Of a stretch of DNA of 59,116 nt, positions 1 to 59,116 are shown piece by piece. The notes under the pieces are model-generated. The model was not told where the DNA came from. It made no database searches and worked only from the letters and a program-made list of their open reading frames with translations. Position 1 is the stretch's first letter. Each line of letters starts with the position of its first letter. The position numbers and the translations under genes are program-made. The DNA is from an uncultured virus (IMG/VR IMGVR_UViG_3300020048_000047) (lineage: Duplodnaviria; Heunggongvirae; Uroviricota; Caudoviricetes): positions 62,001 to 121,116 of IMG/VR virus record IMGVR_UViG_3300020048_000047. One strand, given 5' to 3'.

Positions 1-225
1 TGTTAAACCATTATTTAACCATATTCTAGCTACAGTAGCTATGTTGGTTCCTAAGGGTCTAAAACGCATCTTTTGAACATAACCACCATTGGTTGTGTCT
101 GCTGAAAAACATTGATATATTGTACCAGATGTTAAATCTATTGTTGTGTTAGCTGTTGTTGCTGATGTTATCCATTGAACATCTGCTACTCTTGAATAAA
201 TTGGTGCTGTATTAGGTACTGCCAT
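1..225 (-). CDS. Putative virion/tail-appendage protein, 5' part (runs off the left edge)
   Basis: ATG at 225, frame open to the edge: MAVPNTAPIYSRVADVQWITSATTANTTIDLTSGTIYQCFSADTTNGGYVQKMRFRPLGTNIATVARIWLNNGLT. Not in the ORF track; co-oriented with the fibre cluster. Confidence 0.75.
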   Translation of the reverse strand, partial: MAVPNTAPIYSRVADVQWITSATTANTTIDLTSGTIYQCFSADTTNGGYVQKMRFRPLGTNIATVARIWLNNGLT

Positions 226-260
226 TTGATTTTATTTTATTTAGTTTATTATTATTATTA

Positions 261-662
261 TTATATTAAAAAATTACCACTCGCAATTGCTGATACTAGA
301 CCATAATTAAACGTTGAAGTGCTTGTTATTGCTGATGAAGCAATGTATTCTATATTACCAGTTGAAGTATTTCTACTAAGTATTTCGGTGTTAGTATCAT
401 TATTGGTTGGTGTTGTACTAATATTTAATGTGTTAGCACTTAAACCACCTGTAAATACGGTAGCACCACTGACAGTTCCACCAGTAAAAGAACCACCTGT
501 AGATATTGCACCCCAAGTTACACCACCTTGATTTGAATAATTGGTCCCAGTATCAGCATCAATATAAATACTACCCAATGGTGCTGTATGGTCTGGGGTT
601 CCATTACCACTTTGTATTTCTACAAAACCAACCGTTATATGTTTTAAAAATGTTGTTGCCAT
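261..662 (-). CDS. Small Thr/Gly-rich tail-fibre-related protein
   Basis: N-terminus (IQSGNGTPDH..GSIYID) paralogous to 1906..5451; shares FTGGTV..FTGGLSANT and TPTNND..ILSRN modules with other fibre genes. Confidence 0.7.
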   Translation of the reverse strand: MATTFLKHITVGFVEIQSGNGTPDHTAPLGSIYIDADTGTNYSNQGGVTWGAISTGGSFTGGTVSGATVFTGGLSANTLNISTTPTNNDTNTEILSRNTSTGNIEYIASSAITSTSTFNYGLVSAIASGNFLI

Positions 663-672
663 ATATTAATTA

Positions 673-1884
673 TTAAAATGTTTTAAGATTTATTGCACCA
701 TTTACAGTAACACCAGCTGTTATTGGTGTTACGCATAATACCAATTCATCCATAGTATTGTTTAACGTACCACCTAAATAAGAAAGAAAGTCAGCATCAA
801 ATAAACCTGTCGGCATAACACCATTAACATTTATTATACCATTAGCTAAAACACGACCTGGGCTTGTAACTGTTATTGATATTGCAGCTGTGGCTGAGCC
901 ATTAGCTTCTTGGATACCGTCAGATACTACGTCAGCATAAGTTAATGGTGCTGAAAGTGTTGGGTTTAAATTAAGACTCCAATATGCATAATCTGTATTT
1001 GATAATACCATTATTTGAGCACCAGTGACCTTAACAGAATTATCTCTATTAGCTACTTTTTTCCTAACACCTTTTAAAGGGTATGTTGTACCAATAGTTG
1101 CACAAGTGTTTGAAGGCACCGCAGCAGTATTTAATGATTTAACCCCTATATTATATCCAGACTCTCCAACACTGCCTTCAGTTGATACTTGACAACATAT
1201 ATAGTTAAATGAACCTGTACCACCCGTACTTCTTATTTCATAACGAATAGGTTGATTTGGGCTATGAATAAATGTGTCCATAGCCGAACCAGCGTAATTA
1301 ACTGTATGAACCAAAACAAAACCATCATTTGTTTTAAGAAACATTCTTAAAACAGCACCACCGAGCCATAAAAAGTCAAATGCTATTACTGTAAAGTTAT
1401 TCCATGAATAACCAGATACCATTGCGTAATTATCCCAAGATGTCCAAGGCACATTTACTGTAACAACACCAGTGTGTTCTGCTTTCAATCTATATGTTGT
1501 TCCATCATTTTCTAGATAGATACCGTCAGTTGCTGCCGAATATGGAGCAACCGCACTTGAACTAAAATAACCAACTTTTTTTGTAACACCAGATTGTAAT
1601 CCAAAACCATTAAACGTACATTCAATAATTTGTGATTTACCGCTTGAATACGGATTAAATCTCTTTCCTTGTCTAACAACATATTGACCAGTAGTTGCTG
1701 TCATACCAAATTTATTATCAGTATATGCACTAGTGCCAGTTCCTTGTGTATCAAACATGTAATTGTTATCAGCATTAAGAATTTTACCATCAAACAAAGT
1801 TGTCATTTGACTAACTCTTTGTCTACCACCAGCATCCATTGATATTGAACTAGGGTTTATATTTACGTTTTTAAATCCACTCAT
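673..1884 (-). CDS. Putative virion structural protein (beta-rich, lectin-like)
   Basis: 403 aa beta-rich ORF in the fibre cluster; TATTTATA motif 13 nt upstream. Confidence 0.6.
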   Translation of the reverse strand: MSGFKNVNINPSSISMDAGGRQRVSQMTTLFDGKILNADNNYMFDTQGTGTSAYTDNKFGMTATTGQYVVRQGKRFNPYSSGKSQIIECTFNGFGLQSGVTKKVGYFSSSAVAPYSAATDGIYLENDGTTYRLKAEHTGVVTVNVPWTSWDNYAMVSGYSWNNFTVIAFDFLWLGGAVLRMFLKTNDGFVLVHTVNYAGSAMDTFIHSPNQPIRYEIRSTGGTGSFNYICCQVSTEGSVGESGYNIGVKSLNTAAVPSNTCATIGTTYPLKGVRKKVANRDNSVKVTGAQIMVLSNTDYAYWSLNLNPTLSAPLTYADVVSDGIQEANGSATAAISITVTSPGRVLANGIINVNGVMPTGLFDADFLSYLGGTLNNTMDELVLCVTPITAGVTVNGAINLKTF

Positions 1885-1897
1885 ATTCTTATTTTAT

Positions 1898-1905
1898 TAT
1901 AAATA
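1898..1905 (-). promoter_or_regulatory. Putative late promoter motif TATTTATA
   Basis: Sense-strand TATTTATA just upstream of the ATG at 1884; one of about 12 such sites. Confidence 0.6.
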
Positions 1906-4900
1906 TTATATTATTCTCCATTTTGTATTATTACTTACAACATCTAACCATTCTTCTGGTTGTAGCGTAAATGTTATTGGGTTTCCGCTAGGTTTATTCC
2001 CTATTTCTTGACTACTAGTTGTGTTAACGATAACATTACCTAAACTAGCGTTAATCACACGATATGGTGTACCTAATGAACCTACAGCTGTTGGTAGTGT
2101 AATAGTACAAGCTGAAGTAGCTTCAACAGTAAAACCACTAGTTGTTAATGTATAGTTTGTTGACGTTATAACATATTTTAAATTAGCTGGCATTGGAATA
2201 GTAAAACCTTCGTCAATTACTTCAAAATAAGATGTCCAACTATAAGTATTAGCATTTACACCAGTAACTAATATATCTATTGTATTATCACTAATACCAC
2301 TATAAACAATCGCACCACCAGTAAATCCAGATGAAACTTTATCCAATACGTTACTTTCGTAAACAATTGTTGGGGTTCCACCAGTTGTAACAACACCAAG
2401 GATTCTTTTCCATACACCATATTCAGTAAGTGATTTACTTGCTGTAATATATGATTCTACAATATAAGTTCCACTTGTAAATCCACTAATAACACCTAAT
2501 AAAGTTTGTGTATTACCTGTTGTTACTAATACGTTTTTCTCTCTTAATGCGGCTCCAATACCTAAATCAATATTAAAACCTGTTGGTGTTGATGTTATAT
2601 TTATTGTTGCACCAGTTGAAGTTAATGTTCCACCTGTATATAAACCAGTTACATTGAATGTACCACCTGTATTGTTAGTAAAGATAGCTGTTCCGTTTGA
2701 GTAAGTACCACCAGTTGTATAAATATCAGTTGGTAAACCAAAATAAGTACCACCAGATATTGTATTTGCAGTTAATCCGTTGGTAAATATAGTTGGACCA
2801 GTTACGGTACCACCAGTAAATGTTCCGCTACCACCAATTGTTGATGCATTTCTATAATTAACTGAACCATCGGTATTTCTAACCAATACTTGAGTTAAAG
2901 CATCATTATTAGTTGGTGTTGCGGTTATATAAACTGTTTGTGCACTAGCAGTTGTGGCACTAGTACTACCGTCAGCTCTTATAAATGATGTAGTCGTTCC
3001 AGCAGTATTTTTACCTTCTATTAATGTAGTTATATTGTCAGCATTTCCAGTACCATTTTGAATTGATAATCCGTCAAGTATTGAATTAATGATGATTTCT
3101 GGTGTTGTGCTATTATTATACGCTTGTTGTAAAGATGTTGTAGAAATACCATTAACGCCCCCAACACTTTCACCGAATATACTAGCTGGTGTAAATACAG
3201 CATAAGTAGTACTATTCAAGACTGTTGACGCTCTTCTAACCGCTAATAACCCGATTAATATGCCTGTTGTCTTAACGTTAGGTGCCTTAACAAACGTTTC
3301 TGTTTGTTGGGCTGCCAATGCCAATGCTAACGTTTCATAAACTTGTTGACCATATTGTATATTAATATTACCAGATGGGTATAAATAAATTCTTTGATTG
3401 GTAGACCTATTTGCGTTACCATCGCCACCTGTTGGAATTGCGGTTATAACACCATTTAAGTCATAATTATTTGGGTCAATCAAAGTAACATATGTACTAG
3501 TACCACCAGTTTGTGTTCTATAATTAAAATCAGCTATTGTTTTTGCACTGATAGTAACTTCATTTGGGTTTAATTCATTATTAACCCAATTAATACCCAT
3601 ACCATATAAATTCCCACTATTAATGTTAAAATTAAGGTTGGCACCATTTGGATAACAAGTAACACTATCATTAATTAATTTAATTGATACAAACATATCT
3701 CTTAAAGCAGACATCGGGCTCACACTATAATCAACATTATTATTAATTGATATAATAGTAGAATGGTCTGGATGGGCTATTTTACCTAAAAGTATATTTT
3801 CTCTACGTTGTTGTGCAGTTGGGTATGATGTTTGTTGGAAAATTGTATTTCCCGTTGTTAATAAAATATAAGTTTCATCAGCAGATGCAATATTTGTTAC
3901 AGTTAAACCAGTTTCACCAGTATAATTAACAAGTGTTGTATCTGGTGCAAGAGCGGTGTCATATGTGTTATGAACTATCCAACCTCTTGCTGGTGCTACA
4001 TTAAAAGTATTTGTTGATGCTGTTGTTATACCGCTAAATTGATAAACACCAGTTGAACTGACATTACCATTTAAAATATTAATTTCTCTATCGGTTAACG
4101 ATAATGATGTGTTTTCATTTCTAATACTAACAAGGATTTTACCTGTAGTTGTACCAGTATTTATTACCCTACCAATTTTATTAATCCTAGAACTTAACGC
4201 TATATTATTTGTATCATATTCGAATCCACCAACAACCTTATCAGAAAGATATACAGTACTACCAGCTGTAGTTCCAGTAATCATTAAATCTCTAACAATA
4301 CCAAAATTAGTTATAAAACCATAAGAACCATTAGCTATATCATGTGTTGCAACACCAGAAACTTCACTATCATCATATACGATGTTACCAGTAGCTAATG
4401 TAACCGTTGGTGCACCATCAGTACTTCCATTTATGTGACATACTTGACCATTATTGATTTGTACACCAGTATTGTTATAGACTCTAATTAAATTTTCTTC
4501 ACCAATATTAAGTGTTACATCCATATTTGGTGTATTCGGAAAATATGATAAAGCATTTTCATTTGGGTCAAAATAAACTCTACCAGCAACAGGTGTTACT
4601 GTTGTTGCGGTACTACCAGTTGCAAAATCTAGATATTGATTAACATGAATTGTGTCGGCACTAATACTTGTTGCTGATAAACCACCATTAATAGTTAAAC
4701 CAGTCATAGTATTTATTGTAATATTTGATGTTGTCCCAGAATTGGTTGTAAATGTTATAACATTATTTGAATAACTAGCACCAGTAAAATAGGTTCCAAG
4801 AGTTGTTCCCGTATTAAATCCAGTTACAGTAAATGTACCACCTGTATTATTAGTAAATGTAGCTATACCAGTAACATCAGAGTAAGTACCACCAGTTACC

Positions 4901-5451
4901 TTTGTATCTTGTGTTGAAATACCTGTTAAATTAGAACCGTTACCATAAAAATAATCACCTGTTATACTAGACGCTGAAAAGCTTGGTGCCGTAACCGCAC
5001 CTAAGAATGAAGCACCAGAAAGAGTAGCAAGACCAGTTTGTTGTAAAAGAATTTTTTCATTACCACCATTGTTAACTATAGTAACCGTAATATTTGTACT
5101 ACCAGTTATTTTTTGATTAAGGAAACCAGCAGTAGTATCACTAGAACTAGCTTTAACTTCTTTTGTATCACCAGAACCAGCTGTTAAATCGGCTATAGTA
5201 GCGAATACGTTGCTAGAACTTGGTGTATTGGCATCATTTATTGCATCATATTGGTTTTGTGTTAATAGAAAAGCGTAATTTGAATCTATTTCTTCGGCCC
5301 ATGTTGATATACCATTTTTATTTATGTATTGGATAGCAGTATCCATATCAACATATATAGAACCTTTAGTTGATATATGTGTTGGAACGCCATTACCGCT
5401 TTGTATAAGAACTGAACCTACAGATACTGACCTAATATTAGTTGATGCCAT
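1906..5451 (-). CDS. Large modular tail fibre/appendage protein
   Basis: 1181 aa, very T/G/S/N-rich, TGGTYSNGTAIFTNNTGGTF repeats, C-terminal ITLPTA..LQPEEWLDVVS fibre-tip-like domain. Confidence 0.75.
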   Translation of the reverse strand: MASTNIRSVSVGSVLIQSGNGVPTHISTKGSIYVDMDTAIQYINKNGISTWAEEIDSNYAFLLTQNQYDAINDANTPSSSNVFATIADLTAGSGDTKEVKASSSDTTAGFLNQKITGSTNITVTIVNNGGNEKILLQQTGLATLSGASFLGAVTAPSFSASSITGDYFYGNGSNLTGISTQDTKVTGGTYSDVTGIATFTNNTGGTFTVTGFNTGTTLGTYFTGASYSNNVITFTTNSGTTSNITINTMTGLTINGGLSATSISADTIHVNQYLDFATGSTATTVTPVAGRVYFDPNENALSYFPNTPNMDVTLNIGEENLIRVYNNTGVQINNGQVCHINGSTDGAPTVTLATGNIVYDDSEVSGVATHDIANGSYGFITNFGIVRDLMITGTTAGSTVYLSDKVVGGFEYDTNNIALSSRINKIGRVINTGTTTGKILVSIRNENTSLSLTDREINILNGNVSSTGVYQFSGITTASTNTFNVAPARGWIVHNTYDTALAPDTTLVNYTGETGLTVTNIASADETYILLTTGNTIFQQTSYPTAQQRRENILLGKIAHPDHSTIISINNNVDYSVSPMSALRDMFVSIKLINDSVTCYPNGANLNFNINSGNLYGMGINWVNNELNPNEVTISAKTIADFNYRTQTGGTSTYVTLIDPNNYDLNGVITAIPTGGDGNANRSTNQRIYLYPSGNINIQYGQQVYETLALALAAQQTETFVKAPNVKTTGILIGLLAVRRASTVLNSTTYAVFTPASIFGESVGGVNGISTTSLQQAYNNSTTPEIIINSILDGLSIQNGTGNADNITTLIEGKNTAGTTTSFIRADGSTSATTASAQTVYITATPTNNDALTQVLVRNTDGSVNYRNASTIGGSGTFTGGTVTGPTIFTNGLTANTISGGTYFGLPTDIYTTGGTYSNGTAIFTNNTGGTFNVTGLYTGGTLTSTGATINITSTPTGFNIDLGIGAALREKNVLVTTGNTQTLLGVISGFTSGTYIVESYITASKSLTEYGVWKRILGVVTTGGTPTIVYESNVLDKVSSGFTGGAIVYSGISDNTIDILVTGVNANTYSWTSYFEVIDEGFTIPMPANLKYVITSTNYTLTTSGFTVEATSACTITLPTAVGSLGTPYRVINASLGNVIVNTTSSQEIGNKPSGNPITFTLQPEEWLDVVSNNTKWRII

Positions 5452-5482
5452 TTATTTATTCTTTATTTTTAAGTTATTATAT

Positions 5483-5490
5483 TATAAATA
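5483..5490 (-). promoter_or_regulatory. Putative late promoter motif TATTTATA
   Basis: Sense-strand motif upstream of the ATG at 5451. Confidence 0.55.
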
Positions 5491-5497
5491 TCTAAAA

Positions 5498-7174
5498 CTA
5501 TCTTATTATTTCCCAATTTGATGACCAAGTATAATTTTTAGCTGTTTCACCACTAATTCTGATACTTACATTTCCACTATTTGCAGAATATATTACCGAA
5601 TTAGGTGTCATTCCACTTGAAATTCTATCAAAATCAGAATTTTCTCCAATAATTGTTAAAATTCCAGAAACTTTATTAACCGCAAGTGTTCTTTTCCAAA
5701 ATCCATAATCAATATTATCTTTATATGCTGAAACATACGAAACAATAAATGAATTTGCATTATTTGTTATCCCACTTAGTGTATCAATCGTCAATATTGT
5801 ACTATTTGTTGTTGTTGCACTCGCATTAGTTAACAATCTAAATGGTAATATCGTGTCAATATTAACATTATCGTTTCTAGTTAGTCTTAAATTCTTTGTA
5901 CTAGGTGTAAATGTAGTACCAGTGACATAAACATCGGTACTTCCAGTATAAAAACCACTAACAGTAAATGTACCACCAGTATTATTTCTGAAGGTAGCTA
6001 GACCAGTTGAATTATTATATGTACCGCCAGTAACATAAACATCAGTTGAACCTGTATATAAACCACTAACATTAAATGTACCGCCAGTAGTATTAATAAA
6101 GGTTAATGAACCATTAGAATATGTACCGCCAGTAATAGTAATATCAGTTAAAGCGGCTACAGTGAATGTACCGCCAGTATTATTAGTAAACACATATGTT
6201 TTACCTGTATTATTTGCCGTACCGCCAGTAACATAAACATCGGTAACCCCAGTATAGTATCCAACTATGCTGAATGTACCACCAGTATTATTGGTAAAGA
6301 TTGTTGTTCCGTTTGAGTAAGTACCACCAGTAATATTGATATCCGTTAACGAATTGACATTGAACGTACCACCAGTTGAGTTTGAGAAGGTATAAAGTCT
6401 TAAAGTATTGTTAGGTGTACCGCCAGTGACATATGGTAGGCCCGTAATACTAGACCCATCACCGTATATTTTATTAGCGTTGATGGTATCTGCGGTAAAA
6501 CCACTAGTACTTAATGTATTAAATGAACCATCATTAGAACCAATACTATTAGCCATTACGACATCTAAATAAGTTATACCTGTTACGGTAAAATTACCAT
6601 TGATTGTTAAACCAGTAAATGTATTGATATATGTGTTTAAACTAATACCATCATTTCTAACAATAAGTAATTGATTATCAGTAAAAGTAACACCAGTAGA
6701 ATATGTATCAGCGGTAAATGTATCTAAATTTAAAGTATATGCTGATAAAGTATCATTTCTATCAAAATAAACGGTAGTTCCGATAAGTGTTGCCCCAGTA
6801 GTATAATAGTCAGTTAAACCAGTAACGCTAATTATGTTCCCATTAGTTTTATAAAGGCTAAGTGTATCGGTAATATTATCAAATGTACCACCAGTAATAT
6901 TATTAGCATCTATTATGTTAAATAAATTGGTGCCGCCACTATAAAATGCTGAAGCGTTAATAGTTGTTGCCGTTAAATCATTATTGGTATATAAATTACC
7001 ATCAAAAGTAATTATACCACTACCCATGAAGATTTGTGTGTCACCACTACAAGAGATAACAGCATTTGTATATAATGCCGTACACGCAGTTAATGTTGGA
7101 CTACCACCAGTAATTGATAGCTGTTCAATAATAAATGTTTCGTTGATACTTGAAGAATTACTTATGCAGCTCAT
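5498..7174 (-). CDS. Tail fibre-like protein with TGGT repeats
   Basis: About 6 copies of a ~32-aa DVYVTGGT..FTNNTGGTF repeat; C-terminal domain (YGFWKR..DRISSG) paralogous to the YGVWKR..DKVSSG domain of 1906..5451. Confidence 0.75.
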   Translation of the reverse strand: MSCISNSSSINETFIIEQLSITGGSPTLTACTALYTNAVISCSGDTQIFMGSGIITFDGNLYTNNDLTATTINASAFYSGGTNLFNIIDANNITGGTFDNITDTLSLYKTNGNIISVTGLTDYYTTGATLIGTTVYFDRNDTLSAYTLNLDTFTADTYSTGVTFTDNQLLIVRNDGISLNTYINTFTGLTINGNFTVTGITYLDVVMANSIGSNDGSFNTLSTSGFTADTINANKIYGDGSSITGLPYVTGGTPNNTLRLYTFSNSTGGTFNVNSLTDINITGGTYSNGTTIFTNNTGGTFSIVGYYTGVTDVYVTGGTANNTGKTYVFTNNTGGTFTVAALTDITITGGTYSNGSLTFINTTGGTFNVSGLYTGSTDVYVTGGTYNNSTGLATFRNNTGGTFTVSGFYTGSTDVYVTGTTFTPSTKNLRLTRNDNVNIDTILPFRLLTNASATTTNSTILTIDTLSGITNNANSFIVSYVSAYKDNIDYGFWKRTLAVNKVSGILTIIGENSDFDRISSGMTPNSVIYSANSGNVSIRISGETAKNYTWSSNWEIIR

Positions 7175-7175
7175 A

Positions 7176-8237
7176 TTATATTGTATTTCCTATTAATTTA
7201 AAAATTCCGTCATTATAAAATCCTTTATAAACCCTAACATTAACTGTATCGTTAGCATTTATTATTAAAGGTGTTGATAGTACAGTTCCATCGAAAACAC
7301 TGATACCATTAATTGATATTATTATTCTAGTAATGTTTTGTATATCAATTAATTGTGTAAAACTTACACCATATTTAGCTATAAATGTAAATTGTGGTTC
7401 GGCTTTAGGTTTAAAATCGAATGTATAAGTAACACCATTAAGATTTGATATTGGTTCAAAAATAACGTTACTATTTATTTTTATTTGTTCTTCTACTTCC
7501 ATACTAAACATAGTTCTATTTGCGGTTGGAACAACTTCATAATCATCTTCATCTTGGATATACCCTAAAAGTTTCATTTCGAAGAGTTGAACATAAAATC
7601 TTCTGTTTTCTAAATCATCTATATTGCTTTCATCACCGATACTTTCTAAGTGTAAAGGCATTGGATGTCCGTTAACATTAATATAACATTGTCTAGATTG
7701 AAAAGCTCTTTGAATAGCTCTATTAAATTTATTCAAATCTTGCATTCTATTTGTAAATAACCTAATTTCGTATGACATATCTACTGATGTTGGTTGTGGT
7801 ATTTTATATAAATCAACACCGTGTCTAACACCATCCCAAGTAGGAACTTTGAGTGTTGTGTATGTTCGATTACCTGGAATATTCCATAATCCAGCTTGGT
7901 TTTGACCTTGTTGAATATCTGGTTTTCTAATAACTGTAATGAATGGAAGTTCGATATTTTTATATTTATCGGCAAATTGCCATGTTTTACTAAATTCTGT
8001 CCATCTTTGAATAGTCAGAAATATAACTGGAACCTTAGTTCCATCAATATTTAATGACATACGTTTATCAGACTCAATAAACTCTAGAACTGATTGGTCC
8101 ATATCTTCTTCTAATACACCTCTAGGTAGAAAGGTACCGTTATCGGTTATACCATCGAGTATTTCTTGTCTACGTTCTGGTCCAATTTTACCTACTTTTA
8201 TATTAATGTTGGTTCTAAAACCTTTTGGTACTGCCAT
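7176..8237 (-). CDS. Tail completion/terminator protein (T4 gp15-like)
   Basis: LPFITVIR and PTSVDMSYEIRLFT resemble gp15-family motifs; next to a gp14-like gene. Confidence 0.55.
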   Translation of the reverse strand: MAVPKGFRTNINIKVGKIGPERRQEILDGITDNGTFLPRGVLEEDMDQSVLEFIESDKRMSLNIDGTKVPVIFLTIQRWTEFSKTWQFADKYKNIELPFITVIRKPDIQQGQNQAGLWNIPGNRTYTTLKVPTWDGVRHGVDLYKIPQPTSVDMSYEIRLFTNRMQDLNKFNRAIQRAFQSRQCYINVNGHPMPLHLESIGDESNIDDLENRRFYVQLFEMKLLGYIQDEDDYEVVPTANRTMFSMEVEEQIKINSNVIFEPISNLNGVTYTFDFKPKAEPQFTFIAKYGVSFTQLIDIQNITRIIISINGISVFDGTVLSTPLIINANDTVNVRVYKGFYNDGIFKLIGNTI

Positions 8238-8255
8238 TTTAATTTAATTTTAAGT

Positions 8256-8777
8256 TTATACTCCACGGAATTCTGATGCATCAACAGTTGCACAAATAAC
8301 TGTTCTGAAAGCACTTTTATATCCCATTATTGTATGTTTGTTATCGTAATTTTTAATACCATCATTAACAACACTGAAATACCTTATTTCAGTTTCGGAA
8401 ACTGGGTAACCAATATAATCACCATAACTTAATGATGTTTTTAAATCGGTTAATTGTTGGTCATAAATACCAAAAGTTAATTGCCCATCAGCTATATATC
8501 TAAGACCACCATTTGGATTATAAGCCTTATTCTCTGGCTCGGCCATAATAGGTATTACTTTTAGTTCTAGTGGTGGGAAAAATCTAATACCATCTTTTGA
8601 TGCTTCACCATAAAGATTACTAGCTTCAGACATTTCACTATCAACTCTATAAAGAATTACAGTGAAATTTCCATCACCTTCAATAGCTTCTCTACCCATA
8701 CTAATTTCTAAATCGAAATCTTCATGTGCAAACCACTTATTAATACGTGTAATTGGGGTTAATTTTTTATCGTTCAT
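8256..8777 (-). CDS. Head closure/neck protein (T4 gp14-like)
   Basis: VILYRVD..NLYGEA..F.PP.EL pattern and GDYI motif typical of head-closure proteins; late motif upstream. Confidence 0.55.
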   Translation of the reverse strand: MNDKKLTPITRINKWFAHEDFDLEISMGREAIEGDGNFTVILYRVDSEMSEASNLYGEASKDGIRFFPPLELKVIPIMAEPENKAYNPNGGLRYIADGQLTFGIYDQQLTDLKTSLSYGDYIGYPVSETEIRYFSVVNDGIKNYDNKHTIMGYKSAFRTVICATVDASEFRGV

Positions 8778-8787
8778 TGTTTTTTAT

Positions 8788-8795
8788 TATAAATA
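8788..8795 (-). promoter_or_regulatory. Putative late promoter motif TATTTATA
   Basis: Sense-strand motif 10 nt upstream of the ATG at 8777. Confidence 0.6.
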
Positions 8796-8825
8796 TTTAT
8801 CTTTTGGTTAATAAATAATAAACCC

Positions 8826-8856
8826 TTGATTTTTACGAAAAGTTTTATTATATTTA
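8826..8856 (+). promoter_or_regulatory. Host-type (Bacteroidota sigma-A-like) promoter of the helicase
   Basis: TTG-N20-TATATTTA, one mismatch to TAnnTTTG. Confidence 0.5.
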
Positions 8857-8888
8857 GTAACAATCACTAGGAATTAAACTAAAAAAAT

Positions 8889-10733
8889 TTGATAAATTTA
8901 AACGATATTAAAGGACATAACGCTTTATCTATAATAGGTGACTATCAAGGTATTAATCCATACTTATTAAAACTTAAAGTTGAGTACTTAAAAAATAAAA
9001 AATTAGCATTGACTGAAAATCAGTCTTCATATATTCTCAATAATTATAATAGAGAACCACAATATATTAATCGAGTAGTTAGTATTACTAGTTTTTTAGG
9101 TGAATCGCTTAAAAAACAAGAGGAATTAACATTTACACCAGAAAAAATTCTAATTGAATTTATACTTGCTGAAACAGAAAAAACATTTCACATATATGGC
9201 AAGCTTAAACAAAATCAGAAAGAATCTAAAATGTATTTCATACCAAAAACCCAATTAACTGATGACCCATATTTTGAACCTATTGATATTGAAGTTGATT
9301 TTGAAAAATATGATAAAATACTTGGTAAGTTAAATCCACCCAAAAAGTTATATCAACACCAAAAAGATGGTGTTAAATTTTTATTATGTAGAAATGGTAG
9401 TATTCTTGCCGATGATATGGGCTTAGGTAAATCAATGACTTCAATCATTGCGGCTGTTGAAAGTGGTGCTGAAAATATTCTAGTTGTTTGCCCTTCATCT
9501 GCTAAGATTAACTGGGAACGTGAAATAAATGTTTTTTGTAAAGATACTGCAATTGTAGATGGTAAAAAATGGGCGAAAGCTAAATTCACCATTATTAATT
9601 TTGACATTCTTAAAAACTTTCATACTCTTGTTAATACAAGAAAACAATTAACTGATGAACAAATTTCACAAATCAACAGAGATTTAGTAAATTCTAATTT
9701 TGATATAGCTATTGTCGATGAAGCACATAATCTTAAGAATAACGAAAGTATTCGTGGGAAAATTATGGTTGAACTATGCGTTAAACATAATATTCCAAAG
9801 GTTTGGTTATTGACTGGTACACCTGTTGCAAATAGACCTATGGACTTCTTTAATTTATTAAAGATAATTAAGAGCCCTATAGCGGAAAATTGGCGACATT
9901 ATGCTACTAGATACTGTGAGGGTAAACAGTTCTTTAAAACGCTTAAAAATGGCCAAAGAAAGCAAATTTGGTTAACCAATGGTGCTAGTAATTTAGATGA
10001 GTTAGCTTCTAAAACAAAAAACATTCTTTTAAGAAGAATGAAAAAAGATGTATTGGACATGCCAGATAAGGTAATAACACCAGTATATCATAGGTTAAGT
10101 ACTAAAAGTCTTGTTAAATACGATGAACTTTGGAATGAATATTTGCTTAAACGAGAAGCTGAGGGTAAAAATACTGATTTACAAAAAGACCTTGTTGAAT
10201 TGATATTATTAAGACAATTCATTGCCGCTGAAGCCATTCCAGATACTATTGAAATGGTTGAAAATGCATTGGAAGCTGGTAGGAAAGTTATTATTTTCAC
10301 TAGTTTCACAGATGAATTAGAAATTTTATGGCACCATTTTGGTAAAATATGTGTTAAACATAATGGTCCTATGACCAATAGACAAAAACAACATTCTGTT
10401 GATGAATTCCAAAATAACCCTAAGATAAAAATATTTATTGGTAATATAAAATCTGCTGGTGTTGCTATTACCCTTACTGAAGCTACGGTTGTTATATTTA
10501 ACTCATTTTCATGGGTTACTGGTGATAATGAACAAGCTGAAGATAGGTCTTATCGTATAGGTCAAAAAAATGATGTAGCAGTATATTATCAATTATTTGA
10601 AGACACAATATCAACTAGAATGTGGGAAGTACTTAAAAACAAAAAATCGGTGATTAATACTATACTTGGTGAAAAAACAACGTGTAATGAAACTGAAGAG
10701 ATAATTAATTCAATATTAAATGGGGAATTATAA
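8889..10733 (+). CDS. SNF2/SWI2-family helicase (DEAH)
   Basis: Walker A LADDMGLGKS, IVDEAH, LLTGTP, motif VI QAEDRSYRIGQ; TTG start. Confidence 0.93.
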   Translation: MINLNDIKGHNALSIIGDYQGINPYLLKLKVEYLKNKKLALTENQSSYILNNYNREPQYINRVVSITSFLGESLKKQEELTFTPEKILIEFILAETEKTFHIYGKLKQNQKESKMYFIPKTQLTDDPYFEPIDIEVDFEKYDKILGKLNPPKKLYQHQKDGVKFLLCRNGSILADDMGLGKSMTSIIAAVESGAENILVVCPSSAKINWEREINVFCKDTAIVDGKKWAKAKFTIINFDILKNFHTLVNTRKQLTDEQISQINRDLVNSNFDIAIVDEAHNLKNNESIRGKIMVELCVKHNIPKVWLLTGTPVANRPMDFFNLLKIIKSPIAENWRHYATRYCEGKQFFKTLKNGQRKQIWLTNGASNLDELASKTKNILLRRMKKDVLDMPDKVITPVYHRLSTKSLVKYDELWNEYLLKREAEGKNTDLQKDLVELILLRQFIAAEAIPDTIEMVENALEAGRKVIIFTSFTDELEILWHHFGKICVKHNGPMTNRQKQHSVDEFQNNPKIKIFIGNIKSAGVAITLTEATVVIFNSFSWVTGDNEQAEDRSYRIGQKNDVAVYYQLFEDTISTRMWEVLKNKKSVINTILGEKTTCNETEEIINSILNGEL

Positions 10734-11228
10734 TTTTTTTCTCCTTAATTTATTTCTGTTTAAATTACCTTCATAAACAACACCATTTATTTCCCTAGTT
10801 GTTGACCACATCGGTCTTAAATTAGATAATGCATTAACTATATTAGGTGGTGTATCTTCTGAAAATTCAATAACATTTTTAATATGGTCAACATGCCACT
10901 CACCATGATTATCCCATGACATACCATCAGTAAATAATGTTTCTATATGTTCTTTAAATTCTAGAGCTGAGTAACCAAGAAGGTCAATTGTATAACCTTC
11001 TTTTTTACCATTCATTCTCCATATTGACATTTTTAAAACACTTCTCCATAACCCAACATGTTTATTTGATTTTTTATATTCCAAACGTTTATCTCTATTT
11101 TCAATATTATATTTTCGTTTATATTCATTTTTACAGTTTTTACATAAACTATAGTAATAAGTACCATTTCTAGGAAAATCAGTTAATGGTTTTTCGTAAC
11201 CGCATTTACTGCAAATCTTCTTTTCCAT
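10728..11228 (-). CDS. HNH homing endonuclease with N-terminal Zn finger
   Basis: CSKC..CKNC zinc finger; GMSWDNHGEWHVDHI..NALSNLRPMW HNH-type core. Confidence 0.8.
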   Translation of the reverse strand: MEKKICSKCGYEKPLTDFPRNGTYYYSLCKNCKNEYKRKYNIENRDKRLEYKKSNKHVGLWRSVLKMSIWRMNGKKEGYTIDLLGYSALEFKEHIETLFTDGMSWDNHGEWHVDHIKNVIEFSEDTPPNIVNALSNLRPMWSTTREINGVVYEGNLNRNKLRRKKL

Positions 11229-11677
11229 TATCGTGTGAATAATCTAAATTTATTATTTTCTAAATCACAACCAGCTAAATAAATATATATTTTTTTATCT
11301 TTGTTTTCGTTAATGAAATTTAGTAAATCACCAAAATATGTCTGTGTTTGAAATAAATGTCCTTCGGAATCATCGTCAACTATTTCATTACCAAGCATTA
11401 CAACCATTGGTTTATTAATAATTATTATATCACCATCACCTGTTAATTTAGTATGTAATTTAACAAATAATGAAATTTGTTTTTTAATATGTTCTTCTCT
11501 ATCTAACTTTGTTTTTATTTCACTTAAGATAAAATCGTGTATTTTATTTGACATTGTTGTTTTTTCAAGTTCACAAATTTCTTTAAATTGATTTTTAATT
11601 TCTGTGTTAATTCTAACATTAATTTCTTCAGTTTTCATTTTTCTTTGTTTTAGTTTTTTATTATTTTGTAGGTACAT
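11228..11677 (-). CDS. Ribbon-helix-helix (CopG-like) DNA-binding protein; start may be 11638
   Basis: MKTEEINVRINTEIKNQFKEICELEKTTMSNKIHDFI matches the RHH beta-alpha-alpha pattern. Confidence 0.6.
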   Translation of the reverse strand: MYLQNNKKLKQRKMKTEEINVRINTEIKNQFKEICELEKTTMSNKIHDFILSEIKTKLDREEHIKKQISLFVKLHTKLTGDGDIIIINKPMVVMLGNEIVDDDSEGHLFQTQTYFGDLLNFINENKDKKIYIYLAGCDLENNKFRLFTR

Positions 11678-11683
11678 TGTCCC

Positions 11684-11699
11684 TATATTTATAAATATA
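11684..11699. promoter_or_regulatory. Perfect palindrome TATATTTATAAATATA containing the late motif
   Basis: 16-bp perfect palindrome directly upstream of the RHH/HNH pair. Confidence 0.45.
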
Positions 11700-11760
11700 A
11701 CTAAATTATTAAAAAAATAAAAAACTTTACTTTTTAATTATTTTTTTTATTTTTGTCTAT

Positions 11761-11967
11761 AATGAACAAGCTGAAGACCGTGCATTCCGTATCGGCCAGA
11801 AGAATGATGTTAATGTTTATTATCAATTATTTGACAATTCAATTTCAACTAGAATGTGGGAAATGTTACAGAACAAAAAAGATGTTATAGCAACAATCAT
11901 GGGTGAGAAAAAATTAACTGAAGATGAAATAACTACCTTGATGGTAGATGAACTATTTAAAAATTAA
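11761..11967 (+). pseudogene. Displaced original 3' end of the SNF2 helicase
   Basis: Open 68 codons NEQAEDRAFRIGQKNDVNVYYQLFDNSISTRMWEMLQNKKDVIATIMGEK..; 39/50 aa identical to the helicase C-terminus by manual alignment; no start codon at its 5' end; stops 4 nt before the glutaredoxin ATG. Confidence 0.9.
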
Positions 11968-11971
11968 TAAA

Positions 11972-12238
11972 ATGGGTATAGTAAAAGTATATGGTGTAGA
12001 TGGTTGTCCATATTGCACAGAATTAAAAGAACTTCTTAATAAAGAAAAGATTGAATTTACAGATGTTGATGTAAATTTACCAGAAAACCAGACTGAATAT
12101 AATCAGATTTATAAAATAACAAATTCTGATGATGTGCCGATTGTTAGAGTGAATAAAAGACTTCTAGTACCAAACGTTTCATATCAAACAATTCAAGACG
12201 CTGTTGATTTAACTAAAAAATTCTTAGCTGAAGATTAA
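11972..12238 (+). CDS. Glutaredoxin/NrdH-like redoxin
   Basis: CPYC active site and DVP cis-Pro motif; likely start ATG 11972. Confidence 0.9.
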   Translation: MGIVKVYGVDGCPYCTELKELLNKEKIEFTDVDVNLPENQTEYNQIYKITNSDDVPIVRVNKRLLVPNVSYQTIQDAVDLTKKFLAED

Positions 12239-12253
12239 TTGTATTTTTTCTGA

Positions 12254-12261
12254 TATTTATA
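12254..12261 (+). promoter_or_regulatory. Putative late promoter motif TATTTATA
   Basis: TTTTCTGATATTTATA, identical to 56111-56126; 14 nt upstream of the ATG at 12276. Confidence 0.6.
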
Positions 12262-12275
12262 ATTAAAGTTAAAAT

Positions 12276-13418
12276 ATGGCAGTAAATATAGAAGAACGTG
12301 AAAAGTTATTTAGACAACTTAAACATTCATTGGGGGCACCAATTCGTCAAATAGAATTAGAAGATGAAACATTATGTACTCTTCTTGAAATTGCTATTGA
12401 AGATTATTCTCAATATGTACAAGAATGGTTGGTTGAACATCAATGGCAATCACTATTAGGTCATAACGTTGATACAATGGATATGGCTTTTGCATTAAGT
12501 GTTAGAAGTTTCGACTTTATGACACAATACACTTATGCTTATTCAAAACAAGTTGGATTACAAACCAATGGTCCATGGGAACTTAAAAAAGATTTCGTTG
12601 AACTAGAAGCTGGTAGACAAGTTTACCAAATTCCAGCCAACCGTGAAGTAAATGAAGTTTTATGGATTACACCACCAGCAACTAGTCAAGCTTTATTGGC
12701 CAACTATGGTGGTATTGATTATGGCTTCGGTGGTGGATTTGCACAAACAGGTGGTGGTACAGGTACTGGTGGGCCAGGTTTTGCTCGCCAAGGTTATTAC
12801 ATAGCACCAGCTTTTGATATTCTTTTAACAGCTGCTGATATGAATCTAAAAAATAGAATTGTAAGAAGTGAGCTAGTTTATAAAATAACAGCTGGACCTA
12901 ATGGAACAAAATTATTACACTTACTATCAGTACCAGGTTCTAAATTATCATTTGGTCAAGGCGTTGGTGGTTTAGGTAGCAGTATTAATATGACTGGTTG
13001 TCAAGTTTGGTATCATTATTATGAAACTAACCCAGAAAATCTTGATGCATGTAAAAAAGATAATCCAGATATTATTAAAATGCCTAACCAAGTTCCTTTA
13101 GCTAAGTTAGATTACGCTGATTTTAATGAACCAACTAGAACATTAATTAGACAATTGTTTATAGCAGAAGCTAAAAAAACACTAGGTAGAACTCGTGGTA
13201 AATTTGGTGGTATTGTTGGCCCACCAGAAGCCGAAAGAACTATGGATTACGAAACACTTATTAGTGAAGGTAATGAAGAGAAAAAAGGTGTTTTAGAGCG
13301 ATTAGATGCAAGATTATTAAGACTTTCAAGTACTGCACAATTAGAAAGAGGTGCGAAAGAAGCAACAGATTTAAATACAGCAATGAAATTCAGACCATTA
13401 GGGTTCTGGGTATATTAA
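12276..13418 (+). CDS. Neck protein (T4 gp13-like head-tail adaptor)
   Basis: LGAPIRQIEL..IAIEDY at the N-terminus and AEAKKTLGRTRGKF at the C-terminus match gp13-type neck proteins. Confidence 0.7.
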   Translation: MAVNIEEREKLFRQLKHSLGAPIRQIELEDETLCTLLEIAIEDYSQYVQEWLVEHQWQSLLGHNVDTMDMAFALSVRSFDFMTQYTYAYSKQVGLQTNGPWELKKDFVELEAGRQVYQIPANREVNEVLWITPPATSQALLANYGGIDYGFGGGFAQTGGGTGTGGPGFARQGYYIAPAFDILLTAADMNLKNRIVRSELVYKITAGPNGTKLLHLLSVPGSKLSFGQGVGGLGSSINMTGCQVWYHYYETNPENLDACKKDNPDIIKMPNQVPLAKLDYADFNEPTRTLIRQLFIAEAKKTLGRTRGKFGGIVGPPEAERTMDYETLISEGNEEKKGVLERLDARLLRLSSTAQLERGAKEATDLNTAMKFRPLGFWVY

Positions 13419-13449
13419 TAAAAAAAGGGGCCTTAAGCCCCTTTTTTAT
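13419..13449. terminator. Bidirectional intrinsic terminator
   Basis: AAAAAAAGGGGC-CTTAA-GCCCCTTTTTT between convergent genes. Confidence 0.85.
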
Positions 13450-13450
13450 T

Positions 13451-16400
13451 TTAGAAATTCCATTCTTCCTTTTCAACTGGAACTTCTGGGATATAACCAT
13501 CTGGTGTTTCCCCATATGTGTCATCAAATTCATCGTCTAAAATTAATTCTTCATCACTTCTAACACTTTCACCATTTTCATCGACTTCTTCATTTTCATC
13601 ATCATCATCACCACCCTCACCTTCAGATTGTTTTTTCTTTTTCTTTTCCTCTTTAACGATAACAACATCTTTAACTTTTTCTTTTAATAAATCAGTAATT
13701 GTTTCGATATTTGGTTTTAATTCTTCTTCTAAAATATCCATTGTATCGCCAGTTAATACCTTACGTTCCATCATATAGTTTAGATATTCTTCATATTTGT
13801 TATCTAGATTATCAGTACCAGTTAACTTATAATATTCATTTCGTTTTATTGCTTCTTTTTCGTATTTGAATATATCATTTACAGTACATAATGGTTCATC
13901 CCATTTCCTAGATATTAGCATAGGTTCATCATCAACAATACCTACAGTCGCTAAAATGAAAGCATCGATTGGTAAACCACCACCAGAATCCATAATTTCA
14001 TTTAAATCTTTAACTTCCAAATGTTTAATTATATCTTCTATAACTTCTTTTTCATGTATAACACCCTCTATCTTAGCGATACGCATACGTTCAATATAAT
14101 CAGCTCTGATTTCTTCCCATTCTTCAACTTCCATATTATTTGGAACCTTATTAACACTATTCCAGAATCTAATTTCTTTATCTTCCATTTTCATAAGGTC
14201 TTCATACGAATCTTGGTCGGTTACTTTATTAGGCATACCAGATACTAGTTCACATTCACTATGTGTAAAGATAATTCTTTCTTTTAATTTCTCAGTAACT
14301 TTTTTAGTCGCTTTATCTTTAACCTTAACAATATCTAATGAAATTCTACTACGAATATCTGGATGGAAACAAACTAATAATGGTTTAACCTTTTTATTAA
14401 ATGCATCCAAATAACGAGCAACATTATATTCATCAGTGAACAATTCTTCATTGATTGAATTTATCCTAGCCTCAAGACTTTTAGATGCTTCAGAATCAGT
14501 ATCTTCTAATACTAGTAAAGCTTTTTTCAACATTTCAAGTTCTTTAATAATCTCGAAATCATGTTCAACTGTTTCTTGTGGAATCATTTTACAATTTAAT
14601 TCAACAATTTTATTAGCTGGTGGTAATGTAGCGTTGGTTTCCAAATATTTCTTTTGTTCTTTTTTGGTCATTTTGTTTTTATCGATGGTTTTTAAATCAC
14701 CATGCGATTTTGAACTACCAGTATTGATATAATAAATTACATCACCAAGAGTTACATCTAAATTTTCCCTCATTGCTAGTTCCATATGTGCTTGTTTAGG
14801 CATAGGATTACCAGCTTTATTTTTCATAGTACCTTTCTTCTTATAATCTGGTATAGATAACTTAACCTTAGCCTTAGAAGCTATTTTAACCAAAGGTATT
14901 TGATAGTTATAAATCTTATCAACATATTCGTAATAATGTTGAATAAATGAATATCCATCACCATCTAATAACATACGAATTGATTTAGCTAAAAATTCCT
15001 CAATATATACAGGCATTCTTTTTGATTTAACTGAGTTTCCTACTAATTTAATCTTATGTTTACCTTTTTTATCGATATCATTTGCATAGTTTTTTCTAGC
15101 AAAATTGATAGTTGAATAACAAATATCATCTATATCTAATCCCATACGACCAAACATGTAATTTTCGTTGAATTCGGCTAATACTGCATCTAATCCCACA
15201 AGTTCTTTACCAGCATCTTCTGTGGTTTTCCAATGGGTACCTTTAGCGACATATTTAATATCATTGATGTTATCTGGAAATGAAAAGTTAAAACCGTCAG
15301 TATCACCTACAAGTGCTTTAAAACCATGTTTTTCTGTAAAGTGTCTAACCATAAGTCGTAGATATTGTCTCCCACGACAAGTAGTTTCTTCAGCACAATC
15401 TGAATCTCCCCAATTAAAGATATATGGAGCACCATACGAACCGAACCATGAATTGGCAAGTATCTTAAGTGGTAACTGTTTCTTATCATATAAATTAGCT
15501 AATGCTTTGTGCTCTTCAATTTCCTTCTTTAATGCTTCAATTTCAGATGGAGTCATAGTTGAAGCTTCTTCTTTTAATTTAGCTTCTAATTTTTGGTAAA
15601 GTTTAGTTTCTTTACCAGTTAGGAATTTGAACTTATCACGAGTATCAACGATATATGTAAGGGTTCCTTCCATCATACCTGTAATATCTAGGTCTGGGAA
15701 AATAAGGTGTGTTAATTGAATCTTAGGATATAAGGCCGCAAAATCCAGCTTAACAACATTTCTAGCGTAACCAACTTCTAATAAACGAGCTAAACCACCA
15801 GTGAAATCACGTTTCTTTTGTGTTTCTGGGATTGCAAGTCCATTTTCATAAGACCAAGCAGACATAATAAGTTTCCATTGGCCAGCTGTTCCCATTGTTG
15901 ATGAACGTTGGAATGTTGTTGGTAGTATCTTACCAATAAGAAATGATGCTTGATTAAAAAGGTTATCAATTTGTTCGGTTTCCCATAAGTCATCACATAG
16001 ATATCTTTGAACTATATAATTACCTTTAACTATTTTGTAACCATCTTTTAATGGTTTAGTTTCAGTAATAATATACCAATCACCATCTTTATCGTTAAAA
16101 GCGTATTGATTGGTTTCATCACGCCATGTTGTGTTTATTTTATCACCTGGGACATAAACACGATTTGGTTTAGCTATTTCGGAGTATTGCGTAATATACT
16201 TCAAACCCCACGCTTTGATTTCAGAGTTGATAGCCATTGCTCTACGTACAGCATGAGAAATATCTATGATATTATAACCCCACATATTTGTTTGATTATA
16301 AGTTTCAGTTTCACCACCGAACTTTACAGTAGATGATTTACGTTTAATCTTAGATATTCTATTTAGTGTAATAGCGAAGTCGGTTATTTCCATCCCAAGT

Positions 16401-17164
16401 CTTTCAGCACGTTCAAAAATGAATGGCCAGTCAAAATTTTCGGAATTATAACCAGTAATTATGTCTGGTTGGATAATATCAATTACCTTAAAAAATTTAT
16501 CAATATTTTCACGTTCAGAATTACGTTTTTCTTGACCAGAATTACCTAAGGTTTCGAAAACGTATTCCATACCTCGGTTATCCCTAACACCTACTTGAAA
16601 GATTGCGTTCTTAACTGCGAATAACCCTTCAGTTTCTAAGTCAAATTGAAACCTATGTAGACCATCATAATCGTCAATACCTTTAAATAAACGCTTACCT
16701 GTTTGAATCATAAACTGTTCAATAGGACTAAACATTACAAAAAATTCACGACTTTCCTTTTTAAACACGTCAATACCACCGCTTTTGAAAAAAGCAATGA
16801 GACTATTATAAGATTGTGTACAAGTTGCTAAATATTTGTAACCGTTCTCTAAACGGTCTGGAGCCATACCATCCACATTGGCTGTGCGTAGTTTGGTTAT
16901 TTTAATACCAAACTTAGTACAAGCTTCTATGATTTTCATTCGTTTACCTTCGTAAAGCGTATGTGCTACTTCTTCTTTAAACCAAAGGAATGGTTTAAAT
17001 GTGTGCTCTTCAATATATTTACCTTGTTCTGGGTCATTTATAATTAAACTAACCTTAGGTGAATCATAAACAGCTTCAATGGCTACGATATATTTTTGGT
17101 CATCGCTACCCTCTAAGAAATTCTCGATTTTTTCAGCACTAATTTTTGATTTCGTATCTTCCAT
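13451..17164 (-). CDS. polB: Family B DNA polymerase
   Basis: ExoI FDLETEG, ExoII GYNSENFDWPF, ExoIII YLCDD; motif A LDFAALYP, motif B KILANSWFG, motif C GDTDG. Start set at ATG 17164 because the TTG at 17182 overlaps the promoter. Confidence 0.95.
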   Translation of the reverse strand: MEDTKSKISAEKIENFLEGSDDQKYIVAIEAVYDSPKVSLIINDPEQGKYIEEHTFKPFLWFKEEVAHTLYEGKRMKIIEACTKFGIKITKLRTANVDGMAPDRLENGYKYLATCTQSYNSLIAFFKSGGIDVFKKESREFFVMFSPIEQFMIQTGKRLFKGIDDYDGLHRFQFDLETEGLFAVKNAIFQVGVRDNRGMEYVFETLGNSGQEKRNSERENIDKFFKVIDIIQPDIITGYNSENFDWPFIFERAERLGMEITDFAITLNRISKIKRKSSTVKFGGETETYNQTNMWGYNIIDISHAVRRAMAINSEIKAWGLKYITQYSEIAKPNRVYVPGDKINTTWRDETNQYAFNDKDGDWYIITETKPLKDGYKIVKGNYIVQRYLCDDLWETEQIDNLFNQASFLIGKILPTTFQRSSTMGTAGQWKLIMSAWSYENGLAIPETQKKRDFTGGLARLLEVGYARNVVKLDFAALYPKIQLTHLIFPDLDITGMMEGTLTYIVDTRDKFKFLTGKETKLYQKLEAKLKEEASTMTPSEIEALKKEIEEHKALANLYDKKQLPLKILANSWFGSYGAPYIFNWGDSDCAEETTCRGRQYLRLMVRHFTEKHGFKALVGDTDGFNFSFPDNINDIKYVAKGTHWKTTEDAGKELVGLDAVLAEFNENYMFGRMGLDIDDICYSTINFARKNYANDIDKKGKHKIKLVGNSVKSKRMPVYIEEFLAKSIRMLLDGDGYSFIQHYYEYVDKIYNYQIPLVKIASKAKVKLSIPDYKKKGTMKNKAGNPMPKQAHMELAMRENLDVTLGDVIYYINTGSSKSHGDLKTIDKNKMTKKEQKKYLETNATLPPANKIVELNCKMIPQETVEHDFEIIKELEMLKKALLVLEDTDSEASKSLEARINSINEELFTDEYNVARYLDAFNKKVKPLLVCFHPDIRSRISLDIVKVKDKATKKVTEKLKERIIFTHSECELVSGMPNKVTDQDSYEDLMKMEDKEIRFWNSVNKVPNNMEVEEWEEIRADYIERMRIAKIEGVIHEKEVIEDIIKHLEVKDLNEIMDSGGGLPIDAFILATVGIVDDEPMLISRKWDEPLCTVNDIFKYEKEAIKRNEYYKLTGTDNLDNKYEEYLNYMMERKVLTGDTMDILEEELKPNIETITDLLKEKVKDVVIVKEEKKKKKQSEGEGGDDDDENEEVDENGESVRSDEELILDDEFDDTYGETPDGYIPEVPVEKEEWNF

Positions 17165-17179
17165 AAATAATATTTTAAA

Positions 17180-17210
17180 CAAAGGTACGAAACAAAAATT
17201 TAAAAAACAA
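17180..17210 (-). promoter_or_regulatory. Bacteroidota-type promoter P1 of polB
   Basis: TTG-N20-TACCTTTG on the minus strand. Confidence 0.7.
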
Positions 17211-17246
17211 GAAAAAATCGAGAATTATTTTTAACTTTGTACGTTA

Positions 17247-17277
17247 CAAAGTTACTATTTTTTTTTGGATATTACAA
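17247..17277 (-). promoter_or_regulatory. Bacteroidota-type promoter P2 of polB
   Basis: TTG-N20-TAACTTTG on the minus strand. Confidence 0.65.
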
Positions 17278-17284
17278 GTATAAA

Positions 17285-17692
17285 CTATCTTTTTATACTT
17301 CCATCTAAAATGTTAATGAATAATTCTTCTCTAATTGGAACTAATAATTTACCACTAACGTTATAATTTTCTATTGTTCCACCACTAACAGTAATTGGTG
17401 ATAAATCTATTTCGAATTGCCCCACATACCTACCACCTTGACTTGTTTGTTTTTCATTAAATTGAAAGGTTAAATAGTATTCTTCACCAACACAATTAGT
17501 TGGTATAACTAGGTCAGTACCAGCTTTTTTCTTAGCTATTTTCTTAACACCAGTAATAACATCTGTCATTGTGAAATATATATCAGCATTTTGAATAAGT
17601 TCAAAAAATTTATGAAAATCGTTTCTTCCGTCTTGAATCAATTCAAGTTTCAATACTGGTAATGTTGCGTTTTTATTTATATAAAAGTCCAT
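17285..17692 (-). CDS. BppU N-terminal-like baseplate/fibre adaptor
   Basis: FYINKNATLPVLKLEL..GRYVGQFEI pattern typical of BppU-like Ig folds. Confidence 0.5.
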   Translation of the reverse strand: MDFYINKNATLPVLKLELIQDGRNDFHKFFELIQNADIYFTMTDVITGVKKIAKKKAGTDLVIPTNCVGEEYYLTFQFNEKQTSQGGRYVGQFEIDLSPITVSGGTIENYNVSGKLLVPIREELFINILDGSIKR

Positions 17693-17713
17693 ATTTCTAA
17701 TTATTAATTTAAA

Positions 17714-18556
17714 TTATGATGTAAAGCCGTATTTTTGTCTTAAATAATTCCAAATAGATGGTAAATCTGCTGTTGGTATAGCACCATTATAAAGAATTAC
17801 TTCAGCAACATCTATCGGTGATGATTGTGCAAATACAGTACCGTTAAATCCACCACCAACATAAAATTTGGCCGCTGACGCAACTGGTTGCATATTTTTA
17901 TTAGAACCAATAGCCGAACCAGTTGTTTTGAGTGTTTGACCTACGTATCCAGTCATTGTTCCAGCACTAAGTTTAAATGTGTAATAAAAGAATTTATTAG
18001 CATCGACACCACCACTACCCCAAGGTACTAAAATACTAGTCGTATTCACAGATGCGTTTCTATACCAAAAATTTAATGTTGTTGGTGAACTATCCCCATC
18101 AAGACCAAAACCTTCACTCTCAGCACTCCAAGTTGAATTGAATTCGATGATTGGTGCACCAGAACTCCAAGTTCTATTAGGGTTTTTCTTAAACACAATG
18201 AAAAGTGTTAACCCACTTGATATAGTTTGTAAACTAGTAGTTCTAGGTGCGGCCATATATTGAGCACTCAAATCATTTACTTCAATATATGGAATTGTAG
18301 ATGAACTACCACTTGGACTAAATGTTGTTGCACTAAATATTGGACTGTTAAGCGTTGTTGCTGTTAAATTATTATGATAACCAGTTTGGTCATTCCATTG
18401 TTTAACGTGAGAATTTATTGTGGCTGGTGTTGTTCCATAATCAGAATAAATACTCTTAGACGCATCAACCCATAATATAGGTGTTGCACTACCAAATGTT
18501 GGTAGTGTACCAGTATTATCAAAACCACCTCGATATATAAAAGGAATATTAAACAT
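17714..18556 (-). CDS. LamG/concanavalin-like virion protein
   Basis: LWVDAS..VKQWNDQTG..VAEVILYN..YLRQKYG signature. Confidence 0.7.
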   Translation of the reverse strand: MFNIPFIYRGGFDNTGTLPTFGSATPILWVDASKSIYSDYGTTPATINSHVKQWNDQTGYHNNLTATTLNSPIFSATTFSPSGSSSTIPYIEVNDLSAQYMAAPRTTSLQTISSGLTLFIVFKKNPNRTWSSGAPIIEFNSTWSAESEGFGLDGDSSPTTLNFWYRNASVNTTSILVPWGSGGVDANKFFYYTFKLSAGTMTGYVGQTLKTTGSAIGSNKNMQPVASAAKFYVGGGFNGTVFAQSSPIDVAEVILYNGAIPTADLPSIWNYLRQKYGFTS

Positions 18557-18557
18557 C

Positions 18558-20024
18558 TTATCTAAAGTCTTTAGCTATTAAACCGTACAAACTAGTACCG
18601 TCACTTATAAATGTTAGTATATCAACACCATTTGCAGATGAAGTTAATACTGGTGGAATCGCTGATTGCCATTTGTATTGTGAACCCCAAGTAACAAGTC
18701 TACTACCAGTACCATTTTGTTTAAGTATCATAGTGTAAACAGCACCATTTTTGAATGTTGTCCCACCACTAATACCAGTAGTTGCAGCTGAAAGTGTTAC
18801 GGTTTGTATATTACTGTTATCCCAATTTGGAATATATGTCGAAGTAACTGTTCCAGCAGTATAAACAGGGTTATTAGATTGGCCAGTATATGTTAAATTA
18901 CCATTAATAGTAAGGCCACTCATTGTATTTATAGTAGTATTTAACGTACCACCAGTTGAATTGGTTAATGTAATAACATTTGCGTTATTATACGTCATAG
19001 CGGTAATCCCAATACCAGTTATTGTTGAAATATCACGTAAATTAACACTTCCATCAGTATCTCTAACCAATACATTAGTTAATGTATTATTAGTTGTTGG
19101 TGTATAATTAATATTCAAATTAGGAACATAAACTGTATTACTACCACTACCAGTTATACCCACACCACCTAAAACCGCACTATAATTACCACTTACAATT
19201 GAAAGATTTGAGTGAATAAAAGAACCTACACCACTGGCTGTTGAATTCATACCACCAGCATGCGTTGCGTAATTTGATGCTGTATTTCCAGAATTTTGTG
19301 CATGACTATATTTACCACTTGCAATAGCTTCAGTACCTTCAGCATGTGCAAAATCATTAGTTGCACTTGTGTGACCACCTTCAGTATGAGAACCCAAACC
19401 AGATGAATATGTGTTTGCACCCTCAGCATGACTACTAATACCAAATGCTTTGGTATAACTCCCTTCAGCGTGTGCTGTTGAACCAGTCGCACTAGAACCA
19501 TTACCAAATGCACTAGAATAAGAACCAGTAGCAATTGTCCCTAAACCTTGTCGTAAACTACCTTTAACTATAACTTTACCACCATTTAGATTAAATATAT
19601 CATAACCAGATTGAACCCATAACGATGTTGGTGGTACAGTATTTATAACCCAAGCAGAACCATTATAAATATAAACTTGATTATCAGCTAGGTTAACTAC
19701 ACTGTAACCGCTAGTTACAATTGTTTCTGTCCATCCACTACCGTCACCATTACATTGATATACATAATCTTTTGTCCATCCACTAGAAGTTGATGTTGAA
19801 ATATATCTTAAAACATCACCATCTGAATTACAAGTTGTATAACCAGAAAAACCATTAATTGGGTCCAACCAAGTAGTTGATGATTCAGTACCTGTTATTG
19901 AACCTATTGTTATTGTTTGAATAGTACCACCACTGTGTCTTACTAGTATATTTGTAGATGTAGAACCACTTGTCGGTGCTGTTTCTAGTATAATACCATT
20001 TTTTATTCTCATTTCGTTTGCCAT
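18558..20024 (-). CDS. Tail fibre with YadA-head-like (xHAEG) repeats
   Basis: 14-aa SHAEG repeats; C-terminal LKQNGTGSRLVTW..GVDILTF fibre domain; likely start ATG 20024. Confidence 0.75.
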   Translation of the reverse strand: MANEMRIKNGIILETAPTSGSTSTNILVRHSGGTIQTITIGSITGTESSTTWLDPINGFSGYTTCNSDGDVLRYISTSTSSGWTKDYVYQCNGDGSGWTETIVTSGYSVVNLADNQVYIYNGSAWVINTVPPTSLWVQSGYDIFNLNGGKVIVKGSLRQGLGTIATGSYSSAFGNGSSATGSTAHAEGSYTKAFGISSHAEGANTYSSGLGSHTEGGHTSATNDFAHAEGTEAIASGKYSHAQNSGNTASNYATHAGGMNSTASGVGSFIHSNLSIVSGNYSAVLGGVGITGSGSNTVYVPNLNINYTPTTNNTLTNVLVRDTDGSVNLRDISTITGIGITAMTYNNANVITLTNSTGGTLNTTINTMSGLTINGNLTYTGQSNNPVYTAGTVTSTYIPNWDNSNIQTVTLSAATTGISGGTTFKNGAVYTMILKQNGTGSRLVTWGSQYKWQSAIPPVLTSSANGVDILTFISDGTSLYGLIAKDFR

Positions 20025-20058
20025 AATTCCCAATCCTTATGTTTAATTTTTTATTATT

Positions 20059-22374
20059 TTAATATACAATTCTTGTTAAGTAAATATTCCAAGTTCCACT
20101 AGTGATAGTCCAATAAACATAGCTTCTATAATGTGCTGGTGTGGCTATTGGGTAAATATCTATTCCACTACAATCACCCCATTGTTCAACACCATATTCA
20201 GCATAGTTTAAATAACTACCATCACTGTCATAACTTAATAAGAATTTACCTGTTTTGATATTAACACCATTAACACAACGATATACATATTCTACTGTAT
20301 CGGTTGATGATTGGTCATATTGAGCACCACTATTATCACTAGTTTCACCTAAATATTGTAATTTTGTTCTAAATAACCCATCGTTTCTAGTTTCAACAAC
20401 ACCGCCACCATTCCTAACTAAAATATTAGTTGATGTTGAACCAGTTGTTGGTGTATAATTGATATTCAAATTAGGTACATAAACTGTATCATCAGCTGTA
20501 CCACCAATATTACGTCCACCAATAACAGCACTTCTAGTACCAGTTACATTTGAATTTGTTGAGTGTATAAATGATGTTAACCCAGATGCTATTGATTGAT
20601 AACCACCAGCATGTGTATAATCACCATGTGCTTCAGTTTCAAAATTTTGTGCGTGTGCTGAATTCCCAATAGCCGATGTATCAGTCCCTTCAACGTGACT
20701 TGCATAACCTTCCGCTATACCACCATGACCTTCAGAGTATGAATAATCGGCCAATGCATCGTTGCCACTATCATTAACTGCTTTAAGTGAATATGTACCT
20801 GTTGTTCCAGTATCCCAGAACATATCGGTAGTTCCACCAGAACCTGTACCACCACTAAGACTTGTAATTGTTCTATAAGAAACTTGACCAGAAGCATTAA
20901 CGGTCAATATCTTCGTAGTTGTATTGTCATTAGGGATATATTTGATATTAAGTCTTTGAACATAAACAGTATTGCTAGTTGTCGCAGTAATTGAGTCTCC
21001 ACCAAGTATAACTGAACCGAATATCCCATAAGGAATAACATTTTCGTAACCACCAATAATATAACATAATTCAGAGTTATCAACAGTATTATTATACCCA
21101 CCTAAAATACCATTATAATATCTAGTAAAACCAGTAACACCATCACTAATTATTGAATTAAATTGACCCCCAATGATTGCCGAACCATTAGATTCATTGA
21201 TATAATTAGTTTCACCACCAAGAATACTTGCATAGTATGAAGCTAATACTTGATGATTTTGTCCATTTATAATTGTTGATTGAATTGAACCGTTAATTAT
21301 TTTGTTATTTAAACCATTAAGAATTGATGAACCATAACTATCAAATACTTTATTTTCGGCACCGTTAGTAATTGTCGAATAACTACTTGAATTACTACTA
21401 CCAGTTATTTGGTTTGCTTGACCACCAAGAATATTACATGAACTTAAAGCTCCAGTAATACCACATTGCCATCCACCTATTATTATGTTATTATAGGCAC
21501 TTTCAGTATTATCGGTAATGGTACAAACATCTGAATTATAGATACCAGATTGATATTGAACACCAATCATAGAACCACTAGAATTAACAATATTAGATAA
21601 AATACTATCTGTTATACCAACATTACTAGAACTTGTTATGTTATTAGTATAACAACCACCAGTAATTGTTGAATTATCACCATTTATTATTGAGTTCTCT
21701 TTATTTGTACTAGCATTAACACCAATAGTATTACTTTGTCCACCAAGAATTGTTGAACTATCACCAATAGTAATTATACTATTTACAGCATGAAGAAATG
21801 ATATATCACCATTATTTACTGATTGAAAACCGCCAACATATGAAGATGCTCCATCTACTTGGTTATTAATACCTTCAGCTACTGAAAATGAACCAGTTGC
21901 ATCAGTTCCTGTTGGACCAACAACTGTTATTGAATTGGTTCCACTAGAACCAGCTGTCCAATATAAATCTACTGGAACATAATAACCACTTAGAGTAAAA
22001 GTACCACCTGTATTGTTGGTGAATTCAGCAACCCCAGTTAAACTATCATATGTACCACCTGTAACATATACATCAGTTGCACCAGTATAAAAACCAGAGA
22101 TTGTGAATGATGTACCTGTTGAATTGTAAAATGTTGCGGTACCATTTGAATATGAACCACTTGTTACGGTAGGTGTAGTTGTTGTAAATGCAGTTAAAAC
22201 ATCACCATTTATCCTATTAAAAAATAAAATATCGTTGCTGTTATTTATACTATTAATTGATTGCCCTTTAAGATATAGGAAATTATCGTCAAGTTCTCCT
22301 TGGCTTAATACAGTGCCTTTGGTTGTATCACCATAAGGGCTATTTAGTGTTCTTAATATAAGGTTATTATTCAT
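20059..22374 (-). CDS. Tail fibre/beta-helical adhesin-like protein
   Basis: N-terminal LSQGELDDNF anchor motif, TGGT repeats, S.I.GG..N beta-helix repeats, HAEG repeats. Confidence 0.75.
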   Translation of the reverse strand: MNNNLILRTLNSPYGDTTKGTVLSQGELDDNFLYLKGQSINSINNSNDILFFNRINGDVLTAFTTTTPTVTSGSYSNGTATFYNSTGTSFTISGFYTGATDVYVTGGTYDSLTGVAEFTNNTGGTFTLSGYYVPVDLYWTAGSSGTNSITVVGPTGTDATGSFSVAEGINNQVDGASSYVGGFQSVNNGDISFLHAVNSIITIGDSSTILGGQSNTIGVNASTNKENSIINGDNSTITGGCYTNNITSSSNVGITDSILSNIVNSSGSMIGVQYQSGIYNSDVCTITDNTESAYNNIIIGGWQCGITGALSSCNILGGQANQITGSSNSSSYSTITNGAENKVFDSYGSSILNGLNNKIINGSIQSTIINGQNHQVLASYYASILGGETNYINESNGSAIIGGQFNSIISDGVTGFTRYYNGILGGYNNTVDNSELCYIIGGYENVIPYGIFGSVILGGDSITATTSNTVYVQRLNIKYIPNDNTTTKILTVNASGQVSYRTITSLSGGTGSGGTTDMFWDTGTTGTYSLKAVNDSGNDALADYSYSEGHGGIAEGYASHVEGTDTSAIGNSAHAQNFETEAHGDYTHAGGYQSIASGLTSFIHSTNSNVTGTRSAVIGGRNIGGTADDTVYVPNLNINYTPTTGSTSTNILVRNGGGVVETRNDGLFRTKLQYLGETSDNSGAQYDQSSTDTVEYVYRCVNGVNIKTGKFLLSYDSDGSYLNYAEYGVEQWGDCSGIDIYPIATPAHYRSYVYWTITSGTWNIYLTRIVY

Positions 22375-22387
22375 CTGTTTATTTTAC

Positions 22388-22395
22388 TATAAATA
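22388..22395 (-). promoter_or_regulatory. Putative late promoter motif TATTTATA
   Basis: Sense-strand motif 13 nt upstream of the ATG at 22374. Confidence 0.6.
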
Positions 22396-22412
22396 TGTCG
22401 TGTTATTATTAA

Positions 22413-24161
22413 TTAGCAGTGACCATGATTTAAAATATTAATTCCGTATCTAGTAGCCTCTGTTTCATAATTATATTGGATATCACAAAATTTTAAATCA
22501 CAAATATTAAATTTAAATTGTGAAATTCCACCAATAAATGAACCAGCAAAATTTGTTTCAATTGGTAAGTTTTTATCCGAATAATCTATTCCATCAAAAG
22601 TTTGTGATTCAATAAGTCCTTGAGTACCACCACCTAAAGAGAAATTAAATGGCACACCAACTTGTTTTAAGAAACTATCATTGAGTCTTCTAGCAACAAA
22701 TTCATCAAAATCGTTAACAACAAATTTTAATTTAGCATTCACATAGAACATTAATTTACCTTTTCTATGTTTATCTGTTTTTAATTCACAGTCAGTTTTA
22801 TATTCTGTGATAAATCTTATAGCAATATAAGACCAAACATTATTTTGAACAACATTCGGAAATGAATAGCCTTCTTCAATAGTTACACCAGTTACGTAAG
22901 TATTTGCAGTTGTACATGCACCAGTAATGGTTAATAATCTGTAACCAATGCTACCATCATCTTTAATTCTAAAACCTAATGCGTTATCGATAATATCAGA
23001 CTTATAATCTAATGAAGTTTGGTCTTTTGTGAATCCAGTAAAACTACAAACAGTTTCGTTACCAAAACCATCATTTGGACCATCACAAGTTCCACAATTA
23101 TTTGTGGCACCACTTTTAGCGGCTCTACCGTAAATTAAAAATGGGTTTGTTTTATTTGTTACATCATGTGAATGTGTAACAACAACTTTACCGTTACCAT
23201 CATAAGAACAAGCAGTTTCAGTACCTAAACCATCATGAGAACCACCACAACTTGTACAAGTAGTACCACTTTTAGCAGCTCTACCATAAATTAGAAATCC
23301 GTTAGTTACTAAATCAACGTTGATTACTGGTGGGTTTAATGGAATCCCAACACCATATGTGCCGCCAGTTAAAATAATTTCATTTTCTTTAGGTATTGTA
23401 CACCACTCTGTTACAACATCAGTACAACCAGTTGGTTGAATACAATCAGCGGTACAGCCAGTATTTAAACCTTCAAATGTATTCCAAAATTTATTTTCTG
23501 CACGAGTACCCATATAAAAGAAAAATCCTTTATTGTTTGAATATGTATCGTTTAATGTAAGACCCGTATATGAACATAAATCTTGTGGTTTAACCCAAAA
23601 TTCTGCCGACCATGCTTGATTAACTCTAATTGGTAAAACTTCATAAGTATTTCCATCTAATTTGTAATAACCTTGGTAAAAACCACCACATAAATTAGAG
23701 TAATTTCCGCTTATATCCGACAAGATATCTATAGGGTATATGTAAGTACCAGTTGTACCAGTAACCCTGTTTAAATTGAGCCTATGGTCTCCAGAGACCA
23801 TGTTTATTGAACTACCAGTTAACACATTTAATAATGCTTGATTTGATGTATCACCGCTTGGTTTGTTGAAGGTAAATAATCCGTTATCAATTCCAGTTAA
23901 ACCAGCGGTATTCATAGTATATCCAGTGTTTATAGCCTTATCCCAAGTAACAAGACTATATATTGAAGTTGCTGATGTGGCACTACTATCGTAAATATTG
24001 TTATTATTGAAATCGTACCATACAACAAAACAATCACCAGACGTTAAACCATTACATAAATCTGTTGGTCCTTCATCGGTAGCCAAAAAGAAATCCCAAT
24101 AATCATCATGGGATAACTTAAGGTCTAACTTATTGAAATTGAAATTTTTAATATTTCCCAT
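22413..24161 (-). CDS. Cys-rich LamG-like virion protein
   Basis: WSAEFWVKP, WSYIAIRF, LMFYVN, FIGGISQF LamG strands; duplicated FLIYGRAAKSG..CxxC..C insert. Confidence 0.6.
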   Translation of the reverse strand: MGNIKNFNFNKLDLKLSHDDYWDFFLATDEGPTDLCNGLTSGDCFVVWYDFNNNNIYDSSATSATSIYSLVTWDKAINTGYTMNTAGLTGIDNGLFTFNKPSGDTSNQALLNVLTGSSINMVSGDHRLNLNRVTGTTGTYIYPIDILSDISGNYSNLCGGFYQGYYKLDGNTYEVLPIRVNQAWSAEFWVKPQDLCSYTGLTLNDTYSNNKGFFFYMGTRAENKFWNTFEGLNTGCTADCIQPTGCTDVVTEWCTIPKENEIILTGGTYGVGIPLNPPVINVDLVTNGFLIYGRAAKSGTTCTSCGGSHDGLGTETACSYDGNGKVVVTHSHDVTNKTNPFLIYGRAAKSGATNNCGTCDGPNDGFGNETVCSFTGFTKDQTSLDYKSDIIDNALGFRIKDDGSIGYRLLTITGACTTANTYVTGVTIEEGYSFPNVVQNNVWSYIAIRFITEYKTDCELKTDKHRKGKLMFYVNAKLKFVVNDFDEFVARRLNDSFLKQVGVPFNFSLGGGTQGLIESQTFDGIDYSDKNLPIETNFAGSFIGGISQFKFNICDLKFCDIQYNYETEATRYGINILNHGHC

Positions 24162-26929
24162 TAGAAGCTTTCTAAATTAGTTCTTTTCCAACCGTTTATA
24201 GTTTTGATATACAAATAGTTGTCGTCTCTTGTTATGTTTCCTTCATTACCACTAGTATCATTTGATGATGTTGGTGTATATGTTGGTATTGTTAATGCTT
24301 TTGATTTAAAATCATTATTTGTAATCCAATTACCATCCACATCAGTTTTTAAATCTGATGATAAACCAGTACCCATTCCGTGTAATACACTAATACCACC
24401 ACCGATAGCTGTTTGTTGATTACCAGAGTAGTTTAATTCGATATTATTATCCTCAGCAAGTATTGTTTGTGTGTTTATATTTGTAGTATTGGATGCTAAT
24501 TCTTTAACCGCTTCAACAAGTAATGCTGTAATGTTGTCATAATGAACACCCATATATTTTTCTGGTGTGTTATTATTAACAAACGTTAATTCTGGAACCA
24601 CATTTTTAACTTCTTGTGCTATGAAACCCATTCTTAATGCACCATCTGGTTCTGATAACCAATTATATGTTACACCTCTCAATGCTTTAACTTTATCCAA
24701 CGAATTAGTTAAAGGGTTTATGTTTGTTTTCATTCTAGCATCAGAAACAGCTGTTGATAATACACCAGTAGCTGTATAATATAGAGAACCAGCAGAAGCT
24801 GTTGAACCAATGTTTCTAAATCTAGCGTTATTTAAAACATCTAAATCTTCAGTTGGTGTAACAACATTAATACCTATCTTACCATTTGCTGGTACTATTG
24901 ATGGATTACCTATTGTTGTTGAATAAGTTCCTGTTCCAAATAAAACACCACCTATATTTATTGCATCAGCTGTCGCATTTGGTAATGATATATTGGTACC
25001 TATTATAATGTTGTTATTACCAACGTTATTAGCGATAAAATTAGGACCAGTTTTATAACCAATGAAATTTGAGTAACTTGAATCACTAGCACTATTACCA
25101 GCACCAACACCAATGAAATTAGAACCAGTTACCCCAGTTGCTTGATAACCAGCTTGATTACCAATGAAATTAGATTCATTTGAATTAATAGCATCATTAC
25201 CAGCTTGATTACCAATGAAATTAGAATAAGATGAGCCACTTGCATTATTACCAGCATAAATACCTATGAAATTAGAAAATGATGAACCAGATGCTTGAGA
25301 ACCAGCTTCAACACCAATAAAATTAGAATTAGCAACTAATGTTGCTATATTACCAGCACTCGAACCAATGAAATTTGAGTAACTTGAATCACTAGCACTA
25401 TTACCAGCACCAACACCAATGAAATTAGAACCAGTTACCCCAGTTGCTTGATAACCAGCTTGATTACCAATGAAATTAGATTCATTTGAATTAATAGCAT
25501 CATTACCAGCTTGATTACCAATGAAATTAGAATAAGATGAGCCACTTGCATTATTACCAGCATAAATACCTATGAAATTAGAAAATGATGAACCAGATGC
25601 TTGAGAACCAGCTTCAACACCAATAAAATTAGAATTAGCAACTAATGTTGCTATATTACCAGCACTCGAACCAATGAAATTTGAGTAACTTGAATCACTA
25701 GCACTATTACCAGCACCAACACCAATGAAATTAGAACCAGTTACCCCAGTTGCTTGATAACCAGCTTGATTACCAATGAAATTAGATTCATTTGAATTAA
25801 TAGCATCATTACCAGCTTGATTACCAATGAAATTAGATGAAGATGAATCATTTGCGAATTCACCAGCATTATTACCAATGAAATTAGATACATTAGAACC
25901 AGTTGCTGTATAACCAGCTGCGTTACCAATAAAATTAGAACTAGATGAATTAATTGCACCACTACCAGCATTATTACCAATGAAATTAGAATAGGATGAA
26001 TCATGACCACCACTACCAGCATTTTGACCGATGAAATTACAATCTCTAGCGTTATAAGCTCCATTACCAGCTTCATAACCAATGAAATTAGAAAAAATAG
26101 TTGCACCAGTTGCTTGATAACCAGCATAATCACCAATAAAATTTGAATTAGTTGCAATTGTTGCATTAACACCAGCATTATTACCGTAAACAAACATTCC
26201 AGAGGCTAATGCTTCAGCACCATCACCCAACGCTATTGAACCAGCCCCAGTTGCAATAGGGGCTGTTGTTGGTGCAGCAACGTTTTCAGCGTACCAATGC
26301 AAAGTATTACCAGATGTTACACCAGAAGCTGGCATCCATCCACCCATACCTTCAGTATCACTACAAACATATATGTAATTAGGTTGTGCATCTTTGGTTA
26401 TAATAAGTCTTTCAGTTCTTGTAATACCAGAAACATCATTCCAAATTGTTCTACCTGTAAAATCTAATGTACTAGCGGTAAGAACATCTAATATATATGT
26501 AAGCATTGTTCCACTGTAATTCATTGGACTTAGTTCAACCATTTGAATATCATTGATATCGAAACTAACACCAGTATAAGCTAGTGAAACTATATTCCCA
26601 TCAATTGTTGTTACAGAACTTGGTGCATATACTTGGCCAGTATTTTGAGTAATACCAGAGTTTGAAGGTGTAATTGCTGATAGAGTATTTATTGCTAATT
26701 CCATTCTTGGGTCATACCAAGTGAAGATTGTTGTAGTATCATTACCAGAAAACGTACTAACTATTGATGTATAATTTTCTGAAACACCAGATGTTGTTAA
26801 ATCTGGACCGCTAGTTAAAGCACTAAATGTTAAGCCAAATGACGTACCACCAGACAAAACTGTCATAGTAGCCTCATGTTGTTTTACTTGTCTATTGCTT
26901 GAAAAGTCTAATTTTGTTTTAAATGCCAT
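24161..26929 (-). CDS. Tail fibre/spike with 17-aa SNFIGxxAG repeats and an S74 chaperone domain
   Basis: More than 20 copies of SNFIGxxAG; SDARMKTNI..LRGVTYNW..GFIAQEV is a peptidase S74 signature. Confidence 0.85.
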   Translation of the reverse strand: MAFKTKLDFSSNRQVKQHEATMTVLSGGTSFGLTFSALTSGPDLTTSGVSENYTSIVSTFSGNDTTTIFTWYDPRMELAINTLSAITPSNSGITQNTGQVYAPSSVTTIDGNIVSLAYTGVSFDINDIQMVELSPMNYSGTMLTYILDVLTASTLDFTGRTIWNDVSGITRTERLIITKDAQPNYIYVCSDTEGMGGWMPASGVTSGNTLHWYAENVAAPTTAPIATGAGSIALGDGAEALASGMFVYGNNAGVNATIATNSNFIGDYAGYQATGATIFSNFIGYEAGNGAYNARDCNFIGQNAGSGGHDSSYSNFIGNNAGSGAINSSSSNFIGNAAGYTATGSNVSNFIGNNAGEFANDSSSSNFIGNQAGNDAINSNESNFIGNQAGYQATGVTGSNFIGVGAGNSASDSSYSNFIGSSAGNIATLVANSNFIGVEAGSQASGSSFSNFIGIYAGNNASGSSYSNFIGNQAGNDAINSNESNFIGNQAGYQATGVTGSNFIGVGAGNSASDSSYSNFIGSSAGNIATLVANSNFIGVEAGSQASGSSFSNFIGIYAGNNASGSSYSNFIGNQAGNDAINSNESNFIGNQAGYQATGVTGSNFIGVGAGNSASDSSYSNFIGYKTGPNFIANNVGNNNIIIGTNISLPNATADAINIGGVLFGTGTYSTTIGNPSIVPANGKIGINVVTPTEDLDVLNNARFRNIGSTASAGSLYYTATGVLSTAVSDARMKTNINPLTNSLDKVKALRGVTYNWLSEPDGALRMGFIAQEVKNVVPELTFVNNNTPEKYMGVHYDNITALLVEAVKELASNTTNINTQTILAEDNNIELNYSGNQQTAIGGGISVLHGMGTGLSSDLKTDVDGNWITNNDFKSKALTIPTYTPTSSNDTSGNEGNITRDDNYLYIKTINGWKRTNLESF
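25058..25837. repeat. Perfect 306-bp tandem repeat, about 2.5 copies
   Basis: Units start at 25058, 25364 and 25670; each encodes 6 x 17 aa. Confidence 0.9.
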
Positions 26930-26938
26930 TTTTGTAGG

Positions 26939-26982
26939 TTTTATTATAAATATTCCAGACTTCGAATATATTTATAATAAAA
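26939..26982. promoter_or_regulatory. Back-to-back late promoter motifs forming a 15-bp inverted repeat
   Basis: TTTTATTATAAATAT (26939-26953) and ATATTTATAATAAAA (26968-26982) between divergent genes. Confidence 0.65.
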
Positions 26983-26990
26983 GATAATTT

Positions 26991-27464
26991 ATGACTACTT
27001 TTAAAAAGAAAGATTTAAACGAAATGGTTGGCGGTGATGTTTTTTCTGTTGGTAGCGATAGAAACGTTACAAACAATAGTGAAATAGAAACTGGCCCTGT
27101 TGAAAAGCCTTATAATGATGATTCATATTATGAAAAAGGTATGTCAACAACTTCAGACAGAGTATTTGGTCGTTATAGACAAAATATTCCTTGGTTTGCT
27201 GTATATTCATTTGGTGGTACTCGTACTGGGCGTGGCTTATCTTCGCAAGTTGGTATGACTGAAGAAAAAAATATAAAAACCAAAAATGAAATTGAAGAAA
27301 TAATTGAAGATTTAGTTTCAAAAAAAGAAGATAATGAATTAATATCTAATAAAATGGATGCTAAAAAAGTTATTAAAAAATTCTCTAAGGATGAATTGGA
27401 AAAACTAAGAATTGCAATTGATGATGAATTGAATAACCCAACTAAAAAAAATACAATTAAATAA
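26991..27464 (+). CDS. Hypothetical protein, possible head-internal protein
   Basis: MTTFKKKDLNE leader; late motif upstream. Confidence 0.55.
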   Translation: MTTFKKKDLNEMVGGDVFSVGSDRNVTNNSEIETGPVEKPYNDDSYYEKGMSTTSDRVFGRYRQNIPWFAVYSFGGTRTGRGLSSQVGMTEEKNIKTKNEIEEIIEDLVSKKEDNELISNKMDAKKVIKKFSKDELEKLRIAIDDELNNPTKKNTIK

Positions 27465-27907
27465 TGAATTCTAATATAGCTAAAAACGATATTACCGATG
27501 GTTCTGGTGACACAAAAAAACATCAAGCTTATGCCATGGAATTATCTAGAGTTAGAAAAGCTAAAAAAAATTGTGAGGGTGGAGACTGTGCCGAATATAT
27601 GCAAATAGGTGGTGAAGCTAAGTTTAACGAACTAAATAATTTGGTTAAACAAGAAAGAACTAAAGATGAAATTAAAAGAAAAGTTCAAAAAGACACCAAT
27701 CCAGAAAATACATATAATAAAGCTCAATCACCAACTGAAATAGGTATAAAAGCTGCTAGTGTATCACCAAGTAGTAACCATAGAACAACTGCTAGTCAAA
27801 AGATAATGTCAAATGATGAAGCTTTACGTGAAGGAATTTCTAAAGAAATTTCAGAAATTAGATATTTAATAGAGTACATGAATAACAATAAAAAACAAAA
27901 TTTATAA
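27464..27907 (+). CDS. Hypothetical protein, possible head-internal protein
   Basis: Coupled ORF; C-terminal ALREGISKEISEIRYLIEY. Confidence 0.55.
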   Translation: MNSNIAKNDITDGSGDTKKHQAYAMELSRVRKAKKNCEGGDCAEYMQIGGEAKFNELNNLVKQERTKDEIKRKVQKDTNPENTYNKAQSPTEIGIKAASVSPSSNHRTTASQKIMSNDEALREGISKEISEIRYLIEYMNNNKKQNL

Positions 27908-27910
27908 ACT

Positions 27911-28402
27911 ATGCCACAAATTTACAACGGTAGTCAGTCTTTACTAGAACACTACGCAATAAACGGTAATCCTAATCCTGGTTCTGGACCTTATGCTGGT
28001 CTAGGCAGACTTCAATTAATAACTCAAACTAAAGTTGGTACTGGTAAATATGTTTACGCTGGCCCATACAAAAATCCAAAAATTACTGGTAATGTTAATG
28101 ATAAATATTCTACCACACATACTAATGCTCTTGCTGATGCTACTTCACCTTATAACGGTAAAGGAACTGGTGATGGTATCACCAGTGGTAATTATGCAGC
28201 TATAACTAACTATGCTGGTGGTGGTTATGAGGATATTAAAGGACAAGACCCATCACAAGCAAGTATTGCTGGTGCTGGTGCTGGTAGAAATAAACAAATA
28301 ACCATTAATGCTGGTATATGGGGTTACGGTCCAAGTGCAATTGCTGGTAATAATTATATTTCACCGAATACTTCAGCTAATATAGGTCAAGTAAGCTTCT
28401 AA
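27911..28402 (+). CDS. Gly/Asn-rich hypothetical virion protein
   Basis: 163 aa, low charge, in the putative late operon. Confidence 0.55.
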   Translation: MPQIYNGSQSLLEHYAINGNPNPGSGPYAGLGRLQLITQTKVGTGKYVYAGPYKNPKITGNVNDKYSTTHTNALADATSPYNGKGTGDGITSGNYAAITNYAGGGYEDIKGQDPSQASIAGAGAGRNKQITINAGIWGYGPSAIAGNNYISPNTSANIGQVSF

Positions 28403-28417
28403 AAAAAAAAATATTCT

Positions 28418-28921
28418 ATGAAACTTTACAATTTATATAATGAGGTTATATTGGAAGAAACTGAGAATGCTCTTAGGTTGTTAACCGAAGGTGTGTCCGA
28501 AGATGAGGTAAAAAAAGCAATTGATGGAAAATATAATGTAAATATAGTTTATAAAACTTCTGATGATTCACAACCTACAAATCGTTATATTCAAGTTTAT
28601 AATCTTGGTGTAACAAAGAAAAAAGAAGGTGGTGTGGGTGGAAATCCAGCTATTAGGGCTTATCAAATTTTTGGTGGTTCAGATACCAGTTCTAATGGAT
28701 GGAAAATTTTTAGACTTGATAAAATACAAAGATGGTCACCAACTAATATGAAATGGAAAAACCCAGTTTCAGATACTAATGTTGGTATTCCAGATTATAA
28801 CCATACTGGCGATAAAACAATGGCTAGTGTGACACATAATGTAGATGTTAGCCAATTTGGTTCAGAAAGAGGTCATACATATGAGAAACCTAATAACAAC
28901 GATTTAAACAATAAAATTTAA
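28418..28921 (+). CDS. Stand-alone WYL-like domain protein
   Basis: AIDGKYNVNIVY..RYIQVYNLG..RAYQ..GWKIFRLDKI follows the WYL pattern (A....V.I.Y..R.I.P..LG..FRLDRI). Confidence 0.7.
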   Translation: MKLYNLYNEVILEETENALRLLTEGVSEDEVKKAIDGKYNVNIVYKTSDDSQPTNRYIQVYNLGVTKKKEGGVGGNPAIRAYQIFGGSDTSSNGWKIFRLDKIQRWSPTNMKWKNPVSDTNVGIPDYNHTGDKTMASVTHNVDVSQFGSERGHTYEKPNNNDLNNKI

Positions 28922-28925
28922 TACT

Positions 28926-29546
28926 ATGGACATGCCAAAACCAGTTGACGTATCAGCTCTAGCATTTTTAGCTAACGCCAAAAAAGTTATGGATAAAGTT
29001 GAGGGTAACAAACCTGTTGTTCAAAAACAGTCTTATCAAGAAGATATATATGAATCAGCACCACGAACTTATAATCAACCAAATTATTCTGAAAGTGATG
29101 AAAGAGAACCTGTGTATGAAAACTATGCTCCACAAGAAGAAAAATCTTTTCAATTAAAACCTTATTCAGCTGAACAAGTTATAGCTTCTAATTTACCAGC
29201 CAATATAAAAGAAGCTATGCTTAAAAAACCAATAACACCTTTAACTGGAATTCCATCTAAAGTTAGTGTTGCTGAAAACCCAGATTTTATCAAAAGACTT
29301 GGTGCTAATTTGCCTAAAAAGCAAAACCAAGAACAATTTCAAGCACCTAAAATGAATATAAATGAAACTACTAATTTTCAGTCAGCTGGTATTAGTAAAG
29401 CTGAAATACAACAAATGGTAAATGAAGCAGTCGCTAATTATTTTAAGGGAGATTATGAAAAAAGAATTACTGAAGCCGCAATCAAAAAAACAATAGGTGT
29501 TTTGATTAAAGAAGGTAAGCTAAACGTTAAAAAGAAAACATTATAA
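28926..29546 (+). CDS. Hypothetical protein, possible prohead core-type protein
   Basis: Several I/V-x-E motifs (NINE, MVNE, RITE, LIKE); last gene before a terminator. Confidence 0.5.
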   Translation: MDMPKPVDVSALAFLANAKKVMDKVEGNKPVVQKQSYQEDIYESAPRTYNQPNYSESDEREPVYENYAPQEEKSFQLKPYSAEQVIASNLPANIKEAMLKKPITPLTGIPSKVSVAENPDFIKRLGANLPKKQNQEQFQAPKMNINETTNFQSAGISKAEIQQMVNEAVANYFKGDYEKRITEAAIKKTIGVLIKEGKLNVKKKTL

Positions 29547-29548
29547 AT

Positions 29549-29574
29549 AAAAAACCCCTTTTTGGGGTTTTTTT
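29549..29574 (+). terminator. Intrinsic terminator
   Basis: AAAAAACCCC-TTTTT-GGGGTTTTTTT. Confidence 0.85.
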
Positions 29575-29575
29575 A

Positions 29576-29605
29576 TTTACATATGGTTTTTAGTTTATAT
29601 ATTTG
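29576..29605 (+). promoter_or_regulatory. Bacteroidota-type promoter
   Basis: TATATTTG at 29598-29605; weak -33 element. Confidence 0.5.
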
Positions 29606-29637
29606 AAATATCAATAAAAAGTTTTAAAACAAAATAA

Positions 29638-30882
29638 ATGAAAAAATTAAAAGTATTAGTGGTCCCTAGTGACCGTACTGGTGTTTCATACTTTAGAAGT
29701 ACCAATCCACACATTGCATTAGAAAATAATTACCCAGATGAGTTTTCAGTTGATATTGATTACGAACCACAACTTAATAATGATGAGTGGTTAAAACAAT
29801 ACGATATCATACATTACCACAGAACTCTAGGTCCATTTGAAGAAATGGGGCAACTAGCTCATCATTTATATGATATGGGTATTGTAGGTATTATGGATTT
29901 AGATGATTATTGGTCAGTAGGAACACATCACCCAGCTTATCATTTGATTAAAAATTCTAAATTGGATGAAAAAATTATTAATAATATTAGAGTTGCTAAA
30001 AATGTTACGACAACTACTGATATATTCGCTAATGAAATATCAAAATATAACAAAAATGTTTATGTGTTACCTAACGCAATCGACCCAAAAGAAAAACAAT
30101 TTACACCTAATTTAGAACCTTCAAACGGTAGACTTAGAATTGGTTGGTTAGGTGGTTCTAGTCACTTAAAAGACTTAGAAATACTTAACGGTATTGTTGG
30201 TAAACTTAAAGGTGATGGCTTATTAGATAAAGTACAATTTGTATTATGTGGATTCGACCTTAGAGGAACCCATACTACTATAGATGAAGTAACTAAACAA
30301 CAAACAACTAGGCCAATTAGACCTATGGAAAGTGTTTGGTATCTTTATGAAAAAATCTTTACTGATGATTATAAATCAGTTAGTCCAGAGTATAAAGATT
30401 TTTTACTAAAATTCAGACAAGAAGAATTTGCTAATGTTGCAAATGAACCATACCGCAGAGTTTGGACAAAACCAATCTCAACATATGCATCAAACTATAA
30501 TTTATTTGATGTTTCATTGGCACCACTTGAAGAACATATTTTTAATAAGGTTAAGAGTCAATTAAAAGTAATTGAATCTGGTTTTCATCATAAGGCTATT
30601 ATTGCTCAAAACTTTGGTCCTTATCAGATAGACTTAACCAATGCTATTCAATTTGGTGGTGGTTTTGATGAGACAGCTAGTGGTATTTTAATTGATAAAA
30701 TTAAGAATCATAAAGACTGGTATTCGGCAATTAAAAAACTAATTAACAACCCAGAAATGGTTAAAACGCTGCAAGACAATCTTTTTGCTAAAGTCAAAGA
30801 TATTTATTCTATGGATAAGGTTACAGAAAATAGAAAAAACCTATATCTAAGCCTTGTTGAAAAAATACAAAAAGGCAAATAA
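29638..30882 (+). CDS. GT-B (GT4-like) glycosyltransferase
   Basis: MDLDDYW, VLPNAID, RIGWLGGSSHLKDL, DVSLAPL..FNKVKSQLKVIE. Confidence 0.85.
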   Translation: MKKLKVLVVPSDRTGVSYFRSTNPHIALENNYPDEFSVDIDYEPQLNNDEWLKQYDIIHYHRTLGPFEEMGQLAHHLYDMGIVGIMDLDDYWSVGTHHPAYHLIKNSKLDEKIINNIRVAKNVTTTTDIFANEISKYNKNVYVLPNAIDPKEKQFTPNLEPSNGRLRIGWLGGSSHLKDLEILNGIVGKLKGDGLLDKVQFVLCGFDLRGTHTTIDEVTKQQTTRPIRPMESVWYLYEKIFTDDYKSVSPEYKDFLLKFRQEEFANVANEPYRRVWTKPISTYASNYNLFDVSLAPLEEHIFNKVKSQLKVIESGFHHKAIIAQNFGPYQIDLTNAIQFGGGFDETASGILIDKIKNHKDWYSAIKKLINNPEMVKTLQDNLFAKVKDIYSMDKVTENRKNLYLSLVEKIQKGK

Positions 30883-30902
30883 CGTTACATAAATTAAATA
30901 AA

Positions 30903-31322
30903 ATGAGTAAAAAACAAGATTTAAAATTAGTTTTTGATTTTCTTGCCGACTTTTTAAAAGAAGAAACAAAGGAAGAAATTAAAGTAGAAACTAAGGTTGG
31001 TGGAACTAAAGAAGAAAAAAACAATGGATATGAAGAAAGTGTTAAACACATTCAAAAATTAATTCTTTTAACAGACGCAATCAACAATGAAAAAGCATCA
31101 CATAGAAGGTTTAAAGACCAATTAAAAGAAACTGAAACTAAATTATTTGAAGAAGATATGAGTGTTATCGGTTTAGGTTTAAAAAAAGTTGATACTAAAA
31201 AACTTGAAAAATTAAAAGACACTCTAATCGATGCGAAACATGTTATGAAAAGAGCTAATGTAAATCATCCGATTAAAGAATCCAATCAAATTACTGAAGG
31301 ATTTATTGGAAATAATGAATAA
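30903..31322 (+). CDS. Hypothetical coiled-coil protein
   Basis: 139 aa K/E-rich ORF followed by a terminator. Confidence 0.55.
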   Translation: MSKKQDLKLVFDFLADFLKEETKEEIKVETKVGGTKEEKNNGYEESVKHIQKLILLTDAINNEKASHRRFKDQLKETETKLFEEDMSVIGLGLKKVDTKKLEKLKDTLIDAKHVMKRANVNHPIKESNQITEGFIGNNE

Positions 31323-31327
31323 ATAAT

Positions 31328-31354
31328 AAAAAAACCACTTAGGTGGTTTTTTTT
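31328..31354 (+). terminator. Intrinsic terminator
   Basis: AAAAAAACCAC-TTAG-GTGGTTTTTTTT. Confidence 0.85.
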
Positions 31355-31364
31355 ATGTCAAAAA

Positions 31365-31396
31365 TTTGTTATTGTCAAAAATTATAAGTATATTTG
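31365..31396 (+). promoter_or_regulatory. Bacteroidota-type promoter
   Basis: TTTG-N20-TATATTTG, a full consensus match. Confidence 0.75.
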
Positions 31397-31428
31397 TAAA
31401 AAATAACGATTTCTTTAAAACAAAACAA

Positions 31429-31992
31429 ATGTCTTTAGAACAAGAAAAAATAGTTGCTAATACTAAAAAGTATTTTGATACCGCAACTAAATTAGGTTTC
31501 ATGAATAATGAATTAATGACCTTCCTTGGTGAATCTTTCATAAAAGCACCAGCAACAACAATGACAAATTTAAATAATGCATTTGAAGGTGGGCTTATTG
31601 ACCATTTACTTAACGTAACTAAATATGCTGTGTTAATTAATGATTCATTACCAGAAGATGAAAAAGTAGATAAAAACTCATTGATTAAAATTTGTTTACT
31701 TCATCAAATTGGTAAAGCTAATCTTTATGCACCATGCACATCAGAATGGCATCGTAAAAACCAAGGTAAAATGTATGAATATAACGAAGACCTTACATCT
31801 ATGAGAGTTGGTGAGCGTAGCGTTTATTATGCAGTTTCTCACGGTATAAAATTAACTGAAGAAGAATATACTGCAATATTAAACTTCGATAAAGTTGATG
31901 ATAAAATGGCTGAATTCCATAACTCAATGCTTGGTGATTTACTTAAGATGGGTAGTGTTTTAGCAATTAAACACGAGAAAAAAACCAAATAA
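31429..31992 (+). CDS. HD-domain (YhaM-like) protein with degenerate motif
   Basis: APA..AFEGGLIDH..LLHQIGK; start set at ATG 31429, downstream of the promoter. Confidence 0.7.
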   Translation: MSLEQEKIVANTKKYFDTATKLGFMNNELMTFLGESFIKAPATTMTNLNNAFEGGLIDHLLNVTKYAVLINDSLPEDEKVDKNSLIKICLLHQIGKANLYAPCTSEWHRKNQGKMYEYNEDLTSMRVGERSVYYAVSHGIKLTEEEYTAILNFDKVDDKMAEFHNSMLGDLLKMGSVLAIKHEKKTK

Positions 31993-32576
31993 TGGACTTA
32001 ACTAGCAAAATGCATTCTAGGCTTATCGATGTTATCGACCCTACGAATCCTTACACACAAGAAGATTTTGATAAAGAATTCGCCAATGTTAGCTCAACGC
32101 TAAGTTATGCCGAAAACTTTTATAAAATTCCTTTTAAGTTTGCTAATAAATCAAACAACGAAGACCCAGAATATGCAACTGCTGGTTCATCTGGATTCGA
32201 TTTAAGAGCTGATTTGAAAGATATGAATGTTATCATGAAACCACACACTAGAGCTATTATACCTACTGGTTTATTTTTTGAAATTCCAGATAATTATGAA
32301 ATTCAAATTCGTCCTCGTAGTGGATTGGCCGCTAAAAATGGTGTTACGGTGTTAAATACTCCAGGTACGATTGATGCTGATTACCGTGGTGAAATTAAGA
32401 TTATTCTTATTAACCATGGTGATGAAGATTTCGTAGTAAGTAATGGTGATAGAATAGCTCAAGCGGTAATTGCTTCAGTAATTTCTAAAAACTTTGTAAA
32501 TCTAACAAAAGTTAGTGATGTATCAAAAGATACTGAACGTTCTGATGGAGGATTCGGGCACACAGGTAAAAGATAA
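31992..32576 (+). CDS. dut: Trimeric dUTPase
   Basis: SGFDL, IRPRSGLA, GTIDADYRGEI, RIAQ, RSDGGFGHTG motifs. Confidence 0.96.
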   Translation: MDLTSKMHSRLIDVIDPTNPYTQEDFDKEFANVSSTLSYAENFYKIPFKFANKSNNEDPEYATAGSSGFDLRADLKDMNVIMKPHTRAIIPTGLFFEIPDNYEIQIRPRSGLAAKNGVTVLNTPGTIDADYRGEIKIILINHGDEDFVVSNGDRIAQAVIASVISKNFVNLTKVSDVSKDTERSDGGFGHTGKR

Positions 32577-32579
32577 ATT

Positions 32580-32604
32580 AAAACCCCTTAAATGGGGTTT
32601 TTTT
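32580..32604 (+). terminator. Intrinsic terminator
   Basis: AAAACCCC-TTAAAT-GGGGTTTTTTT. Confidence 0.85.
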
Positions 32605-32614
32605 ATATTATGCC

Positions 32615-32645
32615 TTGACTAAACAATAAAAAATAAGTATATTTA
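32615..32645 (+). promoter_or_regulatory. Host-type promoter of the glycan operon
   Basis: TTG-N20-TATATTTA immediately before the ATG at 32656. Confidence 0.55.
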
Positions 32646-32655
32646 AAATAAAAAT

Positions 32656-32793
32656 ATGATAACAGTAGTATATTGTACAAGAAAATCAAATCCAGAACAT
32701 ACTGAACGCTTAATTAAGTCTTCTGGTCTTCACAAACACATCGAGGTGATAGAAATTATCAATAATGGTGAAAGTCTAATACAAACAAATTAA
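32656..32793 (+). pseudogene. Displaced original 5' end of glycosyltransferase 33874..35130
   Basis: MITVVYCTRKSNPEHTERLIKSSGLHKHIEVIEIINNGESLIQTN*; 27/41 aa identical to the N-terminus of 33874 by manual alignment. Confidence 0.88.
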
Positions 32794-32797
32794 CAAT

Positions 32798-32959
32798 ATG
32801 GAAACAAAAAATGATTTAATTTATCTTTTCAATAAATATATTGAAAGTAACGGAAATATCAGAGCTTATAAAAATTTCATGTTAGCGATGAAAGCGGATT
32901 TAATATATAAACAAGCTAAAAAAATAAATAATGGTGAAATATTAACCGATAAAAAATAA
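32798..32959 (+). CDS. Small hypothetical protein (53 aa)
   Basis: METKNDLIYLFNKYIESNGNIRAYKNFMLAMKADLIYKQAKKINNGEILTDKK; not in the ORF track. Confidence 0.45.
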   Translation: METKNDLIYLFNKYIESNGNIRAYKNFMLAMKADLIYKQAKKINNGEILTDKK

Positions 32960-32992
32960 GTTTTTATTTTTGTTAGATATTTATTAATAAAG

Positions 32993-33877
32993 ATGAAAAA
33001 ATTAACCGTTAAAGAATTTATAGAAAAAGCTATTTTAAAACATGGTGATAAATTTAATTATTCACTTGTTGAATATATTAATAACTCAACTAAAATTAAG
33101 ATAATATGTCCAATACATGGTGAATTTGAACAAATACCTAATTCACATTTAAATGGACATGGCTGTCCTAAATGTCATAATTTAAATAAAAATAATTATG
33201 ATTTTAAATATAATAGTGGTTTAATACATGCTGGGAAATATAATTATGATTTGGTTGATTATAAACACTCAAAAAAAATTGTAACAATATTATGTCCTAT
33301 ACATGGTGAATTTGAACAAACACCAAATAGTCATTTATCTGGAAATGGTTGTCCTAAATGTGGTGGTACTATGAAGTTAAATACATATGAGTTTATTGAT
33401 AAATCTAAGGAAATACACAATAACTTATATGATTATTCAATTGTTAGTTATGTTAATTGTAAAACAAAAGTTAAAATAATTTGCTCAATACATGGTGAAT
33501 TTGAACAACAACCAGACTCTCATTTAGCTGGAATTGGTTGTCCAATATGTAGTTCTTCAAAGGGTGAATTGTTAATTAATAATTTTTTAATTACTAATAA
33601 AATATATTTTAAACCACAACATAAATTCCAAGAATGTAGATATAAAAGAGTTTTACCATTTGATTTTTATTTACCAGATTATGATGTATGTGTTGAATTT
33701 GATGGTATGCAACACTATAAAAGTATTAAACATTTTGGTGGTGATAAAACGTTTCAAATTCAACAATTAAAAGATAAAATTAAGTCAGATTTTTGTGTTA
33801 ATAATAACATCAAATTGATTAGAATAAAAGAAAAAAATAAAATAAACGAAACATTAAAAAAAGAATTAAATTTATGA
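32993..33877 (+). CDS. Putative homing endonuclease (three DUF723-like Zn repeats plus PD-(D/E)xK/Vsr-like domain)
   Basis: 3 x C(P/S)IHGEFEQ.P.SHL.G.GCP.C; C-terminal PFDFYLP..VEFDGMQH..D.IK..LIRI; TATTTATT at 32978-32985. Confidence 0.85.
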   Translation: MKKLTVKEFIEKAILKHGDKFNYSLVEYINNSTKIKIICPIHGEFEQIPNSHLNGHGCPKCHNLNKNNYDFKYNSGLIHAGKYNYDLVDYKHSKKIVTILCPIHGEFEQTPNSHLSGNGCPKCGGTMKLNTYEFIDKSKEIHNNLYDYSIVSYVNCKTKVKIICSIHGEFEQQPDSHLAGIGCPICSSSKGELLINNFLITNKIYFKPQHKFQECRYKRVLPFDFYLPDYDVCVEFDGMQHYKSIKHFGGDKTFQIQQLKDKIKSDFCVNNNIKLIRIKEKNKINETLKKELNL

Positions 33878-35130
33878 TAACTGTAATTTTTAGCACTAGA
33901 GAACCTAACCCAATTCATATTGAACATATTAAAAAAAGTTCTGGATTACATAATAAAATTGAGGTATTAGAATTCATTAATAATAATGACTCTACATCAA
34001 AGTATTTTAATGGAGGTGAATCACTAACAAAAATATATAATCGTGGCTTAAAACAAGCGAAAAACGATATAGTCGTATTCTGTCATGATGACATTATTAT
34101 CGAAACAAAACAATGGGGAAATAAATTAATTAAACAATTCGATAAGAATCCAGAATACGGAATCATAGGTGTTGCTGGTACTAAACAAATGCCATCTAGT
34201 GGCCAATGGTGGGAAAATAGAAGCAAGATGTATGGTCGTGTTGCACACACTAGCGGTGGAAAAACTTGGTTATCAACTTATTCAGAAGATTTAGGTACTG
34301 AATTAGAAGAAGTTGTTATTGTTGATGGTGTATTTTTCGCTGTTGATAAACGTAAAATAAAATCTAATTTCAATGAAGAAATTGAAGGGTTTCATTTCTA
34401 TGATATAAATTTCTGTTTTGAAAATTATCTTAATGGTGTTAAAGTTGCTGTATCTACACTAGTTAGAGTTAATCACCAATCAATTGGTCAAACAAATGAA
34501 GCTTGGGAAATCAACAAAAAAATATTTGCTGAAAAGTTTGCTAATAATTTACCAGTAAACATTAAAAAGAAATTACGCAAAGGTGAAAAACTTAAAGTAT
34601 TAATCGGAAGTCTTAGTATTAAAACAGGTACCAAAGAAGGTGATTATGTTCTTAATTTGGTTAGACATCTTGTAAAAAATAATTGTTCAGTTACACTAGC
34701 TACCAACGTTGAAACTAAATTAGGTTTAGAGTTCAAACAATTGGGTGTCAAGGTATTTCCTTTACAAGAACCTCCAGGTTTTAAACTAGGTGATGGTAAA
34801 TGGAGTCTAAATTCACAAAATGGACCCGTACTTTCGCAAAACAATGTGTTGTATAAGGTTTCTGAAACTCATTTCGATGTATTGCATACAAATCAAAAAC
34901 CAGTTAGTGAACACTTGTTACGTTTGTTTCCCGAACTTCCAGCTATAAGCACAATACATAGCACCGATAGAACAGCAGATGGGCCAATTATCGATTCTAG
35001 GGTAAAGAAATATATTTCAATAAACAATGAAGTTAAAGATGTGTTGGTGGACGGATATAACATTAATTCTACACTAGTTATTGATAATGACTGTGATATA
35101 ATTAATGAATATAAAGATATTCTAGATTAA
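33874..35130 (+). CDS. GT2-like glycosyltransferase with partial GT-B C-terminal domain
   Basis: YNRGL..VFCHDDI..GIIGVAG..VDGVFF..FHFYD. Confidence 0.85.
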   Translation: MITVIFSTREPNPIHIEHIKKSSGLHNKIEVLEFINNNDSTSKYFNGGESLTKIYNRGLKQAKNDIVVFCHDDIIIETKQWGNKLIKQFDKNPEYGIIGVAGTKQMPSSGQWWENRSKMYGRVAHTSGGKTWLSTYSEDLGTELEEVVIVDGVFFAVDKRKIKSNFNEEIEGFHFYDINFCFENYLNGVKVAVSTLVRVNHQSIGQTNEAWEINKKIFAEKFANNLPVNIKKKLRKGEKLKVLIGSLSIKTGTKEGDYVLNLVRHLVKNNCSVTLATNVETKLGLEFKQLGVKVFPLQEPPGFKLGDGKWSLNSQNGPVLSQNNVLYKVSETHFDVLHTNQKPVSEHLLRLFPELPAISTIHSTDRTADGPIIDSRVKKYISINNEVKDVLVDGYNINSTLVIDNDCDIINEYKDILD

Positions 35131-35912
35131 TGATAAAGATTTTAACTGGGTGGTCTAATAAAGGTGGTTCAACAACTGCCTTTATTGCATTAACCAAAGC
35201 GTTGAATGAAGCTGGGTTTAAAACAGCTTTATATGGACCGCATCAATGGCATTTGGATAAATGTCAATCTGGTTTATTAGATTCGAATTTAAGAATTGAT
35301 AGGGATGATAAAGTAATTGCACATTTTTTACAATTACCATCTAAACCATTATCTAGAAAGGTTTTATTAGCTTGTCATGAAACAGATTTATATCGTGTTG
35401 GACAAGTGAAACAATTCTGGGATGAAGCAATTTTTTTGACTGAAAAACATAGAGATTTTCATAATGATTATAATGGGAAATTTAGAATTATACCAAATCT
35501 AAAAGAAAATCTAGTTAAAAGTGATAAAACTGGATTGGAAAAGATTGCTGGTATCATTGGTTCATTTGATGAAAATAAACAAACTCACATTTCAATACAA
35601 AGAGCATTAAACGATGGTTGTGAAAAAGTTTATTTATTCGGTGATTCGAACACGCCATATTTTGAACAATATATCAAACCGTTATGTAATGAAAATGTAA
35701 TTGTCAAAGGTTTCTATGATAATAAACAAGAAATTTATGATATGATAGGTTGCGTTTATCATTCATCATTAAGCGAAACTTATGGATTGGTTATGGATGA
35801 ATGTGAATCAACTGGAACCGTATATCATGGTTGTGAATCAACCAATAGACCATCAAATCTATTAACAAATAAAGAAATAATAAATAAATGGATTAAAGCT
35901 TTAAAACCTTAA
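35130..35912 (+). CDS. GT-B (GT4-like) glycosyltransferase
   Basis: GGSTTA N-terminal loop, IIPN, SSLSETYGLVMDE (ExFG-like). Confidence 0.75.
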   Translation: MIKILTGWSNKGGSTTAFIALTKALNEAGFKTALYGPHQWHLDKCQSGLLDSNLRIDRDDKVIAHFLQLPSKPLSRKVLLACHETDLYRVGQVKQFWDEAIFLTEKHRDFHNDYNGKFRIIPNLKENLVKSDKTGLEKIAGIIGSFDENKQTHISIQRALNDGCEKVYLFGDSNTPYFEQYIKPLCNENVIVKGFYDNKQEIYDMIGCVYHSSLSETYGLVMDECESTGTVYHGCESTNRPSNLLTNKEIINKWIKALKP

Positions 35913-35914
35913 AT

Positions 35915-36868
35915 ATGAAAACATGGTTTAAAAAACAAATGGGGTTTTTATCATTAGCATTAGCTAATGTTGAAAAAAATGCACTAGGACAAAAAGGTGA
36001 TGAATTAGATGTTAGCGTTTCTCAAGAACAAAGACATACTCAAGGAACACTCGCTGATTCTTTAAAACAAGGTAGAGTAACACAAGAAGTTATGAATCTA
36101 CGTTGGAGAACATATAAAATACTTGAACAAGCAGATGGATTAACCACAAGAATAACTGGTTATGATGAAGATGATATGCCTATTACTGAAACACGTAAAA
36201 TAGATAAGAAAAAATTTCTTAAAAAAATTAGGCAAGATGAATTTGATAACTATGAGTTAGAAATGGTTATAGATAATACTGAAATTACTATGAGTACCAA
36301 CGAAGCTATGGGAAATAGTAATATTTCATTATTTGAAAACCCTATTTCTAGCGTCAATGAAGATGGTATATCCGTAAAAACACATGGTGAAATTAAAGGT
36401 GATGAATATTTCATTACAAATAAAACTGAAAAACCTATTTTTATCGAAAGAAAAAATCCAGCTAAGTTTCAGATAGAGAACTTCACCAAGAAACTTCATG
36501 TACGCAAAATAAGCGATTCTAAGAGACTTTTAGAGTTTTATGTTAGCTTGTATCCAGATGAATATAATAGAACGTCTAGGTTCTTTATTAGCGAAATTAA
36601 AAAGGTAATTGAAAATGGTCTTAATGCTGATATGTTAGAGATTGAAAATGTTAAGTTTATTACCTACAAATCAATAGGTGTTAATGATTTCTTAGAATAC
36701 CAATATAATGATATTATTTTTGATAAGATAATTGAATTTAACGGCCATTATGTTATTAAATTTATTGGAAATGTATCTGTTGATGGCTTGAATATTATGT
36801 TAAAACATAAACAAGACGAATTAGATAAAAAATATGAAAATAAAGAAGCTAAAAATAAACGAGTATGA
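35915..36868 (+). CDS. Hypothetical protein
   Basis: 317 aa, translationally coupled within the operon; no motif recognised. Confidence 0.6.
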   Translation: MKTWFKKQMGFLSLALANVEKNALGQKGDELDVSVSQEQRHTQGTLADSLKQGRVTQEVMNLRWRTYKILEQADGLTTRITGYDEDDMPITETRKIDKKKFLKKIRQDEFDNYELEMVIDNTEITMSTNEAMGNSNISLFENPISSVNEDGISVKTHGEIKGDEYFITNKTEKPIFIERKNPAKFQIENFTKKLHVRKISDSKRLLEFYVSLYPDEYNRTSRFFISEIKKVIENGLNADMLEIENVKFITYKSIGVNDFLEYQYNDIIFDKIIEFNGHYVIKFIGNVSVDGLNIMLKHKQDELDKKYENKEAKNKRV

Positions 36869-37524
36869 ACCTTGTAATTAAATTTCCAACTAGAAATAGG
36901 CCAAACAAATTTCTTAAGGTATTAGACACTTATATTAGAAATTTAGATGATAAAAATACTAAGATAATTGTTACTTGTGATTCGGATGATACTACTATGA
37001 CGGAACAGTATATCAAAGATGTTATTGAACAATATCCTAATGTTGTTTTATGCTACGGGGAAAATAAATCTAAGATAGATGCTGTTAATGCTGATTTGTA
37101 TGGTGTTGATTTCGATATTGTATTATTGGCTTCTGATGATATGATACCTAAGGTTAAGGGTTTTGATACAATAATCAAAAATAAAATGACTGAATATTAT
37201 CCAGATACTGATGGTGTTTTATGGTTTAATGATGGTTATCAAGCAAATAAACTAAATACTCTTTGTATACTAGGTAAAAAATACTATGATAGATTTGGAT
37301 ATATCTATAATCCAGAGTATATTAGTGTTTGGAGTGATAATGAATTTATGGATGTTGCAAACATATTGAATAAACAAACTTATTTCGATGAAGTTATCAT
37401 TGAGCATCAACACCCAGACTGGGGCCATGGAATGAGAGATTTTACCCATACCTTAAATTCTAAATACGAACAATTAGATAGGGAAACTTATAATAAACGA
37501 AAATCAAACAATTTTAATCTATGA
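36865..37524 (+). CDS. GT2-like glycosyltransferase
   Basis: KFPTRNRP, DSDD, LASDDMIP, WSDNE, EHQH. Confidence 0.8.
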   Translation: MNLVIKFPTRNRPNKFLKVLDTYIRNLDDKNTKIIVTCDSDDTTMTEQYIKDVIEQYPNVVLCYGENKSKIDAVNADLYGVDFDIVLLASDDMIPKVKGFDTIIKNKMTEYYPDTDGVLWFNDGYQANKLNTLCILGKKYYDRFGYIYNPEYISVWSDNEFMDVANILNKQTYFDEVIIEHQHPDWGHGMRDFTHTLNSKYEQLDRETYNKRKSNNFNL

Positions 37525-38393
37525 TAAACATTTGTACAGTATCCGATATTAATTATTTAATTAAAGGTCTAACACTTTACGATTCTTTAATAGAATTCTC
37601 TAGTGATTTTAAATTACACTATTTATGTATCGATGATGCTTCTTTTAACGAACTTAAAAAGCATGAAACTGAATCATTAATACCGTATAACATTAACGAT
37701 TTATTGGCTAGTGATGCGGTTTTATCACAATTAAGAGATAGAAATTATAAATATTTCTGTTGGAGTCTAGCGTCTTATTTTACCAATTATCTAATGAAAC
37801 AGAAAATTGGTGATATTACATATATTGATAGTGATATATTAATGCATGATGATATTCAAACCATACTTACAGCTATCGGTGATAGAGAAATTGGTATTTT
37901 TAGACATAGACAATTTCCTTTAAACACGCCTAGACCAGAAGGTTTTTATAATGTTGGTATAACTCATTTTAAAGCTGACGGTGATGTTGCTAAACACATT
38001 CTTAATTGGTGGGCTGATGCTGTTTTAAATCAGAAATACCCACATCTTAGTACATGTGGCGACCAAAAATATTTGGATGAATTTCCAAATATGTGTCCAG
38101 ATGACCTTATTTTTATCGATGGTGATATTGGACATGGTGCACCGTGGCAATGGCAATTATTTGATTTTTCTGATTTTGAAAAAGATGGTTCAATTATATG
38201 GGAAGGAAGAAAACAAAAATTAATCTTTAGTCATTTTTCTCAATTTGTTATGGGTGAGAATTCATATCAACCAACAACTATGCATTTTCCATACACCCCA
38301 TTAAGTGATTATTCTTCTAGAAAAGAATTAAAACTAATATATGATAATTATTATAATAAATTAAAACAAACAAAAATAAAATATAATGGATAA
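37521..38393 (+). CDS. GT-A glycosyltransferase (GT8-like)
   Basis: ITYIDSDI DxD, YNVG, GDQKYLD, FSHFS. Confidence 0.8.
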   Translation: MINICTVSDINYLIKGLTLYDSLIEFSSDFKLHYLCIDDASFNELKKHETESLIPYNINDLLASDAVLSQLRDRNYKYFCWSLASYFTNYLMKQKIGDITYIDSDILMHDDIQTILTAIGDREIGIFRHRQFPLNTPRPEGFYNVGITHFKADGDVAKHILNWWADAVLNQKYPHLSTCGDQKYLDEFPNMCPDDLIFIDGDIGHGAPWQWQLFDFSDFEKDGSIIWEGRKQKLIFSHFSQFVMGENSYQPTTMHFPYTPLSDYSSRKELKLIYDNYYNKLKQTKIKYNG

Positions 38394-39000
38394 AAATGAT
38401 TTAATAAATTTAGAATTTATTACTAATAAAATAAAACCTAACGATATACTTGTTGATATTGGTGCAAATGAAGGTGATTATACTGATTTTTTTAAAAATA
38501 TATTAAATGGTACTGGTAAAATATATTGTGTTGAATTATTTCCATCAACATATGGAATTTTACTTGATAAATATAAAAACGAAAAAAATATTATTGTTTT
38601 AAATAATGCTATTTGTGATAAAAATGAACCAATAGAATACTATGAAGGTGTTAATTCACAAACTAATAATATCATAGGACATGATATGAATTTCAGAGCT
38701 AATAATAAAATTGGTGTGATTGATGGATTAAGGCTTGATACCTTACTTAAAAACGAAAATAAAATAAATTTAATAAAAATTGATGTTGAAGGAGCTGAAG
38801 TACTTGTTTTAAAAGGAATGGAAGGTATAATAGAAAAAATTGATAATATACTATTAGAATGTCATTTAGATGAGGATTGGGGTGAAATTAAATATTTACT
38901 TTTAGAAAAATTTAACTTATCTTGTTTTAACATTTTGGATAAAATAGAAATAACAGAAGATAGTAAAAGAGCCTATCAATGCTTTTGTAAAAAAAAATAA
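38386..39000 (+). CDS. FkbM-family methyltransferase
   Basis: VDIGANEG, RLD, IKIDVEGAE..VLKG. Confidence 0.9.
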   Translation: MDKNDLINLEFITNKIKPNDILVDIGANEGDYTDFFKNILNGTGKIYCVELFPSTYGILLDKYKNEKNIIVLNNAICDKNEPIEYYEGVNSQTNNIIGHDMNFRANNKIGVIDGLRLDTLLKNENKINLIKIDVEGAEVLVLKGMEGIIEKIDNILLECHLDEDWGEIKYLLLEKFNLSCFNILDKIEITEDSKRAYQCFCKKK

Positions 39001-39002
39001 AT

Positions 39003-39701
39003 ATGGGAATAACTAGGACGAATTTTTCAAATAGGAACCAAATTACTTATCACACACATACATACGAGCCTAGTTTAATTACTAGCGGTGGCTGGGGTTT
39101 GGATTTAGGTTGTAATGATTTTATTTTTAGTAGACATTTATTAAGTCTAGGGTTAAAGGTCATAGGTATAGACCCAATTAAAAATATAGGTGTACCTCAA
39201 GATTTAGTAGAAAATGAAAATTTCATTTATCTACAAAAAGCTTGTGTTGGTATTAAAAATAGCGAAACTAAAACATATTACGAATATAATTCGTGGGGTG
39301 CTAATTCAATTTATAATACCCCAGAAATGTTACATAGAAAAGAAAATGGTGGTCATGCTAATAATCCATTTAAAAGTAAATATGAAGTTGGATTAGTAAC
39401 ACTTAGTGAGCTAATGAACACATATAATATCAATCAATTTGAAATAATAAAAATTGACGTTGAGGGTGCTGAATATGATATAATTGAAAACTTACCTAGT
39501 AAATGTACTAAACAGTTATCAATTGAATTCCATGATTTTTTAGATTTAACACCAATAAAAGATGTTGAATTATATCATAAAGAATTAACAATAAAATTAA
39601 AAGATTATTTTTTGAGCTTTGAGCAAAAAGAACCATTAAAAGGTTCCTTAACTGAATTTCAAAGGGACGATGTTTTATATATAGTAAACGATTTAAAATG
39701 A
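39003..39701 (+). CDS. FkbM-family methyltransferase
   Basis: LDLGCN, IKIDVEGAEY, QLSIEFH. Confidence 0.85.
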   Translation: MGITRTNFSNRNQITYHTHTYEPSLITSGGWGLDLGCNDFIFSRHLLSLGLKVIGIDPIKNIGVPQDLVENENFIYLQKACVGIKNSETKTYYEYNSWGANSIYNTPEMLHRKENGGHANNPFKSKYEVGLVTLSELMNTYNINQFEIIKIDVEGAEYDIIENLPSKCTKQLSIEFHDFLDLTPIKDVELYHKELTIKLKDYFLSFEQKEPLKGSLTEFQRDDVLYIVNDLK

Positions 39702-40582
39702 AAATAGCATTTGGAATGATTGTTTTTGAAGGTGATTACGTCTTAAAACAATGTTTAGAACAAGTTTACCCATTCGCCTCACAAATACTTATTGCTGAGG
39801 GTCCAGTATCTTATTGGCAAAGACAAGGTAGGGCAACATCATTAGATGAAACCAACAAAATATTAGCTGAATTTCCAGACCCAGAAAATAAAATTAAAAT
39901 AGTTCATGGTCAATTTAATGAAAAGGATGACCAATGCAAAGCTTATATGCAACATATCAACAGTGATATTGATTATATTTGGAACCTAGATTCAGATGAA
40001 GTTTATAAAACAGAAGATTTAGTTAAAATCATTGAGTTTTTAGAAAAAGAAAAACCAACAAGTGTAGGTCTACAGAGTTGTTCATTTTATGGTGGTTTTG
40101 ATAATTATCTAACTGGTTTTGAACTTAATACAGATAATTTTTTACGTATATTTCGTTATGTTGACGGTTCTACTTGGCAAACTCATAGGCCACCAACAAT
40201 TCAATACCCACCAGACGCTAACATTATACGTAAACATATACCTAGTGATGTTATTTATGATTTATTGGGTGTTCAAATGTACCATTATTCTTATGTTTTT
40301 CCGACTCAAGTATATACAAAGGTTAGTTATTATAAAGATAGTGTTAGTCGAGATAATTGTATTGATAATTATTTTGATAACATTTATTTACCATGGGTAA
40401 TTGGTTCTAATGACGATAAAAAAATAATTGAAAATCAATATAGTGGTGTTCATGAGTTCAAACCAAATATAAGGGGTGCTTGTTTTACTAATAAATTTGA
40501 ATTATCTCACCCAGAAGCTATTATACGTGATTTTGATTTACTAAATAATAAGTTTAAAAACCAATTAGAAAAATATGTCTAA
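39698..40582 (+). CDS. GT2-like glycosyltransferase
   Basis: IWNLDSDE DxD, YHYSYV. Confidence 0.75.
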   Translation: MKIAFGMIVFEGDYVLKQCLEQVYPFASQILIAEGPVSYWQRQGRATSLDETNKILAEFPDPENKIKIVHGQFNEKDDQCKAYMQHINSDIDYIWNLDSDEVYKTEDLVKIIEFLEKEKPTSVGLQSCSFYGGFDNYLTGFELNTDNFLRIFRYVDGSTWQTHRPPTIQYPPDANIIRKHIPSDVIYDLLGVQMYHYSYVFPTQVYTKVSYYKDSVSRDNCIDNYFDNIYLPWVIGSNDDKKIIENQYSGVHEFKPNIRGACFTNKFELSHPEAIIRDFDLLNNKFKNQLEKYV

Positions 40583-41495
40583 GTTAAAAGTACATATAGT
40601 AAATTACAAAGATGTTTTTTCTTCAGTTAATATATCACCAAACCATAATCATATTGAAGAATATCTAAATGGTGGTAGGCAAGATATTTTAGAAAATTTT
40701 GATATCTTTACTGAAAATGTTAGGAGTATAAATAGGAAGTTTAAAAATTTCGATTTATTTGAACTTTCAAATGATATTACCGATGATTGTGTTATTGTTG
40801 TTGGATTTTATTTAGAATTGTTAGAATTCTGGGGTCAACGAAATAGAATTTATGATGTTGTTAAATATTATTGTGAAAAGTATCCAAAAAATAAAATAGT
40901 TGTTACTTGGAACCATGATATTAATGCTGCTCAAATCTTCAACTTTATTGATGATTTTGATAACTTATATGTTTTAAATTTTAACACTTCGGTTAATCAT
41001 AAGCGTTTTATTTTATTACCTTTTTGGACTATAGATGAAGATGATGTACATGAAGAAAAAAAATATTTAGCCAATCTAGTTTGTGCGTTTAATAACCATG
41101 TTAGAACTAATATCCAAACAGCATTAATAAATAATCCTAATATATTCATATCAAGCAAGGTAAGTTTTGATGAATATAAAAAAATACTTAGTGGTTCTAA
41201 ATTCACCTTATGTCCATTGGGTCTTGGTTTATCATCATATCGATTTTTCGAGTGTTTTCATTTAAATACTATACCTATACTATTCGCTGACAATGTTATT
41301 TTACCGTATCAAGATAAATTAAATTATGATGAATTTTCTATTAGAATAGAAGAATATAAATCTAGTGACGGTGATTACATAATTAGTAAAATAACTAGTG
41401 TTGATTATGATGCTATGTTAGAAAAATTAAATAGTATAAAAGAATTCTTTACATTAAAAGGCGTTCAAGAAGAAATATATAATAAATTAATATGA
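40575..41495 (+). CDS. Exostosin-family (GT47) glycosyltransferase
   Basis: SKFTLCPLGLGLSSYRFFECF..IPIL..LP motif. Confidence 0.85.
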   Translation: MSKLKVHIVNYKDVFSSVNISPNHNHIEEYLNGGRQDILENFDIFTENVRSINRKFKNFDLFELSNDITDDCVIVVGFYLELLEFWGQRNRIYDVVKYYCEKYPKNKIVVTWNHDINAAQIFNFIDDFDNLYVLNFNTSVNHKRFILLPFWTIDEDDVHEEKKYLANLVCAFNNHVRTNIQTALINNPNIFISSKVSFDEYKKILSGSKFTLCPLGLGLSSYRFFECFHLNTIPILFADNVILPYQDKLNYDEFSIRIEEYKSSDGDYIISKITSVDYDAMLEKLNSIKEFFTLKGVQEEIYNKLI

Positions 41496-42307
41496 TACCA
41501 GTAATTTTAATTCACAATGGCTTTCAAGAATATGTTAAATATAACATATTACAAGCAACTAAAAACAACCCAGTTATTTTATTAGGTGATACAAACCCTA
41601 ATTTGGAAATTAATAATTTTGAGTTCGTAAACTATAATAATTTACTAGATGGCGTTGACTCTTTTAGATTTAAATATGCTCATTTAAGCACCAACCCTTT
41701 TGAGTACGAACTATTCTGCTATCAACGATGGTTTATATTAAGAAATTTCATGAAAGAAAGAAATTTAGAGGTTATTTTTTATATTGACTCAGATGTTTTA
41801 TTATTTGTTGATATAACTAAAGAGTGGGAAAAATTTAACCAATTTGAAATGACATTGCTACATAGGACAGCGGCAATTTCATCATACATGACATATTCTG
41901 GGTTAAATAACTTTTGTAACTTATTAGACAATATTTACGATGATAAAAATGGTTACCCATATAAAAAGATTGAATCGCATTTTAAGGTTAGACAAGAATT
42001 TGGGTTGGCTGGTGGGGTGTGTGATATGACTCTATTGGAATATTTTCACTATAACGCTGAAAGCGGTGGTGGTCCAGGTCGTGTTGGGGAAATGATGACA
42101 ATCATCGATGATTCGACATATGACCATAATATCAACGCTAAAGACCAAGATTTTTCTTTTAAAAATGGAATTAAAGAAATAAAAATAATAAATAAAACAC
42201 CTTACGTGTATAACGAAAAACTTAAGAAAGATATTAAGTTCAACTCATTACACTTCCAAGGTGGTTCTAAACACTTAATGGGTAATATATATGGACAATG
42301 TAATTAA
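41492..42307 (+). CDS. GT-A glycosyltransferase-like protein
   Basis: CYQRWFIL..YIDSDVL, CDMT, LHFQG. Confidence 0.7.
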   Translation: MIPVILIHNGFQEYVKYNILQATKNNPVILLGDTNPNLEINNFEFVNYNNLLDGVDSFRFKYAHLSTNPFEYELFCYQRWFILRNFMKERNLEVIFYIDSDVLLFVDITKEWEKFNQFEMTLLHRTAAISSYMTYSGLNNFCNLLDNIYDDKNGYPYKKIESHFKVRQEFGLAGGVCDMTLLEYFHYNAESGGGPGRVGEMMTIIDDSTYDHNINAKDQDFSFKNGIKEIKIINKTPYVYNEKLKKDIKFNSLHFQGGSKHLMGNIYGQCN

Positions 42308-42893
42308 TTCTTGGAAAAATAAAAATGTCTCTAAAAAACAGCTTGAATTAAATTTGGTTGAATTATCAACTAAATATCCTAGCCATTGGAATGCATTTAT
42401 TAGTCTTGTTAACCAAATAAACCCTAAAAATATATTAGATGTTGGTTGTGGGTGTGGTTCTTATTATGAATTATGTTCTAGGGAATTCAAAGATATTAAA
42501 TATACTGGAATTGATTATTCGGAAGACGCAATAAAAATAGCGAAAAAAAAATGGTCTTACACTGGATTTATTGTTAAAAACTACTTATCTTTAACCAATG
42601 ACTATATTGCTGATTTTGATTTAATACATTTAGGTGCATTATTAGATGTATTACCTAATGGTGATGAGGCTTTAGATTTTATATTATCATTAAATGCTAA
42701 AAACATTATTATTGGTAGAATGAAATTAACTGAAAAAACTAGTTATTATGAAACATATACAGCATACGATGAAATAACAACTTATGCGTATTATCATAAT
42801 AGAGAGAACTTTATCAAACAATGTGATAAACACAGTTACTTGATAACAAACATTGAAAATAATTTTTATTTAAAGAAAAAAATAAATGAATAA
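42291..42893 (+). CDS. Class I SAM-dependent methyltransferase
   Basis: ILDVGCGCG, YTGIDYS. Confidence 0.85.
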   Translation: MDNVINSWKNKNVSKKQLELNLVELSTKYPSHWNAFISLVNQINPKNILDVGCGCGSYYELCSREFKDIKYTGIDYSEDAIKIAKKKWSYTGFIVKNYLSLTNDYIADFDLIHLGALLDVLPNGDEALDFILSLNAKNIIIGRMKLTEKTSYYETYTAYDEITTYAYYHNRENFIKQCDKHSYLITNIENNFYLKKKINE

Positions 42894-43638
42894 ATTTTTA
42901 GAAAAATGGGATAGAGAAGATATCCTAAAACACTTAGATGAGTTTAATGAATTATACGCATCTAAGCCGATTAAAGATAATAATGGTGGTATGAAGTCTG
43001 GTCATATGTTTCCAGCTTGGTATATTGTTAAAAAATTAAAACCTAAATTTCTTATTGAAAGTGGTGTTTGGAAAGGACTTGGGACTTGGTTTTTTGAACA
43101 AGCTAGTCCAGAAACCAAAATTATATCAATTGACCCATCTCCGAACTTTAGAGTATATACTAGCCCTAATGTAACTTACCAAACAGAAGATTTTTTAAAA
43201 ACTGATTGGAGTAATATACCAACGGAAGAAACAATGATTTTTTTCGATGACCATCAAAACTTTTTTGAACGTTTAAAACATGCTCAATCGTTAGGTTTTA
43301 AGATTGTAATGACTGAAGACAATTATCCTTATCAACAAGGCGATTGTTATACACCTAAAAAGATACTAGCTAATAGGGATTATGTGATTGATTTAGCTGG
43401 TGCTAGAAGTTGGTACACTAAAAAAGATGCGGATTTGGAATATTTTAAAAATAATGTTAAAATATATCAAGAAATGCCTCCTATATTTAAAGGTGAAACA
43501 ACTAGATGGGGTGATATCTGGAATGATGAGTATCCAACAGAAACTCCTCTATTGAAAGAAGAAGATAAAGATAAATATCCAACATTCTTTTCAGAATATA
43601 AAGATTACACTTGGATTTGTTACTTAGAATTAATTTAA
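42886..43638 (+). CDS. SAM-methyltransferase-fold protein
   Basis: IESGVWKGLGTW, ISIDP, FFDDH, EDNY. Confidence 0.65.
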   Translation: MNKFLEKWDREDILKHLDEFNELYASKPIKDNNGGMKSGHMFPAWYIVKKLKPKFLIESGVWKGLGTWFFEQASPETKIISIDPSPNFRVYTSPNVTYQTEDFLKTDWSNIPTEETMIFFDDHQNFFERLKHAQSLGFKIVMTEDNYPYQQGDCYTPKKILANRDYVIDLAGARSWYTKKDADLEYFKNNVKIYQEMPPIFKGETTRWGDIWNDEYPTETPLLKEEDKDKYPTFFSEYKDYTWICYLELI

Positions 43639-43639
43639 T

Positions 43640-44110
43640 ATGTTTACAAATAATAACGAAGAAGTTTTTTTCATGTCTCATATAAAAGATGATATGAAAG
43701 TTTTAGAGTATGGCTCTGGACAATCAACATTAGAAATAGCTGAAAAATCAAAATTAATTGTGTCTATTGAACACCAACAACAATGGTATGATTATAATAT
43801 AAACAGAGTACCTAAAAATTGTGTGTTGTTATTAAAACAGCCTAATTTACCGTTTGTTGAGGGTGGACACTGTGGTACTTATAAACAATTTAAAGATTAC
43901 ATTGAGGCACCATTAGAAAAAGCACCATATGATGTTATTTTGATTGATGGTAGAGCTAGAGTAGCTTGTGCATCAATTTGTAAAAAATTAGGTCATAAAG
44001 ATACATTGGTTTTTATACACGATTTTGATAGAGTAGAGTATCAAAAAGCGTTAAAATATTTAGAATTAATTGAAATAATTGGCACAATGGCAAAATTTAA
44101 AATAAAATAA
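43640..44110 (+). CDS. Class I SAM methyltransferase (polysaccharide O-methyltransferase-like)
   Basis: VLEYGSGQST, SIEH, DVILIDGRAR, HD. Confidence 0.8.
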   Translation: MFTNNNEEVFFMSHIKDDMKVLEYGSGQSTLEIAEKSKLIVSIEHQQQWYDYNINRVPKNCVLLLKQPNLPFVEGGHCGTYKQFKDYIEAPLEKAPYDVILIDGRARVACASICKKLGHKDTLVFIHDFDRVEYQKALKYLELIEIIGTMAKFKIK

Positions 44111-44111
44111 T

Positions 44112-44705
44112 ATGGGATACACACATAATTGGAATAGTGAGTTTATTAGAAATGTAAACGGTTTAGGTAAATTTGACTTATGTTTAGAAATCGGTTGTTT
44201 TGAAGGATTAACGTCAAATTATATATGCGATAATTTATTAACTGAAAATGGTAGATTATTATGTCTAGACCCTTTATCTGATAACTATTTAAATAATGAT
44301 TTATCGGATAAAGATAAAAATGATAATGAAACAATTTATAAGTATTTTAACAATCAATATGAGAGATTTATTGACAACGTTAAACATCAAATATCTGGAA
44401 ATAAGTTAACCTTATATCGAAACATTAGTTCTGAAATATTTCCAAGTTTAATTAAAGAATTTGAAGGTAAGATTGATTTTATTTATATCGATGGTGACCA
44501 TAGAGCAAGTATGGTTTATATTGACGCTGTTAATTCTTTTAAATTAATTAAATCTGGTGGTATTATAGTGTTCGATGATTACGCTTGGGGTAAAAGTTAT
44601 GGAGATGAAGCAACAAGTGTTGGTATTGATAAATTTTTAAACGAATATTTAAATGAATATGTTTTAATACATTCTGGTAGTCAAGTAGTCATTAAAAAAA
44701 ACTAA
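44112..44705 (+). CDS. Methyltransf_24-type SAM methyltransferase
   Basis: LEIGCFEG, DFIYIDGDH, GGIIVFDDY. Confidence 0.88.
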   Translation: MGYTHNWNSEFIRNVNGLGKFDLCLEIGCFEGLTSNYICDNLLTENGRLLCLDPLSDNYLNNDLSDKDKNDNETIYKYFNNQYERFIDNVKHQISGNKLTLYRNISSEIFPSLIKEFEGKIDFIYIDGDHRASMVYIDAVNSFKLIKSGGIIVFDDYAWGKSYGDEATSVGIDKFLNEYLNEYVLIHSGSQVVIKKN

Positions 44706-44706
44706 A

Positions 44707-45357
44707 ATGAAAATAAATCTTTTTATTAATTTTTATTTAGATAAAAATTTGTTTCGCCAAGCGGAATTAGACTTTTCGTTAAATTCTAACATAAAAAATA
44801 AACTAATTAATGTTATTTTTATTTTTGGTGATGATTTAGCTATTAGTTATTGTAAAGAAAATTTTAAAATAGATAAATTATCATTTTTTACTAAAGAAGA
44901 AAGGCCGACATATAATGATTATTTTTCGGTTATGGATAATTATCCACATAGGATAAATATACTTGCTAATAGCGATATATATTTCGATAATACATTGCTT
45001 TTAATAAAAGAACAACCTTTCATAAAGACTAATTGTTTTGCTTTATCTAGATGGGATTATGTTAATGGTGAGATAAAACATTATGATGAAAAATGCAGTC
45101 AAGATTGTTGGGTTTTTTTTGGTAATATGGTAAAGATAAAAGATGCTGACTTCTCATTAGGTATTCTTGGGTGTGATAACAGAATTTCTTATTTATTAAA
45201 AAAATCTAATTATATAGTAACTAACCCATCAAAATCAATAAGGTGTATACATTTTCATGGTAGTAATATAAGAAATTACATTCGTGATGAAAAAGATGAT
45301 AATTTCGAAAGAATAGATGGCCCATATCTATTTATAGAACCAATAGAATTAAATTAA
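44707..45357 (+). CDS. Glycosyltransferase-like protein (GT-A)
   Basis: ILANSDIYFD, ALSRWD, SQDCW, GCDNRI, HFH. Confidence 0.6.
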   Translation: MKINLFINFYLDKNLFRQAELDFSLNSNIKNKLINVIFIFGDDLAISYCKENFKIDKLSFFTKEERPTYNDYFSVMDNYPHRINILANSDIYFDNTLLLIKEQPFIKTNCFALSRWDYVNGEIKHYDEKCSQDCWVFFGNMVKIKDADFSLGILGCDNRISYLLKKSNYIVTNPSKSIRCIHFHGSNIRNYIRDEKDDNFERIDGPYLFIEPIELN

Positions 45358-45362
45358 TTAAT

Positions 45363-46286
45363 ATGATAAACTTATTTCACATAAATAATCACATAATCAA
45401 TACTAGTGATTATAGCAATTTATTACATGATAATATAGTGCAAGTTTTTGAAGAAACTATAGCCAATTATGTTGGTGCTAAATATGCTGTCAGTTTCAAT
45501 AGTGCCACTAGTGCTATTTTCTTAGCATTATTGGATAAAAACATTACTGTTAACGTACCAACTATGATACCACCAGTAGTTTTAAATGCTATTATTACAT
45601 CTGGAAACAAATATAATTTCACTGATAATATTGATTGGGTTGGTGATTCGTATTTATTACACGATTTTGGAGATTATAAAATAATTGATTCGGCTCAAAA
45701 ATTAGAGAAGGACCAATTCAAAAAAGAATGCAACCCAAATGATTTAATGGTTTTCAGCTTTTACCCTACTAAACCAGTCGGAAGTTGTGATGGTGGTATG
45801 ATTGTATCAAATGATTTAGAAAAGATTACTAGACTTAAGGAAATGGCTTTAAATGGCATGTCTTATGCACATAACAATTGGGAGCGTAAGATTAAATTTG
45901 CTGGTTACAAAATGTATATGAACAGTATCCAATGCGATATTGCTTTAAAGAATTTTAACCTATATGAAGATAAATTAGCTAGATTATCTGAGATTAGAAA
46001 CATTTATAATGAAGCATTTGGACTAAACAATACTAGTAACCATTTATATAGAATTAGCGTTGATAGTAGAGAAAAATTTATCATAAAATTAAAAGAACAT
46101 GGTGTTTCTACTGGAATACATTATGATGCGGCTCATTTAAACCCAGTTTATAAATTAGATAATACTATTTATCCATTATCTGAAATTGCTGCGAAAGATA
46201 CCGTTTCAATACCTTTCCACGAAAACTTGACTTTTCATGAGATTAATCTTATACTTAGGTTAATACTTGATAAATATGATAACTAA
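45363..46286 (+). CDS. DegT/DnrJ/EryC1/StrS sugar aminotransferase
   Basis: NSATSA, IIDSAQ, FSFYPTK (PLP lysine), GIHY, SIPFH. Confidence 0.9.
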   Translation: MINLFHINNHIINTSDYSNLLHDNIVQVFEETIANYVGAKYAVSFNSATSAIFLALLDKNITVNVPTMIPPVVLNAIITSGNKYNFTDNIDWVGDSYLLHDFGDYKIIDSAQKLEKDQFKKECNPNDLMVFSFYPTKPVGSCDGGMIVSNDLEKITRLKEMALNGMSYAHNNWERKIKFAGYKMYMNSIQCDIALKNFNLYEDKLARLSEIRNIYNEAFGLNNTSNHLYRISVDSREKFIIKLKEHGVSTGIHYDAAHLNPVYKLDNTIYPLSEIAAKDTVSIPFHENLTFHEINLILRLILDKYDN

Positions 46287-46665
46287 TTTAAAAGCATTCG
46301 ATGACGAAAGAGGTTCATTGTTACCAATCGAATTTACATCATTACCATTTGAACCAAAACGATTATTCGTAGTAAATAATGTTCCTATCAATATGATACG
46401 TGGATGTCATTCTCATTTTAAAACTAAACAATTGATTATTTGTACTAGTGGTTCTGTTGATGTTATTTTACATGATGGAGTTAATGAAACCACCCATAGA
46501 TTACTTAAAAACCAAAAAATATTAATTCCAGAATTAATATGGGATTCACAAAAATTCTTACAAGAAAATAGCGAAATATTAGTAATCTGTTCAACAAATT
46601 ATGATTCAAGTGATTATATTTTAGACTTTGATGAATTTAAAAAAATTAAGGATAACACTAATTAA
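46276..46665 (+). CDS. fdtA: FdtA/QdtA-type NDP-4-keto-6-deoxyhexose 3,4-isomerase (cupin)
   Basis: DERGSL, PFEPKRLF, RGCHSH, YDSSDYI. Confidence 0.85.
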   Translation: MITNLKAFDDERGSLLPIEFTSLPFEPKRLFVVNNVPINMIRGCHSHFKTKQLIICTSGSVDVILHDGVNETTHRLLKNQKILIPELIWDSQKFLQENSEILVICSTNYDSSDYILDFDEFKKIKDNTN

Positions 46666-46670
46666 AGAGA

Positions 46671-46678
46671 TATTTATA
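46671..46678 (+). promoter_or_regulatory. Putative late promoter motif TATTTATA
   Basis: 11 nt upstream of the phoH ATG. Confidence 0.55.
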
Positions 46679-46689
46679 TAAAAAAGCCT

Positions 46690-47532
46690 ATGCCAAGAAA
46701 AGCTGTTGGAACACCGAAAGCTAAAAAAACTGAAATTGATTTTTTAGAAAAACCTAAGGGTAAAAATTCTATTGATTTATTAACACAAATCAGATTAGAA
46801 TTAAAACATAAAAATGAAATTCAAAAAGTTTTAACTCAATCAATTAGAGACAATGATGTAACTATTTGTACAGGACCAGCTGGAACTGGAAAAACTTATC
46901 TATCATGCGTTCAAGCATTAACTGAACTAAAAATTAATGAAAAAATACGTAAAATTGTATTGGTAAAATCCGTAACTACTTTGAAATCAGAAGAAATTGG
47001 TTTCTTAAAAGGAACAATGGAAGAAAAAATGGAACCATTTATGTATTCTTTCACTGGTAATTTTGAAAAGATTATTGGTAAAGATTTATTTGCTAAGCTT
47101 AAGAATGAAAACTATATCGAAATTCTCCCTATAGCTTATCTTAGAGGGGTTAATATAGACAATGCGGTAGTTATCATTGATGAGGTACAAAACATATCTA
47201 TAGACAACATAAGGACTATTTTAACTAGACTAGGTGAAAATTCTAAAATGGTTTTTCTAGGTGATGTAAAACAAATTGATGCTAAAAATAAATTTGATAG
47301 TGCATTATCATTTCTAGTTAATAATTTTAAAAACATTAGAAATATTGGAATTGTTGAATTTAGTAAATTAGAAATCATTAGACATCCATTGGTTAAAGTA
47401 ATTGAAGATGTTTTCGATAAAATAGAAGAAGACAATAAAGCCAAAAAAAACGAGATTAAAATAAAACCTCAATTGCTTATTGAAAACGTTGAAAAACCTA
47501 AAGAAAAAAGTTTTTTTAAAAAACTTTTTTAA
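46690..47532 (+). CDS. phoH: PhoH-family ATPase
   Basis: GPAGTGKT, IGFLKG, YLRG, IIDEVQN, LTRLG, GDVKQID, RHPLV. Confidence 0.95.
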   Translation: MPRKAVGTPKAKKTEIDFLEKPKGKNSIDLLTQIRLELKHKNEIQKVLTQSIRDNDVTICTGPAGTGKTYLSCVQALTELKINEKIRKIVLVKSVTTLKSEEIGFLKGTMEEKMEPFMYSFTGNFEKIIGKDLFAKLKNENYIEILPIAYLRGVNIDNAVVIIDEVQNISIDNIRTILTRLGENSKMVFLGDVKQIDAKNKFDSALSFLVNNFKNIRNIGIVEFSKLEIIRHPLVKVIEDVFDKIEEDNKAKKNEIKIKPQLLIENVEKPKEKSFFKKLF

Positions 47533-47585
47533 AATAATTTATTTTTTTCTTTACTTATCTATATTTACCACTTAAATTGGTTTAT

Positions 47586-48191
47586 ATGAAGATAGGAATT
47601 ACAATAAACGAGGTTTTAAGAAATTTTATTGGTCAGTTGGCATACACTTATGAAAAGTATATTGGTGATATTGATATCACTGAAAATGATGTTACCAATT
47701 TTAACCTAATTGAATTTTTCAAGTTTGACGACATCAACAAACTAAATAGTTTCATGTATCTTGAGGCACCTCTCGAAATATTTGGCCATGCTGGTCAAAT
47801 GTCTGATGGTTTGATGAACCATTTTAATAGATTTATTATGGATATGAAAGACGATGGTGAACACCAAGTCGAATTAGTAAGTAGAGAAGTTGATAAAGCA
47901 ATTCCTTCTACTTATTTCTTTTTATCTAAAACCAATTGTAGAATTGATAACCTAAGATTTGTCACAAAATATGCTGATAAATGGAATGGGCTTGATATTC
48001 TTGTAACCTCAAACCCTGTTGCTTTAGAAGCAAAACCAGATGGTAAAATTAGTGTTAAGATTAAAACACCGTATAATACTAATTCCCCAGCCGATTATGA
48101 AATTGATTCTTTATTAGACTTCATCAATGATGAAGAACTTAGAAATAAAATATTCAATACAAAAATAACAAATTACGAAGAAATTAAATAA
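47586..48191 (+). CDS. 5'(3')-deoxyribonucleotidase-like HAD protein, degenerate
   Basis: MKIGITINEVLRN in place of IGIDIDGVL; C-terminal PYN motif. Confidence 0.55.
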   Translation: MKIGITINEVLRNFIGQLAYTYEKYIGDIDITENDVTNFNLIEFFKFDDINKLNSFMYLEAPLEIFGHAGQMSDGLMNHFNRFIMDMKDDGEHQVELVSREVDKAIPSTYFFLSKTNCRIDNLRFVTKYADKWNGLDILVTSNPVALEAKPDGKISVKIKTPYNTNSPADYEIDSLLDFINDEELRNKIFNTKITNYEEIK

Positions 48192-48192
48192 T

Positions 48193-48552
48193 ATGATAGA
48201 ATTCGGAGATGTATGCTATTACATAGACATTATGGCTTTAGAAAAAGCCATAGCTATCGCTGGTATTAAACCAAACGATAAAGTAATTACAACTGAATAT
48301 AAAACAGTTAAAGATGAAAATGGAGAATTAATCGGAACTGAGATTTTAGAAATATCTAGCGATAGAGAAAGAGAATTCGATGGTTCTAAATACACACTAT
48401 TAATGCAAATGGTTGAAGTATTGCTTGACACTCGTGAAGAAACTGAAGATGATTCTTTAGGTTCTGAAAGAGCATTGGCTAAAACTTCATTTGCTTATAA
48501 ATTAGCATTTAATACCTTAATCAATTATGGTATTTTAAAAGAAAAAGAATAA
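48193..48552 (+). CDS. Hypothetical protein
   Basis: 119 aa coupled ORF. Confidence 0.6.
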   Translation: MIEFGDVCYYIDIMALEKAIAIAGIKPNDKVITTEYKTVKDENGELIGTEILEISSDREREFDGSKYTLLMQMVEVLLDTREETEDDSLGSERALAKTSFAYKLAFNTLINYGILKEKE

Positions 48553-48574
48553 CGTCCATAAAAAAACATTACAA

Positions 48575-49735
48575 ATGGAAGAACAAAAAAAACAAATTGC
48601 TGAACAAGTTTCACAAATTAAAAACGTTTTAGAAATACTTGAAAATAAAAATTCTAAGATTTATTTCTTTACACTAGACACTAAGGGTAACCCAACAGCT
48701 GGTATTGCTAACATTTATGAACATGTTAAAATGTTAACTGAATTAGGTTTTAATGCTAGCATATTACACGAAAAAAATGACTATAAACTTAGAGCCGATG
48801 AAAACGGTTATGGTATCGCTGATTGGTTAGGTGAAGAATATGCTTCATTGCCTCACACATCAATTGAAGCCCAAAGTTTAAATGTTAGCCCAGCTGATTT
48901 TCTTATTATACCAGAAATCTTTGCTAATATTATGGACCAAGTTAAAACTTTTCCATGTAAGAAAATTGTTTTCTCTCAAAGTTATGATTATTTACTAGAA
49001 CTTCTACCAATCGGTAAAAGATGGAATATAGATTACGGTTTTGGTGATGTTATTACAACTAGTGTTAAACAAGCTAAATATTTATCTAATCTTTTCCCAT
49101 CATTGAACACACACGTTGTACCAGTTTCAATCCCATCTTATTTTAAAGATTCAGATAAACCTAAATTACCAATCATTGGTATTCATACTAGAAATCAAGG
49201 TGAAGCTGCTAAAATTGCTAAAGCTTTCTACTTACAATTTCCTATTTACAAATGGGTTACATTTAAAGAATTAAGAGGACTTCCAAGAGAACAATTTGCT
49301 ACTGAATTAGCTAAATGCTGCTTAGCTGTTTGGATTGATGATGTTGCTGGTTTCGGCACATTCCCAATAGAAGCTATTGAATGTAATACACCTGTTATCG
49401 GTAAAATGCCTAACTTGATTCCAGAATGGATGGAAGAAACTGACGCTGAAGGTAATATGTCTATTAAAAATAACGGTGTTTGGACCAATACTACAATCAA
49501 TATACCAGAACTTATCGCTACATACCTTAAGGTGTGGTTAGAAGATGCTGTACCTAGTAATTTAACTGATGGTATCAATGCAAGCAAAGGGTTATACACT
49601 CCAGATATGCAAAAATCTGCTATCGCTAGTGTTTATTCTGGTTTAATAGAAAATAGAATTGGTGAATTAAATAACATGATTGTTAACTTAGAAGCACAAG
49701 CTGCTATGTTAGTTGCAACAGAAAATAACGCTTAA
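48575..49735 (+). CDS. GT-B glycosyltransferase-like protein
   Basis: AGIANIYEH, IIPE, AGFGTFPIEAIEC..PVIG. Confidence 0.75.
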   Translation: MEEQKKQIAEQVSQIKNVLEILENKNSKIYFFTLDTKGNPTAGIANIYEHVKMLTELGFNASILHEKNDYKLRADENGYGIADWLGEEYASLPHTSIEAQSLNVSPADFLIIPEIFANIMDQVKTFPCKKIVFSQSYDYLLELLPIGKRWNIDYGFGDVITTSVKQAKYLSNLFPSLNTHVVPVSIPSYFKDSDKPKLPIIGIHTRNQGEAAKIAKAFYLQFPIYKWVTFKELRGLPREQFATELAKCCLAVWIDDVAGFGTFPIEAIECNTPVIGKMPNLIPEWMEETDAEGNMSIKNNGVWTNTTINIPELIATYLKVWLEDAVPSNLTDGINASKGLYTPDMQKSAIASVYSGLIENRIGELNNMIVNLEAQAAMLVATENNA

Positions 49736-49752
49736 TAAATTTAAAACAAAAA

Positions 49753-49950
49753 ATGGAAAAAAAGAATGTACTTGGAAATAAACAAATTTTTATTTTTAAT
49801 GTTTATGTAGGAAACATCAAAGATGAAGATGTTGAAAATTACCTTAAATCTGTTTCTGATAAAAATGAAAAATTTAACAATTATTTAGACGTAGTAACGT
49901 TTTATATCCCAACAAGAGATGAAGCAGCAACACCAATAATCAGAATTTAA
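49753..49950 (+). CDS. Small protein resembling the portal clip segment
   Basis: IFIFNVYVGNIKDEDVENYLKSV; good A-rich start context. Confidence 0.5.
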   Translation: MEKKNVLGNKQIFIFNVYVGNIKDEDVENYLKSVSDKNEKFNNYLDVVTFYIPTRDEAATPIIRI

Positions 49951-49953
49951 TTT

Positions 49954-50781
49954 ATGAATAATACTGGTATATATAAAATAACTAATTTACTTAATGGAAA
50001 TTTTTATATTGGTAGTGCTGCTAGTAAGGGTGGTTTTAAATCTAGGTGGTATAAACATTTGTTTTTATTAAAAAATAAAAACCATCATTCAAAACATTTA
50101 CAATCAGCTTGGGATAAATACGGAAAGAATTCTTTTGTTTTTGAAATAATTGAAATAATCGAAAATCGAAATTCAATAATAATTCGTGAACAATATTATT
50201 TGGATACTTTAAAACCAGAATATAATACTTGTAAAATAGCTGGTAGTCCATTAGGTGTTAAACATACTGATGAGACTAGACTTAAAATGTCTAAACGTAA
50301 AATGGGTATCCATTTATCAGAGGAACATAAAAAGAATATTGGTTTAGGAAATATTGGTAAAATTGTTTCAGAAAAAACAAGAACAAAATTACGTAATAAA
50401 ATTAAAACAAAAGAAGCTAAACTTAAAATTAGTAAAGCTAATAGTGGTGAAAAACACGGTATGTCAAAATTAACAATATCTGAAGTTAAATCTATTAGAG
50501 AAGAATATTTAAATAATGTTAATTTAAAAACATTAAGTGAAAAATATAAATTATCTAATGCCACTATTTTTAATATTGTTAACAATATCTCTTATAAAGA
50601 TGATAATTATCAGAAATATTGCATCAATAAAAAAGATTTAAAACTTAAAAATAAAAAACTTGGTGATGAAATTAGAAATTACCATAAAAATAATAAAAAT
50701 AATTATACTAATTTATCTGAAATATTCAATATGAGTAGAACACAAATTAGTAGAATTATAAACAATAAAATTTATAATTAA
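49954..50781 (+). CDS. GIY-YIG homing endonuclease with NUMOD3 repeats and HTH
   Basis: GIYKITNLLNGNFYIGS, REQYYLD..YN, HTDETRLKMS / LSEEHKKNI, C-terminal HTH-like repeats. Confidence 0.92.
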   Translation: MNNTGIYKITNLLNGNFYIGSAASKGGFKSRWYKHLFLLKNKNHHSKHLQSAWDKYGKNSFVFEIIEIIENRNSIIIREQYYLDTLKPEYNTCKIAGSPLGVKHTDETRLKMSKRKMGIHLSEEHKKNIGLGNIGKIVSEKTRTKLRNKIKTKEAKLKISKANSGEKHGMSKLTISEVKSIREEYLNNVNLKTLSEKYKLSNATIFNIVNNISYKDDNYQKYCINKKDLKLKNKKLGDEIRNYHKNNKNNYTNLSEIFNMSRTQISRIINNKIYN

Positions 50782-50782
50782 A

Positions 50783-51589
50783 ATGAAAAAAGAAAAAGTA
50801 AATATCAGTGTAATTCTTCCAGTTTATAAGTTGGATGATACCAGAAAAGTGTTATTTAGTAACGCTATTAAAAGTGTTGATGAACAAATAATAAAACCAG
50901 AAGAACTATTGTTAGTTGTTGGTAAAAATGATATGGAAAGTTTAAATTTTATAAAAACTTTTGATTTTGGTGATATTAAAGAAATAATTACAATAGTTGA
51001 AAATGATGGTGAAACTGATTTTTGTTCACAATTTAATCTAGGTGTTGAAAAGGCTAAATGTGATTGGGTATCTTTATTAGAACAAGATGATGAATATGCT
51101 AAAATATGGTTTAAAAATGTTATTGAATATCGTGAAGCTCATTCAAACGTTGATATATTTTTACCAATAGTAATTGATGTAGACGCTAACAATCAATTTA
51201 TTGGATTCACAAATGAAGCAACATGGGCCAATAGTTTTTCAGATGAGTTGGGAATGTTAGATAACAATGCTTTATTAACATATCAAAATTTTAATATTGA
51301 TGGAATGGTAATTAAAAAATCATTATTTAATGATTTTGGTGGGTTTAAATCTAGTATTAAATTAACGTTTATATATGAATTTTTACTTCGTATGACATTC
51401 AAAGATGCTAAGGTAATGACGATTCCTCGTTTTGGATACAAACATTCAAATCAAATAGATGGTTCATTATTCGCAGATTATAAACAAACTCTAGACCCAG
51501 TTGAAGCTAAATGGTGGATGTCTATTGCTAAAAAAGAATACTATTTTCCAAAAGATAGAAAAATAACGTATCAAGAACAAAATGGCTAA
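50783..51589 (+). CDS. GT2 glycosyltransferase
   Basis: ISVILPVY, NLGV, LLEQDDEY, GGF. Confidence 0.85.
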   Translation: MKKEKVNISVILPVYKLDDTRKVLFSNAIKSVDEQIIKPEELLLVVGKNDMESLNFIKTFDFGDIKEIITIVENDGETDFCSQFNLGVEKAKCDWVSLLEQDDEYAKIWFKNVIEYREAHSNVDIFLPIVIDVDANNQFIGFTNEATWANSFSDELGMLDNNALLTYQNFNIDGMVIKKSLFNDFGGFKSSIKLTFIYEFLLRMTFKDAKVMTIPRFGYKHSNQIDGSLFADYKQTLDPVEAKWWMSIAKKEYYFPKDRKITYQEQNG

Positions 51590-52546
51590 ATGGAATCTAA
51601 ACGAGGACGCAAAAGAAAAAACGAAATGTATTTTGGTCCAGAAGAAGAAGAAGCCGTTATTAAGTTCTTAAACTCTAGACATATTGAAATAATAAATTTC
51701 ATTTCAAATCAAAAAATAGTTTTAACACATAAATTAGGTGATAATATTATAATTGATGCTTTTTATGAACAACCAAACGAAAAACCGTATGGTAATGATA
51801 AAAAAATTGAAACAATTAGTGTCGAAATTACTTCAAAAAAATTAACATCGGAATCTGTAGAAATTTCTACAGACTCTGATATTAATAATGTAACAGTAAT
51901 TATTATTAATGAAATCGAAAGGAATGCTTTGTTTAATGAATGGCTTAAAGCACCTTTAGATAAAATGGTTGAAGCTATTATTAGACGTTATAAACTTTAT
52001 AGAAAAGGTTTTACGTTTGAAGAATTACATGGTGACGCTGTTTCATTTTTAATGACCAAGGTACATAAATTTGAGGCTGGGAGAGGGAAAAAAGCTTATT
52101 CTTATTTTGGTACGATAGCTAAGAACTATATGCTTGGCTTACTCATCAAAGATGAGAAATACATGAAACAAACAGCTTCATATGAAGATATTTCACAAAG
52201 TTGTGAAAATGATGAAAGTCTGTCTTACACAATTGATGGTGATAAATTCTCAATGGATGATTTTATACAAAAATTAACCGATGGAATTAAATATGAATTG
52301 GATGATGCTGATTTACCACCAAAAAAACAATTAAACGAAAATGAACGGAAAGTAGGTTATGCTTTAATCGAAATCTTAGAAAATTGGGAAGAAGCCTTTC
52401 AATCAATGGATGGTGGTGCTAAATACAATAAAAATTCAGTTTTAGAAACAATGCGAAATTATACTGGTTTATCAACCAAAGATATTAGAATTGCAATGAA
52501 ACGATTTAAAGAACTATATGAATTGTTAAAGCATCACGGATTGTAG
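51590..52546 (+). CDS. Phage sigma factor (gp55-like late sigma)
   Basis: Region-2-like KMVEAIIRRY..KF...GKKAYSYFGTIAKNY (compare T4 gp55 NPFAYFTQI). Confidence 0.7.
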   Translation: MESKRGRKRKNEMYFGPEEEEAVIKFLNSRHIEIINFISNQKIVLTHKLGDNIIIDAFYEQPNEKPYGNDKKIETISVEITSKKLTSESVEISTDSDINNVTVIIINEIERNALFNEWLKAPLDKMVEAIIRRYKLYRKGFTFEELHGDAVSFLMTKVHKFEAGRGKKAYSYFGTIAKNYMLGLLIKDEKYMKQTASYEDISQSCENDESLSYTIDGDKFSMDDFIQKLTDGIKYELDDADLPPKKQLNENERKVGYALIEILENWEEAFQSMDGGAKYNKNSVLETMRNYTGLSTKDIRIAMKRFKELYELLKHHGL

Positions 52547-52575
52547 AATTATTGTAAGAAAACCTTATTCCTAGG

Positions 52576-52583
52576 TATTTATA
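52576..52583 (+). promoter_or_regulatory. Putative late promoter motif TATTTATA
   Basis: Upstream of the 52619-56108 structural operon. Confidence 0.5.
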
Positions 52584-52618
52584 GTAAAGATAACAATTAA
52601 TTTTAAAAATTATATCCA

Positions 52619-53008
52619 ATGCCGAGAAAGAAAAAAACCGATGTAAAGGTAAACAATAGTGAATCATTAGAAAACCTAATGCAAGAAACATATAACGATG
52701 CTTGTTTACAAATTTCAGATGCCCAAAAAAGTATCAATGAATTAACAGCTAGTGCCGTACCTACAGATGTCGATGACCTAACAAAGATTGCTAAAGAAAA
52801 AGGCAATCTTTTAAAGGTTAAAGACTCTAGTATCAGAATTAAATTAGAATTAGCTAAATTACAAAGTGATATAATAAAAAATCGTGGTGATGTTGATGCT
52901 ACAATTTCTGAAAAAAGTGGTGGTAGTGCATCACTTAAAGATTTTAATGAAATCAGAAATATGATTAAACTTAAAGCTAAAGGTGAACTTGAAAATGAGG
53001 GTGAGTAA
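52619..53008 (+). CDS. Hypothetical coiled-coil protein
   Basis: 129 aa; first gene of a putative late operon. Confidence 0.6.
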   Translation: MPRKKKTDVKVNNSESLENLMQETYNDACLQISDAQKSINELTASAVPTDVDDLTKIAKEKGNLLKVKDSSIRIKLELAKLQSDIIKNRGDVDATISEKSGGSASLKDFNEIRNMIKLKAKGELENEGE

Positions 53009-53010
53009 AG

Positions 53011-54483
53011 ATGTCAGTTTTAGATAAAAAACAAAAAATATTTGGAAATATTGCTGCCGCTAGAACTATTACTGGTGGGATGCCTAAATTAAAAAAAAGT
53101 TCATCGTTTGAATCTTTAAATAAAAAAGTTAAGGGTGGTAGTGATAAGGTAAAAGAAACTCAAGGTAAAATTGTTACTTTTTTAACTGATTTGATTAAAT
53201 CGCTTATAGGTTTTGCTCAATTGGTTACTGAAGTAGTTGATTTTTTAACTTATTCATTAAAAGAAATTGAAGCTGAGATTAAAAAAGCTATTAAATTCGA
53301 ATTAAAAAGTATTGTTAGTTGCGGTATTGACCCAATGATTCCAGATTTTGTTAAATCAACTGGTACTGGTGTTGTTATTGAAGTTAATAAAATTGATTTT
53401 TTTGACCAATTTATGACAGACCCTAATTCTATCGCTGGTAAACTTATGTATAATGATGTCACACCTACATTAACAAATAGTAGCGATTTAAATACATTTT
53501 TATATGGTGTAATACAAGATGACGGTGTAACTAAAAATTGGAAGGGGATTTTTGATTTTACATTTAATTCAAACGGTATTGCTGGTGTTAGACCAAACAA
53601 TACTTTTACTATTAAAGCTACATCAACCTATAGTGGTCCACCTAAAACACTTACTGATTTAAATAATGATTTTGTAGATAGTATAACATTATTTAATACC
53701 GAAAATTTAATAAATAGAATATTAGATTTATTATTTGGTTCTATATCTTGTAGTATCAAAAAAACACCTAAACAAGTAGAAAAAGAAATTAGGGTAAATG
53801 AAATTATTGACCGAATTTCTAATAATGATTCTGATGATGAAATAAATGATAATACTTTTATTTTTACTAATGATGAGGTTTATGAACATCAAGAACAAGC
53901 TGATTTCAAACGAAAAGGTATTCAAAAATTAAACTGTTGTAACAAAATACCAGCATCTGTTCCAATTGAGTATTTAACTAAACTTAATCAAGAATTAACT
54001 GGTGCAACCAGTAATATAGAAAAAAAGACAATCATATCTAATAATTTAAATGATATGGCTGATAAAACTACAGAAAACTCAACTGACCCATCAGATAAAA
54101 TATCTATTAAATTAAACTTTATACAAGGAATTATAGATAGTCTTATAAAAGGTATTGTTAGTGTTGTTTTATCACCTAAAGTAATTATTATTTTCTTGAT
54201 AGATTTTAAAATAATTTATGGTACTTTGGCTAGTTTTGATAGTCCAGAAGATTTCATTAAAAAAAATAAAACATTAATTAATGCTATAACTAAAAAAGTT
54301 ACTGGTATTATAGTTAAAAAGTTAATGGGTATAGCTATCAAAGAAATTAGTATATTAGTAGCTTCCGCTGCCGTTCAAAGACAAAAAGAAAAAGCTATTA
54401 ATCAATTGTTTCAACTTTTAAGTTTAGTTAATTTACCTATGAAAGCTTATGAAATAATAGATAAAATTATATCAAATAAATAA
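53011..54483 (+). CDS. Hypothetical structural protein
   Basis: 490 aa in an operon with the baseplate hub. Confidence 0.55.
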   Translation: MSVLDKKQKIFGNIAAARTITGGMPKLKKSSSFESLNKKVKGGSDKVKETQGKIVTFLTDLIKSLIGFAQLVTEVVDFLTYSLKEIEAEIKKAIKFELKSIVSCGIDPMIPDFVKSTGTGVVIEVNKIDFFDQFMTDPNSIAGKLMYNDVTPTLTNSSDLNTFLYGVIQDDGVTKNWKGIFDFTFNSNGIAGVRPNNTFTIKATSTYSGPPKTLTDLNNDFVDSITLFNTENLINRILDLLFGSISCSIKKTPKQVEKEIRVNEIIDRISNNDSDDEINDNTFIFTNDEVYEHQEQADFKRKGIQKLNCCNKIPASVPIEYLTKLNQELTGATSNIEKKTIISNNLNDMADKTTENSTDPSDKISIKLNFIQGIIDSLIKGIVSVVLSPKVIIIFLIDFKIIYGTLASFDSPEDFIKKNKTLINAITKKVTGIIVKKLMGIAIKEISILVASAAVQRQKEKAINQLFQLLSLVNLPMKAYEIIDKIISNK

Positions 54484-54484
54484 A

Positions 54485-54922
54485 ATGGATAAAAAAACAA
54501 GTGAAAACACTAACACCACGTTAAATTTAAACACTATGAGTGGTGTTTTAAATTTAATTTTAGCAGCATTTTCAATTCCTCAAGAACCTGTTTCACCATT
54601 ACCACCACCTTTAATTATGGCTGGTGCTAAACTTAGGCCAGGTTTATCAGCTAAATCAATCGCAGCTAGAATCATTTCTAGACAATCTGAATCTGGGCGA
54701 GAAGTTGGTGATGTATTTGCAGATGGTCCAAATGTTGAAGAAGCTATGGAAGTAATTAGACTTGAAGAAATTATTAAAGCATTTCTAGGTGAAGCTGTTG
54801 TAAATGTGGTAATTCCACCTGGTATATCTGTAACAACCGTTGGTGTTGGTAATCTTGGTGCTCCAGTTCTTTCTCAAGGTGTTACAACAAGTATGGGTAT
54901 CGGGGATGGTATAATAAGATAA
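54485..54922 (+). CDS. Hypothetical baseplate-associated protein
   Basis: Conserved-looking RPGLSA..IISRQ, Gly-rich beta C-terminus. Confidence 0.55.
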   Translation: MDKKTSENTNTTLNLNTMSGVLNLILAAFSIPQEPVSPLPPPLIMAGAKLRPGLSAKSIAARIISRQSESGREVGDVFADGPNVEEAMEVIRLEEIIKAFLGEAVVNVVIPPGISVTTVGVGNLGAPVLSQGVTTSMGIGDGIIR

Positions 54923-54940
54923 AATAAAATATTTTCACAA

Positions 54941-55117
54941 ATGGATGAATTAGAAAACAAAACAAATAATGAGATTTTATTTGAAATAAAACAGATGGAA
55001 GCTGACCATGAAGCAATCAAGATTAAAATGCTTAGGGATTACGATAAGATGCTTGAAATAGAAAAAAAGTTTGAACAAGCAAATAAAATCATTTTAAAAA
55101 GATTAAAAGGAGAATAA
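54941..55117 (+). CDS. Small coiled-coil protein (58 aa)
   Basis: MDELENKTNNEILFEIKQMEADHEAIKIKMLRDYDKMLEIEKKFEQANKIILKRLKGE; fills the gap exactly; not in the ORF track. Confidence 0.7.
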   Translation: MDELENKTNNEILFEIKQMEADHEAIKIKMLRDYDKMLEIEKKFEQANKIILKRLKGE

Positions 55118-55118
55118 T

Positions 55119-56108
55119 ATGTATTTCGAAATATTTGAAGGTACCAATAAACATGTTACTGGTGGTGAAAGCAATTATTCTAAACTTAAATATGATAAAA
55201 ATATTCAAATTGGTTTAGTTGTTAATGTTGATGACCCAACTGGTATGGGTAGAATTAAAGTTAAGCTTATTGCGGCACCACAGCAAGGTGGTGATAATGG
55301 TGAGCTTAATGCAGATTTACCTTGGTGTTTTCCACTCTTACCAAAACATTTGAATATTCAACCTAAAGTAAATGAAGCAGTTTTAATATTTTTATTAGAT
55401 AAAAACAAACCATTTGAAAATAGAATGTTTTTAGGGCCTATTAATTCACAACCACATTTATTAAAATTCGACCCATATTTCTCAACAGCTATGGCTGGTT
55501 TAAGTATTGGTAACCAAAACCCAGACCAATCAATTGCTAATATTCCAGAATTAAAAAGTGGTGTGTTTCCTAAACAAGAAGATATTTCAATACAAGGTAG
55601 GTTTAATACTGATATAACTCAAAAAGAAAATGAAATAATTTTAAGGGCTGGTAAATTTGAAATTTCAGATAACCCTAAAAACCCATATAAAATTAGATTT
55701 AACGCTAAAACTCAAGCTTATATTCAAATTAAAAATGATGTTATTTTATCTAAATCTGAAACTACTTCAGAAAGAGGAAGTGTTACTAATATCGTTTCAA
55801 ATAAAATAAATTTGTTAACACATAAAGACGGTAGCCCTAAGTTTAATTTAACAGACCCAGAAATGTTAATCACTGATGCCGAATTAGAAAAAATATTAGC
55901 CGAAGCACATCAATTACCATTTGGTGATATTTTATTACAATATCTTACACTTTTAAAAGATGCAGTATTTAACCATGTACATAATGGTAACGGTAAATCA
56001 GCTACTGATTTAACTTCTTCTGGAAACAAACAAGCTCTAGCTACTTTTAAAGAAAAAGCAGATGACTTAGAAAAGTCTATGTTATCAAAAAACATTAGAA
56101 TAAACTAA
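55119..56108 (+). CDS. Baseplate hub/central spike (gp5/VgrG OB-fold)
   Basis: VVNVDDPTGMGRIKV..LPWCFPL..PKVNEAV; C-terminal HVH metal-binding tip motif. Confidence 0.8.
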   Translation: MYFEIFEGTNKHVTGGESNYSKLKYDKNIQIGLVVNVDDPTGMGRIKVKLIAAPQQGGDNGELNADLPWCFPLLPKHLNIQPKVNEAVLIFLLDKNKPFENRMFLGPINSQPHLLKFDPYFSTAMAGLSIGNQNPDQSIANIPELKSGVFPKQEDISIQGRFNTDITQKENEIILRAGKFEISDNPKNPYKIRFNAKTQAYIQIKNDVILSKSETTSERGSVTNIVSNKINLLTHKDGSPKFNLTDPEMLITDAELEKILAEAHQLPFGDILLQYLTLLKDAVFNHVHNGNGKSATDLTSSGNKQALATFKEKADDLEKSMLSKNIRIN

Positions 56109-56118
56109 CATTTTCTGA

Positions 56119-56126
56119 TATTTATA
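56119..56126 (+). promoter_or_regulatory. Putative late promoter motif TATTTATA
   Basis: 11 nt upstream of the ATG at 56138. Confidence 0.6.
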
Positions 56127-56137
56127 TATAAAAGAAA

Positions 56138-57544
56138 ATGGTAATTAGAACATACTTTGATAAAAACAATACTATAATTAAAGACCAAAATCTCAATACT
56201 GGTTTAAATCCAGTTACTGAGTTATTTTATGGTGGTGTTGATACACAACAACAATATAGTAGATTTCTGTTTCATTTTGATGAAACTAGACTTAAATCCT
56301 TATATACTGGCGGTACATTTACCGACCTTACTAAACTTACTCACACACTTAGATTAACCAATACAGCATCATTCGATACTGGCTTATTAAACGGTACTAT
56401 GGGTGCCAAAGCTAGAACCACATCTTTCAACCTTATCGTTTTTAAAATAGGTCAAGATTGGGATAATGGTGTTGGTTATGATTTTGATGTTTGTGATTTA
56501 AACACAGGTAGTTGTGCTGTATCTATTAGTCCATCTAATTGGGTTACTCCACAAACAGCTTTAACTTGGATTGGTGGGACTGGTGTTTATTCTGGAAGTC
56601 CTAGTGGCATAACTGTTACAACGCAGCACTTTGACAAAGGTAATGAAAATATTGAAATGGATATCACAGATTATGTTAATGGATTATTAACTGGTGATAC
56701 TAATTATGGTCTAGGAATTGCGTATGAAAGAGGCTTAGAACAAATAAATACTACAGCATTACAATATGTTGGCTTCTTTACCAACAATACACAAACATTC
56801 TATGAACCATTTGTTGAAACAATCTATTCTAATCACATTAAAGACGATAGAAACGACTTTTTCCTTGATAAAGATAATAAGCTATACTTGTATGTAAATC
56901 TTGCTGGAAATCCAACGAATTTGGATAATATACCTAGTGTTAATGTTTATGATGATACCGATACTTTATTTTCAGCATATACACCAGCAGATGTTACTCA
57001 CGTAACTAAAGGTGTATATTCTATCGATATTAACGTTCCAACAACTACAACAAATAAATGTACTATGTATACTGATATTTGGACTAGTATTACTATTAAC
57101 GGTATTTCTAGACCAGATATTGAACTTAATTTTGCACTTAAAGATTCTAACGAATATTATAATATCGGAAATAATGATACATTACCTAGAAAAGTAGCTG
57201 TTTCAGTTAGCGGAATACAAGGTAGAGAAAGAATTAAACGTGGTGATATTCGTAAGGTAATAGTTTCGGCTAGAATACCTTATACCGTAGAACAAACACA
57301 AAAAATAGATAATATTAATTATAGAATCTATGTATCGGAAGGTGCCGCTGAATTAACTGTTATAGATTTTCAACCAGTTGAAATGGCTAACAATTATTAT
57401 TATTTCTTATTAGATACTGCAAGTCTTATTCCAAATACTTATTATTTGGATGTATTGGTTACCTCTAACTTAGAAGTTACAACAATTAAAAATGCTTTAC
57501 AGTTTGATATTGTAAATCAAGTAGAATTAAGAAAGGGACAATAA
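56138..57544 (+). CDS. Putative virion structural protein (DNRLRE-like beta-sandwich)
   Basis: SRFLFHFD, WDNGVG, MDITDYVN..NYGLGI pattern. Confidence 0.6.
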   Translation: MVIRTYFDKNNTIIKDQNLNTGLNPVTELFYGGVDTQQQYSRFLFHFDETRLKSLYTGGTFTDLTKLTHTLRLTNTASFDTGLLNGTMGAKARTTSFNLIVFKIGQDWDNGVGYDFDVCDLNTGSCAVSISPSNWVTPQTALTWIGGTGVYSGSPSGITVTTQHFDKGNENIEMDITDYVNGLLTGDTNYGLGIAYERGLEQINTTALQYVGFFTNNTQTFYEPFVETIYSNHIKDDRNDFFLDKDNKLYLYVNLAGNPTNLDNIPSVNVYDDTDTLFSAYTPADVTHVTKGVYSIDINVPTTTTNKCTMYTDIWTSITINGISRPDIELNFALKDSNEYYNIGNNDTLPRKVAVSVSGIQGRERIKRGDIRKVIVSARIPYTVEQTQKIDNINYRIYVSEGAAELTVIDFQPVEMANNYYYFLLDTASLIPNTYYLDVLVTSNLEVTTIKNALQFDIVNQVELRKGQ

Positions 57545-57891
57545 TGAAGGAATTTATTAGAAAAAGAATCCGTGAACAAATGGTTGATGGTCAAAATATG
57601 AACCAAGGTACTGAAACTGCTTGTGATAAGATGAGTGTGGCCACTTACGATGAAGGTATTAAATTAATAATTGCAGCTATAGGTAAACCAGAAGAAAACC
57701 CACAAATGTGGAAACGCATAGCTAAACCATTACAAAATTGGAAACAAGCAAATAAAGGTATTGGCGGTGAAGTAAAATCAATGGGAATGTCTGGTGATTC
57801 TATGGTAGATGAATCAAATACTTGGTGGACAGCTATTCAATCAACAATATGCGAACAAGGTGGGGATGGTCAAGGAGACCTTTATATGTAA
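57544..57891 (+). CDS. Hypothetical protein with MK..IRE leader
   Basis: MKEFIRKRIREQM leader on an unrecognised domain. Confidence 0.6.
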   Translation: MKEFIRKRIREQMVDGQNMNQGTETACDKMSVATYDEGIKLIIAAIGKPEENPQMWKRIAKPLQNWKQANKGIGGEVKSMGMSGDSMVDESNTWWTAIQSTICEQGGDGQGDLYM

Positions 57892-57893
57892 TT

Positions 57894-58349
57894 ATGAAAA
57901 AACTAATTGAAAAACTATTAAATGAAGCCTTAAAAAAGGTAAGAGAACCAATCTTTAATGATAATTTTAGAAATTGGTTTAACGGTAGTCAAGTTGTTGA
58001 TGGACAAGGTAATCCACTAGTTTGTTATCATGGGACTACTAAAAAAATTAGTAAATTTAATCGAAAATATTCAGCACAAGGTGTGTTTTGGTTTACTAGT
58101 GATAAAGAAAAAATCATAGCTGGGGAATCTGGTGCAGCAAATACAAGTGAAATTATTCCAGTATTTCTTTCTGTAAAAAATCTTGCTGGATGGGATGAAT
58201 ATCAAAAATTAGGTTTAGGTCAAATTCGTGAACGTGGTTTCGATGGAATTAAATTAGATGATGATTACGTTATATTTGAACCAACACAAATAAAATCGAT
58301 TTATAATAATGGTGATTGGGACCCAAACAATAAAAACATAAATAAATAA
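57894..58349 (+). CDS. ADP-ribosyltransferase-like (ART-PolyVal-type) protein
   Basis: NFRNWF.GSQVVD..G.PLVCYHGT..FWFTS..PVFLSVKN..GFDGI..VIFEPTQIKS; start set at ATG 57894. Confidence 0.7.
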   Translation: MKKLIEKLLNEALKKVREPIFNDNFRNWFNGSQVVDGQGNPLVCYHGTTKKISKFNRKYSAQGVFWFTSDKEKIIAGESGAANTSEIIPVFLSVKNLAGWDEYQKLGLGQIRERGFDGIKLDDDYVIFEPTQIKSIYNNGDWDPNNKNINK

Positions 58350-58987
58350 TGAAACACTTAATTAAAAAACTTGTAAGAGAATCATTATTAGATGAAATGG
58401 CCATGGGTTTCAATAATTTAATTGATGGTACTGGCTTATTTACACATAATGTTAATAATGGTTATGATTTTGTCTTGTATAACCCAAGTACCCATCATGT
58501 TTATGGAATAATTTCTCTTAGTCAATCAGATTTTTATGGCGATAGTTTTTTTGTCGCTGGGGTAGCGGCTGAAAAAGGTTTTGGACCATTCATGTATGAA
58601 TTAGCTATGATGCAAGGATTCATAGATAATAGAGGTCTTATGCCATCAAGAGATGGTGATATCAGACCAGAAGCTTGGAAAGTATGGGAGCAATTTTTTA
58701 ATAGAACTGATATTATTAAAAAAGAATTAAACATTCATGACCCAGATTTTAGAGTTGATATAATTGAAGATGGAAAATATCAATTTAAACGCAAAGGTGA
58801 AATTGATGACTTCATAAATGAAATCACAGATGAAGATAGACACATTTTAAGAGTGTTTAACACTATTTATTCAATCAAACCTACCAATGAGTTCACTCAA
58901 CTAATAAACACCGCTAAAAGGCTTGAAAAGTATCATAGTGTTGCTATGAAATCTGGTGATGATTTCTGGCATAGTAAATACAGTTAA
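58349..58987 (+). CDS. GNAT-like acetyltransferase with MK..VRE leader
   Basis: VAGVAAEKGFGPFMYE (acetyl-CoA loop-like), IRPEAWKVW. Confidence 0.55.
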   Translation: MKHLIKKLVRESLLDEMAMGFNNLIDGTGLFTHNVNNGYDFVLYNPSTHHVYGIISLSQSDFYGDSFFVAGVAAEKGFGPFMYELAMMQGFIDNRGLMPSRDGDIRPEAWKVWEQFFNRTDIIKKELNIHDPDFRVDIIEDGKYQFKRKGEIDDFINEITDEDRHILRVFNTIYSIKPTNEFTQLINTAKRLEKYHSVAMKSGDDFWHSKYS

Positions 58988-59017
58988 AATTATTTTTAAT
59001 TATTTTTAAAAAAACAC

Positions 59018-59047
59018 TTGACAAAGTAAAAAGTTTTATTATATTTG
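59018..59047 (+). promoter_or_regulatory. Bacteroidota-type promoter
   Basis: TTG-N19-TATATTTG. Confidence 0.75.
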
Positions 59048-59116
59048 CATTACGTTAACTCACGTATTAGTTTCGAGTCATTTTGACTTTAGAGTTGTCT
59101 AGGCAACAAAGAAATT

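Follow-up and report, generated by a model that had tools for sequence, protein, structure and literature searches.

In an uncultured aquatic phage, known from a virus record, a mobile cassette has replaced the last 71 codons of an SNF2-type helicase gene and has stranded the original gene end downstream. The cassette comprises a foreign helicase end, a predicted HNH-type nuclease gene and an RHH gene, and it likely spreads by homing without splicing; we give this reading as a whole a probability of roughly 0.78. Positions refer to the window, i.e. the entire stretch of 59,116 nucleotides that was analysed.

The helicase gene and its two ends

The helicase ORF (8889-10733, plus strand) encodes 614 aa with SNF2 and Helicase_C domains. 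Codons 1-543 (8889..10517) represent the host part (Pfam SNF2-rel_dom 4e-33, Helicase_C 3e-13; phrog_62), and the junction is placed by a near-identical pair of occupied and empty alleles described below. The Thr544 codon (10518..10520, plus) forms the left edge of the element, and with it begins the cassette-borne replacement 3' end of 71 codons and a stop (10518..10733, plus), which groups with other cassette tails (support 97/94). As reported in the first-pass annotation, the helicase C-terminus occurs a second time (11761-11967), as an open run of 68 codons without an in-frame ATG at its start, in which 39 of the first 50 amino acids are identical to the tail in use; these 50 codons include 24 identical, 15 synonymous and 11 non-synonymous ones. 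This stub (11759..11967, plus) has its nearest live tail in a Pro-type empty allele (85% nt) and falls outside the cassette-tail clade. Only 4 nt separate its stop from the ATG of a glutaredoxin gene (11972..12238, plus; Pfam Glutaredoxin 8e-10), which lies directly 3' of the helicase in empty alleles. The two antisense ORFs noted between the copies are present, with 166 aa (10728-11228) and 149 aa (11228-11677), and the hexamer TTATAA at 10728-10733 indeed contains both the helicase and the nuclease stop; it ends all ten nuclease genes picked for comparison.

An exact 19-bp direct repeat with copies 1234 bp apart was likewise recovered, at 10525..10543 (plus), in the conserved codons of motif VI, and at 11759-11777 (plus), inside the stub region; it is the start of a 153-nt repeat (74%). 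The near-identical pair, however, places the left edge of the element upstream of the repeat, at about 10517-10518. In relatives the repeat is inexact and its identity merely reflects the conserved coding stretch NEQAED, so a target-site duplication can be ruled out.

A cryptic intron or a ribosomal bypass that joins the helicase to the stub is highly improbable. Like introns and inteins, the insert occupies a conserved motif, and the same gene holds inteins in relatives, but the insert consists of antisense coding sequence, a complete tail and a stop, its right edge is AT-rich and unconserved, and the stub is dispensable. An Rfam scan of positions 8000-13500 returned no intron, only two weak sRNA matches that both lie outside the element; with no Rfam intron match, and a stop and antisense genes within the insert, a group I or II intron and an intein were rejected.

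The record is a single metagenomic contig, about 34% complete by CheckV, and a duplication of this kind could be an assembly chimera of two strains, the possibility named at the outset as fatal to the idea of an element. We attach next to no weight to it, because public contigs bridge both junctions with no differences (from runs that possibly represent the source sample), and because the same layout of nuclease and stub is found in 13 other loci in other phages.

Occupied and empty alleles

The near-identical pair consists of an occupied allele (L176) and an empty one (L255/L223), which match at 58-60/60 in 41 of 41 upstream blocks, over 2.4 kb, and diverge from the Val/Pro codons onwards. 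The stub of L176 is identical to the live tail of L255/L223 over 300 nt. More generally, the nearest live tail of nine out of ten distinct stubs belongs to a Pro-type cassette-free allele, the tenth stub being cut at 23 codons. In the tail tree, 13 of 14 cassette tails fall into one clade (97/94) that contains no stub and no Pro allele, and seven stubs need six changes; the cassette tail of L157 stands outside this clade, and the bootstrap of the tail tree is unsettled. Over the host tree the cassette is scattered: its 13 rows require 11 changes, against a mean of 12.3 after shuffling.

From these sequence comparisons we regard it as settled that the host's own helicase end survives as the downstream stub and that the tail in use arrived with the cassette. 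They show a single site that is occupied by the cassette in some related phages and empty in others, and a tail with an ancestry of its own, with new sequence from the Pro/Thr codon onwards. The separate ancestry of the tail and the host ancestry of the stub bear out the earlier proposal of an intron-less element with a replacement 3' end, and aligned cassette-free relatives have, as predicted, a helicase that ends in a stub-type tail adjoining glutaredoxin. The opposite pattern, cassette-free relatives with a cassette-type tail, had been named as evidence against the proposal and does occur to some extent: six nuclease-free alleles have such a tail, and cassette remnants were seen in two of the six. 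The suggestion that the 3' end is "recoded" has to be dropped, as the tail is a divergent allele with amino-acid changes and not a synonymous recoding. In a search for cultured relatives, the best match to a phage record covers the helicase, at about 30% identity.

The Pro/Thr codon as a candidate immunity mark

Thr replaces Pro where the element begins, three codons ahead of the 19-bp repeat, within a W-x-P motif that is conserved among SNF2 proteins. The residue opposite Thr544 in 1z5z and Fft3 is the Pro of W-N-P/F-N-P, which is kept in archaeal and yeast SNF2 proteins, and Pro is also found at codon 544 in most cassette-free alleles. According to pattern scans, a nuclease gene follows 24 of 68 Thr alleles versus none of 120 Pro alleles (106 classifiable), an association with p 2.5e-6 (Fisher test, after 90% dereplication). 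Loci found by the helicase protein alone, several of them near-copies, carry the cassette or its stub in 12/12 Thr versus 0/23 Pro cases. A comparison of 13 cassette with 82 Pro alleles shows no second fixed difference from position -36 to +33, and the one at the Pro/Thr codon falls outside the repeat. The stubs start just 3' of the Pro/Thr codon, 0-6 bases ahead of the NEQ codon. One allele (L220) was flagged as Pro with a stub; after a few codons the frame of its tail is broken, which we read as a frameshift or an assembly error. The Fisher test included this allele as a case against the association, and it was omitted from the host tree, the tail tree and the comparison of fixed positions. 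Allele association and the onset of divergence suggest that Thr is likely the immunity mark of the cassette, and we infer that the cassette allele would resist cleavage.

On the other hand, neither the nuclease nor a full stub is present in 41 of the 66 classifiable Thr alleles; Thr could thus predate the cassette, as a polymorphism that the latter happened to take along. The cassette might be mobile with a nuclease that is blind to the Pro/Thr codon, because it has another target or is inactive; ordinary recombination through the two arms would then move it, and Thr would hitch-hike. The many Thr alleles without a cassette are in keeping with this explanation, as are homologous nucleases at other sites and the free-standing nucleases of T4, which cut far from their own genes (PMC2988022, in the parts consulted). 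Nevertheless we consider it unlikely: the left junction sits on this very codon in the near-identical pair, the stubs start just after it, Thr displaces a Pro that is retained from archaea to yeast, and the nuclease core is conserved. Furthermore, repeated gains of the cassette across the host tree call for drive.

Probable homing and the fate of the stranded end

In the homing that we favour, the predicted nuclease would cut or nick a Pro-type allele at or near W-V-P-G during co-infection. The left broken end would pair with the donor helicase upstream of Thr and the right end with the donor stub, the cassette would be copied into the recipient, and the recipient's live tail would become the new stub. 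As each homing event would turn a live tail into a stub, stubs may be open though unexpressed. Thr alleles without a nuclease could arise in two ways: through pairing of the right end with the replacement tail of the donor rather than with its stub, or through later loss of the cassette by recombination. We prefer to read the stub as a predicted right homology arm, renewed at each homing event, rather than as the source of a second isoform.

Several loci may represent stages of decay. Five nuclease-bearing loci have no stub, L125 has its nuclease deleted, L120 retains a nuclease remnant, and L158 has a chimeric tail; in L174 only the RHH gene and the last stub codons are left, the stub having been eroded from its 5' end. 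The loss of the stub in the five loci and its erosion in L174 speak against a functional alternative end that yields a second helicase form through recombination at the repeat or separate translation, which we judge quite improbable. All seven distinct full stubs are open, and their differences from live tails are 80 synonymous versus 20 non-synonymous, an excess that fits recent stranding and equally continued use; the existence of chimeric alleles in other phages would also agree with an alternative end. However, a stub can be identical to a live tail, so that its openness is accounted for by recent stranding, there is no conserved stub start, and in L038/L039 an in-frame stop lies directly 5' of the stub. 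The first-pass annotation was correct that recombination at the repeat would restore the old tail in frame (the deletion leaves an open 614-aa frame), but its two isoforms are not upheld, as this deletion would remove the cassette irreversibly, and as the stub lacks a conserved start and has disappeared from several lineages. Logan contigs, with a depth of about 4-5 and rare variants dropped, contain no 1234-bp joint, which counts neither for nor against such a deletion. Among the read sets listed as containing the sequence, none is RNA.

Relation to known homing systems

The closest design is that of the WHO elements at FBA1 in Torulaspora and Lachancea yeasts, for which a homing model with allele-specific cleavage was tested (PMC7282813, as far as the portions used describe it). 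They likewise involve no splicing and combine a nuclease gene with a replacement 3' end, the old end being stranded downstream as a proposed second homology arm (same portions), and upstream their alleles share about 99% identity while downstream they diverge, in the accounts available. The phage cassette shows the same plan: a nuclease gene flanked on one side by the whole host gene and on the other by a piece of its 3' end, a stranded fragment of host ancestry next to an end in use of element ancestry, and coexisting occupied and empty alleles whose gene halves have discordant histories. A preprint on WHO, in the part seen here, reports substitutions at a conserved neighbour of the active site, which may buy resistance at the expense of optimality (bioRxiv 10.64898/2026.08.13.744650). 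The cassette does not belong to the WHO family proper. WHO proteins, in the sections at hand, are LAGLIDADG/intein-derived with a zinc finger, are active during meiosis in yeast and build up tandem clusters, whereas the cassette resides in an SNF2 helicase gene of a phage, matches endonuclease VII/HNH PHROGs, includes an RHH gene and a palindrome, and was not seen in tandem clusters.

In fungal mitochondria, mORFs form gene hybrids, as in atp6, atp9, cox2 and nad3 of Glomus and, as cited there, atp6 of Allomyces (PMC3630166, in extracts). According to the same extracts they insert a foreign C-terminus and a nuclease ORF into a gene, and the native end downstream groups with relatives while the foreign end groups elsewhere. 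They are mitochondrial, encode LAGLIDADG or GIY-YIG proteins and are sometimes in frame with the host gene, as far as these extracts go; in contrast, the present nuclease is antisense, HNH-type by prediction and located in a phage. An assignment to the mORFs was rejected, since the source is a virus record and there is no LAGLIDADG or GIY-YIG family match.

T4-like phages harbour free-standing homing endonucleases (seg, mob) with intronless homing and marker exclusion, as well as the split nrdA of Aeh1 (PMC2988022, consulted in part). They resemble the cassette in being phage-borne and intron-free, in resistance through the allele sequence, in embedded promoters for downstream genes and in the conversion of markers near the cut, but their genes are intergenic with distant cut sites, or the host gene is split into two expressed pieces (same sections). 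Those sections of PMC2988022 describe no duplicated and replaced gene end. An Aeh1-type split was rejected, because the upstream ORF is complete and because the stub, which lacks a conserved start, is missing from some lineages. A phage precedent for a replaced gene end was found neither in the portions used of PMC10448857, PMC12724721 and PMC5923468 nor elsewhere in the literature searched, which mostly lay outside subscription papers.

If our reading is right, the third class of homing, which works without splicing and has been described in yeast and in fungal mitochondria, extends to phages with an unrelated nuclease family, and engineered home-and-rescue gene drives would have a natural parallel in the cassette. 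A selfish element would have altered a conserved helicase residue in many phages, with consequences for the interpretation of such substitutions and of gene trees; annotation pipelines would label the stub a pseudogene and overlook the element. The cassette also lends itself to a precise test, since a near-identical pair of occupied and empty alleles is available together with a candidate target and a candidate immunity mark of one codon. Tentatively, and with somewhat less than even confidence, we suggest that phages carry WHO-type elements built independently from HNH nucleases, and that the present one, repressed by its own RHH domain, to which interchangeable passenger domains are fused, reads a single codon and competes with an intein 10 codons away. 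In reading this codon it would have spread Thr in place of Pro across a jumbo-phage lineage, in a motif that is conserved between archaea and yeast, and well past the genomes that carry the cassette today, leaving Thr as a lasting footprint of past homing.

Cassette genes and regulatory motifs

The 166-aa product of the gene at 10728..11228 (minus strand), whose stop overlaps that of the helicase, is a predicted beta-beta-alpha-metal (HNH/endonuclease VII-like) nuclease (phrog_1035, E 2.6e-21; phrog_2255, E 2.7e-9). It has N-terminal Cys pairs, and 57 of 110 core residues are invariant among ten cassettes. In an alignment of 12 sequences D114, H115 and N136 are invariant, and N155 and N157 nearly so; these we take to be the catalytic DH...N...N motif. 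Profile match and motif agree with the label "HNH" given earlier, but no Pfam HNH match accompanies it, and searches of Pfam, NCBIfam and PDB sequences gave no match at all. With a weak model (pLDDT 68, pTM 0.39), fold searches gave no clear assignment, the best matches being Hpy99I (Z 4.0, rmsd 1.6, over 38 N-terminal residues) and PacI (E 4.5). The nearest ESM Atlas clusters are unnamed viral proteins, the nearest named HNH, at 0.89, being a lead only. In L050 and L051, close homologues of the nuclease occupy unrelated sites, and no duplication is evident there. Among nine cassettes, nuclease distances correlate with tail distances at rho 0.46 versus -0.04 with upstream helicase distances, a contrast to which we give no weight, as the pairs were ungapped and non-independent. 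The record, about a third complete, holds no further copies of the cassette.

The second gene (11228..11677, minus; 149 aa, likely start 11638) encodes an RHH/Arc-like N-terminal domain (phrog_228, E 1.8e-4), beyond which the remainder is interchangeable among cassettes. An imperfect 21-bp palindrome (11667..11687) is a candidate operator for the RHH protein, which would probably repress the cassette through it. The palindrome is found in 14 of 16 cassette or remnant loci, with one weak match among 80 Pro-allele loci and one other weak match elsewhere in the genome. A palindromic pair of promoter-like ATATTTAT motifs lies at 11685..11698; they face the cassette genes and the stub/glutaredoxin side; the outward motif probably maintains glutaredoxin transcription. 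The pair represents putative promoters, the motif being present upstream of 20 of 102 ORFs in sense versus 5 in antisense orientation.

Two helicase ends and the limits of the cassette

The 121-kb virus record is about 34% complete and occurs in aquatic metagenome runs; no cultured relative was found. The SNF2-type helicase gene lies on the plus strand. Two antisense ORFs separate it from a second helicase end; glutaredoxin comes next, then a gene resembling a head-tail adaptor and one for a family B polymerase. The first-pass annotation had described the second helicase end (11761-11967) as a stub of 68 open codons, 4 nt from glutaredoxin and identical to the end in use at 39/50 amino acids, with an exact 19-bp repeat spaced by 1234 bp and with TTATAA shared by the helicase and HNH stop codons, and all of its coordinates and counts were borne out. 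The assembly chimera that it had considered was not found: contigs of runs X1 and X2, possibly the source sample itself, span the helicase-nuclease and stub-glutaredoxin junctions with 0 differences. The nuclease-plus-stub arrangement is also present in 13 other loci, which rules out an assembly error, and we give an artefactual duplication practically no credence.

The edges of the element follow from a near-identical pair of loci. The occupied L176 and the empty L255/L223 are identical at 58-60 of 60 positions in 41/41 upstream blocks and begin to diverge at the third base of a Val codon and the adjoining Pro codon. The L176 stub, which lacks some 8 bases at and near the Pro codon, is identical to the live tail of the empty allele over 300 nt. 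The window's element therefore spans about 10518 to 11758, with a replacement end of 71 codons. The 19-bp repeat was rejected as a target-site duplication, being the conserved motif itself.

Origin of the replacement tail

A helicase search yielded 37 loci, 35 of them with the site. In empty alleles the helicase closes with a stub-like tail that adjoins glutaredoxin, as had been predicted for cassette-free relatives. Of 10 distinct stubs, 9 have as their nearest live tail that of a cassette-free allele of the Pro type, and the tenth ends at a contig end. The stub of the window shares 85% identity with L197 and 70% with the window's own tail in use. In a tree of tails (75 rows; 37/72 distant Pro alleles excluded; bootstrap not fully settled) one clade (97/94) holds 13 of 14 cassette tails and 6 nuclease-free Thr alleles, with no stub and no Pro allele, and 7 stubs are dispersed across the tree. 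In a host tree built from 900 nt upstream of the site (88 rows), 13 cassette rows require 11 changes versus a shuffled mean of 12.3, and are often sister to empty alleles. From the two trees we infer that the cassette travels among hosts together with its own helicase tail.

Each of the 7 distinct full stubs is open. Compared with their nearest live Pro tails, stubs show 80 synonymous and 20 non-synonymous codon differences (live-live pairs: 873 and 407; neutral expectation: 18% synonymous), an excess that would be compatible with use of the stub or with recent stranding alike. A second helicase end in use would fit such open, synonymously diverging stubs, but the stub is absent from 5 nuclease-bearing loci, no conserved start codon was found among the stubs of the relatives compared, an in-frame stop immediately precedes the stub in L038 and L039, and one stub is identical to a live tail. 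On these grounds recent stranding is favoured; a stub in use appears improbable, and cryptic splicing even more so.

Cassette genes

Among PHROG profiles, the 166-aa predicted nuclease matches endonuclease VII (phrog_1035, E 2.6e-21) as well as HNH families; Pfam, NCBIfam and PDB sequence searches gave no named match. A low-confidence structure model (pLDDT 68, pTM 0.39) yielded ambiguous fold matches, the best being Hpy99I (Z 4.0, rmsd 1.6 over 38 N-terminal residues) and PacI (E 4.5). WHVDHI and NL-x-P-x-W are kept across 12 aligned homologues, and 57 of 110 core residues are invariant among 10 cassettes. The second gene combines a constant RHH/Arc-like domain with a remainder swapped between cassettes. 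In L304-type cassettes this remainder weakly resembles a head protease, in L180 it resembles a terminase, and that of the window has no named counterpart; fusions to interchangeable head-protease- or terminase-ATPase-like pieces are seen at L176:853-1407, L180:1225-2082 and L129:1905-2312. A 21-bp palindrome, a candidate operator, lies ahead of the RHH gene in 14 of the 16 loci with a cassette or a remnant, and outside these it hardly occurs. The ATATTTAT motif, a candidate promoter, occurs in sense upstream of 20/102 ORFs (antisense in 5). Of 8 right ends compared, 7 have it oriented toward the cassette genes and also toward the stub.

Close nuclease homologues also occur in other settings (L335:560-1156, L051:3848-4435, L050:3614-4351): reversed and following a Thr helicase, or flanked by other genes with no duplication evident. 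At L085, a homologue sits between two copies (3485-3548, 4696-4761) of the final 21 codons from a 598-aa gene, presumably a T4-type major capsid protein; this is the same design in a different gene. Self-comparison disclosed further duplicated coding segments near nuclease homologues (L069:2592-3728, L082:4894-6281, L103:1357-2510).

The diagnostic codon

Codon 544 (10518-10520) encodes Thr in the window and Pro in most cassette-free alleles. Among the 35 site-bearing loci, which include several near-copies and in whose selection the codon played no part, cassette or stub accompanies 12/12 Thr and 0/23 Pro alleles (3 of the 23 too short to judge). Pattern scans gave 67 Thr and at least 120 Pro stretches. 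The 68 Thr loci, window included, comprise 14 with nuclease and stub, 5 with nuclease and no stub, 5 with nuclease at a contig end, 1 with the stub only, 41 with neither and 2 not classifiable; the nuclease is found in 0/120 Pro loci among the matches listed, 14 of which are not classifiable, and one Pro locus (L220) was flagged owing to a broken frame. Dereplication at 90% leaves 12/20 versus 1/66 (p 2.5e-6; Pro side from the matches listed). Of 34 Thr loci from a metagenome scan, its contigs partly shared with the pattern scans, 12 have a nuclease homologue and 22 have none.

Across positions -36 to +33, no other fixed difference separates 13 cassette alleles from 82 Pro alleles, a comparison in which the Pro/Thr codon itself was preset by scan design. 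In 1z5z and Fft3, SNF2 proteins of solved structure, the residue aligned with Thr544 is the Pro of W-N-P and F-N-P. We consider Thr a candidate immunity mark; that it merely hitch-hikes is unlikely. Three alleles carry Ser at this codon (L304:1437-1982, L305, L306), one with a cassette remnant: L304 has the RHH gene and palindrome and lacks the nuclease. Ser may be a second immunity allele.

Probable homing and known systems

Comparison of the loci reveals a polymorphic insertion, a foreign tail, a host-derived stub, a junction at the Pro codon, and decay forms. During co-infection, the nuclease would cut allele-specifically, repair would rely on two arms, upstream helicase sequence and the stub, Thr would confer immunity, and the cassette would repress its own expression. 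To this explanation as a whole we assign a probability of roughly 0.78. A 3'-end-replacing cassette in a phage is real and well supported, and it is probably a homing element.

As described, yeast WHO elements (PMC7282813; 2026 preprint) and fungal mORFs (PMC3630166) work like the helicase cassette, and the stub-as-homology-arm model is already published for WHO elements (PMC7282813); the phage cassette falls outside both families, as its nuclease and host differ. T4-type free-standing nucleases are described as intergenic or as splitting the gene that hosts them (PMC2988022), unlike the helicase cassette. No phage example of a 3'-end-replacing element was found in the literature searched, mostly non-subscription papers. 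For testing, the phage cassette supplies an occupied/empty pair and a candidate immunity mark of one codon.

Decay and rearrangement

The stub is lost in L149, L157, L173 and L180. L125 retains it with nuclease and RHH gene deleted, L174 has lost the nuclease but not the RHH gene, and the final stub codons still stand before its glutaredoxin, and L120 has a nuclease remnant only; four of the 6 nuclease-free alleles of the cassette clade are without demonstrated remnants. The L158 tail is cassette-like for about 125 nt from Thr and then equals the Pro allele L202 through the stop, as would be expected equally of tail-only conversion or of cassette loss by recombination. In L031, the tail in use and the stub (6099-6170 versus 7332-7400) diverge except for a stretch of about 44 nt that is the same in both, which suggests gene conversion between them.

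Other insertions occur at these loci. L035:6401-7567 (= L126) has a TnpB/Cas12f-like gene of 388 aa between replacement tail and nuclease, the C-terminus of the latter being altered. An intein occupies the same helicase motif 10 codons past the diagnostic codon (L016:6633-7718, also L033, L034, L121, L130, L162), in 12 Pro and 6 Thr loci, none of which also has the nuclease cassette. Another in-frame, intein-like insert is present at the Walker A motif of the helicase (L035:3357-6311, L051, many relatives). Elsewhere in the window, a tandem array of ~153-nt units (25046-26185) lies within a 922-aa ORF (24161-26929), and a long same-strand ORF run (29638-46665) appears by eye glycosyl-/methyltransferase-like.
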